Below are positions 1 through 43,066 of a DNA stretch of 43,066 nucleotides, piece after piece. The stretch is taken from the IMG/VR virus record IMGVR_UViG_3300028831_000453, positions 1 to 43,066 of that record; one strand, 5' to 3'. A program made the translations under genes and the position numbers. Source of the stretch: a virus. Every line of letters begins with the position of its first letter. Position 1 is the stretch's first letter. Under the pieces are notes generated by a model. The model had not been told where the DNA came from, did not search any database, and saw only the letters and a list, made by a program, of their open reading frames with translations.

Positions 1-58
1 GTGTGCTGATGACGCTCCTGGTCGGCATGCTTGGGCTGGGCGGGATGCGCACCGTAGA
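1..58. repeat. Terminal overlap copy A: 58 nt identical to 43009..43066 (circular or circularly permuted assembly)
   Basis: Read directly: gtgtgctgatgacgctcctggtcggcatgcttgggctgggcgggatgcgcaccgtaga occurs at both window ends, and an ORF is continuous across the join. Confidence 0.95.
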
Positions 59-92
59 GAAACTCTCGGGAGCGGAGGGCAGACATGGGTAA
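1..92 (+). CDS. Holin, 3-prime end (continuation of 42687..43066 across the circular junction; nt 1..58 duplicate 43009..43066)
   Basis: The frame carried over from 42687 reads ..SVLMTLLVGMLGLGGMRTVEKLSGAEGRHG then TAA at 90..92. The joined product is 137 aa. Confidence 0.8.
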   Translation, partial: VLMTLLVGMLGLGGMRTVEKLSGAEGRHG

Positions 93-321
93 GCAAGCGA
101 ATGGTCCCGACTCGCCGGTCACCGGCCGCCGGACGCGCGTCGGCACGCCCGGCTCGATGAACGCCCCGCTCGACACCGAAGTGCAGAGCACGGGCATGAT
201 CCAGCCCGGCGCCCACCCGGAGTTCGAGCAGCCGACGCCGCTCGACAACGCGGAGAGCTTCTTCGGGCGCGCCTACAGCGGCGCTCTCAAGACCCTGAAG
301 CGGATCGGCGGTCGCAAGTAG
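85..321 (+). CDS. Hypothetical protein (78 aa)
   Basis: The ATG overlaps the holin stop (ATGGGTAA). This frame has strong G/C third-position bias. No domain recognised. Confidence 0.6.
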   Translation: MGKQANGPDSPVTGRRTRVGTPGSMNAPLDTEVQSTGMIQPGAHPEFEQPTPLDNAESFFGRAYSGALKTLKRIGGRK

Positions 322-347
322 TCCGCCCCTTATCCCAGGAGATCAAT

Positions 348-581
348 GTGCGCGCTCGTCGCAGCCCCACCGGAGCATCACTTGCCCGCAAGGCCGTCGC
401 CAACAAGATCAGCAGCCAGGCCGATGCCGACTTCGAATCGCCGGTCCCCGCTGTCAGCCCCCAGTCCCTCGGGAGCGGCGACAATCCCGCGCTCAAGTCC
501 GGCGGCTCCGGCCGCAAGGGGCCGAAGGGACTCGGCGTGGGACTCAAGAAGGGATCGACCGGCGCTGGCGGTCGGCACTAG
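348..581 (+). CDS. Hypothetical Gly/Lys/Ser-rich protein (77 aa)
   Basis: GTG start 6 nt after AGGAG, in a GC3-rich frame. The competing frame 346..708 is an Arg/Ser/Pro-rich shadow. Confidence 0.5.
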   Translation: MRARRSPTGASLARKAVANKISSQADADFESPVPAVSPQSLGSGDNPALKSGGSGRKGPKGLGVGLKKGSTGAGGRH

Positions 582-590
582 GAGGTATAT

Positions 591-1166
591 ATGCGCCTTC
601 CACGCACACTGTCCCAAATCCCCCTGCTCGCGCTGCTGCTCGCAGCGCCGGCTGACGCGGTCACGCTCTCGAACGTCCACTGGCAGCAGACGCCGTTCGC
701 GCTCGTGATGAAGGCCGACGTGCGGGACGCGCCGCAGCAGGGGCTCAATCAGGCCGGCGGCTGGACGTTCACGCTCGCGCTCGGCGATCACGGTCCCAAC
801 ACGGCCGACGCGCACTGGCTGATCATGGACCGCGCGCAGCCGGAGCACGGGTTTGGCGGCGTCCTCGAAGTCTATGACCAGTACACCAACACCAATCCGA
901 TGGACGTGGGACATGCGGCGGTGTCGTTCCAGGTGCTGACCGTCGCGCTGCCCGTCGCGCTGGTCGGCACACCGGCGCACGTCTTCTGGTGGCTCGTGGC
1001 GACGGACATCACGCCCGCCAGTTCGGACGGCTGCTGTGCGCAGGCGCGCGAAGGGTGCGGGTGCCAGCCCGTGTATCCGCCGTTCGCGCTCAGCGGGGAC
1101 TCGGATGTGACGCCGCTCAGTCGGCCGGCGCGGGCGAAGGCTTCGGCGCGGGGACGGTGGCGCTGA
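591..1166 (+). CDS. Secreted protein with Sec-type signal peptide (191 aa), function unknown
   Basis: AGGAGG lies 6 nt upstream of the ATG. The N-terminus MRLPRTLSQIPLLALLLAAPADA-VTL has a basic n-region, a Leu/Ala core and an A-x-A cleavage site. Confidence 0.65.
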   Translation: MRLPRTLSQIPLLALLLAAPADAVTLSNVHWQQTPFALVMKADVRDAPQQGLNQAGGWTFTLALGDHGPNTADAHWLIMDRAQPEHGFGGVLEVYDQYTNTNPMDVGHAAVSFQVLTVALPVALVGTPAHVFWWLVATDITPASSDGCCAQAREGCGCQPVYPPFALSGDSDVTPLSRPARAKASARGRWR

Positions 1167-1350
1167 GCGCGTCGATCTTCCGGATCAGCAGGTCGCGGCG
1201 CAGCATCTCGATCTCACGCATCAGGTTGCGGATGTGTCGCGCGTTCAACTCGGCGTCGCTCCGCGCCGCCTCCTCACACTCCATGTGGTGGACGATCAGC
1301 CAGATGATGACAAACGCTTCGATCAGCGCGAAGATCGCCCACCCGTTCAC
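1117..1350 (-). CDS. Membrane-anchored coiled-coil protein (77 aa), i-spanin-like or lysis-accessory topology
   Basis: GTG start overlaps the endolysin stop (GTGA at 1347..1350). TM helix WAIFALIEAFVIIWLIV is followed by a charged helical segment (ELNARHIRNLMREIEMLRRDLLIRKIDAL) and a Pro-rich tail. Confidence 0.55.
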   Translation of the reverse strand: MNGWAIFALIEAFVIIWLIVHHMECEEAARSDAELNARHIRNLMREIEMLRRDLLIRKIDALSATVPAPKPSPAPAD

Positions 1351-1868
1351 GCAGCGCCTCCGTCGAGAAAGTCCGCGCACCGATCGAGCCACCCGGCCGC
1401 GAACCGCGCCTGGCTGGGATCGCGCTCGATCAGCCGCCCGTAGAATCTGACTCGCCCCGCCAGCACCCGCTCGAAGACGTGGTTCTCCGGCGTCGTCACA
1501 TTCAGGGCCGCGAGCGTCAGCGGCCCGAGCACGCCATCGCCCGCGAGGCCGAGCGCCCGCTGGATGATGAGCGTCCCGCCGCGCAGTCCGTGGTTGACGA
1601 GGATATCAACCGCCAGCGCTTGCACCTTCTCGTCCGCGACGCGCGTCAGGCCGGTCGCGAGCAGGTACTTTTGGCGCAGGATGGCGCGAGCGTCGTCCTC
1701 GCTGAGCGCCTCGACAGCCGCCGCGTCGAGATTGGCGTCGTGGCGCCACTCGCGCAGCACGTCGAGCGTGACGCCGAACTTGGTCGGCCCCCCGCGATCG
1801 GTCGGATCGTCCGTGAACGCGCGCCCCTCGCGCGCTATCAAGTCGTCTATGATCTGGTCGGCGGTCAT
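1347..1868 (-). CDS. Endolysin, glycoside hydrolase family 108 N-terminal domain plus PG_binding_3 C-terminal domain (173 aa)
   Basis: EGRAFTDDPTDRGGPTKFGVT matches the GH108 signature (EGG..DP.D.GG.T..GIT). ALGLAGDGVLGPLTLAALN matches the PG_binding_3 DG..GP.T..AL motif. ATG at 1868 overlaps the upstream stop (ATGA). Confidence 0.85.
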   Translation of the reverse strand: MTADQIIDDLIAREGRAFTDDPTDRGGPTKFGVTLDVLREWRHDANLDAAAVEALSEDDARAILRQKYLLATGLTRVADEKVQALAVDILVNHGLRGGTLIIQRALGLAGDGVLGPLTLAALNVTTPENHVFERVLAGRVRFYGRLIERDPSQARFAAGWLDRCADFLDGGAA

Positions 1869-2152
1869 CGCTCTATCTTTCTGACATGCAAAGTGGTCCA
1901 AGGTGTGTGCTTGCTGGGGAATAAGGGATTATCTCGTGGGCATTCGTAAGCAACCCAGTCGTGCGCGCCTCCCATTCGATATCCAGCACGCGCGCGCATC
2001 AACGCGCCACACTTACAGCGTGGGGCGAGCGTAATATCATCTACGTACTCCATCGGCGCCTGTTTAGCATAACTTTTGCGCGGAACTTCGTCCCATCGGA
2101 TACGCTTGAGCCATGCTCGGCGGATGGCATCGATGATCTGCTCGGCGTTCAC
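1865..2152 (-). CDS. Hypothetical Cys-containing protein (95 aa)
   Basis: GTG at 2152 lies 5 nt after GGAGGAG and overlaps the upstream stop (GTGA). The stop overlaps the endolysin ATG. CKCG...YECP cysteine pairs are present. Locally lower GC. Confidence 0.55.
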   Translation of the reverse strand: MNAEQIIDAIRRAWLKRIRWDEVPRKSYAKQAPMEYVDDITLAPRCKCGALMRARAGYRMGGAHDWVAYECPRDNPLFPSKHTPWTTLHVRKIER

Positions 2153-2340
2153 GGCCGCTCCTCCAAGTCCCTGATCGGTACCATCATCACAATACATGCG
2201 TGCAATGGTCCCATACCTGACTTCAGGAATTCACGCGCGGCACGCTTGGTAAGAAATGCGGCTGGTCTATGCCCTATCCTAGCTACTAGACCTGATGGAT
2301 GCGTCACAACCCACACGACATGATTACGTATCACTCTCAC
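2149..2340 (-). CDS. Hypothetical protein (63 aa)
   Basis: GTG at 2340 overlaps the DNA polymerase stop (GTGA). Sits in the lower-GC segment. No domain recognised. Confidence 0.5.
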   Translation of the reverse strand: MRVIRNHVVWVVTHPSGLVARIGHRPAAFLTKRAAREFLKSGMGPLHACIVMMVPIRDLEERP

Positions 2341-4859
2341 GCGACGACCTCCATCTCAGCCCAATTCGAGCCGCGCTTGACGTTCACCGGGGCGCGGAAT
2401 CCCGCACCGACCTGCGGCCACTCGGCGCTCATGATCTCGCGCAGCGCCTCCACGGCCTGCGACGCTCGCAGCGGCGGCGCTTCCACGAGGAAGCTGTCGT
2501 GGACGAGCGTCAGCAGGCTCGCGCCCAGCGGCGTCAGCGCCGCCTCCAGCCGGGGCAGCACGACGGTCGCGATACTCGCGTTGACCGACTGCGGGTGGAA
2601 GTTGGCGGCCTTCGCCGCGTCCCGCGCGCCGCCGGGGAAGGGCGCCCACTTGCCGAAGCAGTTGCGCAGCTCTCGCGTGCGCTGCGCCTGCGCGACGACC
2701 TCCCGCCGCCAGCCGGCCCAGCGCCAATACCGCTCGAACAGCCGCCGCTGGAACTGCTGGCACTCACTGTAAGATATTTGGACACCCTCGGCGCGGAACT
2801 TGGCGTGCAGCAAGCGCGGGGAGCCGAGGTAGGCCGACAGGTAGAGACCGACCTTGGCGACCTTGCGGGTGCAGCCGATGGCGGCCGCGACCTGGCCCGC
2901 GACGCCGCTCCCGTGGACCGGGTGCTCGGCGGCATCAAGATCGGCCGCGAGCTGCGCGTCGCCCGACAGCGCAGCTATCAGCCGCAGCTCCATCTGATTC
3001 CAGTCCGCTTCCAGCAGCACGTTGCCCGGTGTGTGGGGCACGAACAGGCGCCGCGCCGTGCGCGGCTGCTGCTGGATGTTTGGGTCGCGCGCGGTCCACC
3101 GACCGCTGTATGCGATCCCCTTACCAACCGAGTCGTCCTCGTCCTTGGCGCCGGGCAGGTAGCTCGGGTGCACGCAGCCATCGCTGCCGACCTCCAGATC
3201 GGCGTAGGTGCTGATGAGCTTCGAGACGGCGCGCAGCTTCAAGAGCGTGTCGATGCGCCGCACCATGCCGACCGCCAGCGATGCCGCCAGCTGGACGCGG
3301 CTCGTCGCGCCGTCCAGCTCACCGGCAGCCATCGCCTCCTCGGCGCGATGCTTGGCGCTCAGCAGCGTGTCCTCGTCGGCGGCGTCGAGCCCCAGCAGCT
3401 CGCGCACCTGTGCGCTGCTGGCGGGATTGACCGTCGGCTCCAGCCGCACCCACTCGGCAGCGAGTCCCGACGCCTGCTGCTCCAACTCAGAGCGCCACAC
3501 CGGCAGGTGCTGCATATCCACCCGCAGCCCGCGCTCGCTCATGCCGATCAGCGTTCGCACAGCGGGCATCACGCTCTCGCGGAACCACGCAAGCTGCCCG
3601 GTGCGCGTCAGTTCGCGTTCGAGGGGCGGCCGGATGTCCCAGGTGCGCCGCACATCGAGCGCGTTGTAGAGCGCCGGCCGGTCGTCCGCCAGGTGCTTGT
3701 GGCGCTCCGCGTCCAGGAACAGGCTGATCGCCCAGTTGAGCCCCTTGCGGCCGTCGGGCTGCACCATGTAGGTCGCGAGCATCGTGTCGAAGATCGCGCC
3801 GCTGATCGGGGCGCCGGCTCGGCGCAGCCGGGGCTCGTCGAAGCCGGCGTTGTGGATGACGATCTCGCGCCCGCTGCCCAGCAGGGCTGGGACGGCGTCC
3901 TGTCCTAGCCAAGGGATCGACCAGGTGCGATGCTCATCCGCCATGCCGACGCGCACAATCTCACCGCCGCCATCGGTCTCGATATCGACCGCGAGCGGTC
4001 CGTCGCCCGCGAAGATCGTCGGCGCCTCGTCGAACGCGACACTCGCGAGCCGCAGCTCCCCGCGCAGCGCCCGGCCGACGCGGCGCAGGTCGCTCATCAG
4101 GACCGGCGCTAGCGCGTAGCCGCTCATCAGCACGGCGCTCGGGTGGATCGTCGGCAGTATCCAGCGGGCGGCGGCGAGTGTCGCGGCCGCCGGCGGCAGC
4201 GCGACCTTGCGGTTGACAATCCGAGCGACCTCACCGGCACGTGCCGCCAGGCCGCTGCCCTTGCAGATCGGACACTCGGCGTCGATCGTTCGGCTGCGCA
4301 CCCTTCGGCGACCCCCTCGGGGACCGACCTCCTCGCGCACGCTCGTCGTCACGCACTTACAGCGCACGTCGTGCTTCCGATAGACGGGCATCGGCTGCTT
4401 GACGACGATCTCGCTCCGCAGTCCCGAGGGCTGGACGACGTAGCCGCGCCACGATTCGATGGACCGGAGGCCGGTGGCGGCCTCCAGCGCGGGGCCGCCC
4501 AAGATCAGGACCGTGTGCGCCGTCGAGCGGCCGACCAGCTTGTAGTATTGCTCGCGCCACCGCGCGGACTGGCGCGGCGTGATGATCTCCGCGCGCCCGA
4601 CCTTCGAGCGACCCTCGGGCAGCTCGCCGATCGTGTTGACGATGTAGCACTGGTCCCTCGACCACCCGGCGCTCGCCGCGAACTGCCACAGCAGCCGCCC
4701 GGCAGGCCCCACGAGGGGCCTGCCCTGCGACATCTCCTCGCGCCCCGGCGATTGCGCCAGCACCAGCAGCGGCGCATCCGGCCGCCCATCATTCATGGGA
4801 CTCGTGAGCGGCACACCTGGCGGCGCGGCGCTAGCGGCGCTTTCGACCGTCTGCGTCAT
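2337..4859 (-). CDS. Family-A DNA polymerase with 3-5 exonuclease domain and N-terminal uracil-DNA-glycosylase-like (family 4 type) domain (840 aa)
   Basis: UDG-like motifs LVLAQSPGREE..GRPLVGPAGRLL and ILPTIHPS. Exo motifs LAVDIETDG, HNAGFDEPRL, YNALDV. Pol motifs DPNIQQQP, EADWNQMELRLIA (A), RKVAKVGLYLSAYLG (B), LVHDSFLVE (C). Start chosen at ATG 4859 (GGGAGGGG 6 nt upstream); the ORF stays open to 4925. Confidence 0.9.
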   Translation of the reverse strand: MTQTVESAASAAPPGVPLTSPMNDGRPDAPLLVLAQSPGREEMSQGRPLVGPAGRLLWQFAASAGWSRDQCYIVNTIGELPEGRSKVGRAEIITPRQSARWREQYYKLVGRSTAHTVLILGGPALEAATGLRSIESWRGYVVQPSGLRSEIVVKQPMPVYRKHDVRCKCVTTSVREEVGPRGGRRRVRSRTIDAECPICKGSGLAARAGEVARIVNRKVALPPAAATLAAARWILPTIHPSAVLMSGYALAPVLMSDLRRVGRALRGELRLASVAFDEAPTIFAGDGPLAVDIETDGGGEIVRVGMADEHRTWSIPWLGQDAVPALLGSGREIVIHNAGFDEPRLRRAGAPISGAIFDTMLATYMVQPDGRKGLNWAISLFLDAERHKHLADDRPALYNALDVRRTWDIRPPLERELTRTGQLAWFRESVMPAVRTLIGMSERGLRVDMQHLPVWRSELEQQASGLAAEWVRLEPTVNPASSAQVRELLGLDAADEDTLLSAKHRAEEAMAAGELDGATSRVQLAASLAVGMVRRIDTLLKLRAVSKLISTYADLEVGSDGCVHPSYLPGAKDEDDSVGKGIAYSGRWTARDPNIQQQPRTARRLFVPHTPGNVLLEADWNQMELRLIAALSGDAQLAADLDAAEHPVHGSGVAGQVAAAIGCTRKVAKVGLYLSAYLGSPRLLHAKFRAEGVQISYSECQQFQRRLFERYWRWAGWRREVVAQAQRTRELRNCFGKWAPFPGGARDAAKAANFHPQSVNASIATVVLPRLEAALTPLGASLLTLVHDSFLVEAPPLRASQAVEALREIMSAEWPQVGAGFRAPVNVKRGSNWAEMEVVA

Positions 4860-5193
4860 CGCTTCCCCTCCCTGTGAAATCGCGACTGTAGGGCCGCCAG
4901 CGCATGTAGCGCTTGGCGAGGACACTCGCCAGCACCTCGCGGCCCTCCTCGTCGATCAGCGTGAAATCTTCCCAGCGCGTAGCCGCCACCTGGCAGGTTG
5001 CGCACATCGTCTCCATGACGCCGATCTTGACGCCGCACTGCCGGCAGCGGCCGCGCTCCGAGCGCTTCCAGCGCTCCAGCCCGAGCCGACCGCTCTCGAT
5101 GCGGGTGCTGACGCGCTTGCCGTCCCTGCCGACCCGATCGACGGCGCCGTTCGTCGCGGCCGGATCAGCTTTCGGCGGGCGGGGCTTCGGCAA
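4831..5193 (-). CDS. Hypothetical zinc-ribbon protein (120 aa)
   Basis: TTG start with GGAG upstream, in a GC3-rich frame. CRQCG...CATC cysteine pairs. Overlaps both neighbours by 29 nt, so the start and the end of the coding part are uncertain. Confidence 0.5.
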   Translation of the reverse strand: MPKPRPPKADPAATNGAVDRVGRDGKRVSTRIESGRLGLERWKRSERGRCRQCGVKIGVMETMCATCQVAATRWEDFTLIDEEGREVLASVLAKRYMRWRPYSRDFTGRGSDDADGRKRR

Positions 5194-5719
5194 CAGCCGG
5201 CTCCGGCGGCGCGGCGGTGGTCGTGGCCCTCTTCGGGCGGCGCGGCTTGCGCGGCACGAGCTGCGCCCTCACGTCCCGCACGCGCTCCCGCAGGTCCCGC
5301 GCGATCGCGGCGGCCACGAGCTTGCCGAGCTTCCCGCGCTCCGCGTCGCTGAGCGTGAAGCTCGCATCGCGCCACACGCCAGCGCCGGTGTCGAGTCGCA
5401 CGTAGTCGGGCGGCAGGTCGAGCGCCGGCAGCTCGAAGCGCACTTCGGACGACGGTCGGTTGGATGTGGCTGCGATTGCGCCGTTGACCGCGTCCGCGAT
5501 CTCCGCGAGTGACGCCCGTCGAGTCGGCGCAGCGGGCGCCGCTTCCGGCGGTTTGAGGGCACTCCCCGACGGCAGCGTCGTCCGGCTCATGCCCAGCTCG
5601 GCCGGCCACTCGGGTACGATCTCGCGCCCCGACTCGTCCACGTAGCCCGCCGTCAACGGGCCGCTGTCGCGTCCCTCCATGCGGTTCACCGCAGCGATCA
5701 GTTCCAGCGGACTGGTCAT
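5165..5719 (-). CDS. Hypothetical protein (184 aa), Pro/Ala-rich C-terminus
   Basis: ATG at 5719 overlaps the upstream stop (ATGA). GC3-rich frame. No domain recognised. Confidence 0.65.
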   Translation of the reverse strand: MTSPLELIAAVNRMEGRDSGPLTAGYVDESGREIVPEWPAELGMSRTTLPSGSALKPPEAAPAAPTRRASLAEIADAVNGAIAATSNRPSSEVRFELPALDLPPDYVRLDTGAGVWRDASFTLSDAERGKLGKLVAAAIARDLRERVRDVRAQLVPRKPRRPKRATTTAAPPEPAVAEAPPAES

Positions 5720-5931
5720 GGCGCCTCCTGCTGTCGCCCGACCTCCGCGAGCGCCCGCATCGCTACGCGGCACCGCTCCTGCTCCAGCTCCTTCTCACGA
5801 ACGCGCTTCAGCAACTCCTGCCGCTGGCGTTCGAGGGTCTCAATCCGCCGCTCCAGTGCGCGCTGTGCCATCTGGCCTCCCTTCATGACGCTGCCCGCAA
5901 CGACTTCGGGCGCAAGTTCATCGATCACCAT
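5716..5931 (-). CDS. Small coiled-coil protein (71 aa)
   Basis: ATG at 5931 lies 6 nt after GGGAGG. Charged heptad-like sequence QRALERRIETLERQRQELLKRVREKELEQER. Confidence 0.6.
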   Translation of the reverse strand: MVIDELAPEVVAGSVMKGGQMAQRALERRIETLERQRQELLKRVREKELEQERCRVAMRALAEVGRQQEAP

Positions 5932-5959
5932 GACGACCTCCCGAGTTCGCGGCGCGAAC

Positions 5960-6460
5960 TCACTTGGGCTTGCTGAAGCCATTGATGTTGAAGCGCTTCG
6001 TGGAACCGGGATCGCTCTCGTCGTCACGCTTGATCGAGATGCGCGCGAGGATCGGACCGCCCGCCACGAGATCGGGATTCATGCCGTTGAAGCTCGCGAT
6101 CAGCCGCCCGTCCACCGGGAGGCCGATCGACCGCGCCAGTTCGGTCACGATGCGCAGGTTCATCTTCGTCCCGGCGTCCACCGCCAGCTGATGCCGATCC
6201 CTCAAGCTATCTTTCGTCAGAAAGAAGCTGTGCTTGAAGGTCTTGGTCGCGTTCTGCGGCGAGCCGTTGTCGGCGACCTTGAAGGCGACCTCGATGATGG
6301 TCTTCTTGCCGTCCTTGGTCGCAGTGACCTGCGACCCCTGGACGAGGAGGACCTCGTTCCACTTGCCGACATCGCCGCCGCTCGGCACCTCCAGGGGGAT
6401 GTTGCTCGTCGCTTCCTCGAGCACGTCGAGGGGGATCATTAGATAATCGTCGTTGCTCAC
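5960..6460 (-). CDS. DUF669-like protein, candidate single-stranded DNA-binding protein (166 aa)
   Basis: GTG at 6460 follows GGAGG. Size, position next to an AAA_24 ATPase and general sequence character resemble the DUF669 family of phage replication modules. Not verified by search. Confidence 0.6.
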   Translation of the reverse strand: MSNDDYLMIPLDVLEEATSNIPLEVPSGGDVGKWNEVLLVQGSQVTATKDGKKTIIEVAFKVADNGSPQNATKTFKHSFFLTKDSLRDRHQLAVDAGTKMNLRIVTELARSIGLPVDGRLIASFNGMNPDLVAGGPILARISIKRDDESDPGSTKRFNINGFSKPK

Positions 6461-6461
6461 G

Positions 6462-6647
6462 CTAAACCTCCGAGTTTGTACTTGCTACCGCTGCGCGGCG
6501 TCGGATTTCCTCCACCACGATTTGAAATGCCTCAGTCCATAGGGCCGACTGCATACGTAGATATTCCTCTACCTCTCGAAGCTGGCGATCCGGTATGTTT
6601 CTCGCGCCATCAATCCCGCCAATGAGTTCTACCGGTGAAGGGCTCAT
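6462..6647 (-). CDS. Hypothetical protein (61 aa)
   Basis: ATG at 6647 overlaps the upstream stop (ATGA). Lower-GC segment. Confidence 0.55.
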   Translation of the reverse strand: MSPSPVELIGGIDGARNIPDRQLREVEEYLRMQSALWTEAFQIVVEEIRRRAAVASTNSEV

Positions 6648-7471
6648 ACCGCTACCGCTGCCGCTGCCGGCGCCGCGCTCGGCGCGCCGGTCGTCTTATC
6701 AAACTCCCGCCAAAAGTGTACGGGATCGGGCTGAAGCTCGACGCGCGTCATCGGATTGACGAGGCTGTCGGTCGGCATCTTGGCGTCCCAAAATCCATAT
6801 GGCTGGGTGTGCGCGTAATACTTACCTCCTTCCGTGCGCAGGTAAACGACGACATCGAACTCGCCGCTGATCGCCTTCGAGAAGTTCATGTTGACGGTCA
6901 GTGGGCCGCCATAGAGACCGCCGGGTGCACCGGAGGGCGGCTCCTTCCAGTCGCTCCAGAACAGCGCCAGAACGTTGAGGGGGTGCGCTGCGATCTTGCG
7001 GACGATGTTCGCCATCAGCGTGTGGGCGATGCCATAATGATTCTCCGTGGTCATGCGTACCGCGTACTGGCCGCTGCCCGCGACCTGCACGTTGCCGTAA
7101 GCGGGATTGTTGGCGGCGGCCTGCAAGATTTGGCGCGCCAGGCTCGTGAGCGTGTCGAGGATGATGGTGCGGCAGCCGGGGAACTCGCTGGACCAGTCGC
7201 GATCCAGCACTTGCATCGCGAATGTGTAGGGATCATGCGTCGGGCCATCATCGGGCACCGCCGGGATCAGGTGCTCCCGATTGGCCGGGAGCACGCCGAG
7301 CATCTTGTACTCTTTGATGTCGAACGGGACGAACGCGGCGCGCGTGCCCCATCGGCCTTCATCGCCCCACGGTAGCGCGGTGAACAATCGGGTCTTGCCG
7401 CAGCCGGGATTGCTGTGCGCCAGCACCTTGACGCCGCGCTGCTGCGCCTCTGCCGGAGTTAGTATCTTCAT
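6644..7471 (-). CDS. AAA_24 / Sak4-like RecA-fold ATPase (275 aa)
   Basis: Walker A HSNPGCGKT and Walker B-like TIILDTLT. Typical neighbourhood with a PD-(D/E)XK nuclease and a DUF669-like gene. ATG overlaps the nuclease stop (ATGA). Confidence 0.8.
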   Translation of the reverse strand: MKILTPAEAQQRGVKVLAHSNPGCGKTRLFTALPWGDEGRWGTRAAFVPFDIKEYKMLGVLPANREHLIPAVPDDGPTHDPYTFAMQVLDRDWSSEFPGCRTIILDTLTSLARQILQAAANNPAYGNVQVAGSGQYAVRMTTENHYGIAHTLMANIVRKIAAHPLNVLALFWSDWKEPPSGAPGGLYGGPLTVNMNFSKAISGEFDVVVYLRTEGGKYYAHTQPYGFWDAKMPTDSLVNPMTRVELQPDPVHFWREFDKTTGAPSAAPAAAAVAV

Positions 7472-8454
7472 GTCGCGGCCTCCAAGTCAGTGTAGCGGTC
7501 CTCGACCGTCACGAACTCCTCATCCGCCAGCTTGCGCCCGCCCCAGCACACTCCGAAATATTGACAGCGCCAGTTCCAGCTGACGCAGCTGCGGCGGTTG
7601 GGGATAAGGTAGCTAGGACCGCCAGGATTTCGAGCGCGTGAGACAGTCTCGCCCTCCTCCTCCTCCGCAATCTCGTGGATCAGCACCTTGATCTCGTGCA
7701 TCGCCTGCTCAACCTCCGACTGGCCGCGCGCGAGCGGCACGATCACGAGCGGTTCCTCGCCGTTCGCGATCTGCCGCGCGCTCAGCTTGCGCCAGGCACC
7801 CAGGAGGGTGCCCGCCAGCGGCTCCCCGCAGCGCTGCTGGAGCATCCACTGGTACGCCGCCTCGTGCCACGACACGCGCACCTCGTCGAACAGCACATCC
7901 AGTGGCCGGCTGCCCGCGACGGTCTTCCACTGGAGCGAGTACAGCCGCCCGGTCTCGCGGTTGCGCACGACGCCGTCGGGCGTTCCGACCAGCTCGTGCT
8001 CGCCCAACCGTGCCGCGAGGGGCGCTTCGAGCGCCAGCACCTCCCAGCCCGCGAGCGCTGCCGGCAGCTCGCGCGCGCCCTCGCGCATGCGCTGCTGGAG
8101 GTCGTTCACAGCGCCCAGCCCAGCGGGCGGATCGGCCAGCGGCCGGTCCCCACCCATCCCCGCCCCCCACTCCGCGCTCGGCGCCGCCCGCGAGATCGGC
8201 AGATCGGCGGTCTCGGTGGCGATCGCGTTCGTTGCGGGGAGGGAGCGCGTTTCCGCGCGACCAGCGCCCCACCCCACCCCATAACCACCCTCCGCTCGCA
8301 CAAGTGGCCGCAGCGCCGCCTCCGCAACCGCATGCCAATAGCTCCCGTCCGCGAGCGCCTCGCCCGCCGGCCTGGCGCGCCGCTCCACAAACTTATTCCA
8401 GTAGCTGCGCGGGCAGAACTTCCACTCCAGGATTGCACTCACGTTAATCCGCAT
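7468..8454 (-). CDS. PD-(D/E)XK nuclease, Cas4/RecB-like with Fe-S cysteine set (328 aa)
   Basis: N-terminal WKFCPRSYW plus C-terminal CVSWNWRCQYFGVC gives a 1+3 cysteine pattern. GTPDGVV ... LQWKT is a nuclease-core-like motif. Start ATG 8454 lies 5 nt after GAGGTGG. Confidence 0.75.
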   Translation of the reverse strand: MRINVSAILEWKFCPRSYWNKFVERRARPAGEALADGSYWHAVAEAALRPLVRAEGGYGVGWGAGRAETRSLPATNAIATETADLPISRAAPSAEWGAGMGGDRPLADPPAGLGAVNDLQQRMREGARELPAALAGWEVLALEAPLAARLGEHELVGTPDGVVRNRETGRLYSLQWKTVAGSRPLDVLFDEVRVSWHEAAYQWMLQQRCGEPLAGTLLGAWRKLSARQIANGEEPLVIVPLARGQSEVEQAMHEIKVLIHEIAEEEEGETVSRARNPGGPSYLIPNRRSCVSWNWRCQYFGVCWGGRKLADEEFVTVEDRYTDLEAAT

Positions 8455-8749
8455 TGGCCACCTCGCTTCCCGCAAACCAAGGCGGCTTGATCTCGTACTC
8501 ATGCTCCTCAATGTCGGTAGTATGCTTCCAGAGCATCCCGCATCTTGGGCAGAACGTGATGACGCCCGGCCAGCACCAGTGGTCTGGCGGTATCCAGTTG
8601 CACAACTCATTGGACTGGATAGACTTGCACCCGTGGCCTAGTAGATGGCACACCGGGTGCATCCCCTTTGGCTTATCAAACATGATCCATACGAGAGCAG
8701 CTACTGTACTCATCACAGTGATACCCGCCAACTGCCAGATCAAATGCAT
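8444..8749 (-). CDS. Membrane-anchored Cys/His/Trp-rich protein (101 aa)
   Basis: Start at the internal ATG 8749. TM helix LAGITVMSTVAALVWIMF is followed by CHLLGHGC ... CNW ... CW ... CPRCG. Lower-GC segment. Confidence 0.6.
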   Translation of the reverse strand: MHLIWQLAGITVMSTVAALVWIMFDKPKGMHPVCHLLGHGCKSIQSNELCNWIPPDHWCWPGVITFCPRCGMLWKHTTDIEEHEYEIKPPWFAGSEVANAD

Positions 8750-8759
8750 CGGCCCCCCG

Positions 8760-8933
8760 CTATCGCTTGTGCTGCCCCCGAATAGTCCACACAATCACCG
8801 CAATCCCCACGATCATCGCCGCGATCAGCACCACCTCCCACGGCCAGCTCACCCCGCGCAGCGCCGCCACGAACGCGATCAATATACCACTCGCTATACA
8901 AACTCCAAGCACTAATCCAACGTGATTCTTCAT
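8760..8933 (-). CDS. Small two-TM membrane protein (57 aa; below the ORF-track size cutoff)
   Basis: Hand-translated as MKNHVGLVLGVCIASGILIAFVAALRGVSWPWEVVLIAAMIVGIAVIVWTIRGQHKR, with TAG at 8760..8762 and GAGGTGG 5 nt upstream of ATG 8933. Confidence 0.65.
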   Translation of the reverse strand: MKNHVGLVLGVCIASGILIAFVAALRGVSWPWEVVLIAAMIVGIAVIVWTIRGQHKR

Positions 8934-9217
8934 GCGCCACCTCGCGCGAAGCTAGAGGATGCCCTCCGCGCCAGCTTCGTGAGGGCCGCACTCACGGGGA
9001 GCCGAACGCTTCGGGCATCCAGATCGATTCCGCAGACGATGTCATCGCGCTGCGTCGCACGAACGCGGACATTCGCCAGAATGTTAAAGCCGCGCCGCGC
9101 TAAAGTGTGTACCGCAAGCCGTCCGATCTCGCCACCGGCTCGGCTCTACCGCTCGCTCCGCGTGCGCCGGCTAACCAAACGCCGCAGGCCGAGCAGCCTC
9201 CGCCAAGTGTGTACCAA
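8930..9217 (-). pseudogene. ORF interrupted by a single in-frame TAG (9146..9148): pseudogene, readthrough candidate or sequencing error
   Basis: TTG 9217 follows GGGAGGGGG. 23 GC3-rich codons, then TAG, then 71 more GC3-rich codons in the same frame. The terminal TGA overlaps the next gene's ATG (ATGA at 8930..8933). There is no canonical start in the first 50 of the 71 codons after the TAG (the first GTG is 21 codons before the stop). Confidence 0.4.
9103..9215. repeat. Two copies of the 11-mer AAGTGTGTACC (9103..9113 and 9205..9215), 102 nt apart
   Basis: Read directly. The spacing is a multiple of 3, and both copies encode V-H-T on the minus strand inside the interrupted ORF. Confidence 0.8.
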
Positions 9218-9266
9218 TCACCCCCTCCCGCTCAGTGTCCAGCCGAACGCGACCACCGACGTGGGA

Positions 9267-9431
9267 CTACAGCTCAAACAGCCCCTTGACGATCCACCCC
9301 AATATCTGTCCGGCGAGTCCCGTCCCCAGCCACGCCCACGCGCCCGGCGTCGTGTGTGCCAGTCCCATCGGCACCCCGCCCGCATCTCTCCAGAATGGGT
9401 CCATATTCGGCATATCACAATTCCCATTCAT
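9267..9431 (-). CDS. Small protein with C-terminal TM helix (54 aa)
   Basis: The ATG shares its A with the upstream TGA (TGATG at 9429..9433). Translates as MNGNCDMPNMDPFWRDAGGVPMGLAHTTPGAWAWLGTGLAGQILGWIVKGLFEL. Confidence 0.55.
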   Translation of the reverse strand: MNGNCDMPNMDPFWRDAGGVPMGLAHTTPGAWAWLGTGLAGQILGWIVKGLFEL

Positions 9432-9541
9432 CACTTGCCCCCTTTGTCGCGCTCGCCATCCCGCACCAACCTCGCAAACACCCACACCGACGCAAACCCC
9501 ACCGCCAGCGCCAGTCCCCGCCACAGCACGTCCAGTGTCAT
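9431..9541 (-). CDS. Miniature single-TM protein (36 aa)
   Basis: Hand-translated as MTLDVLWRGLALAVGFASVWVFARLVRDGERDKGGK, with GGGAGGG 6 nt upstream of ATG 9541. Confidence 0.5.
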   Translation of the reverse strand: MTLDVLWRGLALAVGFASVWVFARLVRDGERDKGGK

Positions 9542-9570
9542 ATTCGCCCTCCCTTCGTCCGTGTTCGCGA

Positions 9571-9591
9571 CGCCCCGTCCGCGACGGGGCG
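9571..9591. other. GC-rich stem-loop (9-bp stem CGCCCCGTC / GACGGGGCG, 3-nt loop) in an intergenic gap
   Basis: Read directly. Lies between the 97-aa gene and the mini-membrane-protein cluster. No U-tract on either strand. Confidence 0.6.
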
Positions 9592-9664
9592 CCATGCGGA
9601 TCATCGCGGTCCTGGGACTTGAGTTAGGAGAATCGCTCCCCGCATGGCATTTTGTCCCAACGCG

Positions 9665-9958
9665 TTACGCGGGCGGCGCGTCCCTGTCCTCAGCCGCCTG
9701 AAGCCCGGCACCGATGGCGGTGATCCGGTCCGCGAGCGCCTGAAGCTCCGCATCACTCGTCGCCGGCGGTCCCGCCTTGACGAGCGCCGCCAGCGCATCC
9801 AGTTCGGTCACAGCGGCGTTGACCTTCACATCCAGCGCATCCACCGCAGCTTTGAGACTATCAAGTCCAGCCATAACCCTCTCCTCCATTCTCAGATACG
9901 ACCGCACGAGGCGATCGAATATATCAAGCAGCTTGTGCTGATGCTCATGCTCACTCAC
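9665..9958 (-). CDS. Hypothetical helical or coiled-coil protein (97 aa)
   Basis: GTG 9958 overlaps the upstream stop (GTGA). An alternative internal start is ATG 9874, after GGAGGAG. Ala/Leu/Asp-rich helical sequence. Confidence 0.6.
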   Translation of the reverse strand: MSEHEHQHKLLDIFDRLVRSYLRMEERVMAGLDSLKAAVDALDVKVNAAVTELDALAALVKAGPPATSDAELQALADRITAIGAGLQAAEDRDAPPA

Positions 9959-10137
9959 GCCGAAATCCGCGTGCTGCTTGCGGCAGCTTCGATCCAAATG
10001 CGAAAGCACTCAGCGCACAAGGGAGTGCCCGTCACACCTTCAGCTTCCCGCGGTCCAGATACAATCTTGCACAACGGCACGAGGTAGTCATCCAATATGT
10101 GCGCGTTCTTGTCGATCCACGTCCGCGAGAGTTTCAC
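9955..10137 (-). CDS. Hypothetical protein (60 aa)
   Basis: GTG 10137 overlaps the helicase stop (GTGA). Contains a single CAEC pair plus one additional upstream Cys. Lower-GC segment. Confidence 0.5.
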   Translation of the reverse strand: MKLSRTWIDKNAHILDDYLVPLCKIVSGPREAEGVTGTPLCAECFRIWIEAAASSTRISA

Positions 10138-11195
10138 TCTGCCGCGACCTCAACCTTCGCCCAAGTGTTCTTCATGACGCGCTCAATGCAGCCCCGATGC
10201 TTGAGTTGCGTCAGCGCGTTGCGCACAGCCTTTTCCCCCTGCGTCCCGTCGCGTGCCAGCCCCTCCTCCATCACCTTCTCCACCAGCTCCTGCACAGTCC
10301 GGGGCTCCGTCATCCACGCCAGCACGAACTTGTGTAACCGCTGCCACTTGGTCGCGCTGCCCTTGTGGATATTTCCAACCTCCCGCAGTTCCAGCACCAC
10401 GCCCCCAGCTCGCGGCACCAGCGCAAACTCATAGCTATCCCCGGCGTTCCGCAGCCCGCGCGACTTGAGCACACGCATCATCTTATTCCCGCCCGGCATC
10501 ACATCCAAGTGCCAAATCCAGTCCGCCGCCGTCTCCTTCACGCTGCTACCGCGCGCCTGATATACGCTGCGCCGCAGCCTGCCGGCGACGGGCGGATGGT
10601 CGGTGATGATGACGGCCACACCGGCCCTAACCGCGATCTCAGCCGCCGCCCCCATCACTCCGTCCATCTCCATGCGTGAGTTCTCGTCCGCTGAGTTGCA
10701 GTTGCTGAAGCAGTCGAGCACGCAGATGTCCGCATCGTGATATTGCAGAGACTCTATCAACTTGCCGACCAGCACCGCGCTATTGAGGTCCATTATCCGC
10801 CCAGCGCTGCGCGCCCGATAAACGATCTTGTCCCCGATGGCGTCAAAGCTCAGCAACCTACCCGCGATCAAGCTCTCGTACTGATCCTTCATCGCCCACG
10901 CCGCGCTATCGAAGAAGAACGCAGCGGTCTTGAGCACCCGCTCGCTCCGCTTCCCGAGGAAGCTCTGTCCCGTGGCAACCGCGATCGCGAGATCGAGCAC
11001 GGTCAAAGTCTTGCCGACATGTGGCTCAGCCACGACCAGCCCCACGCTCCCGCGCAGCAAGAACCCGGGCAGCAACTCGCGCGGCTTCCCGTTCCGCATC
11101 AACTCGTTTGCCGGCTGAAAGTTGAAGTGGTCCATCTTCACTTCGGGCTCCATGTCCTCGGGATCGAACGTCGGCTCCTCAAGCTCTTCGGTCAT
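10134..11195 (-). CDS. AAA_25 / RepA-DnaB-like RecA-fold ATPase, probable replicative helicase, with C-terminal winged-helix-like tail (353 aa)
   Basis: LLRGSVGLVVAEPHVGKTLTVLDLAIAVATGQSFLG carries Walker A in the typical AAA_25 context, and DICVLDCF is Walker B. Start taken at ATG 11195 (MTEELEEP); the ORF stays open to 11291. Confidence 0.8.
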   Translation of the reverse strand: MTEELEEPTFDPEDMEPEVKMDHFNFQPANELMRNGKPRELLPGFLLRGSVGLVVAEPHVGKTLTVLDLAIAVATGQSFLGKRSERVLKTAAFFFDSAAWAMKDQYESLIAGRLLSFDAIGDKIVYRARSAGRIMDLNSAVLVGKLIESLQYHDADICVLDCFSNCNSADENSRMEMDGVMGAAAEIAVRAGVAVIITDHPPVAGRLRRSVYQARGSSVKETAADWIWHLDVMPGGNKMMRVLKSRGLRNAGDSYEFALVPRAGGVVLELREVGNIHKGSATKWQRLHKFVLAWMTEPRTVQELVEKVMEEGLARDGTQGEKAVRNALTQLKHRGCIERVMKNTWAKVEVAAE

Positions 11196-11382
11196 TGTCC
11201 GGGCGCTTTCGTGGCTAGAAGTTGGTCGGATGGTGAGTCGGCCTAAGCGGCGACCCGCTTTGAGATTGCGCCGCTCGGAGCACCCTCGCACAAACCGCCG
11301 CCGCTGCCAAGACTCAATCTTCGTGCCACGGTCACGAAATTGTTCGGCTTCATCCGCCCGGCGGTCCTCTGACGCCCGGCAG

Positions 11383-11423
11383 AAAAAAATCCTCCTACTC
11401 TAATAAGAACCTAGAGCGGATTT
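11383..11423 (-). terminator. AT-rich imperfect stem-loop followed by a T7 run (minus strand): candidate intrinsic terminator
   Basis: The minus strand reads AAATCC-GCTCTA-GGTTCTTAT-TAGAG-TAGGA-GGATTT-TTTT. It stands out as an AT-rich patch in a GC-rich genome. The stem is weak and interrupted. Confidence 0.35.
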
Positions 11424-11434
11424 CTCCAACACAT

Positions 11435-11489
11435 GGCCCCTCCCCTCCATGCCAGCCCGCTGGCGCGGCTGGCCGGAGGGGGGTAGGCC
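11435..11489. other. Long GC-rich stem-loop (about 20 bp of pairing in nested arms) downstream of the 11555..12001 gene
   Basis: GGCC..CCCCTCC pairs with GGAGGGG..GGCC, and the inner GCCAGCC pairs with GGCTGGC around a 9-nt loop. Paired by eye with one bulge and one mismatch. Confidence 0.6.
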
Positions 11490-11554
11490 AGCCTTACCCG
11501 GCGCGGAGATGATTCTCCAGCGACGCAGAATGACCCAGGATCGACTCGGGGCGC

Positions 11555-12001
11555 TCAAACGTCCTCGGCGCCATCCTGCCCCCCGTTCGGCCCGCCACGG
11601 TCAACCTTGGCACGCAGGCGCGCCTCCGCAGCCACCCTCGCCAAGTGCCCCGCATTAGCCCACGTCCCCCGGGCAACCTCATTCCACCACATGACCTCAC
11701 CTATAAGTCTATAATTACCATTGACATCCACCGCAACTAACCCAGTGCTCCAGTCCCGGATAGCGGCCTGGCGCGCAGCGCGCTCGTACAAGCTGCGCGG
11801 CTTGCCGGGTCGAGGGCGCCCCACGGGACCGACTGGCAAATATTTGGCCGCCTCCCGTCCACACTCCGCGTCCCACTCCAGCTCCGCTTCCCTCACGCCC
11901 AGCTCGGCGCTTTCCCGCTCCGCTGCCTCAGCCGCCAGCTCCACTGCATCGATCTCCGCTTGCTCCGCACCGACATCCGGCTCCCGCTCCCGGTCACTCA
12001 C
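11555..12001 (-). CDS. Hypothetical protein (148 aa), acidic helical N-terminal half
   Basis: GTG 12001 overlaps the upstream stop (GTGA). GC3-rich frame. No domain recognised. Confidence 0.65.
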   Translation of the reverse strand: MSDREREPDVGAEQAEIDAVELAAEAAERESAELGVREAELEWDAECGREAAKYLPVGPVGRPRPGKPRSLYERAARQAAIRDWSTGLVAVDVNGNYRLIGEVMWWNEVARGTWANAGHLARVAAEARLRAKVDRGGPNGGQDGAEDV

Positions 12002-12255
12002 TCTGCACCTCCCGCCGCGCACTCGCGGCACAGCGCCGCCCCCGGCGGATCAGGGTCCCACCTGACCGCACACCGCTCGCACACAATCCGCTGGCACTCG
12101 TCGCAGGTCAGATACCCCGCATACTCCTCCTGCCGCATCCCGCACACATCACACACCGCCGCAAATCTCACCACCGGCATACGCTTCCCCTCTCTGCGAA
12201 TGTCCCTACTCAACCGCTCGATCGTCTCCCCAAAGTGACACACTCGCAGCCTCAT
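11998..12255 (-). CDS. Zinc-ribbon protein with four Cys pairs (85 aa)
   Basis: CDVCG, CDECQ, CERC, CRECA. ATG 12255 overlaps the upstream stop (ATGA). Confidence 0.65.
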   Translation of the reverse strand: MRLRVCHFGETIERLSRDIRREGKRMPVVRFAAVCDVCGMRQEEYAGYLTCDECQRIVCERCAVRWDPDPPGAALCRECAAGGAE

Positions 12256-12422
12256 GGCTTCGGCTCCGGCTTCTTGCTCGAGGCAGTCAACTCACTAAGC
12301 TTGACCTCAAACGCCATCTCCAACCTATCCAAAAGTATCTGTCGTTCCCGAGTCGGGAGGTCCACCGTATGGTCCACAATATACGCTAGCTCATCCCTGA
12401 ATGGACGTCGCCGTAGCTTCAT
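12252..12422 (-). CDS. Hypothetical protein (56 aa)
   Basis: ATG 12422 overlaps the upstream stop (ATGA). GC3-rich frame. Confidence 0.55.
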   Translation of the reverse strand: MKLRRRPFRDELAYIVDHTVDLPTRERQILLDRLEMAFEVKLSELTASSKKPEPKP

Positions 12423-12628
12423 GGCTGTCCCGCTTTCGGCCATGCATCATCCAGCTCGGCGCCATCAACCTCCGGCTCCGCCAGCATCCCCGCCTCTGCC
12501 ATCCCCCGATACTCGTCCCCGACATCCGAAGCCATCCCGCACCAATGGCACACCGGCCAGCGCGACTTCTCCACCAGCAGCGCCCCACACTTCCGACACC
12601 ACTCATACTGCTTCACATATGCCGCCAT
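12419..12628 (-). CDS. Zinc-ribbon protein (69 aa)
   Basis: ATG 12628 lies 5 nt after GGGAGG. CRKCG ... CHWCG. Confidence 0.6.
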   Translation of the reverse strand: MAAYVKQYEWCRKCGALLVEKSRWPVCHWCGMASDVGDEYRGMAEAGMLAEPEVDGAELDDAWPKAGQP

Positions 12629-12643
12629 ACCGCCTCCCGCTAA

Positions 12644-12661
12644 GGTATATGTATATATACC
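12644..12661. promoter_or_regulatory. Inverted repeat GGTATAT-GTAT-ATATACC: candidate operator and/or -10 region for the minus-strand genes below
   Basis: Read directly. It is the only AT-rich patch in the 61-nt gap between two minus-strand genes, 16 nt upstream of the 12628 start. Confidence 0.4.
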
Positions 12662-12689
12662 GCCCACGCGCCACGCGCCGTCCCGACGC

Positions 12690-12881
12690 TCAACCGAGAT
12701 AGTCCCCGCACTCTTTGCACGTCCAATCCGGCTCCAGTCCCTCAGTATAGAACACCGGCCCGCACGGATGATTCCGCAGCCTGCACAACACCGCACGCCA
12801 AAGCGGCGTGCCCCAGCGCGGTTTCCGAAACACTACCGTACGCCACCACGTGAAGCGCAATAGCATGATCGCGTGCAGCAT
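12690..12881 (-). CDS. Cys-containing small protein (63 aa)
   Basis: The ATG shares its A with the upstream TGA (TGATG). Hydrophobic or basic N-terminus. C..C...CKEC pattern. Confidence 0.55.
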   Translation of the reverse strand: MLHAIMLLRFTWWRTVVFRKPRWGTPLWRAVLCRLRNHPCGPVFYTEGLEPDWTCKECGDYLG

Positions 12882-13120
12882 CAGCGCCCCCCATACTCTG
12901 CATCAAACAGCGGCTTCACAATCTCATTGATGCGCCGCAGGACGGCCGAGAATCCATCCGGTCCCTCATAATCATGACACCCGCGCAGCCGCAGGCACGC
13001 AGCAAGCAAAGCTTGCTCGTGCTGCAAGCGCAGCTCCGCCATGTCCCGGCGCATCTCCTCCGCGCGCGCGGCGTCGAAGTCGCACCCTGGAAACGGGACG
13101 ACCTTGCGCCCGGCGGTCAC
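12881..13120 (-). CDS. Hypothetical protein (79 aa)
   Basis: GTG 13120 overlaps the upstream stop (GTGA). The ORF stays open to 13153. Confidence 0.55.
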   Translation of the reverse strand: MTAGRKVVPFPGCDFDAARAEEMRRDMAELRLQHEQALLAACLRLRGCHDYEGPDGFSAVLRRINEIVKPLFDAEYGGR

Positions 13121-13407
13121 GAGTGCGCCTGCTTCCAGCCGCCGATCCGCCACATCTCGATGCGCGGCAGGTTCCAGCCCTTCCCCTTCGGCGCGTTATT
13201 GGGCATGTAGAAATCGTGATAGCACTTGAATCCGCCGATGCCGCGCGCCTGCGCTCCAATCCGCTTGAGCGCGCCCCTCACGAGGCGCTCCCGCTCCCTG
13301 AGCGTCCCCTCGCTCAACGCGCCGCTGGCCGCGAGCTGCGCCACACTGGCGCAGCCCATTCGACGCAGCATCTTCCCGACCTTCGCCTCAATCTCGTCCC
13401 GTGTCAT
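13117..13407 (-). CDS. Hypothetical protein (96 aa), possibly DNA-binding helical
   Basis: ATG 13407 overlaps the upstream stop (ATGA). The basic helical N-terminal half is the only hint of function. Confidence 0.6.
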   Translation of the reverse strand: MTRDEIEAKVGKMLRRMGCASVAQLAASGALSEGTLRERERLVRGALKRIGAQARGIGGFKCYHDFYMPNNAPKGKGWNLPRIEMWRIGGWKQAHS

Positions 13408-13637
13408 GATGCACCTCCGCTTGTGCGCTGCTGCCACCATGGATAGAACGCGAATGGCACTTCGATCCACGTCTGCCCATCCGGCTGGCGCTGGAACGTG
13501 GTCCAACTCCAGCCCGAGGCCTTCACGATCGCAAGCGCTTCGGGCGTCGCTTCGGCGTACAAGTCACTCTCGTGCGCATCCAGCTCGACGCCCGCCGCCT
13601 TGAGCTGCAAGTATACATTCTCGTGCTTCGCGCTCAT
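13404..13637 (-). CDS. Hypothetical protein (77 aa)
   Basis: ATG 13637 follows GGAGGG and overlaps the upstream stop (ATGA). Confidence 0.6.
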   Translation of the reverse strand: MSAKHENVYLQLKAAGVELDAHESDLYAEATPEALAIVKASGWSWTTFQRQPDGQTWIEVPFAFYPWWQQRTSGGAS

Positions 13638-13765
13638 GACCCAACCCTCCAAGTAAACGCCCTGGTCCCAATCCACACGATCAGCATGTGCCCGCCATGC
13701 GTCCGATACAGGCCGGCGCTCACGATATTGCCGCCGTCGATGTTGTGAAAGGTGAATAGCTTCAC
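13634..13765 (-). CDS. Small hypothetical protein (43 aa; below the ORF-track cutoff)
   Basis: Hand-translated as VKLFTFHNIDGGNIVSAGLYRTHGGHMLIVWIGTRAFTWRVGS. GTG follows GGAAGGGAG and overlaps the upstream stop (GTGA), and its own stop overlaps the next ATG. Confidence 0.5.
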   Translation of the reverse strand: MKLFTFHNIDGGNIVSAGLYRTHGGHMLIVWIGTRAFTWRVGS

Positions 13766-14049
13766 GATGCACTCCCTTCCGCTTTGGCAATAGCGTCAAT
13801 CAACGCATCCTGTACCCGCGTGCTTGGTGCATTGCTCGGCTCATACGGTAGCGTGTGAATAAAGTCGAGCGCCCGCTTGCACGCTTCCAGCAAGTCCGGT
13901 GCGGCCGCAATCAGCCGCGCATTAGCTTGAAACTGATCATTCGATGCAGCCGCATCGGTCGAAAGGTTCGCGACCACGCCGTGCGATCGTTCGGCGCGGA
14001 CCCTGCCCGCTATCGGATACCACGGCCCCTCTGTGTGTGCCGCGCTCAC
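13762..14049 (-). CDS. Conserved-looking phage small protein with EGPW ... ANARLIAAAPDLLEA motif (95 aa)
   Basis: From memory, this motif pair recurs in many uncharacterised phage and prophage proteins. GTG 14049 follows GGAGGTG and overlaps the upstream stop. Confidence 0.65.
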   Translation of the reverse strand: MSAAHTEGPWYPIAGRVRAERSHGVVANLSTDAAASNDQFQANARLIAAAPDLLEACKRALDFIHTLPYEPSNAPSTRVQDALIDAIAKAEGSAS

Positions 14050-14249
14050 TGCGCACCTCCGCTCTTGCTCGCGCCGTCCGCTAGGCGCATGTCCACACCA
14101 TCAAACTCCCAAGCTCCAACCGCATCCTCCGCCCATGTGCTACCTGTCCACGTATACCGCGCCCCCGCGTCACTAGCCGGGGGCGCCACGATCTTCCCAC
14201 AACCCGCTAGCGCCATGAGTACCAGCGCGATGCCGGCTGCGCGCATCAT
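14046..14249 (-). CDS. Lipoprotein (67 aa)
   Basis: MMRAAGIALVLMALAGCGK is a signal peptide ending in the lipobox L-A-G-C. ATG overlaps the upstream stop (ATGA). Confidence 0.7.
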   Translation of the reverse strand: MMRAAGIALVLMALAGCGKIVAPPASDAGARYTWTGSTWAEDAVGAWEFDGVDMRLADGASKSGGAQ

Positions 14250-14509
14250 CGTCCACCATCCAACAATCGGCGCGCCCTAACCTCACACTCGCTACGCGGC
14301 ATACACTTCACAATCACTCGCGCCGCGCGCTTGAGCGCGCTCGCATAGCTTCCTGCTTCCCAACGCTCAAGCGGAACCTGTCCGCGCTCCGCAAACCCAA
14401 CGACATACTTCCCGGTGCTGATCTCCCGCCATGCGAACGCCTCATGCTCCGGGCGCATCATCGGTCCAAACATTTCCCGCGCCACTACTTCCGCATCGTG
14501 CTGAGTCAT
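14246..14509 (-). CDS. Hypothetical protein (87 aa)
   Basis: ATG 14509 overlaps the upstream stop (ATGA). Confidence 0.6.
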   Translation of the reverse strand: MTQHDAEVVAREMFGPMMRPEHEAFAWREISTGKYVVGFAERGQVPLERWEAGSYASALKRAARVIVKCMPRSECEVRARRLLDGGR

Positions 14510-14688
14510 CGTCCAATCCCTTCTCGCTCGTTCCGCTCGATCATGTCCAACACTTCCCGATAGGTGTGCCGCTCTGCGACATCCGGATATTCCCGCGTGA
14601 AGTCCAGAATCTTGCACGCGGCATCTACAGCCTCGTCCGGCCGCAGGTTATCGGCCGCCCAAGCCATCAAGTGCTCCAGGTTTCCCAT
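14506..14688 (-). CDS. First gene of the leftward arm, acidic hypothetical protein (60 aa)
   Basis: ATG 14688 follows GAGGGATGG. There is no further minus-strand coding signal upstream. Confidence 0.55.
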   Translation of the reverse strand: MGNLEHLMAWAADNLRPDEAVDAACKILDFTREYPDVAERHTYREVLDMIERNEREGIGR

Positions 14689-14771
14689 CGTCCATCCCTC
14701 GTGTTGTGCTCGACTCCTTCGAGCGGTCCGCTTCGATCGCATCCCGCCACCCGTCCCGACCGTTCACAGTG

Positions 14772-14801
14772 AGTATGAGACTGCACGCTCCGTGCCGTCA
14801 A
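14772..14801 (-). promoter_or_regulatory. Candidate sigma70-type leftward promoter: TTGACG-N18-CATACT
   Basis: Minus strand: -35 at 14801..14796 and -10 at 14777..14772, about 80 nt upstream of the first leftward gene. Consensus matching by eye only. Confidence 0.4.
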
Positions 14802-14946
14802 GTAAACTCTTGCGGCGCATCGAGCGCGATCGCGAACCGAGTGCAGCTTGCAATATGAGTCGTGCGTTGAGCACTCGATTTCTCGACGTCTGATGAACAC
14901 TTGGGCAGTGTCAAAAAACCTTACACTGCACACTCGTTCACTGTGT

Positions 14947-14977
14947 CAATATGTCCCACTGCGACAATATGTCCCAC
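14947..14977. repeat. Two direct copies of CAATATGTCCCAC (14947..14959, 14965..14977), period 18 bp: candidate regulator-binding sites or iterons
   Basis: Read directly, in the divergent non-coding region between the two arms. Confidence 0.8.
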
Positions 14978-15129
14978 ATTCACATTTCCACCTTATATAG
15001 CGCGTGCGCGGCGGCAGCCCCACCACCCCCCGGAGTCCCCCCGCGTGAGCGCGTTTTCCGTGAACTACCTTCACACGTCCCGCGCGCAAAAATCGCGAAC
15101 CGACGCGCCCGGCGCGGTCGAGATGGCGC

Positions 15130-15158
15130 TTGTCGCGTCGGTGTAGATACTATATACT
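15130..15158 (+). promoter_or_regulatory. Candidate rightward promoter TTGTCG-N17-TATACT ending 7 nt before the ATG (leaderless transcript predicted)
   Basis: -35 at 15130..15135, -10 at 15153..15158, ATG at 15166. No Shine-Dalgarno motif in the 7-nt gap (ACCGCCC). Confidence 0.45.
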
Positions 15159-15165
15159 ACCGCCC

Positions 15166-15429
15166 ATGTGCCAAGGCTGTGTCGATGAGGGATATATCAG
15201 CCAGTTCATATTCGATGTGATCGAAGCCTTCAGCGAGCGCTTCGACGACGACCTCGGCGTCGATTATGGGCCGGCGCACATCGTGATCGCCGACGACAAC
15301 GTCGATGACGAGTCAATCGATTACTGCCTGGCGCTGCCGAGCATGAACGAGCCGGAGCGCGGCTTCCTGCGCTGGCTCAAGACCGTGCCGATCGAGGAGC
15401 GGCTGGGCCGCTCGCCGGAGGTTGAATGA
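15166..15429 (+). CDS. Highly acidic first protein of the rightward arm (87 aa)
   Basis: Start at the internal ATG 15166 of ORF 15130..15429. Counted 11 Asp and 10 Glu against 6 Arg/Lys. N-terminal CQGC pair. Confidence 0.65.
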   Translation: MCQGCVDEGYISQFIFDVIEAFSERFDDDLGVDYGPAHIVIADDNVDDESIDYCLALPSMNEPERGFLRWLKTVPIEERLGRSPEVE

Positions 15430-16130
15430 TGCTCATATTGCTACTGGCGCTCGTGCTGCCGCACTACCGGACGCCGCACCACCCGCGCGCGGTGTTCGAC
15501 ACGATCCGTGGCGCGGCCGCAAATGGCGGGGACGTGATCGTGCGCGTCACCAATCCCGCCGCCAAGTGGGACACCCTCCGCAACGTCGGCCCGCCGTGGG
15601 CGTGGTGGCAGCGCGACGTGCTCGTGAGTCGCAAGCGCTGCCCGCCGGCGTGCGCGCCGGGCGGCGTGACGTTCGTCGCCTCGATGACGCGCGTCACCGG
15701 GCTCGGCCCGCAGACCGATAGCTTCATGGTCGAGCTGCCCGACACCGCTCGGGCGGTGTGCGTCCTGATCGCGAACGGCGTCCCCTGCCCGCTCCGGACC
15801 CAGCGGCTGCTGCGTCCGCCGGCGTGGGTGCCGGGCCAGCCGCCGGCGCAGCCCGGCGGCCTGGCGTGGCGCTCCTTCGAGTACGAAGCTGACACGCTCG
15901 TCGCGTGGGGCTATGATACCGGCGCGGGACAGTACATCGGCCGCCTGGAGGAGCACACGAATATCCGAGTGCGCCCGGACAGCAACGCGGTCTTCGGCGG
16001 CTGGTGGCACAGCCTCGCGGAGCCGGTGCCGATCGCGGCGCTGGCGAAGGCGGCACCGCCCATCATCAAGCGCATCCACCGGCGGATCGCGAAGCAGATC
16101 GACCGCTATGCGAGCAGGGGAGAGCAATAG
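15426..16130 (+). CDS. Hypothetical protein (234 aa), hydrophobic N-terminus
   Basis: The ATG overlaps the upstream stop (ATGA). GC3-rich frame throughout. The antisense 292-aa ORF is a shadow. Confidence 0.7.
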   Translation: MMLILLLALVLPHYRTPHHPRAVFDTIRGAAANGGDVIVRVTNPAAKWDTLRNVGPPWAWWQRDVLVSRKRCPPACAPGGVTFVASMTRVTGLGPQTDSFMVELPDTARAVCVLIANGVPCPLRTQRLLRPPAWVPGQPPAQPGGLAWRSFEYEADTLVAWGYDTGAGQYIGRLEEHTNIRVRPDSNAVFGGWWHSLAEPVPIAALAKAAPPIIKRIHRRIAKQIDRYASRGEQ

Positions 16131-16139
16131 GAGGTAGCT

Positions 16140-16265
16140 ATGAGCAATCTCAGCATCTGGCAATGGCTGGTCGGTGGGCTGGCGTTCGGCGCCGGCTTCA
16201 CGCTCGGGGCGGCACTCATCAACGGCCTGCTCGGGCTCGTGGGCGCCGACCGCAAGGCGGCCTGA
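16140..16265 (+). CDS. Miniature membrane protein (41 aa; below the ORF-track cutoff)
   Basis: Hand-translated as MSNLSIWQWLVGGLAFGAGFTLGAALINGLLGLVGADRKAA, with GGAGG 6 nt upstream. Its stop shares an A with the next ATG (TGATG). Confidence 0.55.
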   Translation: MSNLSIWQWLVGGLAFGAGFTLGAALINGLLGLVGADRKAA

Positions 16266-16504
16266 TGCCGCCGCGCGAGGAGCTGGTGAACAAGATCGCG
16301 ACCACTTTGTGGGGTACAAAGATTTCAGCAGATGCTCATGTCCAAGCCGAGCGACTTGTGGCCTACGGCGAACTTGTGAAAGATAAATGTGCGGAGACGG
16401 TTGAGGCTATGCTTCGGGACCCAACCATGCGAACGCTCGAAGTTATCGAGGCAGCTAGGTGCATTCACAATATGCCCATCCCGCTGCCGGAGCTGCGTCC
16501 ATGA
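16265..16504 (+). CDS. Hypothetical protein (79 aa), paralogue of the next gene
   Basis: Internal ATG of ORF 16004..16504. Visibly more A/T at third positions than flanking genes. Shares YGELV.. CA and a terminal PLPE.R with 16501..16782. Confidence 0.6.
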   Translation: MPPREELVNKIATTLWGTKISADAHVQAERLVAYGELVKDKCAETVEAMLRDPTMRTLEVIEAARCIHNMPIPLPELRP

Positions 16505-16782
16505 GCGAGCAGTTTCTTGAAGCCGTCGAAGACCTAAAGACTTGGTGTTTCCGACAACAATATGCGGTTGACCATCCGCCAATGGCCGCGAATGAGTTCA
16601 GCACTCAAATAGACGCGGCACGTGCGAAGGTGATCGAGTTGTTCGACGCGGCGATTATTCGCTACGGTGAACTCGTGCGAGAGGCGTGTGCGGACTTCTG
16701 CGAGAGGAACGCCGAGCCAGGTATTGATGGCGTATCGTTCGCGAAGGCGCTGCGCATGCTGCCGCTACCGGAGCCGCGATGA
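16501..16782 (+). CDS. Hypothetical protein (93 aa), paralogue of the previous gene
   Basis: ATG 16501 overlaps the upstream stop (ATGA). YGELVREACADF and a terminal LPLPEPR. Confidence 0.6.
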   Translation: MSEQFLEAVEDLKTWCFRQQYAVDHPPMAANEFSTQIDAARAKVIELFDAAIIRYGELVREACADFCERNAEPGIDGVSFAKALRMLPLPEPR

Positions 16783-17477
16783 GCGTCGTAGCTGCGTTCA
16801 GCGGCGGCAAGGATAGCACCGCGATGGCAACGCTGATGGCCGAGGCTGGTGAGGACTTCTCGCTGCTGTTCACGCCGACTGGAAACGAGTCCGATGAGTG
16901 CCTTGAGCATGTTCGCCATACTGCCGAACGCCTAAGCAAGCCGTTCACCATCAGATGGTCGGGGCACGGCCTCGTATCGCTCATCGAGCGCCAGCGGGCG
17001 CTTCCAAACTGGCGGCAGCGCTGGTGTACGCGAATGCTCAAAATAGAGCCATGTCAGACATACCTAGCCGAGAATCCCGGCACGGTCTTGTGCGTAGGAC
17101 TTCGGGCGGATGAGCCCGAGCGGTCAGGCTTGTGGGGTGATCTCGCGACCTATCGTTACCCACTACGCGAGGCCGAGATGGGATTAACAGAAGTTGTGTC
17201 GTTTCTTGAGGAGCGGAAGATTTGTGTACCCTCGCGAACAGACTGCGCCCTATGCTTCTTCCAGCGATTGATCGAATGGTACGAACTGTGGCGCGACCAC
17301 CCCAATAAATATGCCGAGGGCGAGCGACTGGAGGCGCTGACTGGCCATACTTTCCGCTCGCCGCAGCGCGACACTTGGCCGACCAGCATGAAAGGGATGC
17401 GCACGTGGTTCGAGGCTGGTCTGATTCCAAAGGACACACGCCAACGCACCGGCATGTGTCGGGTATGCTCGCTGTGA
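16779..17477 (+). CDS. PAPS-reductase family PP-loop enzyme (232 aa)
   Basis: AAFSGGKDSTAM is a PP-loop SGGxDS motif. RWCTRMLKIEP matches the phage PAPS_reduct-type WC..LK..P motif. C-terminal cysteines CALC and CRVC. The ATG overlaps the upstream stop. Confidence 0.8.
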   Translation: MSVVAAFSGGKDSTAMATLMAEAGEDFSLLFTPTGNESDECLEHVRHTAERLSKPFTIRWSGHGLVSLIERQRALPNWRQRWCTRMLKIEPCQTYLAENPGTVLCVGLRADEPERSGLWGDLATYRYPLREAEMGLTEVVSFLEERKICVPSRTDCALCFFQRLIEWYELWRDHPNKYAEGERLEALTGHTFRSPQRDTWPTSMKGMRTWFEAGLIPKDTRQRTGMCRVCSL

Positions 17478-17815
17478 GCCCGCTTCCCGAGGAGCCGCTC
17501 GCGGCCGACCCCTCGTGGGGCCATTATCCCTGGCTGCTATGCCCGGCGGCACACCGCGAAGCAGCCGAAGGCCATTTCGTCTATCGGTGCGAGGGGCGTG
17601 CCAACCACATTTGCGACGGGCCTCGAACGCCATATCTCTGGTCTGCGAAGGGCGAGGGCGGGGCGGACTTCAAGTCCATCCAGCCATGCTGTGGGTCTTG
17701 TATCTCCGACCAAGAATATGGAGACTACAGCTCGTATGGCGGTATAGACGACCCGTGCTGCTGTATTCATGCCGAAGAGTGGAAGCATCGTCTCATTCCG
17801 GAGGGCTCGCCATGA
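17474..17815 (+). CDS. Cys-rich hypothetical protein (113 aa)
   Basis: GTG overlaps the PAPS-reductase stop (GTGA); an alternative ATG lies at 17465. Nine cysteines, including CCGSC and CCC. Confidence 0.6.
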   Translation: MSPLPEEPLAADPSWGHYPWLLCPAAHREAAEGHFVYRCEGRANHICDGPRTPYLWSAKGEGGADFKSIQPCCGSCISDQEYGDYSSYGGIDDPCCCIHAEEWKHRLIPEGSP

Positions 17816-18090
17816 GTGCACTCCCGGACGAACCGCTCGCGGCCGGCCCCGCCTGGCGCCTGCTGCGCATCACCATCCAGACGCTCGTCCACGCGGCCAG
17901 CCAGCGCGTCGGCGAGGACGAGCTGCTGCTGCGCAAGAATGACGTGTATCGGGCCGCTCACGAGTATGCTCGCGCCTACGCGCGCACCCTGGGAGGTTCC
18001 GCCGATGCCCCTCACCCGCACACCGCCGAGCGCGTCGCGTCGCGAGCGCAACCGCATCCGCAGCCAGAACGTGAAGGAAGTCGTCGATAG
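17812..18090 (+). CDS. Hypothetical protein (92 aa)
   Basis: The ATG overlaps the upstream stop (ATGA). The N-terminus resembles that of the preceding gene. The last 86 nt overlap the next, better-supported gene, so the true end of the functional part is unclear. Confidence 0.5.
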   Translation: MSALPDEPLAAGPAWRLLRITIQTLVHAASQRVGEDELLLRKNDVYRAAHEYARAYARTLGGSADAPHPHTAERVASRAQPHPQPEREGSRR

Positions 18091-18208
18091 CTACGAGCAG
18101 AAGGGCTCGATCGGCACCAGCCACCCGGCGTCCAAGGCTGCTGCTGTGAAGCAAGCCGTAGCTGTCGCATATGCCCAAGAGCGCCGCGGCCGAAAGCGCA
18201 AAAAGTGA
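18005..18208 (+). CDS. Small basic protein (67 aa)
   Basis: ATG 18005 lies 7 nt after GGGAGG. GC3 is better than in the overlapping frame. The tail is AAVKQAVAVAYAQERRGRKRKK. Confidence 0.6.
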   Translation: MPLTRTPPSASRRERNRIRSQNVKEVVDSYEQKGSIGTSHPASKAAAVKQAVAVAYAQERRGRKRKK

Positions 18209-18417
18209 CTGTCATCCCACCTCAGCACTGGCCCAATGGCCAGGTCCCGGCACTCGTGGTCGGCACCGCCCTCCACAGTCGCACCGCCGGCCGCACCTGC
18301 CAGCTCACGATCGAGGTCCCGGCCGAGTGGGGCAGCTATGTCGATGTCGGCCAGCGCATGACGCTCAGATGTTTCCCCGATCCCGTCCCGCAACCAGCGT
18401 GGAGGGCGCGCGGCTGA
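18205..18417 (+). CDS. Hypothetical protein (70 aa)
   Basis: GTG overlaps the upstream stop (GTGA). Confidence 0.55.
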   Translation: MTVIPPQHWPNGQVPALVVGTALHSRTAGRTCQLTIEVPAEWGSYVDVGQRMTLRCFPDPVPQPAWRARG

Positions 18418-18442
18418 AGGCGCTTGACATCTGCGGCCGCGA

Positions 18443-18459
18443 CCCCCACTCTGTGGGGG
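18443..18459 (+). other. Stem-loop CCCCCAC-TCT-GTGGGGG just after the 18205..18417 stop
   Basis: Read directly: 7-bp G/C stem with no U-tract. TTGACA at 18424..18429 lies immediately upstream. Confidence 0.5.
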
Positions 18460-18540
18460 ACATCCGTGGGGCCGTCTTCCAGGCTCCCGCTGCCTGTGTC
18501 CACCCGCCAGGCGGCCCCCACGGGCTTCGCGAGCGCGAAG

Positions 18541-18549
18541 CCCATTGAC
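18541..18549 (+). promoter_or_regulatory. CCCATTGAC motif, copy 1 (upstream of the packaging genes)
   Basis: This 9-mer occurs three times on the plus strand (18541, 23772, 26144), each at the head of a late-gene block. Confidence 0.35.
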
Positions 18550-18581
18550 TTAGCGGCCGCGCGCGGCGCAGCCTCCGCGCC

Positions 18582-19043
18582 ATGCCACGCGGACGACCTC
18601 GCAAGCAGCCGGGCTGGGCTGGCGCCCAGCCGGCGCCGGACGCCGACGAACCAGCGCTCGACGCTCCCCGCGTCGCCGCCGCCCTGACAATCGCTGACCG
18701 CCACGAGCGCGCGGTCCGCATGACGGAGATACTCAGGGACCGGGACGCAAAAGCGGCCGAGACGGTCGCCGCCAGCCGCGAACTCGACAAGATGGATCGC
18801 GCGGAGCGCGGCGAGGCGGCCCAGGCTGCGCCCGGCCCGCCGGCGCCCGGCAGCCGCACCGAGCAGGTGGTGCGGCTCGTCAAGATACTCGCGGCAGCGG
18901 GCCCCGAGGTCCGCATCCGCGCGCTCGAAATCATCGCGGACCGCTTCGAAGCGCAGCGCGCGCGCATCCGCGAGCTGATCGGATTGGTGACGGAGCCGAT
19001 CACGCTGCCTACCACCACGCCGCCACAGGAGCCTCCCGCATGA
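18582..19043 (+). CDS. Candidate small terminase or DNA-binding protein (153 aa)
   Basis: Assigned on position upstream of the large terminase, a basic N-terminus MPRGRPRKQP (AT-hook-like) and a helical C-terminal half. No diagnostic motif. Confidence 0.6.
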   Translation: MPRGRPRKQPGWAGAQPAPDADEPALDAPRVAAALTIADRHERAVRMTEILRDRDAKAAETVAASRELDKMDRAERGEAAQAAPGPPAPGSRTEQVVRLVKILAAAGPEVRIRALEIIADRFEAQRARIRELIGLVTEPITLPTTTPPQEPPA

Positions 19044-19318
19044 CGATCTCCAACTACCCGCCGCCCTCGTCGCCAACGACCACGACCGACACCTATCGCG
19101 CCGACCCCTTGCCGCCCACGCCCGAGTGCGCCAACTGCGACGAACTCCGGCGGCTGCTCGCCGGCATGCGGCTGCGCGTCGATCAGGTCGAGTTCGCTTA
19201 TACGGAGCTGCGCCGCGAGAGGGACGCCCTGCTCGCCAAGATCGACGCCGCCACCGGGGGTGCTCCGCCCGCCATCGAGATCGTCAGCGACCTGCCGACC
19301 TCGCGCCACACGGACTAA
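19040..19318 (+). CDS. Hypothetical protein (92 aa), Pro/Thr-rich N-terminus then coiled coil
   Basis: The ATG overlaps the upstream stop (ATGA). Confidence 0.6.
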   Translation: MTISNYPPPSSPTTTTDTYRADPLPPTPECANCDELRRLLAGMRLRVDQVEFAYTELRRERDALLAKIDAATGGAPPAIEIVSDLPTSRHTD

Positions 19319-19321
19319 GCT

Positions 19322-19567
19322 GTGGTCACCACGATTACCACGGCGGTCACCTCCAACTTTGTAGAGCATTGCTACACCGTGGGCTTCCCCAACACCTACC
19401 ATCGAGGCCGCTTGGAACACATCTTGAGATGTATGTTCCAGTGCCCGCACTGCCATCGCCTGTTTTGGCGCACTCGCAGTACGGAAATGCCGTGGCTGTT
19501 GTGTGATGGACCGTCTCTGGCGGGCATGACTTGGATTAGTTGCGAGGTCGAGGAACCGCCAGTATGA
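19322..19567 (+). CDS. Cys/His-containing small protein (81 aa)
   Basis: GTG start. Lower-GC segment. FQCPHCHRLF plus additional Cys and His. Its stop overlaps the terminase ATG. Confidence 0.5.
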   Translation: MVTTITTAVTSNFVEHCYTVGFPNTYHRGRLEHILRCMFQCPHCHRLFWRTRSTEMPWLLCDGPSLAGMTWISCEVEEPPV

Positions 19568-21456
19568 CTCGACGGGCGCGCTCCGACGAAGCGATCCTCG
19601 ATGCCGCGATCGCCCGCCGCGACTCCGGCAAGCCGTGGCGCTTCCGCGACGCCGAGCGGCTTGCGAAGCAGGCCACAGCCCGAGCGGCGCGCGCCGCCAG
19701 CATTCGTGCGAGCCGCGACCTGTGGGGGATCGCGGAGGGCGATCGCGATTTCCACAGCGTCTACACACCGCTGGAGCGCTGGCCCAGCGCCGTCGAGCAC
19801 GAGTTCTGGCGTCACGAGTGTGTCGAGCACTTCTGGCCCTTCTTCCTCCACGCATGGGGCACCCTCCACGGCCCCCACGCCCGCGACTGGTGGATCGATC
19901 GCCAGGAGGTCGCGGAGCCGCTCGCGTGGTGGCTGGAGCAGCAGGCGCGCACCTGGCTCGCGAGCCGGGCCGAGCACAAGAAGCTCATCCACCACATCGC
20001 GGTGATCGTCACGAGGGAGTTCGGCAAGACGACCATGCTCCAGGCGTGGTTCTTGTGGCTGCACCTCCAGGACCCCAACCTCTCGACCTATATCGGTGGC
20101 GAGAAGGAGTCGCTCGCGAGCGACTCGCTGCTGGCGATCCGGGCCGTTCTGGGAGGGAGCGACCGCCACGCCCAGTTCGCCAAGATGTACGGCGACTGGC
20201 TTGGCAGCGAGGGCATCCAGCGCCGCGAGTCGATCACCCACAATGTGCGCAGCACGACGACGCGCCGCGACCCCTCGTTTGGCGTGTGGGGCGTCGAGTC
20301 CGGCTTGACGGGCCGTCATCCCGACGCGGCGGCGCTCGACGACCCCAACACCTACGAGCGCCAGCAGGCGCAGGGCAACTGGTTCGACATCGTCACCCTC
20401 CACTGCGCCAGCCTGACGCCGGTCATCCGCGTGGACGGCCTGTTCGCGCTGTGGGGCACCCCCTACGCCGACAACGATCACCTCGCCAAGACGCTGCGCC
20501 GCGACGGCATCGCGTCCATCACGGGCCTGCCGATGCACGACTTCACGCCGCGCGCGAACGGCGCGTGGCACGTCTTCCACTTTCCGGGGCGCACCCGCAG
20601 CGGTCGGCCGACCGTCCCGAACGTGTGGTCCGAAGCGCGCATGAACGCCTTCGAGCTGGAGAATCCCGATCGCTACGCGGCACAGGTGCTGCTCCGGCCG
20701 GAGATCAGCGAGCGCAACCCGCTCACGCTGGAGCAGATTCAGGACTGCATGGTGGACGAGAAGGACATCCCCATGAACTTCCTGCGCTATACGCTGCACT
20801 TCGACACCGCGTTCAAGGACAGCTTCCGCCGCGACGGCGACGAGAGCGTCTTCGTCGTGTGGGGCCACATGCGCGACGGCTCCGGCGAAGTGGTATATAT
20901 AGAGGGCCACGGCAGCAGCCTGTGGCGCGGTGAGGAGTTCTACCGAGAGGTGGTGCGCCTGCTGCAACGTTATCGGCGCATGGGCCGCAAGATCGTCGCC
21001 ATCACCGACGAAGTGTCGCCGGGCAAGCGCCAGACCGGCCGCATGATGCTCGAATCGCAGTGCAACGGCGCGGGCATCAGCCGCCCAGGCGAGTGGATCG
21101 AGATCGCGCGCGGCGGCAAGAAGAAGCTTGAGCAGCGCATCATCCCGGCCGCCACGATGTGGGCGGATGGCTACGTCAAGCTCGTTCGCACGGCGCCCGG
21201 CCTCGACAAGCTGGTCGCGCAGATGTCGCGCATCGGCAGGAGCGACTTGGACGACTGGGCCGACGCGAGCGCTGATGTCTTCAACCCCTCGGTCTATCGC
21301 CGCCAGCGCCGCGCCGATCGTCCCGACGAGAGCGTCCCCGCGTGGCTCGCGTCCCCGCAGGACGTGATCCTGAAGGGCGCCGCCCACGACGAAGCGCTGC
21401 GGCGCCAGTACGACAGCTGGGTCCGGCGCGACGAGATGGATTATGAGCCAGTCTGA
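19564..21456 (+). CDS. terL: Terminase large subunit (630 aa)
   Basis: ATPase Walker A-like TREFGKTT. Nuclease-domain acidic motifs LHFDTAF, DESVFVVWG and DDWADASAD near the C-terminus. Position upstream of the portal. ATG 19564 overlaps the upstream stop (ATGA). Confidence 0.85.
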   Translation: MTRRARSDEAILDAAIARRDSGKPWRFRDAERLAKQATARAARAASIRASRDLWGIAEGDRDFHSVYTPLERWPSAVEHEFWRHECVEHFWPFFLHAWGTLHGPHARDWWIDRQEVAEPLAWWLEQQARTWLASRAEHKKLIHHIAVIVTREFGKTTMLQAWFLWLHLQDPNLSTYIGGEKESLASDSLLAIRAVLGGSDRHAQFAKMYGDWLGSEGIQRRESITHNVRSTTTRRDPSFGVWGVESGLTGRHPDAAALDDPNTYERQQAQGNWFDIVTLHCASLTPVIRVDGLFALWGTPYADNDHLAKTLRRDGIASITGLPMHDFTPRANGAWHVFHFPGRTRSGRPTVPNVWSEARMNAFELENPDRYAAQVLLRPEISERNPLTLEQIQDCMVDEKDIPMNFLRYTLHFDTAFKDSFRRDGDESVFVVWGHMRDGSGEVVYIEGHGSSLWRGEEFYREVVRLLQRYRRMGRKIVAITDEVSPGKRQTGRMMLESQCNGAGISRPGEWIEIARGGKKKLEQRIIPAATMWADGYVKLVRTAPGLDKLVAQMSRIGRSDLDDWADASADVFNPSVYRRQRRADRPDESVPAWLASPQDVILKGAAHDEALRRQYDSWVRRDEMDYEPV

Positions 21457-22072
21457 GGAAAGTTCGCGCAGCGAACTTGAGGGGGGCGCGGTGAAGGCCG
21501 ACTCGTCGGACCGAGGGACTGGCGCGCCGGCCACAGGGACTGCGCCCCCCGTCACGCTGACAAGCCTGACCGCGCACCGCATCACCGAGCCGTGGCAGGT
21601 CGAGCGGATGCGCCAAATCTACAACGAAACGCTCCCCGACCTGGCGACTCGTCCCGGCCTGACGCCGCGCACCGAAGCCGCGCAACAAGAGTGGTGGTCC
21701 GAGGTCCACGACCACGCGGTCGCCCACCTCTACAGTCCCATCACCGAACCGTGGAAGTTCGTCGCGTTCTCGCTCGTCCAATGGAAGCCGGGCGGCATCG
21801 TCACCCCGCTGTTCGCGATCGAGACCGCGTGGCAGGGTCGCGGTCTCGGGCGCCAGATCATCGACCACTACCTCAAGATCGCGAACGCCCCACTCGCGGG
21901 CAGCGCTCTCACGAGCAACCGCGCGATCATGCACCTCAATGAGCGCGCCGGCTGGCAGCAGCTCGCCGAGCGCGATGGCGTCGCTCTGCTCTACCACCCC
22001 GGCCCGCACCCGACCGACGACGCCCGCCAGCGCGAAATCTTCGACGCGATCATGGAATATCATGGCCTCTGA
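21443..22072 (+). CDS. GNAT-family N-acetyltransferase (209 aa, low-complexity N-terminal 50 aa)
   Basis: AWQGRGLGRQIIDHYL matches GNAT motif A (Q/R-x-x-G-x-G/A). Start uncertain; ATG 21443 overlaps the terminase by 14 nt. Confidence 0.7.
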   Translation: MSQSEESSRSELEGGAVKADSSDRGTGAPATGTAPPVTLTSLTAHRITEPWQVERMRQIYNETLPDLATRPGLTPRTEAAQQEWWSEVHDHAVAHLYSPITEPWKFVAFSLVQWKPGGIVTPLFAIETAWQGRGLGRQIIDHYLKIANAPLAGSALTSNRAIMHLNERAGWQQLAERDGVALLYHPGPHPTDDARQREIFDAIMEYHGL

Positions 22073-22679
22073 CGCGGCGACGGCGACGGCAACCGTCAGC
22101 ATCCTCTGCCCCACGCTCGGTCGCAGTTCTCTCGGCACGATCGTCCAGCAGGCGGACATCCAGCTCGGCCCCCACGACGAGCTGATCGTGGTCGGCGATG
22201 GCCCGCGCCCCGCAGCACGCACGCAGATGGAGCCCTTCGTCACCGATCCGCGCTTCCAATATCTGGAGTTCCCGCCCGACGCCCCGACCGGCCACTACGG
22301 CAGCGAGCAGGTCGATCACGCCATCACCCACGCGCGTGGCAACTACCTGATGTTCATCGGCGACGACGACGAGTTGGCTCCCGAAGCCATCAGCACCTTC
22401 CGCAAGGTCTGCACGCCCATCGACCCCCACCCCTACCTGTTCGCCATGAGCTACGCCGGTGAGATCATGCGCCGCAACCTCCACTGCGGCGGCTGCAGCG
22501 GTCAGCAGTTCGTGGTCCCCAACGATCCCGCGCGGCTCGCCCGCTACTCCGACAGCGGCGGCCAGACCAACGATTGGCACTTCATGTCCCGAACGCTCGA
22601 ACTGTGGGGCGGCCGGATCGAGATTCGCGACGAAATCCTGACCATCCTGCGTGGCCGCCACCACGGAGCCATCTGGTGA
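22062..22679 (+). CDS. Family-2-type (GT-A) glycosyltransferase, short soluble form (205 aa)
   Basis: VSILCPTLGRSSL ... ELIVVGDG is the GT2 N-terminal pattern, and MFIGDDDEL is a DxD motif. No TM segments seen. Confidence 0.65.
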   Translation: MASDAATATATVSILCPTLGRSSLGTIVQQADIQLGPHDELIVVGDGPRPAARTQMEPFVTDPRFQYLEFPPDAPTGHYGSEQVDHAITHARGNYLMFIGDDDELAPEAISTFRKVCTPIDPHPYLFAMSYAGEIMRRNLHCGGCSGQQFVVPNDPARLARYSDSGGQTNDWHFMSRTLELWGGRIEIRDEILTILRGRHHGAIW

Positions 22680-23779
22680 AGCTCAACCTCGATCCATGTC
22701 ACCGCATGAGCGGCGAGCTGCTGACCGTCATCGCTCGCGTCGTCACGAGCGAGTGGTACATTCGCGGTCCCGAGTTCGACGCCTTCAACGCGGAGTTCGC
22801 GGCCAGCATCGATCCGCGCGCCCACGCGGTGGGCGTCGGCAGCGGCACCGACGCCCTCTACCTGATCCTGCGCGCTGCCGGCATCGGTCCCGGTGATGAG
22901 GTCATCAGCCCCGCGATGAATGTCGCTTATACGGCGCTCGCGATCGCCAACGTCGGTGCGACGCCCATCTTCGCGGACGTGGACCCAGCGACGTTGACAC
23001 TCGACCCCTCGGCAGCGGCAGCCGCCATCACCCCGCGTACGAAAGCCCTGATCCCGGTACATCTGTATGGGTACATGGCCGACATGCGCGCGCTCGCGGA
23101 GATTGCCCAGCGCCATGCCCTGCTGCTGATCGAGGATGCCTGCCAAGCGCATGGCGCTACACTCGACAGCCGCGCAGCCGGCGCGTGGGGCGATGCAGCG
23201 GCCTTCAGCTTCTACCCGACCAAGAACCTCGGCGCGTTCGGCGACGGCGGCGCGGTCGTGTCGCGCGACGCAGCACTGATCGAGCGCATCAGCCAGCTCG
23301 CGGACGGCGGCCGCAGCGACCGCTACGAGCACGCCGAGGTCGGCATCAACAGCAGTCTCGATGAACTCCAAGCGGCGGTGCTGCGCGTCAAGCTCAGCTA
23401 CCTGTCCGACTCCACGACGACCCGGCGCGCCCTCGCCAGCCGCTACACTGAAGCCTTCGAGGGCAGTCCGCTTCAGTTGCCAGCGGAGCTACCCGGCTAC
23501 CGTCACGTCTATCACCTCTATGCGGCGCGCAGCCAGCAGCGCGACGATCTGCGAATGCGCCTCGCGGAGCACGATATCCCGACGCTCATCCACTACCCGA
23601 TCCCCGTCCACCTCCAGCCCTGCTTTGCATCCCTCGGAGGTCGCGTGGGCCAGCACCCGGTCGCCGAGCGCGCCGCGCAGACGCTGCTCTCGCTCCCGCT
23701 CCATCCCGAGCTAACCTACGACGACCAGCAGCGCGTCATCACGACGACGCTCGCAGAGGTAGCCGCCAGTGCCCATTGA
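22676..23779 (+). CDS. DegT/DnrJ/EryC1/StrS-family PLP-dependent sugar aminotransferase (367 aa)
   Basis: GSGTDALYL, IEDACQAHGA and FSFYPTKNLGAFGDGGAV (catalytic Lys context), plus INSSLDELQAAVL. GTG overlaps the upstream stop (GTGA). Confidence 0.9.
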   Translation: MKLNLDPCHRMSGELLTVIARVVTSEWYIRGPEFDAFNAEFAASIDPRAHAVGVGSGTDALYLILRAAGIGPGDEVISPAMNVAYTALAIANVGATPIFADVDPATLTLDPSAAAAAITPRTKALIPVHLYGYMADMRALAEIAQRHALLLIEDACQAHGATLDSRAAGAWGDAAAFSFYPTKNLGAFGDGGAVVSRDAALIERISQLADGGRSDRYEHAEVGINSSLDELQAAVLRVKLSYLSDSTTTRRALASRYTEAFEGSPLQLPAELPGYRHVYHLYAARSQQRDDLRMRLAEHDIPTLIHYPIPVHLQPCFASLGGRVGQHPVAERAAQTLLSLPLHPELTYDDQQRVITTTLAEVAASAH

Positions 23780-25754
23780 CATCGTCGCCCCGTCGGTCGT
23801 CAACCCGCCGCGCCCGCTGGTTGGCATGGGCCGCCAGTCCGACCGCGCCACCTACGCCCTGGCGCGCCAGCGCGCTGACAACGAGCGCTATGTCCAACTG
23901 GTGCGCGACCGCAAGCAGAAGTCTGAGCGCGTGTTCATGGCATACTATCAGCGCCTGGCGCGCCTCTACGACCGCTACCGTGGCATCTACAGCGGCAAGT
24001 TCGCCGCGTTCCGCAACAACATCCACATCCCGTTCATCTACAGCGTGATCCAGTCCGACGTAGCGCGGAAGGTGCAGATGTCACTCGGCAACTGGCCGCT
24101 GATGAGCTTCGAGGGCTACGCGCCCGAGGACGAGCCGATCGCGCGCAAGAACGAGCTGCTCGTGTCGGTGCAGTTCGAGGACGCCAAGCTCTACCAGAAA
24201 GCGATCGACTTCTTCCTGACGACCGACCTCTACGGCGTCGGCATCATGCGAGATGGCTGGAAGAGGGACATCCGCCGCAAGCGCATCCGGGTGCCACTTC
24301 CAGTGGCACCGGGCGTCACGATCGACCAGGTCGCCACCACCTGGCAGACCTTCTACGACGGTCCCAACTGCTACGTGGTCGATCCGCTCGACTTCATGCC
24401 GCAGCCCGGCATGCGCTTCATCGACGATATGATGTACGCCACCGAACGCTACTGGCGCGACCTCGACGACATGCGCGCCCAGGTCGCAGCGGAGATCGCG
24501 AACGGCATCCCGCGCGACGAGCTGTCGTTCGATCCAGCGGCGCTGGATCAGGTCGCCGCGACCGGCACCGAGAGCGACGCCGGCTCCCGCCTGATCGAGC
24601 GCTTGTCCATCTATCGCAACCAAACCGACTGGGAAGCGCGCAAGGGCGACAAGTATTCCAAGACCGTCGAAGTGTGGGACCACTGGTGTGCGCTGCCTGA
24701 CGAACTCGTCCCGCCCGACGGCATCCGCCACCGGCAGTTGATCGTCCTCAACGGCCGCGTCCTCGCCAAGAACGCGCCCAATCCCAACGATAACGGTGAG
24801 AAGCCCTGGACCAGCTACTCGATCGGCGACCCTCACTACTTCCACGGTGTCGGCAAGAGCGAGCTGCTCGAAAAGCTCCAGGCCGCCGCCAATCGGCTGA
24901 TGAACCACGTGCTGGACGTGCAGGATTTGACGCTCAGTCCCGTGTTCCTGGCGAACAGCAGCATCTTCCCCCATCAGAATCTGGTGACGCAGCCCGGCCG
25001 CGTGTTCTCGATAGATGGACCCGTGGGCGACGACGTGATCCGGCCGATCGCGATCGACCGCCAGGGCCTCCAGACCGCGATGCCCCTGGTCAACCTGATG
25101 TGGCAGTACATGCAGCAGGGCTCGGGGATCGTGGAGGACATCGTCCAAGGCGGCCAGGGCCAGCGCCAGACCGCGCGTGAGTTCCAGGGACGCCAGGAGG
25201 CGGTGATGACCCGCCTCATGATGGAGTCCCGCATCGCCGAGGAGATGTGGCTCGAACCGCTCGCCAACCGCTTCCGCATGCTCAATCGCCAGTACCTGCC
25301 GCTGCCGAAGCAGATGTCGATCTTGGGCTCGCTCGCGCGCTTCAATCCCATCACCGGCAGTCCCCTGCCGCCGGACCTCAACCCGACGATCACCCACGAA
25401 GACCTGTGGCCCGACTACCGGGCGCGTGCGGTAGGCGCCAACCAAACGATGATGCGCAGCGCGACGCAGCAGAACGTGATGATGCTGCTCCAGGCGATGT
25501 CCGCCAACCCGCCGCTGATGCAGCTCGTCAACTGGGTCAACTTCGCGCGCCAAATGTTCGAGGTGTTCGGCTTCAGGAACGTGCAGGAGCTGCTCGTGCA
25601 GCTCCCGCAGGTCGGCATGGGCAGCCAGATGATGGGCGTGCCGCCCGAGGCGGCGGCGACCGCGATGGGCTCGCCCGAGACGCTCGATCCCTCGCACATC
25701 CAGTCGATGATGGCTGCCGGCGGCGAGCTGGGCGGTCTCGCAGCACCCTTCTAA
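23769..25754 (+). CDS. Portal protein (661 aa)
   Basis: Large ORF between the packaging genes and scaffold/capsid. Size, position and the N-terminal segment (YDRYRGIYSG..NIHIPFIYSVIQSDVARK) resemble podovirus portals. Not verified by search. Confidence 0.7.
   Translation: MPIDIVAPSVVNPPRPLVGMGRQSDRATYALARQRADNERYVQLVRDRKQKSERVFMAYYQRLARLYDRYRGIYSGKFAAFRNNIHIPFIYSVIQSDVARKVQMSLGNWPLMSFEGYAPEDEPIARKNELLVSVQFEDAKLYQKAIDFFLTTDLYGVGIMRDGWKRDIRRKRIRVPLPVAPGVTIDQVATTWQTFYDGPNCYVVDPLDFMPQPGMRFIDDMMYATERYWRDLDDMRAQVAAEIANGIPRDELSFDPAALDQVAATGTESDAGSRLIERLSIYRNQTDWEARKGDKYSKTVEVWDHWCALPDELVPPDGIRHRQLIVLNGRVLAKNAPNPNDNGEKPWTSYSIGDPHYFHGVGKSELLEKLQAAANRLMNHVLDVQDLTLSPVFLANSSIFPHQNLVTQPGRVFSIDGPVGDDVIRPIAIDRQGLQTAMPLVNLMWQYMQQGSGIVEDIVQGGQGQRQTAREFQGRQEAVMTRLMMESRIAEEMWLEPLANRFRMLNRQYLPLPKQMSILGSLARFNPITGSPLPPDLNPTITHEDLWPDYRARAVGANQTMMRSATQQNVMMLLQAMSANPPLMQLVNWVNFARQMFEVFGFRNVQELLVQLPQVGMGSQMMGVPPEAAATAMGSPETLDPSHIQSMMAAGGELGGLAAPF
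23772..23780 (+). promoter_or_regulatory. CCCATTGAC motif, copy 2 (at the portal start, spanning the aminotransferase stop)
   Basis: Read directly. It lies within coding sequence, so it may be coincidental. Confidence 0.25.
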
Positions 25755-25765
25755 TCGGAGGTCCC

Positions 25766-26143
25766 TTGATCTCAATCCCCATCGACGCCTCGGCCGACGA
25801 GCCGAACGAAGCGCTCGAAGCCATTCGCCAAACGCTCATGTCGCCGGGCTGGCAGCGCTGGATGGCGCCCGCGCTCGCCCAGCTCATGGACCACGTCAAG
25901 AATCAGCTCGTGGCGCCGCCATTCAGCCGCGAGGAGCCCTACAACAAGTGGTCCGAGGAGCGCATTAGCGGCTTCGTGACGGGCATCGGCGTCGGCCTCA
26001 ACTCGTGGATTCCCAAGCTTCAGCAGTACGATCGCGCTCGCGCCCTCGCCGCGCTGGAGCAGCGCGCCGCCGCCGCCGAAGCGCGCTCCGAAGGCAGCCC
26101 CTACGGCAACGAGGACCACACGGAAGCGGTCTCGCCCCAGTAG
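25766..26143 (+). CDS. Hypothetical protein after the portal (125 aa)
   Basis: TTG 25766 lies 5 nt after GGAGG, in the GC3-rich tail of ORF 25247..26143. An alternative ATG start lies further in. Confidence 0.55.
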   Translation: MISIPIDASADEPNEALEAIRQTLMSPGWQRWMAPALAQLMDHVKNQLVAPPFSREEPYNKWSEERISGFVTGIGVGLNSWIPKLQQYDRARALAALEQRAAAAEARSEGSPYGNEDHTEAVSPQ

Positions 26144-26176
26144 CCCATTGACAGCCGGCACGGCTGTCGGCTGAAT
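26144..26176 (+). promoter_or_regulatory. CCCATTGAC motif copy 3, with TTGACA-N17-CTGAAT and an embedded hairpin GACAGCCG-GCA-CGGCTGTC
   Basis: Read directly, in the 109-nt gap upstream of scaffold and capsid. The hairpin spans 26150..26168. Confidence 0.4.
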
Positions 26177-26252
26177 CGCAGCAACTGGGTCGGCGCGAAT
26201 CCGCCGTCCCCAAGCTCACCCCAAAGCCAGCGAATCCTGGCGAGGACCCACA

Positions 26253-26993
26253 ATGACCGTCTCGAACCAGCCGCCAGCGAATCCTGCGGCCCCCGACGCC
26301 GATCCGATCAACACCGCCCTCCGCGACGTGAACTACCAGAGCGTCGATGAGTGGAAGGAAGCCACTCACGCGGCCCGAGGCCGCCTGCGGCAGCAGCAGG
26401 AGCAGCTTCAAGCTCTTCAAGCGCAGCTTGAAGAGGTGCAGCGCCGCATGTTGCCGAGCGAAGCTCGTCAGCAGCGCGACTCCGCTGCCGACCTCGCGAC
26501 CTACGTCCCGATGGACGCTCTCGACGCCTACGTCAACGACCGCATCCAGCGCAGCATCGACGGCACGATCGGCCCGCTCGTCAAGACCAACGCAGCCCTA
26601 ACCCGCGTCAAGGCAGCGATTCCTGACTTCGCGCGTTTCGAACCCGAGTGGCAGCAGTGGCTTGCTGCCAATCCCGACTTGAATCGACGTTTCCAGGAAG
26701 GCCTCTTGAAGGCCCCCGACGAAGCTGACCTCACGATCGCCGGAGCCTACAAGCTCTTCGAGACCGAGCGTCGCGCGAGCGCGCCCGAGCCCAAGCCGCC
26801 AACCGTCCCCAACTCCGCGACGCTCCCATCGACACAGGGCAGCGGCTCGGCGCGGGGCCAGGACGTGGGCGGCCCATCTCCCGAAGAGATGCAGGCAACC
26901 GTCAAGGCGGCCAGCGCTGGAAACGTCCGCGCCAAGATTCAGCTCATGAAGTGGCGTGGCATCATGCACCCGGAGCTACCGCCGCAGCCCTAG
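26253..26993 (+). CDS. Scaffolding protein candidate (246 aa)
   Basis: Located between portal and capsid. Gln/Glu/Leu-rich coiled coil (RLRQQQEQLQALQAQLEEVQRR) with low-complexity ends. Confidence 0.65.
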   Translation: MTVSNQPPANPAAPDADPINTALRDVNYQSVDEWKEATHAARGRLRQQQEQLQALQAQLEEVQRRMLPSEARQQRDSAADLATYVPMDALDAYVNDRIQRSIDGTIGPLVKTNAALTRVKAAIPDFARFEPEWQQWLAANPDLNRRFQEGLLKAPDEADLTIAGAYKLFETERRASAPEPKPPTVPNSATLPSTQGSGSARGQDVGGPSPEEMQATVKAASAGNVRAKIQLMKWRGIMHPELPPQP

Positions 26994-27030
26994 CGCCACT
27001 CGCGTGATCTGAGTCACCGGAGGTAACCGC

Positions 27031-28005
27031 GTGGCTCATCCAGTTCAACAGTCCGTCTATGAACTCGGCGGTCCGTTTGCTGGCGGCAGTTCCGTCATCA
27101 AAGAAGACCTCGCCGACGTTGTCATCAACATCGACCCCTACGACACTCCCGGCTACTCGACGTTCGCCAAGACCGTCGCCAAGTACACCAGCCACGACTG
27201 GGTGGTCGCATCCCTGAGCGCGACCAGCACAGCAGGCACCGAGGAAGGTAAGACCTTCGCACCCGCTGCGCGCCCCAGCCGCGTGCGTCTCATCAACCTG
27301 ACGCAAATCTTCGAGAATCCCTTCGTCGTCAGCGACACGATGCGCGCGGTCGATCCGGCCGGCGTCACCGACGAGTACATGCTGCAAGCGATGTACGCGA
27401 TGCAGGAGGAGACGCGTAACATCGAGTCCAGTATCTTCAAGATCGCTTCGACCAGCGCTACGGGCGACGACGCGGCTGGCACCGGCGCCGTGCGCGTCAT
27501 GAAGGGTCTGCGCGGCTTCAACGTCACCAACAACGCGACCTACTATGTCCAGTTGACGGCGCAGACTACGACTATTGCAACCGGCGACATCATCAACCTC
27601 CACGAAGCCATGTTCACCCTCGGCGCCAAGCCCGACAGCCTGTGGGTGTCGCCGGGCGTCAAGGCTGACCTGACCAAGGCACTCGTCGCCGCCGGCGGCA
27701 ACTTCCGCCTCAACATCGCCGCCAGCGACAACACGATGATCAACAACATCGAAGTCTTCCAGAGCGACTTCGGACTGCTGCCGATCATCACGGATCGATT
27801 CATCCCGCAAGCGTCGGCCTCGACGACGAGCGCCGCATGGTTCCTGATCGAGCGCTCCAAGGTCCGGATCGCGGTGCTGCGGCCGATGCACCACGTTCCG
27901 ATCGCGAAGCGCGAAGACGGCACGGCCGGCAACGTCATTACCGAGCTGACGCTCGAACTCATGCATCCCTATTGTGTGGGAGCCGGCACTGGCGTCACGA
28001 CCTAA
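27031..28005 (+). CDS. Major capsid protein, HK97 fold, DUF5309/SU10-type (324 aa)
   Basis: KEDLADVVINIDPYDTPGYSTFAKTVAKYTSHDW and LINLTQIFENPFVVSDT match the conserved N-terminal pattern of this capsid family as I remember it. GTG follows GGAGG. Confidence 0.85.
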   Translation: MAHPVQQSVYELGGPFAGGSSVIKEDLADVVINIDPYDTPGYSTFAKTVAKYTSHDWVVASLSATSTAGTEEGKTFAPAARPSRVRLINLTQIFENPFVVSDTMRAVDPAGVTDEYMLQAMYAMQEETRNIESSIFKIASTSATGDDAAGTGAVRVMKGLRGFNVTNNATYYVQLTAQTTTIATGDIINLHEAMFTLGAKPDSLWVSPGVKADLTKALVAAGGNFRLNIAASDNTMINNIEVFQSDFGLLPIITDRFIPQASASTTSAAWFLIERSKVRIAVLRPMHHVPIAKREDGTAGNVITELTLELMHPYCVGAGTGVTT

Positions 28006-28017
28006 GTCGATGGGACC

Positions 28018-28136
28018 GAGGGCTGGGTATCTGCTCCAGGAGCGGCAGCCCTCGCAAACCAGCCAAGTGTGGGCGGGGCGGAAACCCTGAGCCGGACGAC
28101 GCGCCCGCCCACAAACTGGCCCCGCAATGCGGGGCC
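28018..28136 (+). terminator. Three consecutive GC-rich stem-loops after the capsid gene (28018..28053, 28068..28113, 28118..28136): candidate attenuator or mRNA-stabilising structures
   Basis: Stems GAGGGCTG/CAGCCCTC, TGTGGGCGGG/CCCGCCCACA and GGCCCCGC/GCGGGGCC, read directly. No U-tracts. Confidence 0.45.
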
Positions 28137-28151
28137 GCATGGAGGTGGCAC

Positions 28152-28469
28152 ATGAAGCACCCGAAACCGCGCCAGGGCGCCGACTACCGCCCAATCGGCG
28201 CACACGGCAATGCCCGCGCCGCGAACTTCGACCACGCCATCGACAGCCAGGAATCGAAGCTCGCCGAGGTCGCTCGCGCGTGGGGCGTCGATCCCGACCA
28301 GTACATTGGCGAGACCGCCGACGGTAAGCTACAGTTCTTCGACGCCGGTCCCGACGAATCGAACGGCGTCACGTATGAGGGACCGATGCCCAACTCGACG
28401 CCCTACATCCCGAAGGTCCGCAAGCCCAGCGACCCGACGCCGGGCATCAAGAAGGGGCACGGTTTGTGA
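28152..28469 (+). CDS. Hypothetical protein after the capsid (105 aa)
   Basis: ATG 28152 lies 5 nt after GGAGGTGG, in the GC3-rich tail of ORF 27837..28469. Confidence 0.65.
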   Translation: MKHPKPRQGADYRPIGAHGNARAANFDHAIDSQESKLAEVARAWGVDPDQYIGETADGKLQFFDAGPDESNGVTYEGPMPNSTPYIPKVRKPSDPTPGIKKGHGL

Positions 28470-28804
28470 GCGACGCACCGCAGCAGTTCTACGTACGTAA
28501 TCGAGACAACGACTGTCTCGATTACATGACCGACGATCGCTACCTGATGCGCAAGATTCCGGAGATGCGGGATCAGTTCGCGCACATCCGCTCGCTCCAG
28601 GAGCGATACTGGGACCTCCGCAAGATCACCTCCAACGGCGCGGTCGTGGGCGGTGCTGGCGACATGAAGTCTGTGGCGCTGATCCCCAAGGATGTCTTCC
28701 TCGCGGCTGAAGCGCTGGAGCCTGACTTCGTGAAGGACAAGTCGAAGTTCTTTGCGTGGCTGGAGCGCAATCCGCAATACAAATCCAACAGGGGGCCGCG
28801 CTGA
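28466..28804 (+). CDS. Hypothetical protein (112 aa)
   Basis: GTG overlaps the upstream stop (GTGA). Confidence 0.65.
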   Translation: MSDAPQQFYVRNRDNDCLDYMTDDRYLMRKIPEMRDQFAHIRSLQERYWDLRKITSNGAVVGGAGDMKSVALIPKDVFLAAEALEPDFVKDKSKFFAWLERNPQYKSNRGPR

Positions 28805-30135
28805 TGCCGCCGCTCCGCATCTACAGCATCGCCAACACGGTGACGTACAACGCTTCGACCTACTATCGCATCGATGTCCCGTTGACGACGATGGAGGAAC
28901 TCGGCCTGCCGGTCGAGCCGATTGTCGATTCCGGCGACCCCTCGATCCCCAACATCAATCGCGTTCTGGCGGTCACGCAGGCCGACATCAACCTGTTCTA
29001 CCAACCGGTCAGCGACTCGCTGCGGGAGCAGATGATCCGGCTCAAGTCCCTCTACCCGGCGCGCGACGCGACCGGCACATGGAAGTATCCGCCGAGCTTC
29101 GTCGTGGACACGGATGACAACCTGTTCATGGTCCATCCCATGAATCCCCAGTTCCGCGAGCTGGGCATCCGCATGCCAGATGGCAAGCTGCTTCGCCCCG
29201 GCGACGAAGTCGGCTCGATCGACGCCGAGACCAACGAGCGCATCGTCCTATGGAAAGACGGCCAGCGCGGCTTCGACATCGCCCGCAACATCGATCGGCT
29301 CCGCAGCTATCGCGACATCCTGGCGACCGCCGAGGGCGTGACGTGCTCCACGCCGCGCAGCGCCGAGTACGTCACCGCCGAGTCCGGCAACACGAATACC
29401 TTCGTGTCTCCGAACATGGTCCGCTTCGATCACTACGACAAGATCGACCTGCGCAACCACGCGCCCGAGGTGTGGGTGCTGTGGCAAGGTTCGACCACGC
29501 ACTTCGAGGACTTCTACGACATCCGAAACGCCCTCCCACTGGTCGTGAAGCGCTACCCGCAAGTGCGCTTCATCTTCTGGGGCGCCCTCCACCCGTGGAT
29601 CATCCAGAACCTACCTAGCGACCGCTTCAAGTACATCCGCTGGTGTCCCTACGCGGAGTATCGCTTGCGCCTCGCGACCATCGGCCACGACATCGCGATC
29701 GCCCCGCTGCGCCCGCACCGCTTCAACCAGTGCCGTAGCGCCATCAAGTTCTACGAGTCGGCGGTGCTCGATCGGCCAGCGGCGTTCCTGGGCCAGGGCG
29801 GCGAGACACCCTACGGCGACGAGGTGATCGACGGCCAGACCGGCCTCTTGTGGACGAGCGTCGAGGACTTCGTGACGAAGCTCAGCACGCTCATTGAGGA
29901 CGAGACGACGCGCTACTACCTCGCGTCCAACTCGCGCGACTGGTTGAGCGAGCACCGCGATGCTATGAAGCTCGCGCGTCCGCTGTACGAGTTCTATCAG
30001 AGCGTGCGCGCCCGCAAGCGTGACACGACGGCGCTGCCCAGTCCCGAGGAGTGGGCGACCAAGCGCGACGAAATCCTGAGCGCCGTCAACGCCCAACTCG
30101 CCGACTCGAACGGCCAACGTGTTCACGCCGAGTAG
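28804..30135 (+). CDS. GT-B-fold (GT1/GT4-like) glycosyltransferase (443 aa)
   Basis: The C-terminal half has the GT-B donor-domain pattern: VWVLWQGS...RFIFWG, DIAIAPL, SAIKFYESAVLDRPAAF, EVIDGQTGLLW and LIEDETTRYYL. The ATG shares its A with the upstream TGA. By-eye assignment. Confidence 0.6.
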   Translation: MPPLRIYSIANTVTYNASTYYRIDVPLTTMEELGLPVEPIVDSGDPSIPNINRVLAVTQADINLFYQPVSDSLREQMIRLKSLYPARDATGTWKYPPSFVVDTDDNLFMVHPMNPQFRELGIRMPDGKLLRPGDEVGSIDAETNERIVLWKDGQRGFDIARNIDRLRSYRDILATAEGVTCSTPRSAEYVTAESGNTNTFVSPNMVRFDHYDKIDLRNHAPEVWVLWQGSTTHFEDFYDIRNALPLVVKRYPQVRFIFWGALHPWIIQNLPSDRFKYIRWCPYAEYRLRLATIGHDIAIAPLRPHRFNQCRSAIKFYESAVLDRPAAFLGQGGETPYGDEVIDGQTGLLWTSVEDFVTKLSTLIEDETTRYYLASNSRDWLSEHRDAMKLARPLYEFYQSVRARKRDTTALPSPEEWATKRDEILSAVNAQLADSNGQRVHAE

Positions 30136-31048
30136 TCTCGTCGCCAGTGCGGCGGCTGCCGTGGTCGCCCAAACGGCAGGTGCTGGGAGCGACGCGGAGT
30201 CGCTGACGCTGGCGACGAGATCACTCGACGCGGCCGCGATGCGCTGGAATCGCTTGAAGTGGAAGTTTCTGTACACGGAGCAGTATATCGCGCTGGCGGC
30301 GCCGTTCACGGTCACCGGGTGCTCGGTGACAGCGGGCTCGACGACGCTCACGACGACTGTCGCTAGCGGCTTCGCGAGTGTGCTCGTGGACGACCTGATC
30401 GTCGATGCCAACTCGCTCGCGGGCGAGGTGCTCGTCGCCGCCGGCACCGGGACCGCCAGCACCGCCGTCACGATGCTGGCACCGGCGCTCACCACCACGA
30501 GCGGCATGTCGATCACCTTCCGCAGGCCGCTCTACGCCATTGCAAGCAATGTAAAGTCAGTATATGACCTGCGGCTAGGCGGCACCGCGTTCGTTCGACC
30601 GCTGTTCTACATCCAGCGCCGCAGCTACGATCGGCGCATCATCGACCAAGTGTCCGGTAGCACGCCCGTCGCCTACGACCTGTTCCTCCAGTCCGATCGG
30701 GGCAAGCTGCGCGTCATCCCGCCGCCCGACGCCGCGTACACGCTGCTCTTCCGCTACCATCGGCGCATCACGCTGCCGTCGCTCAACGCGACCGCGACGC
30801 TCGACATCCCTCAAGATTACGAAGATGTCTTCCTGGCGTGCGCCAAAGCGAACTTCCTGACCGACAAGAAGGACGACGGCGACCGGCGCGCGTACTGGGA
30901 CCGCTACGCGCGTGAGGGCCTCGCGCAGATGCGCAGCGACGAAGCCTACCTGGCGGACGAGATACTGACCTTCGAGCCGCCGAGCTACGGCGTGTACACC
31001 AACTTCGACCCCGGCACCTACCCGCAGTGGGAGTGGGGGACGTGGTAG
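30119..31048 (+). CDS. Head-tail adaptor or tail-tubular-A-like structural protein (309 aa), function tentative
   Basis: Assigned on its position between the head genes and the giant tail protein. GTG start overlaps the glycosyltransferase by 17 nt. No diagnostic motif. Confidence 0.6.
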   Translation: MFTPSSLVASAAAAVVAQTAGAGSDAESLTLATRSLDAAAMRWNRLKWKFLYTEQYIALAAPFTVTGCSVTAGSTTLTTTVASGFASVLVDDLIVDANSLAGEVLVAAGTGTASTAVTMLAPALTTTSGMSITFRRPLYAIASNVKSVYDLRLGGTAFVRPLFYIQRRSYDRRIIDQVSGSTPVAYDLFLQSDRGKLRVIPPPDAAYTLLFRYHRRITLPSLNATATLDIPQDYEDVFLACAKANFLTDKKDDGDRRAYWDRYAREGLAQMRSDEAYLADEILTFEPPSYGVYTNFDPGTYPQWEWGTW

Positions 31049-34000
31049 GTGCCACCGCGCTCAGTTGAGTCAGGCGGCAGCCGCTTCCGGCACTTCGAGC
31101 CGCTGTCGGGCGGGCTCGTCACGTCGCGTGACCCCGCGCTGCTCCAGCCGGGCGAGTTGAGCGACATGCGCAACGCGACCTACAAGCGCGGGTCACAAGC
31201 GCTCCACCGTGCGCCCGGCCGCCTGCTGTGGGCGACCGTCACCGCCAACGCCGCGAACGTGAATGGGCTGCGCGACGTGACGTTCGACAATGGCGACCAT
31301 TTCCTGGTCGCCCTTGCGACTGTCAACGGCTTCGGCCGCATCCGCACCAGTCCCGTTGGCGCGAGCGGCGCCGGGAGCTTCATCGACCTCGGCAACTTCG
31401 CGACCGCCATCCCCGGCGCAGCCAGCCTGGAGACTGTCCACTTCCGCAACCGGTTCTTCACCTTCAACGGCATCAGCTCGACCGCCGAGGATGCGCTGAC
31501 GACCAATGGCGTCATCTATCTGAGCGCCACGGCACCGGGACAGGTGCAGCCGCTCGGCCGCCAACACGGTCTGCTGCCCGTCAACTCGATCCCCCAGGTG
31601 ACGATCACCGGCGGCATCTTCAGCCAGACCGTGACCGGCTTCTACGAGTACTGGGTGACGGAGATCGCGAAGATCACTCAGGACGGCGCAGACCTGTTCC
31701 TGGAGAGCGGCTACACGGCGCAAGCCACAACCGTCCAGATCAGCGCCACCGGCAGCCAGGTGCCGATCATCCCGCGCCCGGTGTTCCGCAACACGATCTC
31801 CAACCGCTGGCGCGTCTATCGGAGCGCGGTGAAGCAGGACCCCACCGACCGCCTGTTCCCGATCGGCTTCGCGATCACCGATGACCTCTCGTCCGCCGAG
31901 TCGAGCCACAGTGACACGCAGACGGTCACGACCAGCAGCTTCAAGTTCCCGACCGCCTTCAACAGCGGCACCGTCTATAGCGGCTTCACCAACGCCTCGA
32001 ACATGGGCGCCGATGACGGCTCGACAGCCACCGCGCCGGTCGGTCTGTCCCGCCAAGGCTGCTACAGCTTCAACTTCAGCGGTATCAGCGGTGCCATAAA
32101 TGGCATCGAGCTGCTCATCAAAGCCAGCACCTCGACCGGCACCGCTCCCATCAAGGTCTATATCGGCAAGTCCGTCGCCGGATCGGGATTGTTCCTCGGC
32201 CAGGCCCCCGGCTACGACTCGAACTGGGGCAAGACCGGACTCGGCCAGTTGCTCGACTCGGGGCTGGTGGCGTCCAAGTCGGGAACTATCCTCACCACCG
32301 GCGCGAGCTTCACCACACTGACGCTCGGCGGCCAGAACGACCGCTGGTTCCCGACCGACAATCCCTACGCGCTTACTGCCGCCGACTTCAACGGCAACAA
32401 CGTGCTGATCGTCGTCGAGTTCAACAGCGCGACACAGACGCTCAACGTGGACTACGTCAAGGTCCGCCTCCACACGCTCGCCAGCGTCGAGACAGAGATA
32501 CCCTTCCCGAGCGTCAGCTACACCTTTGGTGACACGACGAGCTTCGTCCCCAAGAACGGCCCGCCGCCCTCGTCCACGACCGGCGACATCTACCAAGACA
32601 GCCTCGTGGTCAACGATGTCTCCAACAGCAGCCTGATCCGCTACAGCTATCCCGGCGAGCCGGAGAGCTTCCCCGGCACCTACTTCATCGACTTCGAGAC
32701 CGAGCGCAACGACATCGTGCGCGTCATCCGCGCGGTCAACAGCCGGCTCGTGGTGCTGCTCGACAGCTCGACGTGGCGCGTCAACTACCTGCCGAGCGAG
32801 CGCGACGCGAGCTTCGATCGCGGCAAAGCGATCGAGCCGATCACGCGCAGCTTCGGCTGCGTCAACGCGATGTGTGCTGCGACCTTCAGCATCACCGGGC
32901 GCACCGAGCAACTTGCGTTTGTCAGCCGCCAAGGTATCCACGCGACCGACGGCTACAACTTCGAGACCCTCACGGACGCGATCGACTGGCGCAAGGTGAT
33001 CTCGACCAGCGTCACAAGCTACCCCATCTGCCTCATCAACGACCCCGAGCAGCACGCGCTGATCCTGTACTACCGCAACGATACGCAGGTCGCGTCCCTC
33101 AGTGACTCGCTGCTCGGTCCGGTCAGCAACCAGTTCGAGACCTACTTCGCGCTTCGGCTCCATTATGGGACCGAACACCTCCGGGACGGAGGTCGGCTGC
33201 GCATCAGCGGCCCGACGCACATGCGCAACTATGACCCGGCGAGCGACACCTACGCCGGTCTGCGCAGCGCGTGGCCCGTCGTCCACACGAGCGGCAACTC
33301 GGTGATCTATCTTGGCTACGGCACCAGCCCAGCCGCAACGCAGCAAGGTCTCGTGGTGGACGACGTGCCGAGCGGTCACGTCTGGACGAGCTGGCAGACC
33401 AGCGCCAGCGCCGTCACCAATCTCTACACCAGCCTCAACAAGGCGGTCAGCAGTGATACGCTATACATCCAGTCCATCGACTCGGGCGTCGAGACCTATG
33501 CCGCCCAGTTGACGACGACGCTCGCGAACATGCCCGATCTGGACAACCACGTCCTGACGGTGCGCTGCCGCAAGACCAGCGCCATTCTCGCGGGGGACAA
33601 GTTCACCTTCCAGCTTCGCGTCGGCGTCGGCGGCACGCCGTTCTTCACGCGCTCGACGACGAGCGCCCTCTCGACCGGCTTCACGACCTATACCTTTCCG
33701 CTCACGACCGCCGAGCGGTTGCTCATCACGGACTACACGCAGCTTCAGCTGCTCGTGAGCTTCACCAGCACCAGCAGCAGCGGCGCTCGGTTCCAGGTGT
33801 CGTGGGCGCAGCTCGTGATCCCCGGCGTCGGCTCCACGGCGCCCGGCGCGGGCAAGGTGTTCTACGAGACCGGCCACGCTCTCCCGGCGCACGATCCCGG
33901 CATGAGCTTCACGACGCGCCGCTTCTATCTCGCGGGGATGGGCAACGAGTGGATATTCCAAACGCTGCGCGGATACATGGCATCACAGAGCGGCTCGCCG

Positions 34001-34228
34001 GTCATGACCTACACCGCGCTCAGCACGAAGACGAACTTCGCCGGTGAGGAGACTGTCCAGTCCCCCGAGTTCACCCTCAACGGTGAACTCATGCATCGCG
34101 TCAAGTTCAATCGCGGCACCGAGGGACTGCGCCTCCAGATGAACGTCATCGCCGACCACAACGACATGGGTGAGCAGATGCTCATCCTCGACGGCGAGCC
34201 GGGCGGTGAGGAGGACTCCCTCCTGTGA
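31049..34228 (+). CDS. Large tail structural protein (1059 aa), nozzle/tail-tubular-B/hub-like, function tentative
   Basis: GTG immediately follows the upstream TAG. It is the largest ORF, Ser/Thr/Gly-rich and beta-like. Its position matches the podovirus nozzle or stabilisation protein. Confidence 0.7.
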   Translation: MPPRSVESGGSRFRHFEPLSGGLVTSRDPALLQPGELSDMRNATYKRGSQALHRAPGRLLWATVTANAANVNGLRDVTFDNGDHFLVALATVNGFGRIRTSPVGASGAGSFIDLGNFATAIPGAASLETVHFRNRFFTFNGISSTAEDALTTNGVIYLSATAPGQVQPLGRQHGLLPVNSIPQVTITGGIFSQTVTGFYEYWVTEIAKITQDGADLFLESGYTAQATTVQISATGSQVPIIPRPVFRNTISNRWRVYRSAVKQDPTDRLFPIGFAITDDLSSAESSHSDTQTVTTSSFKFPTAFNSGTVYSGFTNASNMGADDGSTATAPVGLSRQGCYSFNFSGISGAINGIELLIKASTSTGTAPIKVYIGKSVAGSGLFLGQAPGYDSNWGKTGLGQLLDSGLVASKSGTILTTGASFTTLTLGGQNDRWFPTDNPYALTAADFNGNNVLIVVEFNSATQTLNVDYVKVRLHTLASVETEIPFPSVSYTFGDTTSFVPKNGPPPSSTTGDIYQDSLVVNDVSNSSLIRYSYPGEPESFPGTYFIDFETERNDIVRVIRAVNSRLVVLLDSSTWRVNYLPSERDASFDRGKAIEPITRSFGCVNAMCAATFSITGRTEQLAFVSRQGIHATDGYNFETLTDAIDWRKVISTSVTSYPICLINDPEQHALILYYRNDTQVASLSDSLLGPVSNQFETYFALRLHYGTEHLRDGGRLRISGPTHMRNYDPASDTYAGLRSAWPVVHTSGNSVIYLGYGTSPAATQQGLVVDDVPSGHVWTSWQTSASAVTNLYTSLNKAVSSDTLYIQSIDSGVETYAAQLTTTLANMPDLDNHVLTVRCRKTSAILAGDKFTFQLRVGVGGTPFFTRSTTSALSTGFTTYTFPLTTAERLLITDYTQLQLLVSFTSTSSSGARFQVSWAQLVIPGVGSTAPGAGKVFYETGHALPAHDPGMSFTTRRFYLAGMGNEWIFQTLRGYMASQSGSPVMTYTALSTKTNFAGEETVQSPEFTLNGELMHRVKFNRGTEGLRLQMNVIADHNDMGEQMLILDGEPGGEEDSLL

Positions 34229-35226
34229 GCGCCGGTGCGGTCAGGTGCAGCTATATCTACGAGCTGATGGCCGTCCCCAGCTTAGGGACGGGCGCTCCGC
34301 AAACCAGCCACATCGACGATCTCGCGGCAGTCGGCATCAACACGGTCATCGTCAAGATGAACCAGGACACGGCGACGCCGCTCCAGCTCGCGTACTGGTC
34401 GGCGCTCAGCGCCAAGGCCGCCGCCAAGAACGTCACCCTGATCCCCGTGTTCAACTGGCACAACGCGACCGCGCAGATGACGTACCGCGATCCCGACCGG
34501 GGCTACCTGACGAGCGCGGCGCTGGGCGGCGTCATCAGCCCGGTCATCCCCTGTCCCAACGATCCGACCTACATCCGCGCCCAACTCACGAACTTCGGCC
34601 AGCGGCTGCCCGGTACCACGAGCGTCATCTTCGATCGCGAGTTCCCCGGCTCCCCTGGCGGCTTCCATAGCTACGCGGTAGCGTGCCACTGCCTGCCGTG
34701 CCGACTCGACTACTATCGCAGCCTCAACTGTCCGGGCGGCAAGTGCTCGGTCGATCCGCTGACGATCGTGCTTCCGAGCGATGCCACACTGCTCGCGTTC
34801 CAGCAGACGTTGCACCAGTCGCTGGTCGCGCGGTATGCGGCGCAAGCCGCGTGGAGCCAGGTCGCGCTGCTCGACAACGACAGCGCGGATGTGTTCATCC
34901 ACGCGGCGATCGCCGGGCTCGTCGCCGCCGGCAAGACCGTCCGCGTGTTCAGCGAGTTGACCTACACGAGCGGCGGACCCGCGAGCCAATCGTATCCCGG
35001 CGCGACCGTCATCGGCGGCCTGTGGCTGGAGAAGTGGTCGCCCGCGAACCTCCAGACGCAGATCACAACGATGGGCGCCACGGGCTACTGGATATTCACG
35101 AGCTACAGCTTCTGGCTCGGGCAGACGGTCGTCGATACGACGGCTGCGCCCTACGACCTGCCGCTCGGCACCCCTGGCTCCTCGATCAGCCAGTACTACG
35201 CGGCACTGGCGGCGGTGAACACCTGA
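34225..35226 (+). CDS. Tail-module protein with alternating beta/alpha (TIM-barrel-like) pattern, possible glycosidase (333 aa), function tentative
   Basis: GTG overlaps the upstream stop (GTGA). Strand-like motifs GINTVIVKM, VTLIPVFNWHN, SVIFDREF, VRVFSELTY and GYWIFTSY. Cys cluster CHCLPC..C..C. Confidence 0.65.
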   Translation: MSAGAVRCSYIYELMAVPSLGTGAPQTSHIDDLAAVGINTVIVKMNQDTATPLQLAYWSALSAKAAAKNVTLIPVFNWHNATAQMTYRDPDRGYLTSAALGGVISPVIPCPNDPTYIRAQLTNFGQRLPGTTSVIFDREFPGSPGGFHSYAVACHCLPCRLDYYRSLNCPGGKCSVDPLTIVLPSDATLLAFQQTLHQSLVARYAAQAAWSQVALLDNDSADVFIHAAIAGLVAAGKTVRVFSELTYTSGGPASQSYPGATVIGGLWLEKWSPANLQTQITTMGATGYWIFTSYSFWLGQTVVDTTAAPYDLPLGTPGSSISQYYAALAAVNT

Positions 35227-36545
35227 TGCGCGACTACCACGGCAGCCTGCTCGGCATCGGCCAGGAGCATCCCTCGGATCATCACGTCAACCGCGAGCTG
35301 CGCCGCGTGTGGTACACGGTCAGTCAGATCGACACGGCGCTACGCGAACTCGGTCCGGCGGCGCTCCGCATCACCAACAACCAGCAGCCCAACGGTAGCG
35401 GCTCGGCGATCGCGCCACCGTTCGACATGACGATCCTCAACGATTACGTGCTCATGCCCGGTCGCGCCGCAGACCAGATCGTCAACGCGCTCGCGGCCAC
35501 GAACGTCGCCCTCACGGCGCGCGGCACCACCGCCCAAAGCGCCGACATCTTCCGCATCCAGAGCGTCAGCGGCTCCAACTGGCTGCGCGTCGCGGCCGAC
35601 GGCCAGACCACGCTCGGCAGCAGCACCACCGCCGGGATGCTCAACCTGCCGTTCAACGCCGGCGGCACCAATCTCCGCTCCGGCACCGACGGCTCCAGTG
35701 GCATGCTGCTGCTGCGCCCCACCAGCACCGACATGATCGTGGATTGCACCAACAGCAGCGCCGTCACGCGCACACAGTTTCAGTCCGTGACCAACTACCA
35801 GTGGGTGTTCAACGGGACGACGCGGCTCGTCCCCAAGTCCGGCGACACTCAGACCAACGTCACGCTGCTAGTGGATCGCGTGTCGGCCGGTCAGACCGGC
35901 GACATGGCTCAATTCCGCGACGAGTCAGCGGTAGTGATGGCGCACGTCACGAAAGATGGATATTACGAGACGCGCCAGCTACTGCTCGACGGCTCGACCA
36001 GCGGGACGATTACGATCAAGCCGCCGGCCGCACCAACCAGCCACACCCTGACGCTCCCCGCTGCTCCTGTCGCGGGCGGCAGCCTCCAGACCGACGCGGG
36101 CGGCATCCTGTCATGGGTCGTGGGCGCCGCCACGACGATCGCCGTCGATAAGAACGGGACGCTGGTAGGCACGCGCGGCACCCTCAACTTCATCGAGGGC
36201 ACAAACGTCACGCTGACGGTCGCCGACAACGCCGGCGCCGGGCGCGTGGATGTGACAATCGCCTCAACGACTGGAGCAGCTGGACCAGTGACGAGCGTCA
36301 GCGCCGCCTACACGGCGCTCTCGACCGACAGCATCATCCTCGCGAACGGCACGTTCGCCGTCACCCTGCTCTCGGCGGTGACGGCGGGCTCGGGGCACCT
36401 GCTGGAGGTCAAGAATGTCGGCACCGGCATCGTGACCGTTCTGCCGGCTGGCGCCGAGACCATTGACGGTGACAGCTCGATGATCTTGCTTAATGAAGAC
36501 GCGATCGACCTCGTCTCCGACGGCTCGAACTGGCAGGTGGTGTGA
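35226..36545 (+). CDS. Tail fibre protein (439 aa)
   Basis: The ATG shares its A with the upstream TGA. Ser/Thr/Gly/Asn-rich. The C-terminal TLLSAVTAGSGHLLEVKNVGTGIVTVLPAGAETIDG...LVSDGSNWQVV resembles a common fibre C-terminal module. Confidence 0.7.
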   Translation: MRDYHGSLLGIGQEHPSDHHVNRELRRVWYTVSQIDTALRELGPAALRITNNQQPNGSGSAIAPPFDMTILNDYVLMPGRAADQIVNALAATNVALTARGTTAQSADIFRIQSVSGSNWLRVAADGQTTLGSSTTAGMLNLPFNAGGTNLRSGTDGSSGMLLLRPTSTDMIVDCTNSSAVTRTQFQSVTNYQWVFNGTTRLVPKSGDTQTNVTLLVDRVSAGQTGDMAQFRDESAVVMAHVTKDGYYETRQLLLDGSTSGTITIKPPAAPTSHTLTLPAAPVAGGSLQTDAGGILSWVVGAATTIAVDKNGTLVGTRGTLNFIEGTNVTLTVADNAGAGRVDVTIASTTGAAGPVTSVSAAYTALSTDSIILANGTFAVTLLSAVTAGSGHLLEVKNVGTGIVTVLPAGAETIDGDSSMILLNEDAIDLVSDGSNWQVV

Positions 36546-37204
36546 TGAGCTATTTCGCCAAGGTCCGCATCCTCGACTCGCAGGGCCGCGTCATCGATCC
36601 TGCGACTAAGCCCGACCGCGAGCCAGCTAGCGAGGAGACGCTTCAGGAGCTGGGGCTCACGATCGAGGACCTGCTCAAGCGGCTCAAGTTCTCGATCTCG
36701 CTCGACGGTTCGACGATTGCGTCGCTGCCGATCACGGGCCAGGTCAGCATCGTGGGCAGCGTCGCCACAACCACTACATCACCCACGCAGACGCAGCTCA
36801 TCGCCCCGGCCGTCGATGACGGCGGCCGCGTCCGCACCGTCATGGAGTCGAGCCAGAATGTCGAAGCTGCCCTGGCCGACATCAGCATGCGGATGCTGAC
36901 GGAGGACGAGTGGAAGATGCGCACCCTCGGACCCGCTCGCACCGCCGTCGTGCGCAACGTCACGGTCGGCAGCGTCAGCACGACGCTTGCCGCCGCCAAC
37001 ATCAATCGCAAGGCTCTCAGCATCGGCAACGACAGCGCGACCAGCCTGTTCGTCAAGTGCGGCTTCAACGTCAGTAGTTCCGACTATACAGTCCTGATCC
37101 CAACCAACTCCTACTTCGAACTCCCGCAGCCCATCTACGTCGGCCAAGTCGATGCCGTCGCCCTGTCCGGCACCATCGCCGTCCACGTCACCGAATATAG
37201 CTAG
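36542..37204 (+). CDS. Tail or fibre-associated structural protein (220 aa)
   Basis: GTGATG start region overlaps the upstream stop. Beta-rich C-terminal half. Confidence 0.65.
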   Translation: MMSYFAKVRILDSQGRVIDPATKPDREPASEETLQELGLTIEDLLKRLKFSISLDGSTIASLPITGQVSIVGSVATTTTSPTQTQLIAPAVDDGGRVRTVMESSQNVEAALADISMRMLTEDEWKMRTLGPARTAVVRNVTVGSVSTTLAAANINRKALSIGNDSATSLFVKCGFNVSSSDYTVLIPTNSYFELPQPIYVGQVDAVALSGTIAVHVTEYS

Positions 37205-37213
37205 GAGCCCAAC

Positions 37214-37828
37214 ATGCTCGCAGAAGGCAGAGTCGGTCCCGCAACACTCGTCGATGGCGCAGTCAAGGAGCTTCGCACTGACCGGCAGGGCAATACCGTC
37301 GTCGTAAATGGTCACGGCTACTACACGGAACCGAGCTACCGACAGCGGTTGTTCGTGGCGCAAGCCATCGTCACGGCCCCGGTCATCTACACCACCGCCG
37401 CCGGCACCGGCGGCCCGCTGATCTGGAACGGTTCGACCAGCTTCAATGTGAATATCTTGAAGGTGGGCTATGCGCTGACCACAGCATCGGGCGCTACCGG
37501 GGCACTCGGTTTCACCGGCAACACCGGCCAGACCTCGGCCCCCTCAGCGACGACGGCCATCGACGGCTCCCGCAACCTGTTCTTGGGCGGTCCCGCCAGC
37601 GCTGCGACTGCCTACCGTATCGGTACCGTCACCAACGCCGGTAACTTTCTGATGCCATTCACCGGCCTGCTCAACGCAGGCACGATTCCTACCGCCGGGC
37701 TCCAGTGGCTTGATCTGGACGGCATCCTGACCGTTCCGCCCAATTCATGGTGCGCTGTTGCGGCTAGTGCCACCCTCACCAGCGCCGTGCTCCAGATCGC
37801 GGTCGTGTGGGAGGAGATTCCAGTCTAA
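37214..37828 (+). CDS. Tail or fibre-associated structural protein (204 aa)
   Basis: The ATG follows TAGGAG. Gly/Thr/Ala-rich and beta-like. Confidence 0.65.
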   Translation: MLAEGRVGPATLVDGAVKELRTDRQGNTVVVNGHGYYTEPSYRQRLFVAQAIVTAPVIYTTAAGTGGPLIWNGSTSFNVNILKVGYALTTASGATGALGFTGNTGQTSAPSATTAIDGSRNLFLGGPASAATAYRIGTVTNAGNFLMPFTGLLNAGTIPTAGLQWLDLDGILTVPPNSWCAVAASATLTSAVLQIAVVWEEIPV

Positions 37829-38889
37829 TGCCACTCTTCCGTGGGCAGAACACTGACTTCCCGAACGGCCTGACCGCCGAAGGTCCGCTCGTGGTCAGTG
37901 TCCCGAGCAGCGCCGGCAGCGACTTCTTGACGCTCAAGGACACGCTGACGGGCCATCAGGTCGGCATCCAGACCAATGGTCTTGCCACCGACCCTGACGT
38001 TACGCATAAATTCCAGACCACCGCTGGCGGTCAGCTCGTCCACGATGGCGCAAGCGGTACGTTCGACATGCTCGGCACCTATCACTTCAAGGGAGGCCTG
38101 ACCCAATTCGGAGACAGCGTCGATAACGAGACGCTGGCCTCGTTCAAGACCGCCGTTCAGGGAGCCAACGTTGACTTCCTCACCGTCACTGATACGAGCA
38201 GCCTGAGCAACGGCTTCACGATCTCATTAGGTCTGGCAACATCACCAACCAACAACGTGCGCATCGCATTCCCCACATCGGCGGTCGCCGCGACGCTCGT
38301 CACCACGTCCAGCACCGACAGCTTGAGCAACAAGACGCTCTCCGGCCCCGGTGCCATCAAGTGCGGCACGAACACCTCGCTGCAGATGAAGTTTCTGAAC
38401 GCAAGCAGCCTGACGCAGTTCATGATGCTCGACACGAGCGCTATCACCGGGCAGCGCAACATGGCTTGGCCGGACGAAGCCGGCCAGCAGAGCGTCACCG
38501 GCAATCAGGCTGTCGGAAGCGGATCCAACGCCACGGCCCGCGCTCCCGGCAAAGTGGATGTCACCAATCAGGGTGCCGACTTCACACAGGCGCAGATCGT
38601 CACCAGCCCAACCGCTGGCTTCTGGCGGCTCGACAGCTACCTCGAATGCACGACCAGCGCCGTCGGTGCCGGCACCATGACCACCACTTGGGGCTGGACG
38701 GACGATGTTGGCGCAACGACCGACGCCTCGCAGACGCTGGTGCTGACCGCGACGGGGCGCGCCACGCTCGGTAGCGATACTCGCATTGTCTACGTGGCAA
38801 GCGGCCACATTACGGTCAAATGCCTCATCACCGGCAGCTACTCGACGGCGAAGTATGCCTTCCGCGCCCGCGCAACCTTCTTGGGGTAG
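37828..38889 (+). CDS. Tail fibre or receptor-binding-like protein (353 aa)
   Basis: The ATG shares its A with the upstream TAA. Ser/Thr-rich, with fibre-like TDSLSNKTLSG motifs. Confidence 0.65.
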   Translation: MPLFRGQNTDFPNGLTAEGPLVVSVPSSAGSDFLTLKDTLTGHQVGIQTNGLATDPDVTHKFQTTAGGQLVHDGASGTFDMLGTYHFKGGLTQFGDSVDNETLASFKTAVQGANVDFLTVTDTSSLSNGFTISLGLATSPTNNVRIAFPTSAVAATLVTTSSTDSLSNKTLSGPGAIKCGTNTSLQMKFLNASSLTQFMMLDTSAITGQRNMAWPDEAGQQSVTGNQAVGSGSNATARAPGKVDVTNQGADFTQAQIVTSPTAGFWRLDSYLECTTSAVGAGTMTTTWGWTDDVGATTDASQTLVLTATGRATLGSDTRIVYVASGHITVKCLITGSYSTAKYAFRARATFLG

Positions 38890-38895
38890 AACGAC

Positions 38896-39093
38896 ATGGC
38901 AACCGCCAGCGCCCGCATCGATCGCAGCATCAACAATGGTCCATATGTATATACTCTCGCCATCGATGGCGTCGTCCAGAAGACGGAGATCGGCATCGCC
39001 AGCGTCAACGCCGCCATCGATCTCATCAAGCCGCAGATCGCCGCGATCCCCGGCACCATCCAGATCGCCACTCTGACCGTGACGGTCGGCTAG
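38896..39093 (+). CDS. Small hypothetical protein (65 aa)
   Basis: ATG start. Sits between the fibre and internal-protein genes. Confidence 0.55.
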   Translation: MATASARIDRSINNGPYVYTLAIDGVVQKTEIGIASVNAAIDLIKPQIAAIPGTIQIATLTVTVG

Positions 39094-39101
39094 GAGTCAC
39101 G

Positions 39102-39692
39102 ATGAATCCACTCATGCTAGCCCTGATGAACATCGGCGGCGGCGCGTTCGGCGGCCTGCTCGGGCAGCTATTCGGCGGCGGCCAGCAGCGCTATCGGCAG
39201 CAGATGATGCAGGCCGCGAGCCCGCAGCACCTGCTCGCGCTCCACAACATGCTCTACAACCAGTTCCTTGGCAGCCCGGCGTACACGCAGGCCGCCGGCG
39301 GCGCGTTCCAGCGCGGCAATGCCCTTCAGAATAACTTGGCCAGCTCGCTGGCCGCGCGCGGCCTCGGGACAAGCGGCATCGGCTCAATCGCGGGGCCGCT
39401 CGCCCAGTCGAGCGCCGCCGGCCAGCTAGGTCAGTTGCGCACGGGCGCCTATGGCGCCGCCGGCCAGCAGGCCGGGATGCTGCAGCGCAACGAACTGGCG
39501 GGACTCCAAGGCGCCGGTCCCCCTCAACAGAACCAGTTCGCGGCCGGCCTGGGCGGCGGCATCAGCGACTTCGCGCAACTGCTGCCCTACCTGATGGGCG
39601 GCGCGGGCATGAACGCCGGCATGCCGAGCGGCGCCCTCAACAACCTGCGCCGCGGCGGCAGTGACTGGTACACCTTGCCGCAGCCGAGGTAG
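39102..39692 (+). CDS. Gly/Gln/Ala-rich internal-virion-like protein (196 aa)
   Basis: ATG 39102 follows TAGGAG, in the tail of ORF 38820..39692. Hydrophobic N-terminus MNPLMLALMNIGGGAFGGLLG. Confidence 0.65.
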   Translation: MNPLMLALMNIGGGAFGGLLGQLFGGGQQRYRQQMMQAASPQHLLALHNMLYNQFLGSPAYTQAAGGAFQRGNALQNNLASSLAARGLGTSGIGSIAGPLAQSSAAGQLGQLRTGAYGAAGQQAGMLQRNELAGLQGAGPPQQNQFAAGLGGGISDFAQLLPYLMGGAGMNAGMPSGALNNLRRGGSDWYTLPQPR

Positions 39693-39698
39693 CGCGCG

Positions 39699-40976
39699 AT
39701 GGCACCTTTCGGATTCGGAGTCCCACTCGGGCCGCCGGGCGCCGCGCCGGACGACCCCCAACTGAGCGACCTGCTCACGAGCCTCGCTCAGCGCACGCTC
39801 GAAGCGCAGCAGGCGCAGCAGCAGGCCGGATCGGCGTACACGAGTGCCGCCAGCGCGCCGGGACCGACGATCAATCCGCTGATGGCCGGTCTGGCTGGCG
39901 GTTTGTCACGAGTCGCGGCGGGTCTCGGAGCGACCCAAGCGCCCGCTCAAACCGCCGCCGCCATCCGCCAGCAGCACGCGGAGCTGACGCAGCAGCGGCT
40001 CCAGAATCTCGCCTCGCTCCAGACCGACTACGCCACGAAGGCCAAGCAGGCGCAGGACATCGGCGATCTGGAGACGCAGATCAAGTACAAGTCGCTCGCG
40101 GACAAGGTGGCGCAGAAGCGGCAGGAGCTGCACGAGACGCACCTGGAGACGGTGGCGCAGCGGAATCTCGACGCGGCTGACGTGCGCTCCAAACGCGCCT
40201 CCGATACCGCCATCAAGGTCGCTCAGATTCACGAAGCGGGACAGGCCGCGCGCGATGCGGCGAAGGCTGCTGCCGCCGCCAGCGGCAACGCGAGCGACCT
40301 TCTGGAAGCATCCCTCCAGGAGGTCTCGACCTCGACCGGCGAAAAGTATCGCTACGCCGACGCGACCAACGTCTCGAAGGGCAGGCCGATGATGTCCCTT
40401 CAGAGCGCCGCCAACGCGCAGAAGCTCCCCGTCCTCGACCCCAAGAGTTCCGACACCGTCAAGACCGCCGAAGATGTGGCGCAGCGTTTGTCGGACGCGT
40501 ATGGGATGATCAAGGACAAGCTGCCCGAGAGCGTCTGGAGCGGGAAGGGTGCTATGAACACCTGGAACGCCCTGACCGAGCACGATCCCGCGCTCGCCGC
40601 ATACAAATCCACGCGTCCCCAGCTGATCGGTCTGTTGCAGGGAATGGTCACGCGCGGACTGCGCATCACCGACAGAGAGGTTAGGCTGCTGGTCGATAGC
40701 CTTCCCACGCTGCTCGACAACCGCTCCACCGCCGACCAGAAGGTGGGAACCTTCCACAAGACGCTCGACAACATCATCAAGCGCAACGTCACGCGGGGGG
40801 CGGCGCTCAACGGCGGTGGCTCAGCGCCAGCCGCGACTCCGGCAGCACCGGCGGCCGCGCCCGCGACGGGCCAGACCGTCATGATGAAGTGGCCCGACGA
40901 TCCGCGCGCAGTCCCGGTGCCGGCGGGTGAGGTCGCGGACGCGATCCGGACCGGTGCCAAGCGGATACGCCAGTGA
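39699..40976 (+). CDS. Internal-virion or ejection-like protein (425 aa), Ala/Gln-rich coiled coil
   Basis: Assigned on composition and on its position after the fibres and before lysis. No enzymatic motif seen. Confidence 0.65.
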   Translation: MAPFGFGVPLGPPGAAPDDPQLSDLLTSLAQRTLEAQQAQQQAGSAYTSAASAPGPTINPLMAGLAGGLSRVAAGLGATQAPAQTAAAIRQQHAELTQQRLQNLASLQTDYATKAKQAQDIGDLETQIKYKSLADKVAQKRQELHETHLETVAQRNLDAADVRSKRASDTAIKVAQIHEAGQAARDAAKAAAAASGNASDLLEASLQEVSTSTGEKYRYADATNVSKGRPMMSLQSAANAQKLPVLDPKSSDTVKTAEDVAQRLSDAYGMIKDKLPESVWSGKGAMNTWNALTEHDPALAAYKSTRPQLIGLLQGMVTRGLRITDREVRLLVDSLPTLLDNRSTADQKVGTFHKTLDNIIKRNVTRGAALNGGGSAPAATPAAPAAAPATGQTVMMKWPDDPRAVPVPAGEVADAIRTGAKRIRQ

Positions 40977-42343
40977 GCCCTATCCCCAAGCGATTTCTGA
41001 AGTATGCGGTGCCGGCGACCAGCCCCGATCTCGGCGCTCCGGCCGGGGGCATACCGGAGCGGTTTCTCAAGTATGTGCCACCGGACACCACGGCGCAAGC
41101 GCCGCCCCAAGGGGCGAGCCCCACCGCCCCACCCCCTCTCCCGCCGACTGGCTTCGCGGCGCAGCATCCGGGCTGGACCAGCGCGATCGGCATGATCCCC
41201 GCCGTCACGAGCGGGATCGCAGGTTTGATCGGCGGCGGTGAAGGTCCCGTCTCGATCGGCGCGGCCGGTCTCGGCGGTAGCAGCGGAGAGATCATCCGAG
41301 AGCTGCTGTCCCAGCAGCTTGGCCTCCACAACGCCGGTACCGGCGTCGATTGGACGAAGGTCGGCCAGCAGGGCGCCGTAGGCGCGGGCAGCCAGGCGGC
41401 TGGCGGCCTCCTGACCAAGGGGCTCGGCCTCGCAGCCAGACCGATCATGCGCGGCGCCCTCCTGCCGGCCGGCAAGGCTGGTGCCAAGATGCTCGAACGG
41501 ATGCCCAGCGTAGTCGAGGAAGCCATGCAGGCCGGCACGATCCCCGGCCTGCCGGGCAAGTTCGGCAAGTCGATGGTCCGCCGCCTCGGGGGGATGATCG
41601 GCGAGTCCGGCACCCGGCTCAACGACCTGCTGACGCGCTACGAGGCCGCTGGGGCGCGGCACAGCCTCGCTGACATCACGGCGCCGGTGGAGGAGGAGAT
41701 CGCGACCCTCCAGAAGAGCCGCCTACCCGCGGACCAGCGCGCAGCCGCCGATCTCCAGAGCCACCTCGACGACTTTACCCGCCTCAACACCGCCGGTGGT
41801 GCCCTCAAGCCCGACCTGCGCCCGCTCGACGTGAACGCCATCAAGACGGGCTCCCAGGGCGTTGCCGATCGGCTCTACGCCGGTCGCGCAGCTCAGAAGG
41901 CTGTCGGCGGTGCCGTTCCGGAGGCGACGAGCGAAGAACGATTTCACGAGCTGCTGGCGTCCGGCGCCAAGAAAGAGTTGGAGCAGTTGAGCTTACCCGG
42001 CGCGCCGCGCTATCCCGGCGTCCTGCGGCCGGGCGAGATGGACATCGCCGCCCGTAACCTTAAGACCCAAGGGCTGATGGGGGCGCAGCAAGCGCTCAAG
42101 TCGGGACGCGGCGGCGGCATGGGCCGCCTCGCGATGAGGTATGGTGCACCGGCAGTGCTCGGCGGTGGTCTGGGTGGTGCTCTCGGAGGTCGTCGCGGCG
42201 CGATCGAGGGAGCCGCTGCGGCCGAGGCGCTTAGCACTCCCGCGATCACGGGCATCTTGGCGCACGGTCTCAACAATCCAGCCGTCCAAGCGCTGCTCGC
42301 TCAACTCCCTCGAATCGGCACCGCAGGTCTGGTGCAGCCATGA
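40973..42343 (+). CDS. Internal-virion or ejection-like protein (456 aa), Gly/Ala-rich with hydrophobic segments
   Basis: GTG overlaps the upstream stop (GTGA). N-terminal tandem P(K/E)RFLKY repeat. Confidence 0.65.
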   Translation: MSPIPKRFLKYAVPATSPDLGAPAGGIPERFLKYVPPDTTAQAPPQGASPTAPPPLPPTGFAAQHPGWTSAIGMIPAVTSGIAGLIGGGEGPVSIGAAGLGGSSGEIIRELLSQQLGLHNAGTGVDWTKVGQQGAVGAGSQAAGGLLTKGLGLAARPIMRGALLPAGKAGAKMLERMPSVVEEAMQAGTIPGLPGKFGKSMVRRLGGMIGESGTRLNDLLTRYEAAGARHSLADITAPVEEEIATLQKSRLPADQRAAADLQSHLDDFTRLNTAGGALKPDLRPLDVNAIKTGSQGVADRLYAGRAAQKAVGGAVPEATSEERFHELLASGAKKELEQLSLPGAPRYPGVLRPGEMDIAARNLKTQGLMGAQQALKSGRGGGMGRLAMRYGAPAVLGGGLGGALGGRRGAIEGAAAAEALSTPAITGILAHGLNNPAVQALLAQLPRIGTAGLVQP

Positions 42344-42364
42344 CGGTCCGCACGACGAGGTGTC

Positions 42365-42697
42365 ATGAACCTGGACTTCAACTGGATCGTCCCGATCATC
42401 GCCATCGGCACGATCCTCGTCAACCTCGGCATCAATATCGCGGCGCAGCGCAGTGTCTCCCGCAGCGTGGACAAGATCAGCGCCCTGATCGATCTGCTCG
42501 ATACGGCGCGCGAGAAGCACTCGGTGCAGATCGCCGAGATGTCCGCGATCTTGAAGGGCGTCGAGGACTGGGTGAAGTCGCTGCGGCGCCACCTTCAGGC
42601 GGTCAACGTGGCGCTCCAGAAGATCGAGAACCGCATCACGTCGCTCGAAGAATCGACCTCGGCGCGCCGCCGCAACAGGGGAATGGATGAGCATTGA
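42365..42697 (+). CDS. Membrane-anchored coiled-coil protein (110 aa) immediately upstream of the holin
   Basis: TM helix WIVPIIAIGTILVNLGINIAA followed by heptad-like LKGVEDWVKSLRRHLQAVNVALQKIENRITSLEE. Overlaps the holin start by 11 nt. Confidence 0.65.
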   Translation: MNLDFNWIVPIIAIGTILVNLGINIAAQRSVSRSVDKISALIDLLDTAREKHSVQIAEMSAILKGVEDWVKSLRRHLQAVNVALQKIENRITSLEESTSARRRNRGMDEH

Positions 42698-43066
42698 CCC
42701 GCTGGGTGCGCTGCTCGACTTTGGCGGCAAGCTGATCGATCGGTTGATACCTGATCCGAAGCAGAAGGCCGATGCGATCCTCAAGCTCCAGGCGCTCCAG
42801 CAGTCGGGCGACCTCGCGGTGATCGCCTCGCAAAGCGAGATCAACAAGGTGGAGGCAGCGAGCCCGCGCATGTTCATCGCCGGCTGGCGGCCGTTCATCG
42901 GATGGATTTGCGCGTGCGGGCTGGGGATGCAGTTCATCGTGGCGCCACTGTTCAACTGGGTTGCGGCGCTGCTGCACCAGCGCGTGACCTTCCCGCCGCT
43001 CGACACGAGTGTGCTGATGACGCTCCTGGTCGGCATGCTTGGGCTGGGCGGGATGCGCACCGTAGA
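42687..43066 (+). CDS. Holin of the 3-TM GTA-holin/DUF3154 type, 5-prime part (runs off the window end and continues at nt 59..92)
   Basis: LKLQALQQSGDLAVIASQSEINKVEAASPRMFIAGWRPFIGWICACGLGMQF and a C-terminal LLVGMLGLGGMRTVEK match the pattern I recall for this family (N.VEAAS...F.AGWRP.IGW ... GMLGLGG.R..EK). Confidence 0.8.
   Translation, partial: MSIDPLGALLDFGGKLIDRLIPDPKQKADAILKLQALQQSGDLAVIASQSEINKVEAASPRMFIAGWRPFIGWICACGLGMQFIVAPLFNWVAALLHQRVTFPPLDTSVLMTLLVGMLGLGGMRTV
43009..43066. repeat. Terminal overlap copy B (identical to 1..58)
   Basis: Read directly. Confidence 0.95.

Follow-up and report, generated by a model that had tools for sequence, protein, structure and literature searches.

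Three consecutive genes lie between the large terminase (TerL) and portal genes of an uncultured SU10-like podovirus that belongs to a large clade. The window analysed here, 43,066 nucleotides of DNA, is the complete circular genome of this phage, with a terminal overlap of 58 nt. The TerL gene (19540..21456; PHROG 38, E=1e-37; NCBIfam T7-type terminase, E=1e-10) is followed by genes for a GNAT-fold N-acyltransferase (21443..22072), a short soluble GT2 (GT-A) glycosyltransferase (22062..22679) and a DegT/DnrJ/EryC1-family PLP sugar aminotransferase (22676..23779), and then by the gene for an SU10-type portal protein (23769..25754; Pfam PF23899, E=1.3e-18), all on the + strand. A sequence-only reading of this DNA had placed the three genes at these coordinates and had described their starts and stops as overlapping, and inspection of every junction confirmed both points. 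The end of TerL and the start of the GNAT gene, an ATG, share 14 nt (ATGAGCCAGTCTGA). The GNAT gene ends 11 nt inside the GT2 gene, which begins with an ATG at 22062; 4 nt (GTGA) are common to the end of GT2 and the start of DegT (GTG at 22676); and DegT runs 11 nt into the portal gene, which begins with a GTG at 23769. The GNAT, GT2 and DegT genes are translationally coupled. No promoter-like or terminator-like site was found within the TerL-to-portal stretch, and one weak terminator-like hairpin (19480-19494) lies directly before TerL. The GC3 of the three genes (0.83-0.87) is like that of their neighbours. None of the three proteins has a membrane segment, and the earlier view of soluble enzymes encoded in a late operon with the head genes is supported.

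Enzymes of the cassette

Pfam, profile and structure searches returned the same three folds that had been named from the sequence, and the quoted motifs are present: the acetyl-CoA motif QGRGLGRQII of the GNAT protein (nt 21833), the DxD motif GDDDE of the GT2 (nt 22359) and FSFYPTKN of the aminotransferase (nt 23204-23227), whose SFYPTKN contains the Schiff-base lysine. Every related cassette examined (six non-redundant loci) retains these acetyl-CoA, DxD and catalytic lysine motifs. The GT2 matches Pfam PF00535 at 29.8 bits (cut-off, 23.3), as do 8 of 8 homologues, and its family profile matches solved GT2 enzymes (E=4.7e-12).

The GNAT protein has no Pfam, PHROG or NCBIfam membership. Its family profile matches RimI in the PDB (E=1.2e-5), and Foldseek aligns its AlphaFold (AF2) model (pLDDT 82) with hundreds of GNAT structures (E ~1e-9); residues 1-27 are disordered (pLDDT <50) and relatives start at about residue 37. 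The family is small, with just 155 representatives among 1.84 billion proteins, GT2-GNAT fusions included. By both sequence and structure, no solved proteins are closer to it than RimI and phosphinothricin acetyltransferases. The protein had been likened to WecD and PglD, but profile and structure searches detected no relation to WecD or PseH, so that the case for a sugar role is one of gene linkage and not of homology.

The aminotransferase (Pfam PF01041, E=5e-107) had likewise been compared with the C4 enzymes of the WecE/WecD and PglE/PglD pairs, an analogy that did not hold up. It falls below the NCBIfam cut-offs for WecE, PseC, ArnB, DesI and LegC, and its best PDB relatives are 7b0d (326 bits), DesV (317 bits), QdtB (297 bits) and WbpE (243 bits), with WlaRG also among them, as against 134 bits for WecE and 82 bits for a PglE-like chain. 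We take DesV, QdtB, WlaRG and WbpE to be C3-aminotransferases. Judged by sequence similarity, the cassette enzyme thus resembles C3 enzymes (DesV, QdtB, WbpE) and not WecE, PseC or PglE.

Pfam scans of the approximately 40 open reading frames of the complete circular genome found no sugar 4,6-dehydratase, nucleotidyltransferase or ketoisomerase, and no integrase or repressor. The first two and last two of these had already been reported as missing, along with the proposal that the host supplies the keto-sugar nucleotide, which the completeness of the genome supports: the cassette pathway needs a keto-sugar from the host. The description of the pathway as self-contained cannot be retained, as every step that makes the keto-sugar is absent. 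The same holds for the 3,4-ketoisomerase, which is needed if the aminotransferase is of the C3 type; in that case the host must also provide a 3,4-ketoisomerase or a 3-dehydrogenase.

A linked module, a variable slot and a core glycosyltransferase

The view that the three genes form one sugar-linked module is supported by their co-occurrence and by gene fusions. Across clade loci searched with tblastn, the GNAT gene was found in 6/6 DegT-positive and 0/18 DegT-negative loci. The trio is kept in three gene orders and at two positions: GNAT-GT2-DegT in the window and again in L004; GNAT-x-GT2-DegT in L006; GNAT-GT2-MTase-DegT in L008; GNAT-DegT-GT2 in L015; and portal-GT2b-GNAT-GT2-DegT in L001, where the same cassette is located after the portal gene. 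Distant relatives of the GNAT protein are GT2-GNAT fusions, each half of which matches the profile of the corresponding cassette protein, and a DegT gene lies directly 3' of the fusion in 2/2 contexts examined. On one fusion-bearing contig (L054), the module adjoins a PD-(D/E)XK nuclease gene and not head genes.

The cassette had been presented as a singular wedge between TerL and portal, but this gap is normally occupied in the clade. It holds an FkbM methyltransferase and a sugar C-methyltransferase in L033; a C-methyltransferase, an SDR, a GT2 and an FkbM methyltransferase in L037; two methyltransferases and two GT2s in L034; a cytidylyltransferase in L035; GT2b, GT2 and an epimerase/dehydratase in L019; a methyltransferase-like gene in L017; and an RNase H-like gene only in L011, L016 and others. 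In this large clade of uncultured SU10-like podoviruses, the gap is a slot in which sugar-tailoring genes vary, and the cassette is one of its alleles.

Further downstream on the + strand are genes for a scaffold-like protein (26253..26993), assigned by position and tblastn matches in relatives with no family match above threshold; an SU10-type major capsid protein (27031..28005; Pfam PF17236, E=3.7e-53); a conserved 112-aa protein, p112 (28466..28804), with tblastn matches in L004 and L017 and no family match; a GT4-type (GT-B) glycosyltransferase (28804..30135); and an SU10-type head-tail adaptor (30119..31048; Pfam PF24175, E=1.1e-8). The GT4 gene, which the sequence-only reading overlooked, sits between the capsid and adaptor genes and overlaps p112 by 1 nt and the adaptor by 17 nt. 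Its assignment draws on homologous clusters, structure and synteny. There are at least 117 homologous protein clusters (~430-460 aa), many of which carry Pfam Glycos_transf_1, Glyco_trans_1_2 or Glyco_trans_1_4, on contigs that reach 49 kb (many are 37-49 kb). The AF2 model (pLDDT 92.9) has full-length Foldseek matches to PglA, MshA, PimA, BshA, TarM and SdgB. The gene is present in 11/11 tblastn-mapped loci that cover the region (8 after collapsing duplicates) and is syntenic in the six contigs retrieved through it; similar genes of ~100-137 aa lie directly upstream of it in nearly all loci showing the region. Throughout the clade, GT4 is a core gene.

A Ser/Thr/Ala-rich surface-loop insertion in the capsid protein (residues 262-270; nt 27814-27840) could be a site of O-glycosylation or attachment. 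The loop is 8-31 aa long in 15/15 clade proteins, whereas in six capsid proteins from phages lacking the glycosyltransferase it is 2 aa in four and 7-9 aa in two, a correlation that is confounded by shared ancestry.

Acceptor of the sugar

Most likely, the trio builds and transfers an N-acetylated amino sugar. We infer an order of steps in which the DegT enzyme would convert a host-made, nucleotide-activated keto-sugar (most likely an NDP-3-keto-6-deoxyhexose or a UDP-3-keto sugar, less likely a 4-keto sugar) to an amino sugar, the GNAT enzyme would N-acylate its amine and the small soluble GT2 would transfer the resulting acylamido sugar. As a sugar-tailoring and transfer module expressed with the head genes, the trio has a virion protein as its likeliest acceptor, a reading we favour with somewhat less than even confidence; GT4 would so add a base sugar to that protein, which the slot genes would diversify, and the clade-specific Ser/Thr-rich loop of the capsid may be the attachment site. 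The coupling of the cassette and GT4 to TerL, portal and adaptor, the solubility of all the enzymes, the lack of an integrase in the complete genome and the capsid insertion argue for this acceptor. Against it, gene position is not proof of target, the L054 module lies away from head genes, the closest solved GNAT relatives acetylate proteins or amino acids and not sugars, and two of the phages lacking the glycosyltransferase have a loop, although a shorter one, at this position of the capsid. In addition, the position of Sinorhizobium phage phiM5 that is syntenic to GT4 encodes a virion-borne SGNH hydrolase, which shows that enzymes directed at host glycans can be encoded here.

The host envelope glycan (O-antigen, capsule, EPS or S-layer glycan) ranks second as a target, and we regard it as unlikely. 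The soluble GT2 and GT4 would feed the amino-sugar nucleotide into host lipid-linked assembly during infection, which could block superinfection or prevent progeny from sticking to debris. The PDB relatives of GT2 and GT4 mostly use lipid-linked or wall-polymer acceptors (PglA, PglI, TarP, TarM, PimA), phage sugar genes are classically tied to host serotype change (PMC12619734), and the phiM5 hydrolase and strain-level slot diversity, which also fits a receptor arms race, point the same way. However, the complete genome yielded no integrase or repressor, the module encodes no membrane protein, whether flippase, Gtr-type or other, a remodelled polymer would, given the coupling to late head genes, have only a short time to reach the surface before lysis, and a core GT4 in the head module with so many clusters would be unusual for a host-conversion moron. 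Attachment of the sugar to phage DNA before packaging, as an anti-restriction hypermodification, would explain the adjacency to terminase and portal and the nuclease beside one related module, and DNA is a known substrate of phage GT-A and GT-B enzymes, with diverse glycans (bioRxiv 10.1101/2023.12.21.572611; PMC13326640). Known DNA glycosylation nevertheless requires a hydroxylated base, which comes either from a homologue of thymidylate synthase or from a C5-methyltransferase together with a TET-like dioxygenase (same sources), and the complete genome yielded no hydroxymethyl-base enzyme, no ThyA homologue, no C5-methyltransferase and no TET-like enzyme. T4 beta-glucosyltransferase is absent from the best 50 structural matches of GT4 in either library, and aminotransferases and acetyltransferases have 0 occurrences in the preprint on DNA glycans (bioRxiv 10.1101/2023.12.21.572611). 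The earlier suggestion of packaged DNA thus finds no support, and we consider this target the least probable of all.

There are two further readings. The GNAT enzyme may be a RimI/RimL-like N-acetyltransferase whose substrate is a protein of the virion or the host, and which sits beside sugar genes through operon packing; its best matches are RimI, RimJ, RimL and phosphinothricin or lysine acetyltransferases and not WecD or PseH, and in the uncultured podovirus MW202801.1 a GNAT annotated as RimL lies among the tail genes, away from any DegT gene. Fold similarity alone cannot reveal a GNAT substrate, however, and the strict co-occurrence with DegT, a linkage that outlasts several rearrangements, and the DegT genes that follow the GT2-GNAT fusions make this very improbable. 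Hardly more probable is auxiliary metabolic cargo that tunes host nucleotide-sugar pools or makes a small glycosylated metabolite. DegT-type genes do occur sporadically in unrelated phages with auxiliary annotations (26 records), and the structural neighbours of GT4 include the small-molecule enzymes MshA, BshA, TreT and sucrose-phosphate synthase; yet a core, tightly coupled GT4 in the head module of a 40-kb genome suggests a role tied to morphogenesis, and diversification of tailoring enzymes between strains is typical of surface glycans.

The preferred acceptor, a virion protein, has precedents. A clade-wide GT4 next to the capsid gene and a swappable sugar slot hint at a coat of variable sugars that these phages put on their own particles. 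Glycosylation of mycobacteriophage capsids and tails, to which the sequence-only reading had pointed, is supported by the passages of PMC12363180 and PMC12619734 that cite Freeman et al. 2023. In the cluster for the fibril glycan of Mimivirus, the aminotransferase L136 feeds L142, an N-acetyltransferase fused to a glycosyltransferase domain (PMC9614988), and this pair is a precedent for the cassette as a virion glycan module.

The GNAT, GT2 and DegT genes in the late operon

Three genes encoding a GNAT acetyltransferase (21443-22072), a GT2 glycosyltransferase (22062-22679) and a DegT aminotransferase (22676-23779) lie on the + strand between TerL and portal, as the sequence-only reading had reported. 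That observation is confirmed, and the interpretation that came with it, an acetamido-sugar cassette of the WecE/WecD or PglE/PglD kind directed at the virion or its DNA, is partly supported. Overlaps of 14, 11, 4 and 11 nt, read from the sequence of the junctions, link TerL, GNAT, GT2, DegT and portal in that order, so that the trio is translationally coupled, and no promoter-like or terminator-like site was found inside the TerL-to-portal stretch, in agreement with its placing in the same unit as portal. The GC and GC3 contents of the cassette genes are similar to those of the adjacent genes; recent horizontal acquisition is therefore unlikely. No membrane segment is present in GNAT, GT2 or DegT, the maximum 19-residue hydropathy being at most 1.3 in all proteins of the module.

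The first 58 bases of the window (1-58) are identical to the last 58 (43009-43066), and this exact terminal repeat indicates a complete genome, either closed into a circle or terminally redundant, with a true length of 43,008 bp. Early genes on the - strand encode a GH108 endolysin, a family-A DNA polymerase with a UDG-like domain, an AAA_24 protein and an AAA_25 helicase-like protein. The polymerase is a single 862-aa ORF (2337-4925, - strand) in which the uracil-DNA-glycosylase-superfamily domain is N-terminal (Pfam UDG, E=4e-15). Late genes on the + strand start at ~15.4 kb, and among the first of them, ahead of the terminase genes, is one for a PAPS-reductase-domain protein (16779-17477; Pfam E=2.6e-13). 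The portal (PF23899), major capsid protein (PF17236) and adaptor (PF24175) mark the late module as SU10-type, with TerL upstream. This phage has no close sequenced relative. A megablast search of a 6.2-kb region against 50,697 phage records returned zero matches, tblastn of the portal gave only two remote matches of ~20% identity, and the capsid protein is at most 30% identical to those of isolates. A scan of IMG/VR with the single portal sequence found nothing; the relatives described below were recovered from IMG/VR by a scan based on a portal alignment.

The fold assignments made from the sequence hold for all three proteins. The aminotransferase matches the DegT/DnrJ/EryC1/StrS family (PF01041) at 358.6 bits against a cut-off of 19.8 (E=5.4e-107), over profile positions 7-357 of 360. 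Its PLP Schiff-base lysine lies in the motif SFYPTKN, which is kept in the window and all relatives and lines up with its counterpart in PDB 7b0d; by sequence, this lysine indicates an aminotransferase and not a His-containing dehydratase such as ColD. The GT-A-type GT2 protein taken alone passes PF00535 narrowly (29.8 bits against a gathering score of 23.3), with a conserved DDD motif. All eight aligned homologues match this family (best E=2.5e-12), and the family profile matches solved GT2 structures at E=4.7e-12. The window GNAT had no Pfam family at E<=0.01, no PHROG match and no NCBIfam membership (ArsN1a scored 17 bits against a cut-off of 170). A profile built from seven homologues, which matches RimI at E=1.2e-5, and an AlphaFold (AF2) model with a pLDDT of 82 support the GNAT fold. 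Foldseek returned 420 matches to the model at E<=0.001, with GNAT structures at E ~1e-9, and the best 50 of these 420 are almost without exception GNAT-type acetyltransferases. The acetyl-CoA motif A (Q/R-x-x-G-x-G/A) is conserved as QGRGLGR, and distant members of the family match Pfam Acetyltransf_1 and Acetyltransf_3.

The core GT4 gene and the variable slot

The late module contains a further glycosyltransferase gene, missed by the sequence-only reading. It lies between capsid and adaptor (28804-30135), is coupled to both neighbours and encodes a 443-aa GT4-type GT-B enzyme. The AF2 model (pLDDT 92.9) has a two-Rossmann-domain GT-B fold with full-length structural matches to PglA, MshA, PimA, BshA, TarM and SdgB. 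Pfam gives no match to the window protein at E<=0.01; many members of its family carry PF00534, PF13524 or PF13692. At least 117 clusters at 90% identity make up this family, and the contigs that carry them reach 49 kb, with many in the range of 37-49 kb. In every mapped locus with the region visible the gene has the same position, usually just after a gene for a ~100-137-aa protein (28466-28804 in the window). GT4 is thus a core gene of a large clade of uncultured podoviruses. In a scan of genome collections, GT4-bearing contigs were binned in Acidobacteriota (Solibacteraceae, L040) and Binatia (L041) MAGs; we do not take binning as host evidence, and at most this placing points faintly to hosts in soil. 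At the syntenic position in Sinorhizobium phage phiM5 (L045, 7728-9038), between capsid and tail tubular protein A, there is a GDSL/SGNH hydrolase that, according to its annotation, was found in the particle proteome, which shows that this locus can hold virion-associated carbohydrate-active enzymes.

The sequence-only reading had regarded the cassette as an unusual insertion into a straight TerL-portal order. The comparison of relatives does not bear this out. The TerL-portal interval, and sometimes also the portal-scaffold interval or the region just after the capsid gene, differs in content across the clade and may contain an RNase H-like gene only; a methyltransferase-like gene; an FkbM methyltransferase with a sugar C-methyltransferase; a C-methyltransferase with an SDR, a GT2 and an FkbM methyltransferase; two methyltransferases with two GT2s; a cytidylyltransferase; a GT2b with a GT2 and an epimerase/dehydratase; or the GNAT-GT2-DegT trio. 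The usual occupant of the TerL-portal gap is a conserved ~200-aa RNase H superfamily protein (Pfam RNase_H_2, E=6e-5; 3734-4339 in locus L001), which has homologues in most clade members and is absent from the window. As this slot is variable while GT4 is core, the cassette is best seen as one allele of a slot for glycan tailoring that goes with a head-operon glycosyltransferase. Different sugar-gene clusters are found near the capsid or terminase genes of three more distant uncultured freshwater podoviruses: radical-SAM, GT, PhyH, methyltransferase, NodB and GT genes after the capsid gene of MW202801.1 (L009, 8156-12819), three GTs after that of MW202524.1 (L044, 3147-7307), and a TibC-like GT, a methyltransferase and a DegT-like gene just before TerL in MW202713.1 (L048, 2165-6581).

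Whether the three cassette genes act together was at first the weakest link in this interpretation, because the nearest solved relatives of the GNAT acetylate proteins or amino acids. Neither WecD nor PseH appeared among its 18 PDB profile matches (E<=10) or its best 50 Foldseek matches. Three independent results support a shared pathway. In our survey, which covered 23 IMG/VR loci found through the portal alignment together with contigs obtained by protein look-ups, with counts on non-redundant loci, GNAT was present in all six DegT-bearing loci and in none of the 18 loci lacking DegT. The order GNAT-GT2-DegT between TerL and portal, for which a search of related genomes had been proposed, recurs in L004 and is altered elsewhere: L006 has an extra 229-aa gene, L008 an additional methyltransferase, L015 the order GNAT-DegT-GT2, and L001 the trio on the other side of portal with a second GT2. 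When 1.84 billion representative proteins were searched exhaustively by profile, only 155 relatives of the GNAT emerged, and about a dozen of these are GT2-GNAT fusions of 330-414 aa, whose N-terminal half matches the cassette GT2 profile full length and whose C-terminal half matches the GNAT profile. In both genomic contexts retrieved for this set, a DegT gene follows the fusion immediately. Finally, phages with and without the cassette are intermingled (L017 lacks it at 67% portal identity to the window; L001 has it at 39%), from which it follows that the three genes are transferred or lost together.

The fusions seen in three contigs (L053, 1052-3881; L054, 2421-3904; L055, 400-2643) measure 348-364 aa, with a DegT gene directly after them; the module directly follows the portal gene in L055 and adjoins a PD-(D/E)XK nuclease gene, not head genes, in L054. 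Two other searches contributed little: a metagenome scan with the GNAT alignment gave 584 pattern matches with no relative among them, and a DegT match in the Aphanizomenon 'phage' Yong-DA was uninformative, since ParA, ParB and Rep genes surround it in what is a plasmid-like record.

Sugar chemistry and the likely acceptor

The C4 chemistry of WecE/WecD and PglE/PglD, proposed from the sequence, fits the aminotransferase poorly. It scored well below the equivalog cut-offs for WecE (PRK11706, 207 bits against 375; TIGR02379, 163 against 435) and PseC (NCBIfam TIGR03588, 220 against 423.5), and also below the curated cut-offs for ArnB, DesI and LegC. Against solved structures, C4 enzymes reached at most 176 bits (ArnB and perosamine synthases ~175, WecE (4piw) 134, a PglE-like chain 82), compared with 317 for DesV, 297 for QdtB, 252 for WlaRG and 243 for WbpE, which we take to be C3-aminotransferases; a search of the literature on C3 specificity added no usable evidence. 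The top PDB match, 7b0d (326 bits), is an enzyme to which a literature search put no name. On these scores amination at C3 appears more likely than at C4, and a 3-keto sugar would then be required. Pfam scans of ~40 ORFs of the complete genome revealed no 3,4-ketoisomerase (FdtA/QdtA/Tyl1a; cupin/FdtA), 3-dehydrogenase, 4,6-dehydratase or nucleotidyltransferase, and no ketoisomerase partner was seen in related cassettes. The pathway must therefore branch from a host intermediate, as the sequence-only reading had proposed from the lack of the last two enzymes, and, contrary to the same reading, is not self-contained. Other slot alleles resemble enzymes acting on NDP-4-keto-6-deoxyhexoses (sugar C-methyltransferases of Methyltransf_13/14, SDR reductases/epimerases) and likewise lack the upstream steps, which fits a common host-supplied precursor.

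Our best explanation is that the module would make and transfer an N-acylated amino sugar from a host keto-sugar, and that the cassette would be one interchangeable allele of a glycan-diversifying slot serving a conserved, head-operon-encoded glycosylation system with the virion as its most likely target. The sugar-tailoring part of this proposal is very probable, and the proposal as a whole falls just short of an even chance. A virion protein is the most likely acceptor because the genes are coupled to head genes, GT4 is core to the head module, the enzymes are soluble and lysogeny genes are lacking; Pfam scans of the complete genome found no integrase or repressor domain, as had been reported. 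The Ser/Thr/Ala-rich capsid insertion and the mycobacteriophage and Mimivirus precedents, both described below, also speak for the virion, and all of this evidence is indirect. Glycosylation of the host envelope is the main alternative: GT2 and GT4 relatives usually act on lipid-linked or wall-polymer glycans, and the syntenic hydrolase of phiM5, being virion-borne, would also suit such a role. Against this alternative, the cassette genes are expressed late and the module has no membrane components. Classic lysogenic seroconversion of the Gtr or Oac type is unlikely, since it would call for lysogeny genes and membrane proteins that the genome and the module, respectively, lack. Packaged DNA, the other target considered from the sequence, is disfavored: the known routes of DNA glycosylation require a ThyA homologue, or a C5-methyltransferase together with a TET/5mYOX enzyme, and none of these was found in the complete genome.

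A more specific form of the virion proposal is that the clade gives its own particles a strain-variable glycan coat, with GT4 priming a Ser/Thr-rich capsid loop or another head protein and the cassettes diversifying the glycan; we consider this conceivable but on the doubtful side. The variants would be amino/acylamido (window), C-methyl, O/N-methyl, epimerised and cytidylyl-activated sugars, all branching from host keto-sugar nucleotides, and the cassettes would interchange within the TerL-portal-scaffold slot. Residues 262-270 of the capsid protein (27814-27840) form a Ser/Thr/Ala-rich insertion after a conserved DR[FW]xPxx motif. This insertion has 8-31 residues in all 15 aligned clade capsids and 2 residues in four of six related capsids from phages without a GT near the capsid gene, a comparison confounded by ancestry, so that the insertion may be a glycosylation site but serves as a lead only. 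Another capsid loop (SSIFK...RVMKG) did not separate GT-bearing from GT-less phages and was set aside.

As far as the literature found shows, glycosylation of phage virions has been demonstrated experimentally in only a few mycobacteriophages, whose particles it protects from antibodies. If the clade glycosylates its particles, self-glycosylation would be widespread in environmental podoviruses, it could draw on phage-encoded sugar tailoring and not on transferases alone, and the glycan would be under diversifying selection, seen as a swappable gene slot in the head operon. Such a system would be relevant to the stability and adsorption of phages, to their recognition by grazers, immune systems or defence systems, and to the engineering of therapeutic phages. 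The glycan coat, if real, would amount to a phage 'serotype' system in soil and freshwater podoviruses comparable to O-antigen loci or flagellin islands. Whatever the target, the module would offer glyco-engineering a compact three-enzyme route to acylamido-deoxy sugars, along with natural GT2-GNAT fusions.

Comparison with known systems

DesV, QdtB, WlaRG and WbpE, which are among the closest solved relatives of the aminotransferase (243-317 bits), connect it to the bacterial pathways for 3-amino-3,6-dideoxyhexoses and related sugars (QdtA/B/C, FdtA/B/C, DesV/DesVI, WbpB/E/D), in which amination is followed by N-acylation or N-methylation, matching the cassette and the methyltransferase variant in L008. 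These pathways differ in having the 3,4-ketoisomerase or 3-dehydrogenase that the window lacks, and their acetyltransferases QdtC, FdtC and WbpD are left-handed beta-helix enzymes, not GNATs. WecE/WecD, PseC/PseH and PglE/PglD likewise pair a DegT-family aminotransferase with an N-acetyltransferase, and WecD and PseH are GNATs; the low scores of the aminotransferase and a GNAT that matches neither WecD nor PseH set the window apart from them.

Phage DNA glycosylation (T4 alpha-/beta-GT; arabosyl-5-hydroxycytosine in RB69 and DLP3; 5mYOX-associated GTs) also uses GT-A and GT-B enzymes. We know of no aminotransferase or acetyltransferase in the T4, RB69 and DLP3 systems. Neither enzyme is mentioned in the preprint on 5mYOX-associated GTs (bioRxiv 10.1101/2023.12.21.572611). 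RB69-like phages do encode nucleotide-sugar genes (PMC13326640), but DNA hypermodification with sugars depends on the enabling enzymes that this genome lacks (PMC13326640; bioRxiv 10.1101/2023.12.21.572611).

Comparable by logic only are the flagellin glycosylation islands of Gram-negative bacteria, which hold strain-dependent sets of GT, DegT and acyl- or methyltransferase genes inside the locus of the decorated protein (PMC4875605); they are cellular, and their acceptor, flagellin, is known. Mimivirus encodes a fibril cluster with a dehydratase (R141), a PLP aminotransferase (L136), an N-acetyltransferase-GT fusion (L142), several GTs and a predicted methyltransferase, and L136 feeds the N-acetyltransferase that is fused to the GT domain in L142 (PMC9614988). 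The order of aminotransferase, N-acetyltransferase and GT is thus shared, as are the physical fusion of acetyltransferase to GT and methylation as an optional extra, and the Mimivirus product is a virion surface glycan. However, Mimivirus is a giant eukaryotic virus with its own 4,6-dehydratase and C4 amination (viosamine), and its acetyltransferase was modelled on PglB, not on a GNAT; the cluster has no sequence relationship to the window proteins.

Among phages, a close parallel is in the mycobacteriophages Che8 (gp110), Corndog (gp38) and Myrna, whose GTs have been proposed or shown to decorate their own capsids and tails (Freeman et al. 2023, as described in PMC12363180 and PMC12619734). 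Glycosyltransferases are phage-encoded in both cases, and host metabolism supplies the mycobacteriophage donor sugars, as is proposed for the window. Those are actinobacteriophages, for which the literature found describes glycosyltransferases only, whereas the podovirus clade, in which glycosylation of the particle is a proposal, has a GT4 inside the head operon together with swappable aminotransferase, acyltransferase, methyltransferase and C-methyltransferase genes. Virus-encoded glycosylation of particles is already known; the interest here lies mainly in its potential breadth across a clade and in the swappable slot.

Follow-up and report, generated by a model that had tools for sequence, protein, structure and literature searches.

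A conserved glycosyltransferase gene between capsid and adaptor in an uncultured soil podophage clade, and its possible role in virion glycosylation

An uncultured clade of high-GC soil podophages, whose capsid, portal and adaptor are all of SU10 type, carries a core glycosyltransferase gene (GT) between its capsid and adaptor genes. Our leading explanation, which we hold tentatively and with slightly less than even confidence, is that the product is a late-expressed GT-B enzyme that primes what we infer to be a virion acceptor protein, accompanied by sugar-tailoring genes in swappable islands. The gene was analyzed within a 43,066-nucleotide window, the whole stretch at positions 1 to 43,066 of IMG/VR virus record IMGVR_UViG_3300028831_000453, which represents a complete genome of 65% GC (Table 1).

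Table 1. Features of the late region discussed in the text, with positions in the window
Feature	Position	Strand	Evidence
Large terminase, left island border	19540..21456	+	PHROG 38, E 1e-37
GNAT-fold acetyltransferase, first island gene	21491..22072	+	7-homologue profile; start inferred
GT2 (GT-A type) glycosyltransferase, accessory	22062..22679	+	PF00535, 29.2 bits against a cutoff of 23.3
DegT/DnrJ/EryC1 NDP-keto-sugar aminotransferase, accessory	22676..23779	+	PF01041, E 5e-107
Portal, right island border	23769..25754	+	PF23899 SU10_portal, E 1.3e-18
SU10-type major capsid protein (MCP)	27031..28005	+	PF17236 SU10_MCP, E 3.7e-53
Structured 146-nt intergenic spacer after the capsid gene	28006..28151	+	Three GC-rich hairpins
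105-aa ORF, first gene past the capsid gene	28152..28469	+	GGAGG 7 nt 5' of ATG
Conserved 112-aa protein, translationally coupled to GT	28466..28804	+	GTGA overlap 5', TGATG overlap 3'
Divergent GT4-like GT-B glycosyltransferase (GT), 443 aa	28804..30135	+	AF2, Foldseek, PHROG 7162, 117 homologues
Head-to-tail adaptor	30119..31048	+	PF24175 SU10_adaptor, E 1e-8; start lies 17 nt ahead of the GT stop

Gene structure, neighbors and distribution

The 28804-30135 frame is a genuine gene. Its translation is free of stops, and a GC3 of 0.86-0.88 against a GC2 of 0.43 makes it a typical coding sequence for a genome of this composition. AGGGGG stands immediately 5' of the ATG at 28804, and the final base of the upstream 112-aa ORF's TGA is also the first of this ATG (cgcTGATGccg), an overlap remarked on in a sequence-only reading of this DNA and confirmed here. 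(A start at GTG 28756 was rejected, as homologues align from ATG 28804, and it is this codon that a Shine-Dalgarno sequence precedes and that overlaps the stop.) The same reading had placed the gene three genes after the capsid gene and directly before the adaptor gene, and had called a second, unrelated transferase of the GT2 type within the late operon. ORF coordinates and Pfam matches agree on the position, GT being the third gene past the SU10-type capsid gene, and both transferases were found, one of the GT-B fold and one matching PF00535.

The spacer that follows the capsid gene is strongly structured (MFE -78 kcal/mol, z -3.4), and none of 200 shuffled sequences folded equally well; a terminator scan of these 146 nt found neither a canonical terminator nor a U-tract. 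This spacer may act as an attenuator or RNA-stability element, and because the structure lies 3' of the capsid gene, GT is probably produced in smaller amounts than the capsid protein. The 105-aa ORF gave no hits in family scans (Pfam, PHROG, NCBIfam), and its conservation in relatives was undetectable. It overlaps the 112-aa ORF through a GTGA. By tblastn, most related loci have a homologue of the 112-aa protein 5' of GT, with identities of 24-68% over alignments that were sometimes short, and a word-indexed search returned only three; the protein had no Pfam or PHROG match, and its AF2 model (pLDDT 53) was unusable.

Across 67 related IMG/VR loci, the order of portal, capsid, small ORFs, GT and adaptor is essentially invariant: the adaptor gene is 3' of GT in 55 of 60 loci, the MCP gene 5' in 52 of 53, and the portal gene present in all 46. 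We collected 117 GT homologues at 37-73% identity, many on contigs of 40-50 kb, and 823 homologue clusters at E<=1e-30, nearly all of them phage contigs. Among 185,579 GTDB species genomes the single match was a phage fragment binned into a Solibacteraceae MAG, a faint host hint at best. One distant homologue (P0116) is an orphan gene in an actinobacterial MAG.

Cultured phages offered little. A megablast of the right arm of the genome against 50,697 phage records returned nothing, so a close cultured relative is absent from that set, and the matches from tblastn of GT against the same records (E<=1e-5) were confined to four records of two Streptomyces phages and one uncultured phage, with no mycobacteriophage among them. 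A literature search likewise found no description of the clade or of its gene arrangement.

Fold, family and active-site residues

Profile searches assigned the protein to a family with difficulty. The 443-aa sequence itself had no Pfam match at E<=0.01; residues 170-384 matched PHROG 7162 ('glycosyltransferase', E 3.4e-20), and an NCBIfam GT4 model matched only residues 341-401, at an E of 7e-5 that is far under its cutoff. When 56 family members were scanned singly, PF00534 was matched by 43 (best 8.5e-9), PF13524 by 35 and PF13692 by 14. The GT1/GT4-like C-terminal pattern proposed from the letters alone is therefore real in the family, though weak in this protein.

Structure prediction was clearer. 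The AlphaFold2 model (pLDDT 94.2, pTM 0.91) resolves by DSSP into two beta-alpha-beta domains, residues 4-201 and 223-350, followed by C-terminal helices. Foldseek returned 366 PDB matches at E<=1e-3, of which the best 50 are all of GT-B fold, mostly glycosyltransferases, along with UDP-GlcNAc 2-epimerases. The top matches are the GT4 enzymes SPS, PglA, PimA, MshA and BshA (E 6e-14 to 1e-9, probability 1.0), and in BFVD the model matches phage 'Glycosyl transferases group 1' proteins (E 2e-27, probability 1.0). The predicted fold is decisively GT-B, as the earlier reading had supposed, with retaining GT4 enzymes as its best counterparts. These (PimA 2gej, MshA 3c4q, BshA 3mbo, PglA 8dqd and sucrose-phosphate synthase 6kih) likewise have two Rossmann-like domains and reach a TM of 0.70 normalized to the target, at a sequence identity of just 9-15%; their C-terminal helices and 'DG.TG.L' region also align with GT in sequence. 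Given its distribution as well, GT is a member of a divergent GT4-like lineage almost confined to phages.

The T4 alpha- and beta-glucosyltransferases, which act on DNA, also have a GT-B fold, and GT might in the same way decorate a modified base in progeny DNA before packaging. Glycosyltransferases of viruses use various glycans to hypermodify DNA, according to the part of PMC12619734 that cites Pyle 2024, and among the products of the genome are a PAPS-reductase/DndC-like protein (16779-17477) and a PolA bearing a UDG-like domain, which hint at unusual DNA chemistry. However, no DNA glucosyltransferase is among the best 50 of the 366 PDB matches, GT sits in the late structural operon whereas the replication genes are on the opposite strand, and the proteins scanned from the complete genome include no dCMP/dUMP hydroxymethylase, thymidylate-synthase-like gene or other route to a hydroxymethyl base. 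We consider modification of DNA highly improbable.

Conservation within the family points to an active site. D104, D105, Q228, G229, H233, G260, R311, S312 and E318 are invariant; A17, Y21, R22, E340 and T346 are nearly so, and G347 and the stretch F307-E318 are also conserved. Mapped by secondary structure, these residues fall at strand C-termini and helix N-termini of both Rossmann-like domains. GT-B enzymes bind donor and acceptor at exactly such places, so the conserved residues occupy positions of the active-site cleft.

The details of that site depart from the GT4 pattern. GT4 enzymes are defined by an EX7E motif with both glutamates and typically also have a Gly-rich loop that follows the opening strand of their N-domain. 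In a weak phmmer alignment to MshA (E 0.08), GT E318 corresponds to the second EX7E glutamate (E324), whereas the first (E316) falls on GT position 309, with a spacing one residue longer. Position 309 varies among the 56 family members (Q16, R13, D6, L4, E4, K3), and in place of the first glutamate the family has invariant R311, S312 and K315. Since a profile of the C-domain core (residues 218-352) found nothing relevant among PDB sequences, this mapping rests on one weak phmmer alignment and secondary structure. The loop after the first strand (4-9) reads x-P-x-x-Y-N-A-S-x-Y-Y-R, so that N-A-S-x-Y-Y-R replaces the Gly-rich loop and the GG motif is absent; DTDD(D/N) comes after strand 4, and the acceptor domain contains a clade-specific insertion of about 40 residues (~122-165). 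The donor-binding signature claimed for the protein is thus half there, its second glutamate invariant and its first not conserved. With the first EX7E glutamate and the Gly-rich loop not conserved, and the C-domain core unlike any solved glycosyltransferase in sequence, neither activity nor mechanism can be assumed.

A loss of the canonical catalytic glutamate would suit a protein in which the particle has co-opted the GT-B fold for a structural, chaperone or ejected component and sugar transfer has become secondary. So would the company GT keeps: its gene is coupled to that of the adaptor, relatives have virion proteins in this interval, the equivalent position in phiM5 encodes a 437-aa SGNH hydrolase found in the particle proteome, and the same capsid-adaptor interval in BUCT640 encodes a 'virion structural protein'. 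Indeed, because a virion-borne hydrolase occupies this place in phiM5, position alone does not mark GT as a modifier of the capsid. Yet the invariant residues gather at cleft positions and are not spread over a surface, the motifs DDxLF, GSxTHxxD and FNxx[RK]SxIKxxE are kept even in distant cellular-type homologues, and sugar-nucleotide tailoring genes repeatedly co-occur with GT. Moreover, outside the cell there is no donor substrate for a glycosyltransferase to use. We therefore regard a non-catalytic role as very unlikely.

Whatever its acceptor, GT defines a large and almost wholly phage-borne glycosyltransferase family whose non-canonical signature (DTDD, H233/R311/K315 and no first EX7E glutamate) merits biochemistry in its own right.

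Sugar-tailoring islands and host glycans

Three further sugar-related genes lie between terminase and portal. The longest version of the GNAT ORF starts at 21443, and GAGGGGGG precedes the GTG at 21491; a profile of seven homologues matches RimI (E 4e-4), all 12 of its PDB matches are GNAT proteins, and one homologue carries the JGI name GNAT. The GT2 enzyme has NCBIfam matches of WcaA/PglI type at about 1e-6, and its homologues occupy the same gap in two related loci (L011 and L020). For the DegT protein, whose start we placed at the GTGA overlap (the longest ORF begins at 22574), the top PDB match overall is 7b0d (326 bits), deposited as a glutamine-scyllo-inositol transaminase, and the best named relatives are the C3-aminotransferases DesV (2oga, 317 bits), QdtB (3frk, 297 bits) and WbpE. 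A C3 specificity is only suggested by these relatives, and the protein reached none of the NCBIfam equivalog cutoffs.

The idea that a dedicated amino-sugar pathway accompanies GT holds in part. An aminotransferase and an acetyltransferase are encoded, but they form a tailoring branch only: the proteins scanned from the complete genome (which took in part of the small ORFs) include no nucleotidyltransferase, 4,6-dehydratase or ketoisomerase, so a keto-sugar precursor would need to be supplied by the host. Nor are GT-B and GT2 an obligate pair, as the closest relative, with a GT 73% identical, keeps the former and lacks both GT2 and DegT. Relatives fill the terminase-portal gap with sugar C-methyltransferases (8), FkbM methyltransferases (5), GT2 (3), DegT (1) and a cytidylyltransferase (1), and in distant aquatic relatives the interval from capsid to GT-B holds WbqC, GT2, hexapeptide acyltransferases, methyltransferases, UDP-glucose dehydrogenase and a PIG-L deacetylase. 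The terminase-portal island is accessory and swappable, and GT-B is core.

The content of these cassettes is also what gives weight to the main rival of virion glycosylation, namely that GT-B and the variable tailoring enzymes act late on lipid-linked or cell-wall glycans of the host (LPS, EPS or capsule precursors). Such action could keep progeny from adsorbing to debris and already infected cells, or shut out superinfecting phages. The cassettes of relatives look O-antigen-like (WbqC, hexapeptide acyltransferases, UDP-glucose dehydrogenase, GT2 and methyltransferases), the distant GT homologue P0117 is labeled 'O-antigen biosynthesis protein' by JGI, and among the structural neighbors, PglA, PimA and TarM have lipid-linked or wall glycans as their targets. 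Viral glycosyltransferases also alter host serotypes during lysogeny, as part of the account in PMC12619734 describes. However, the complete genome contains no recognizable integrase, so the phage is likely lytic; the gene is embedded and translationally coupled within the head-tail operon; and the cassettes yielded no flippase, polymerase or priming phosphoglycosyl transferase. Furthermore, the acceptor (N-terminal) domain is highly conserved even though the capsids are only ~40% identical, and cellular orthologues are essentially nonexistent, which together fit a phage-encoded acceptor better. We consider host-envelope remodeling possible but doubtful. Were it the true function, GT would be an ordinary auxiliary gene in an unusual place.

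Candidate acceptor and comparison with known glycosylation systems

Under virion glycosylation, the explanation we prefer, GT would be an active, soluble GT-B enzyme made late alongside the structural proteins, probably below the level of the capsid protein, and within the infected cell would draw on a nucleotide-sugar of the host to glycosylate a conserved acceptor of the phage. The likeliest acceptor would be a virion protein, with the Thr-rich C-terminal tail of the MCP foremost. Enzymes of the island (GNAT, GT2 and the putative C3-type aminotransferase) would take an NDP-keto-deoxyhexose of the host, make from it an N-acetylated amino sugar and attach this as a second residue, and related phages would employ different tailoring enzymes encoded at the same site. 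The analysis establishes the gene, its fold and family, conserved cleft residues, the synteny and a variable island; we infer the catalytic activity, donor, acceptor and order of action, as well as any link between the two loci.

The MCP tail is the leading candidate acceptor on sequence grounds. It reads ...GTGVTT, at the end of ...HPYCVGAGTGVTT, and in the GT-bearing clade it has a conserved form, ...TGVT(N/T)(G/T). G[VIL][TVI][TNGAS] occurs within the last eight residues of 38 of 48 unique MCPs of this clade, a correlation confounded by phylogeny, and the motif is absent in phiM5 and BUCT640, both of which lack GT. The SU10_MCP profile aligns with capsid residues 21-323 of 324, so the tail is not a C-terminal extension.

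A more elaborate form of virion glycosylation, which we think conceivable but unlikely, is a hard-wired glycan coat throughout the clade, in which the clade-specific N-domain insertion of a conserved priming GT-B reads a conserved phage acceptor such as the TGVT tail of the MCP, while a recombination hot-spot between terminase and portal swaps tailoring modules. These would bring C-methyl sugars, N-acetylated amino sugars, O-methylation or cytidylyl-activated donors, amounting, if true, to a serotype system of virus particles comparable to O-antigens. That phage particles carry covalent glycans has, to our knowledge, been demonstrated only for some actinobacteriophages, where glycosylation alters antibody recognition; such a coat would extend virion glycosylation to phages with apparently Gram-negative hosts. 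More generally, should virions be the target of GT, an abundant environmental phage lineage would possess glycan coats as a feature both fixed and diversifying, with a bearing on adsorption, particle stability in soil, evasion of recognition by hosts or predators, and phage-surface engineering.

The closest functional precedent is found in mycobacteriophages (Che8, Corndog, Myrna). Their glycosyltransferases, often with a methyltransferase, glycosylate the C-termini of capsid and tail-tube subunits, as reported in the parts of PMC12619734 and PMC11600133 that summarize Freeman 2023 (Cell Host Microbe 31:1216). Glycosyltransferase and sugar-tailoring enzymes are combined there as they are here, where they lie in the late region of a likely lytic phage with a conserved Thr-containing MCP tail. 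By contrast, the present phage is a podophage whose capsid is SU10-type and whose GH108 lysin is of a kind usual for Gram-negative hosts, and homology between its GT and the mycobacteriophage enzymes was undetected at the tblastn threshold given above. Capsid adjacency had been called the hallmark of the mycobacteriophage systems; this is inaccurate as stated, since cluster F1 phages carry their glycosyltransferase genes close to the genome's 3' end (PMC11256854). GT, unlike these, is a core gene fixed between capsid and adaptor, in a system known from its genes alone.

Two other systems invite comparison. Chlorovirus PBCV-1 glycosylates its major capsid protein with its own glycosyltransferases and sugar-nucleotide enzymes. 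The NY2A GT-B enzyme of this B736L type (PDB 3oy2) is structural match number 46 of GT at 9% identity, a generic GT-B similarity, and PBCV-1, a eukaryotic giant virus, differs in its capsid fold and has atypical N-linked glycans. The nearest cultured matches are gp5/gp6 of the Streptomyces phages Zuko and KimJongPhill (PHROG 7162), which share the motif family and align with residues 154-412 at 26-28% identity. In KimJongPhill the gene stands where the structural region begins, beside those for a UDP-glucose dehydrogenase and a methyltransferase. These proteins differ from GT in being shorter (332 aa) and without its N-domain features, and the gene lies upstream of the terminase, outside the capsid-adaptor interval, in an 82-kb Streptomyces phage. 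In MW202524, three other glycosyltransferase genes stand right behind the capsid gene.

Genome layout and the late operon

The two ends of the window (1-58 and 43009-43066) are an exact repeat of 58 nt by sequence comparison, indicating that the phage genome is complete and was assembled as a circle of about 43,008 bp, with a GC content of about 65%. The replication arm, on the minus strand, encodes PolA with a fused UDG-like domain, helicase-type ATPases and an exonuclease; the late arm is on the plus strand. Both GC skew and coding strand change at ~14000-15400 (minus left of about 14 kb, plus right of about 15 kb), marking a divergent early/late transcription boundary and possibly the origin region. 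The N-terminal domain of PolA (2337-4925, minus strand) belongs to the uracil-DNA-glycosylase superfamily (PF03167, E 4e-15), and a PAPS-reductase/DndC-like protein (16779-17477; PHROG 424, E 3e-37) at the start of the plus-strand arm is the sole hint in the genome of nucleic-acid modification chemistry.

Late-arm features of the window, in genome order
Feature	Position	Strand	Remark
Large terminase	19540-21456	+	
GNAT acetyltransferase	21491-22072	+	GNAT-fold profile matches
GT2	22062-22679	+	
DegT aminotransferase	about 22676-23779	+	PF01041
SU10-type portal	23769-25754	+	
246-aa ORF, scaffold position	26253-26993	+	Assigned solely from relatives' gene order
SU10-type major capsid protein (MCP)	27031-28005	+	
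Two small ORFs	28152-28469 and 28466-28804	+	
GT-B ORF	28804-30135	+	443 codons
SU10-type adaptor	30119-31048	+	
1059-aa nozzle-like protein, then tail genes	downstream of adaptor	+	

The sequence-only reading had correctly placed the GT-B ORF as the third gene after the capsid gene, sharing a base with the upstream stop and preceding the adaptor. Its ATG and the upstream TGA overlap by one base (TGATG), it shares its last 17 nt with the adaptor gene, and it runs to full length without a stop and with strong GC3 bias. RNA folding of the post-capsid spacer (28006-28151) gave three strong GC-rich hairpins (MFE -78 kcal/mol, z -3.4), and a terminator scan found no U-tract there; the spacer, which divides capsid from downstream genes, may act in attenuation, processing or RNA stability. 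Glycosylation of DNA by the GT-B protein is extremely improbable: scans of the complete genome turned up no means of making an acceptor base, and the gene's expression module is the wrong one.

Fold and active site of the GT-B protein

Sequence profiles by themselves leave the product ambiguous. A profile search returned no Pfam match, a match to PHROG 7162 'glycosyltransferase' (E 3.4e-20), and weak matches to GT4 NCBIfam and PDB sequences over the final helices only. A large-database search retrieved 117 relatives, of which P0002-P0115 are full or near full length and 35-76% identical, many of them from contigs of 40-50 kb; several carry PF00534, PF13524 or PF13692, and individual scans matched PF00534 in 43 of 56 relatives. 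An AlphaFold2 model built from an alignment of the relatives (pLDDT 94.2, pTM 0.91) has two Rossmann-like domains. Foldseek found 366 PDB matches for it at E<=1e-3, with a GT-B fold in all 50 listed; the list is headed by retaining GT4 enzymes (sucrose-phosphate synthase 6kih at 6e-14, PglA, PimA, MshA, BshA, TreT, TarM, SdgB), and the best matches among predicted viral structures are uncultured-phage 'Glycosyl transferases group 1' proteins (E 2e-27, TM 0.85). Because these matches are GT-B proteins, the comparison bears out the predicted fold.

By its motifs, the enzyme is not very canonical. In a phmmer alignment of homologue P0098 with MshA, FNQSRSAIKAYES lies opposite FNESFG-LVAMEA, which would make the invariant E318 the second Glu of EX7E. 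The C-domain core profile of the family had no PDB match, so this residue mapping rests on one weak alignment plus secondary structure. At position 309, opposite the first Glu, residues vary (Q, R, D, L, E, K), and the motif is longer by one residue; of the proposed GT4-like donor-binding pattern, the second Glu is retained and the first is not conserved. Since two GT4-defining motif features fail, we place the protein in a divergent GT-B lineage of GT4-like affinity rather than in GT4 proper.

Across the family, R311, S312, I314 and K315 are invariant or nearly so; N-A-S-x-Y-Y-R stands in place of the usual Gly-rich loop after the first N-domain strand; D104 and D105 are invariant after strand 4 (DTDD[D/N]LF); and the first C-domain strand ends in WQG[SG]xxHxED with an invariant H233. 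The distant, shorter homologues P0116 and P0117 keep the motifs (hhalign probability above 99%) but not an insertion of some 40 residues (roughly 122-165) that is peculiar to the phage clade. All conserved residues lie at strand C-termini or helix N-termini, the ligand-binding ends of Rossmann-type domains, which favours a working active site over a recruited scaffold. We consider it highly likely, with the model in view, that the product is an active GT-B glycosyltransferase, predicted to work like a GT4-type GT-B enzyme.

Between its capsid and tail tubular protein A genes, the GT-less Sinorhizobium phage phiM5 (L092) encodes a 437-aa GDSL/SGNH hydrolase (7349-8659) whose annotation notes detection in the particle proteome; the equivalent slot in relatives can thus be filled by a carbohydrate-active enzyme that the virion carries. 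The phage offers a parallel for a non-catalytic or particle-borne role of the GT-B protein; however, such a role fits poorly with the residue conservation, the enzyme needs cytoplasmic donors, and we regard the role as highly improbable.

Distribution and synteny

An exhaustive HMM search placed the family at 823 clusters at E<=1e-30 and 9,524 at E<=1e-10, and no close homologue was found by tblastn or megablast in cultured phages (50,697 phage records). Among 185,579 prokaryotic species, one genome each, the single match (L090, contig CAZIRH010000166.1) is a 9.7-kb phage fragment of 63% GC binned into a Solibacteraceae (Acidobacteriota) MAG, with the gene order of the window (MCP, 112-aa homologue, GT, adaptor, nozzle); the binning is a faint host clue or an artefact.

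Capsid adjacency holds among the closer homologues. We examined 80 IMG/VR loci and restricted counts to the 67 with a GT at least 31% identical. The capsid gene lies 0.4-3.1 kb upstream of the GT in 52 of the 53 loci with enough flank, the portal is upstream in 46/46, and 55 of 60 have an adaptor homologue within about 1 kb downstream, that of the other five having probably diverged beyond detection. Gene calls made independently on four contigs gave the same order, with the adaptor start overlapping the GT end each time. Only small ORFs without assigned function and homing endonucleases occupy the capsid-GT space, one such ORF, present in most loci, being a homologue of the 112-aa product of 28466-28804. 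This conserved synteny indicates that the GT is a core gene of the clade's morphogenesis module, not a recent moron.

Sugar genes and a candidate acceptor

Pfam and NCBIfam profiles uphold the GT2 assignment in the terminase-portal gap. PF01041 matches the DegT aminotransferase at E 5e-107, a very strong assignment; the named solved structures nearest to it are the C3-aminotransferases DesV, QdtB and WbpE, and it passes no NCBIfam equivalog cutoff. The ORF that follows the terminase and precedes GT2 has a GNAT fold (seven-sequence profile against RimI, E 4e-4; all 12 PDB matches GNATs, the best solved relatives being RimI-type protein N-acetyltransferases) and could acetylate the amino sugar or a protein. 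The tail genes of phage MW202801 also include a RimL-like acetyltransferase. No nucleotidyltransferase, dehydratase or ketoisomerase was found among the window proteins scanned; the claimed "dedicated amino-sugar pathway" thus keeps its aminotransferase, alongside the GNAT, and narrows to a tailoring branch of two or three steps, for which the host would have to supply an NDP-keto-sugar.

The GNAT/GT2/DegT island is accessory. The gap (window 21457-23768) ranges from 0.1 to 4.5 kb across relatives (a variable island, as in the window, L004, L005, L011, L018-L022, L034, L035, L050-L053 and L069), and in the closest relative (GT 73% identical) it holds only small ORFs without assigned function. 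Among 80 non-redundant gap ORFs from relatives, eight encode NDP-sugar C-methyltransferases, five FkbM methyltransferases, three GT2s, one a DegT and one a cytidylyltransferase; RNase H-like exonucleases and homing endonucleases also occur there. Distant aquatic relatives (GT 25-30% identical) carry a 4-6 kb glycan cassette between capsid gene and GT-B, with WbqC, GT2, hexapeptide acyltransferases, methyltransferases, kinase-like proteins, UDP-glucose dehydrogenase and PIG-L deacetylase, and in MW202524, whose capsid is the nearest relative in GenBank, three other GT genes come directly after the capsid gene. Host-glycan remodelling by the GT-B would suit the O-antigen-like look of these cassettes and the lipid- or wall-directed activity of its structural neighbours. 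Yet priming, flippase and polymerase genes were not found in the cassettes, the GT-B gene sits in the head-tail operon and the genome is of lytic type, and we judge this role unlikely.

As the reading with the most support we propose, at somewhat under an even chance, that the GT-B would be made late in the cytoplasm and modify a conserved phage-encoded acceptor, the accessory islands then elaborating or varying the glycan. This reading draws on the gene's constant position and its translational coupling within the head-tail operon, a structured post-capsid spacer consistent with expression below that of the capsid protein, the strongly conserved acceptor domain with its clade-specific insertion, the virtual absence of the family from cellular genomes, and the recurrence of sugar-nucleotide tailoring genes with the GT. 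It also follows a mycobacteriophage precedent, C-terminal glycosylation of capsid and tail-tube subunits, as recounted in PMC12619734 and PMC11600133 (Freeman 2023).

Clade MCPs end in ...HPSxWxAxTGVT(N/T)(G/T), a tail that is a candidate acceptor from its sequence. The window MCP has no C-terminal extension beyond its Pfam profile. The pattern G[VIL][TVI][TNGAS] matches the last eight residues in 38 of 48 clade MCPs (in the window, the last eight codons of 27031-28005; elsewhere, MCP genes of L007-L073), and the MCPs of GT-less phiM5 and BUCT640 end differently, without a TGVT-type tail, a correlation that is confounded by phylogeny.

The observation in the sequence-only reading is confirmed, then, and its interpretation borne out in part. 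Its description of capsid-adjacent GTs as the hallmark of the mycobacteriophage systems was inaccurate as it stood: in cluster F1 phages the GTs are found towards the 3' genome end (PMC11256854). As systems, mycobacteriophage and chlorovirus capsid glycosylation resemble the one proposed here, but the window GT has no detectable homology to those enzymes; moreover, the clade is a different phage type, its GT is core rather than accessory and its sugar-tailoring hot-spot is swappable.
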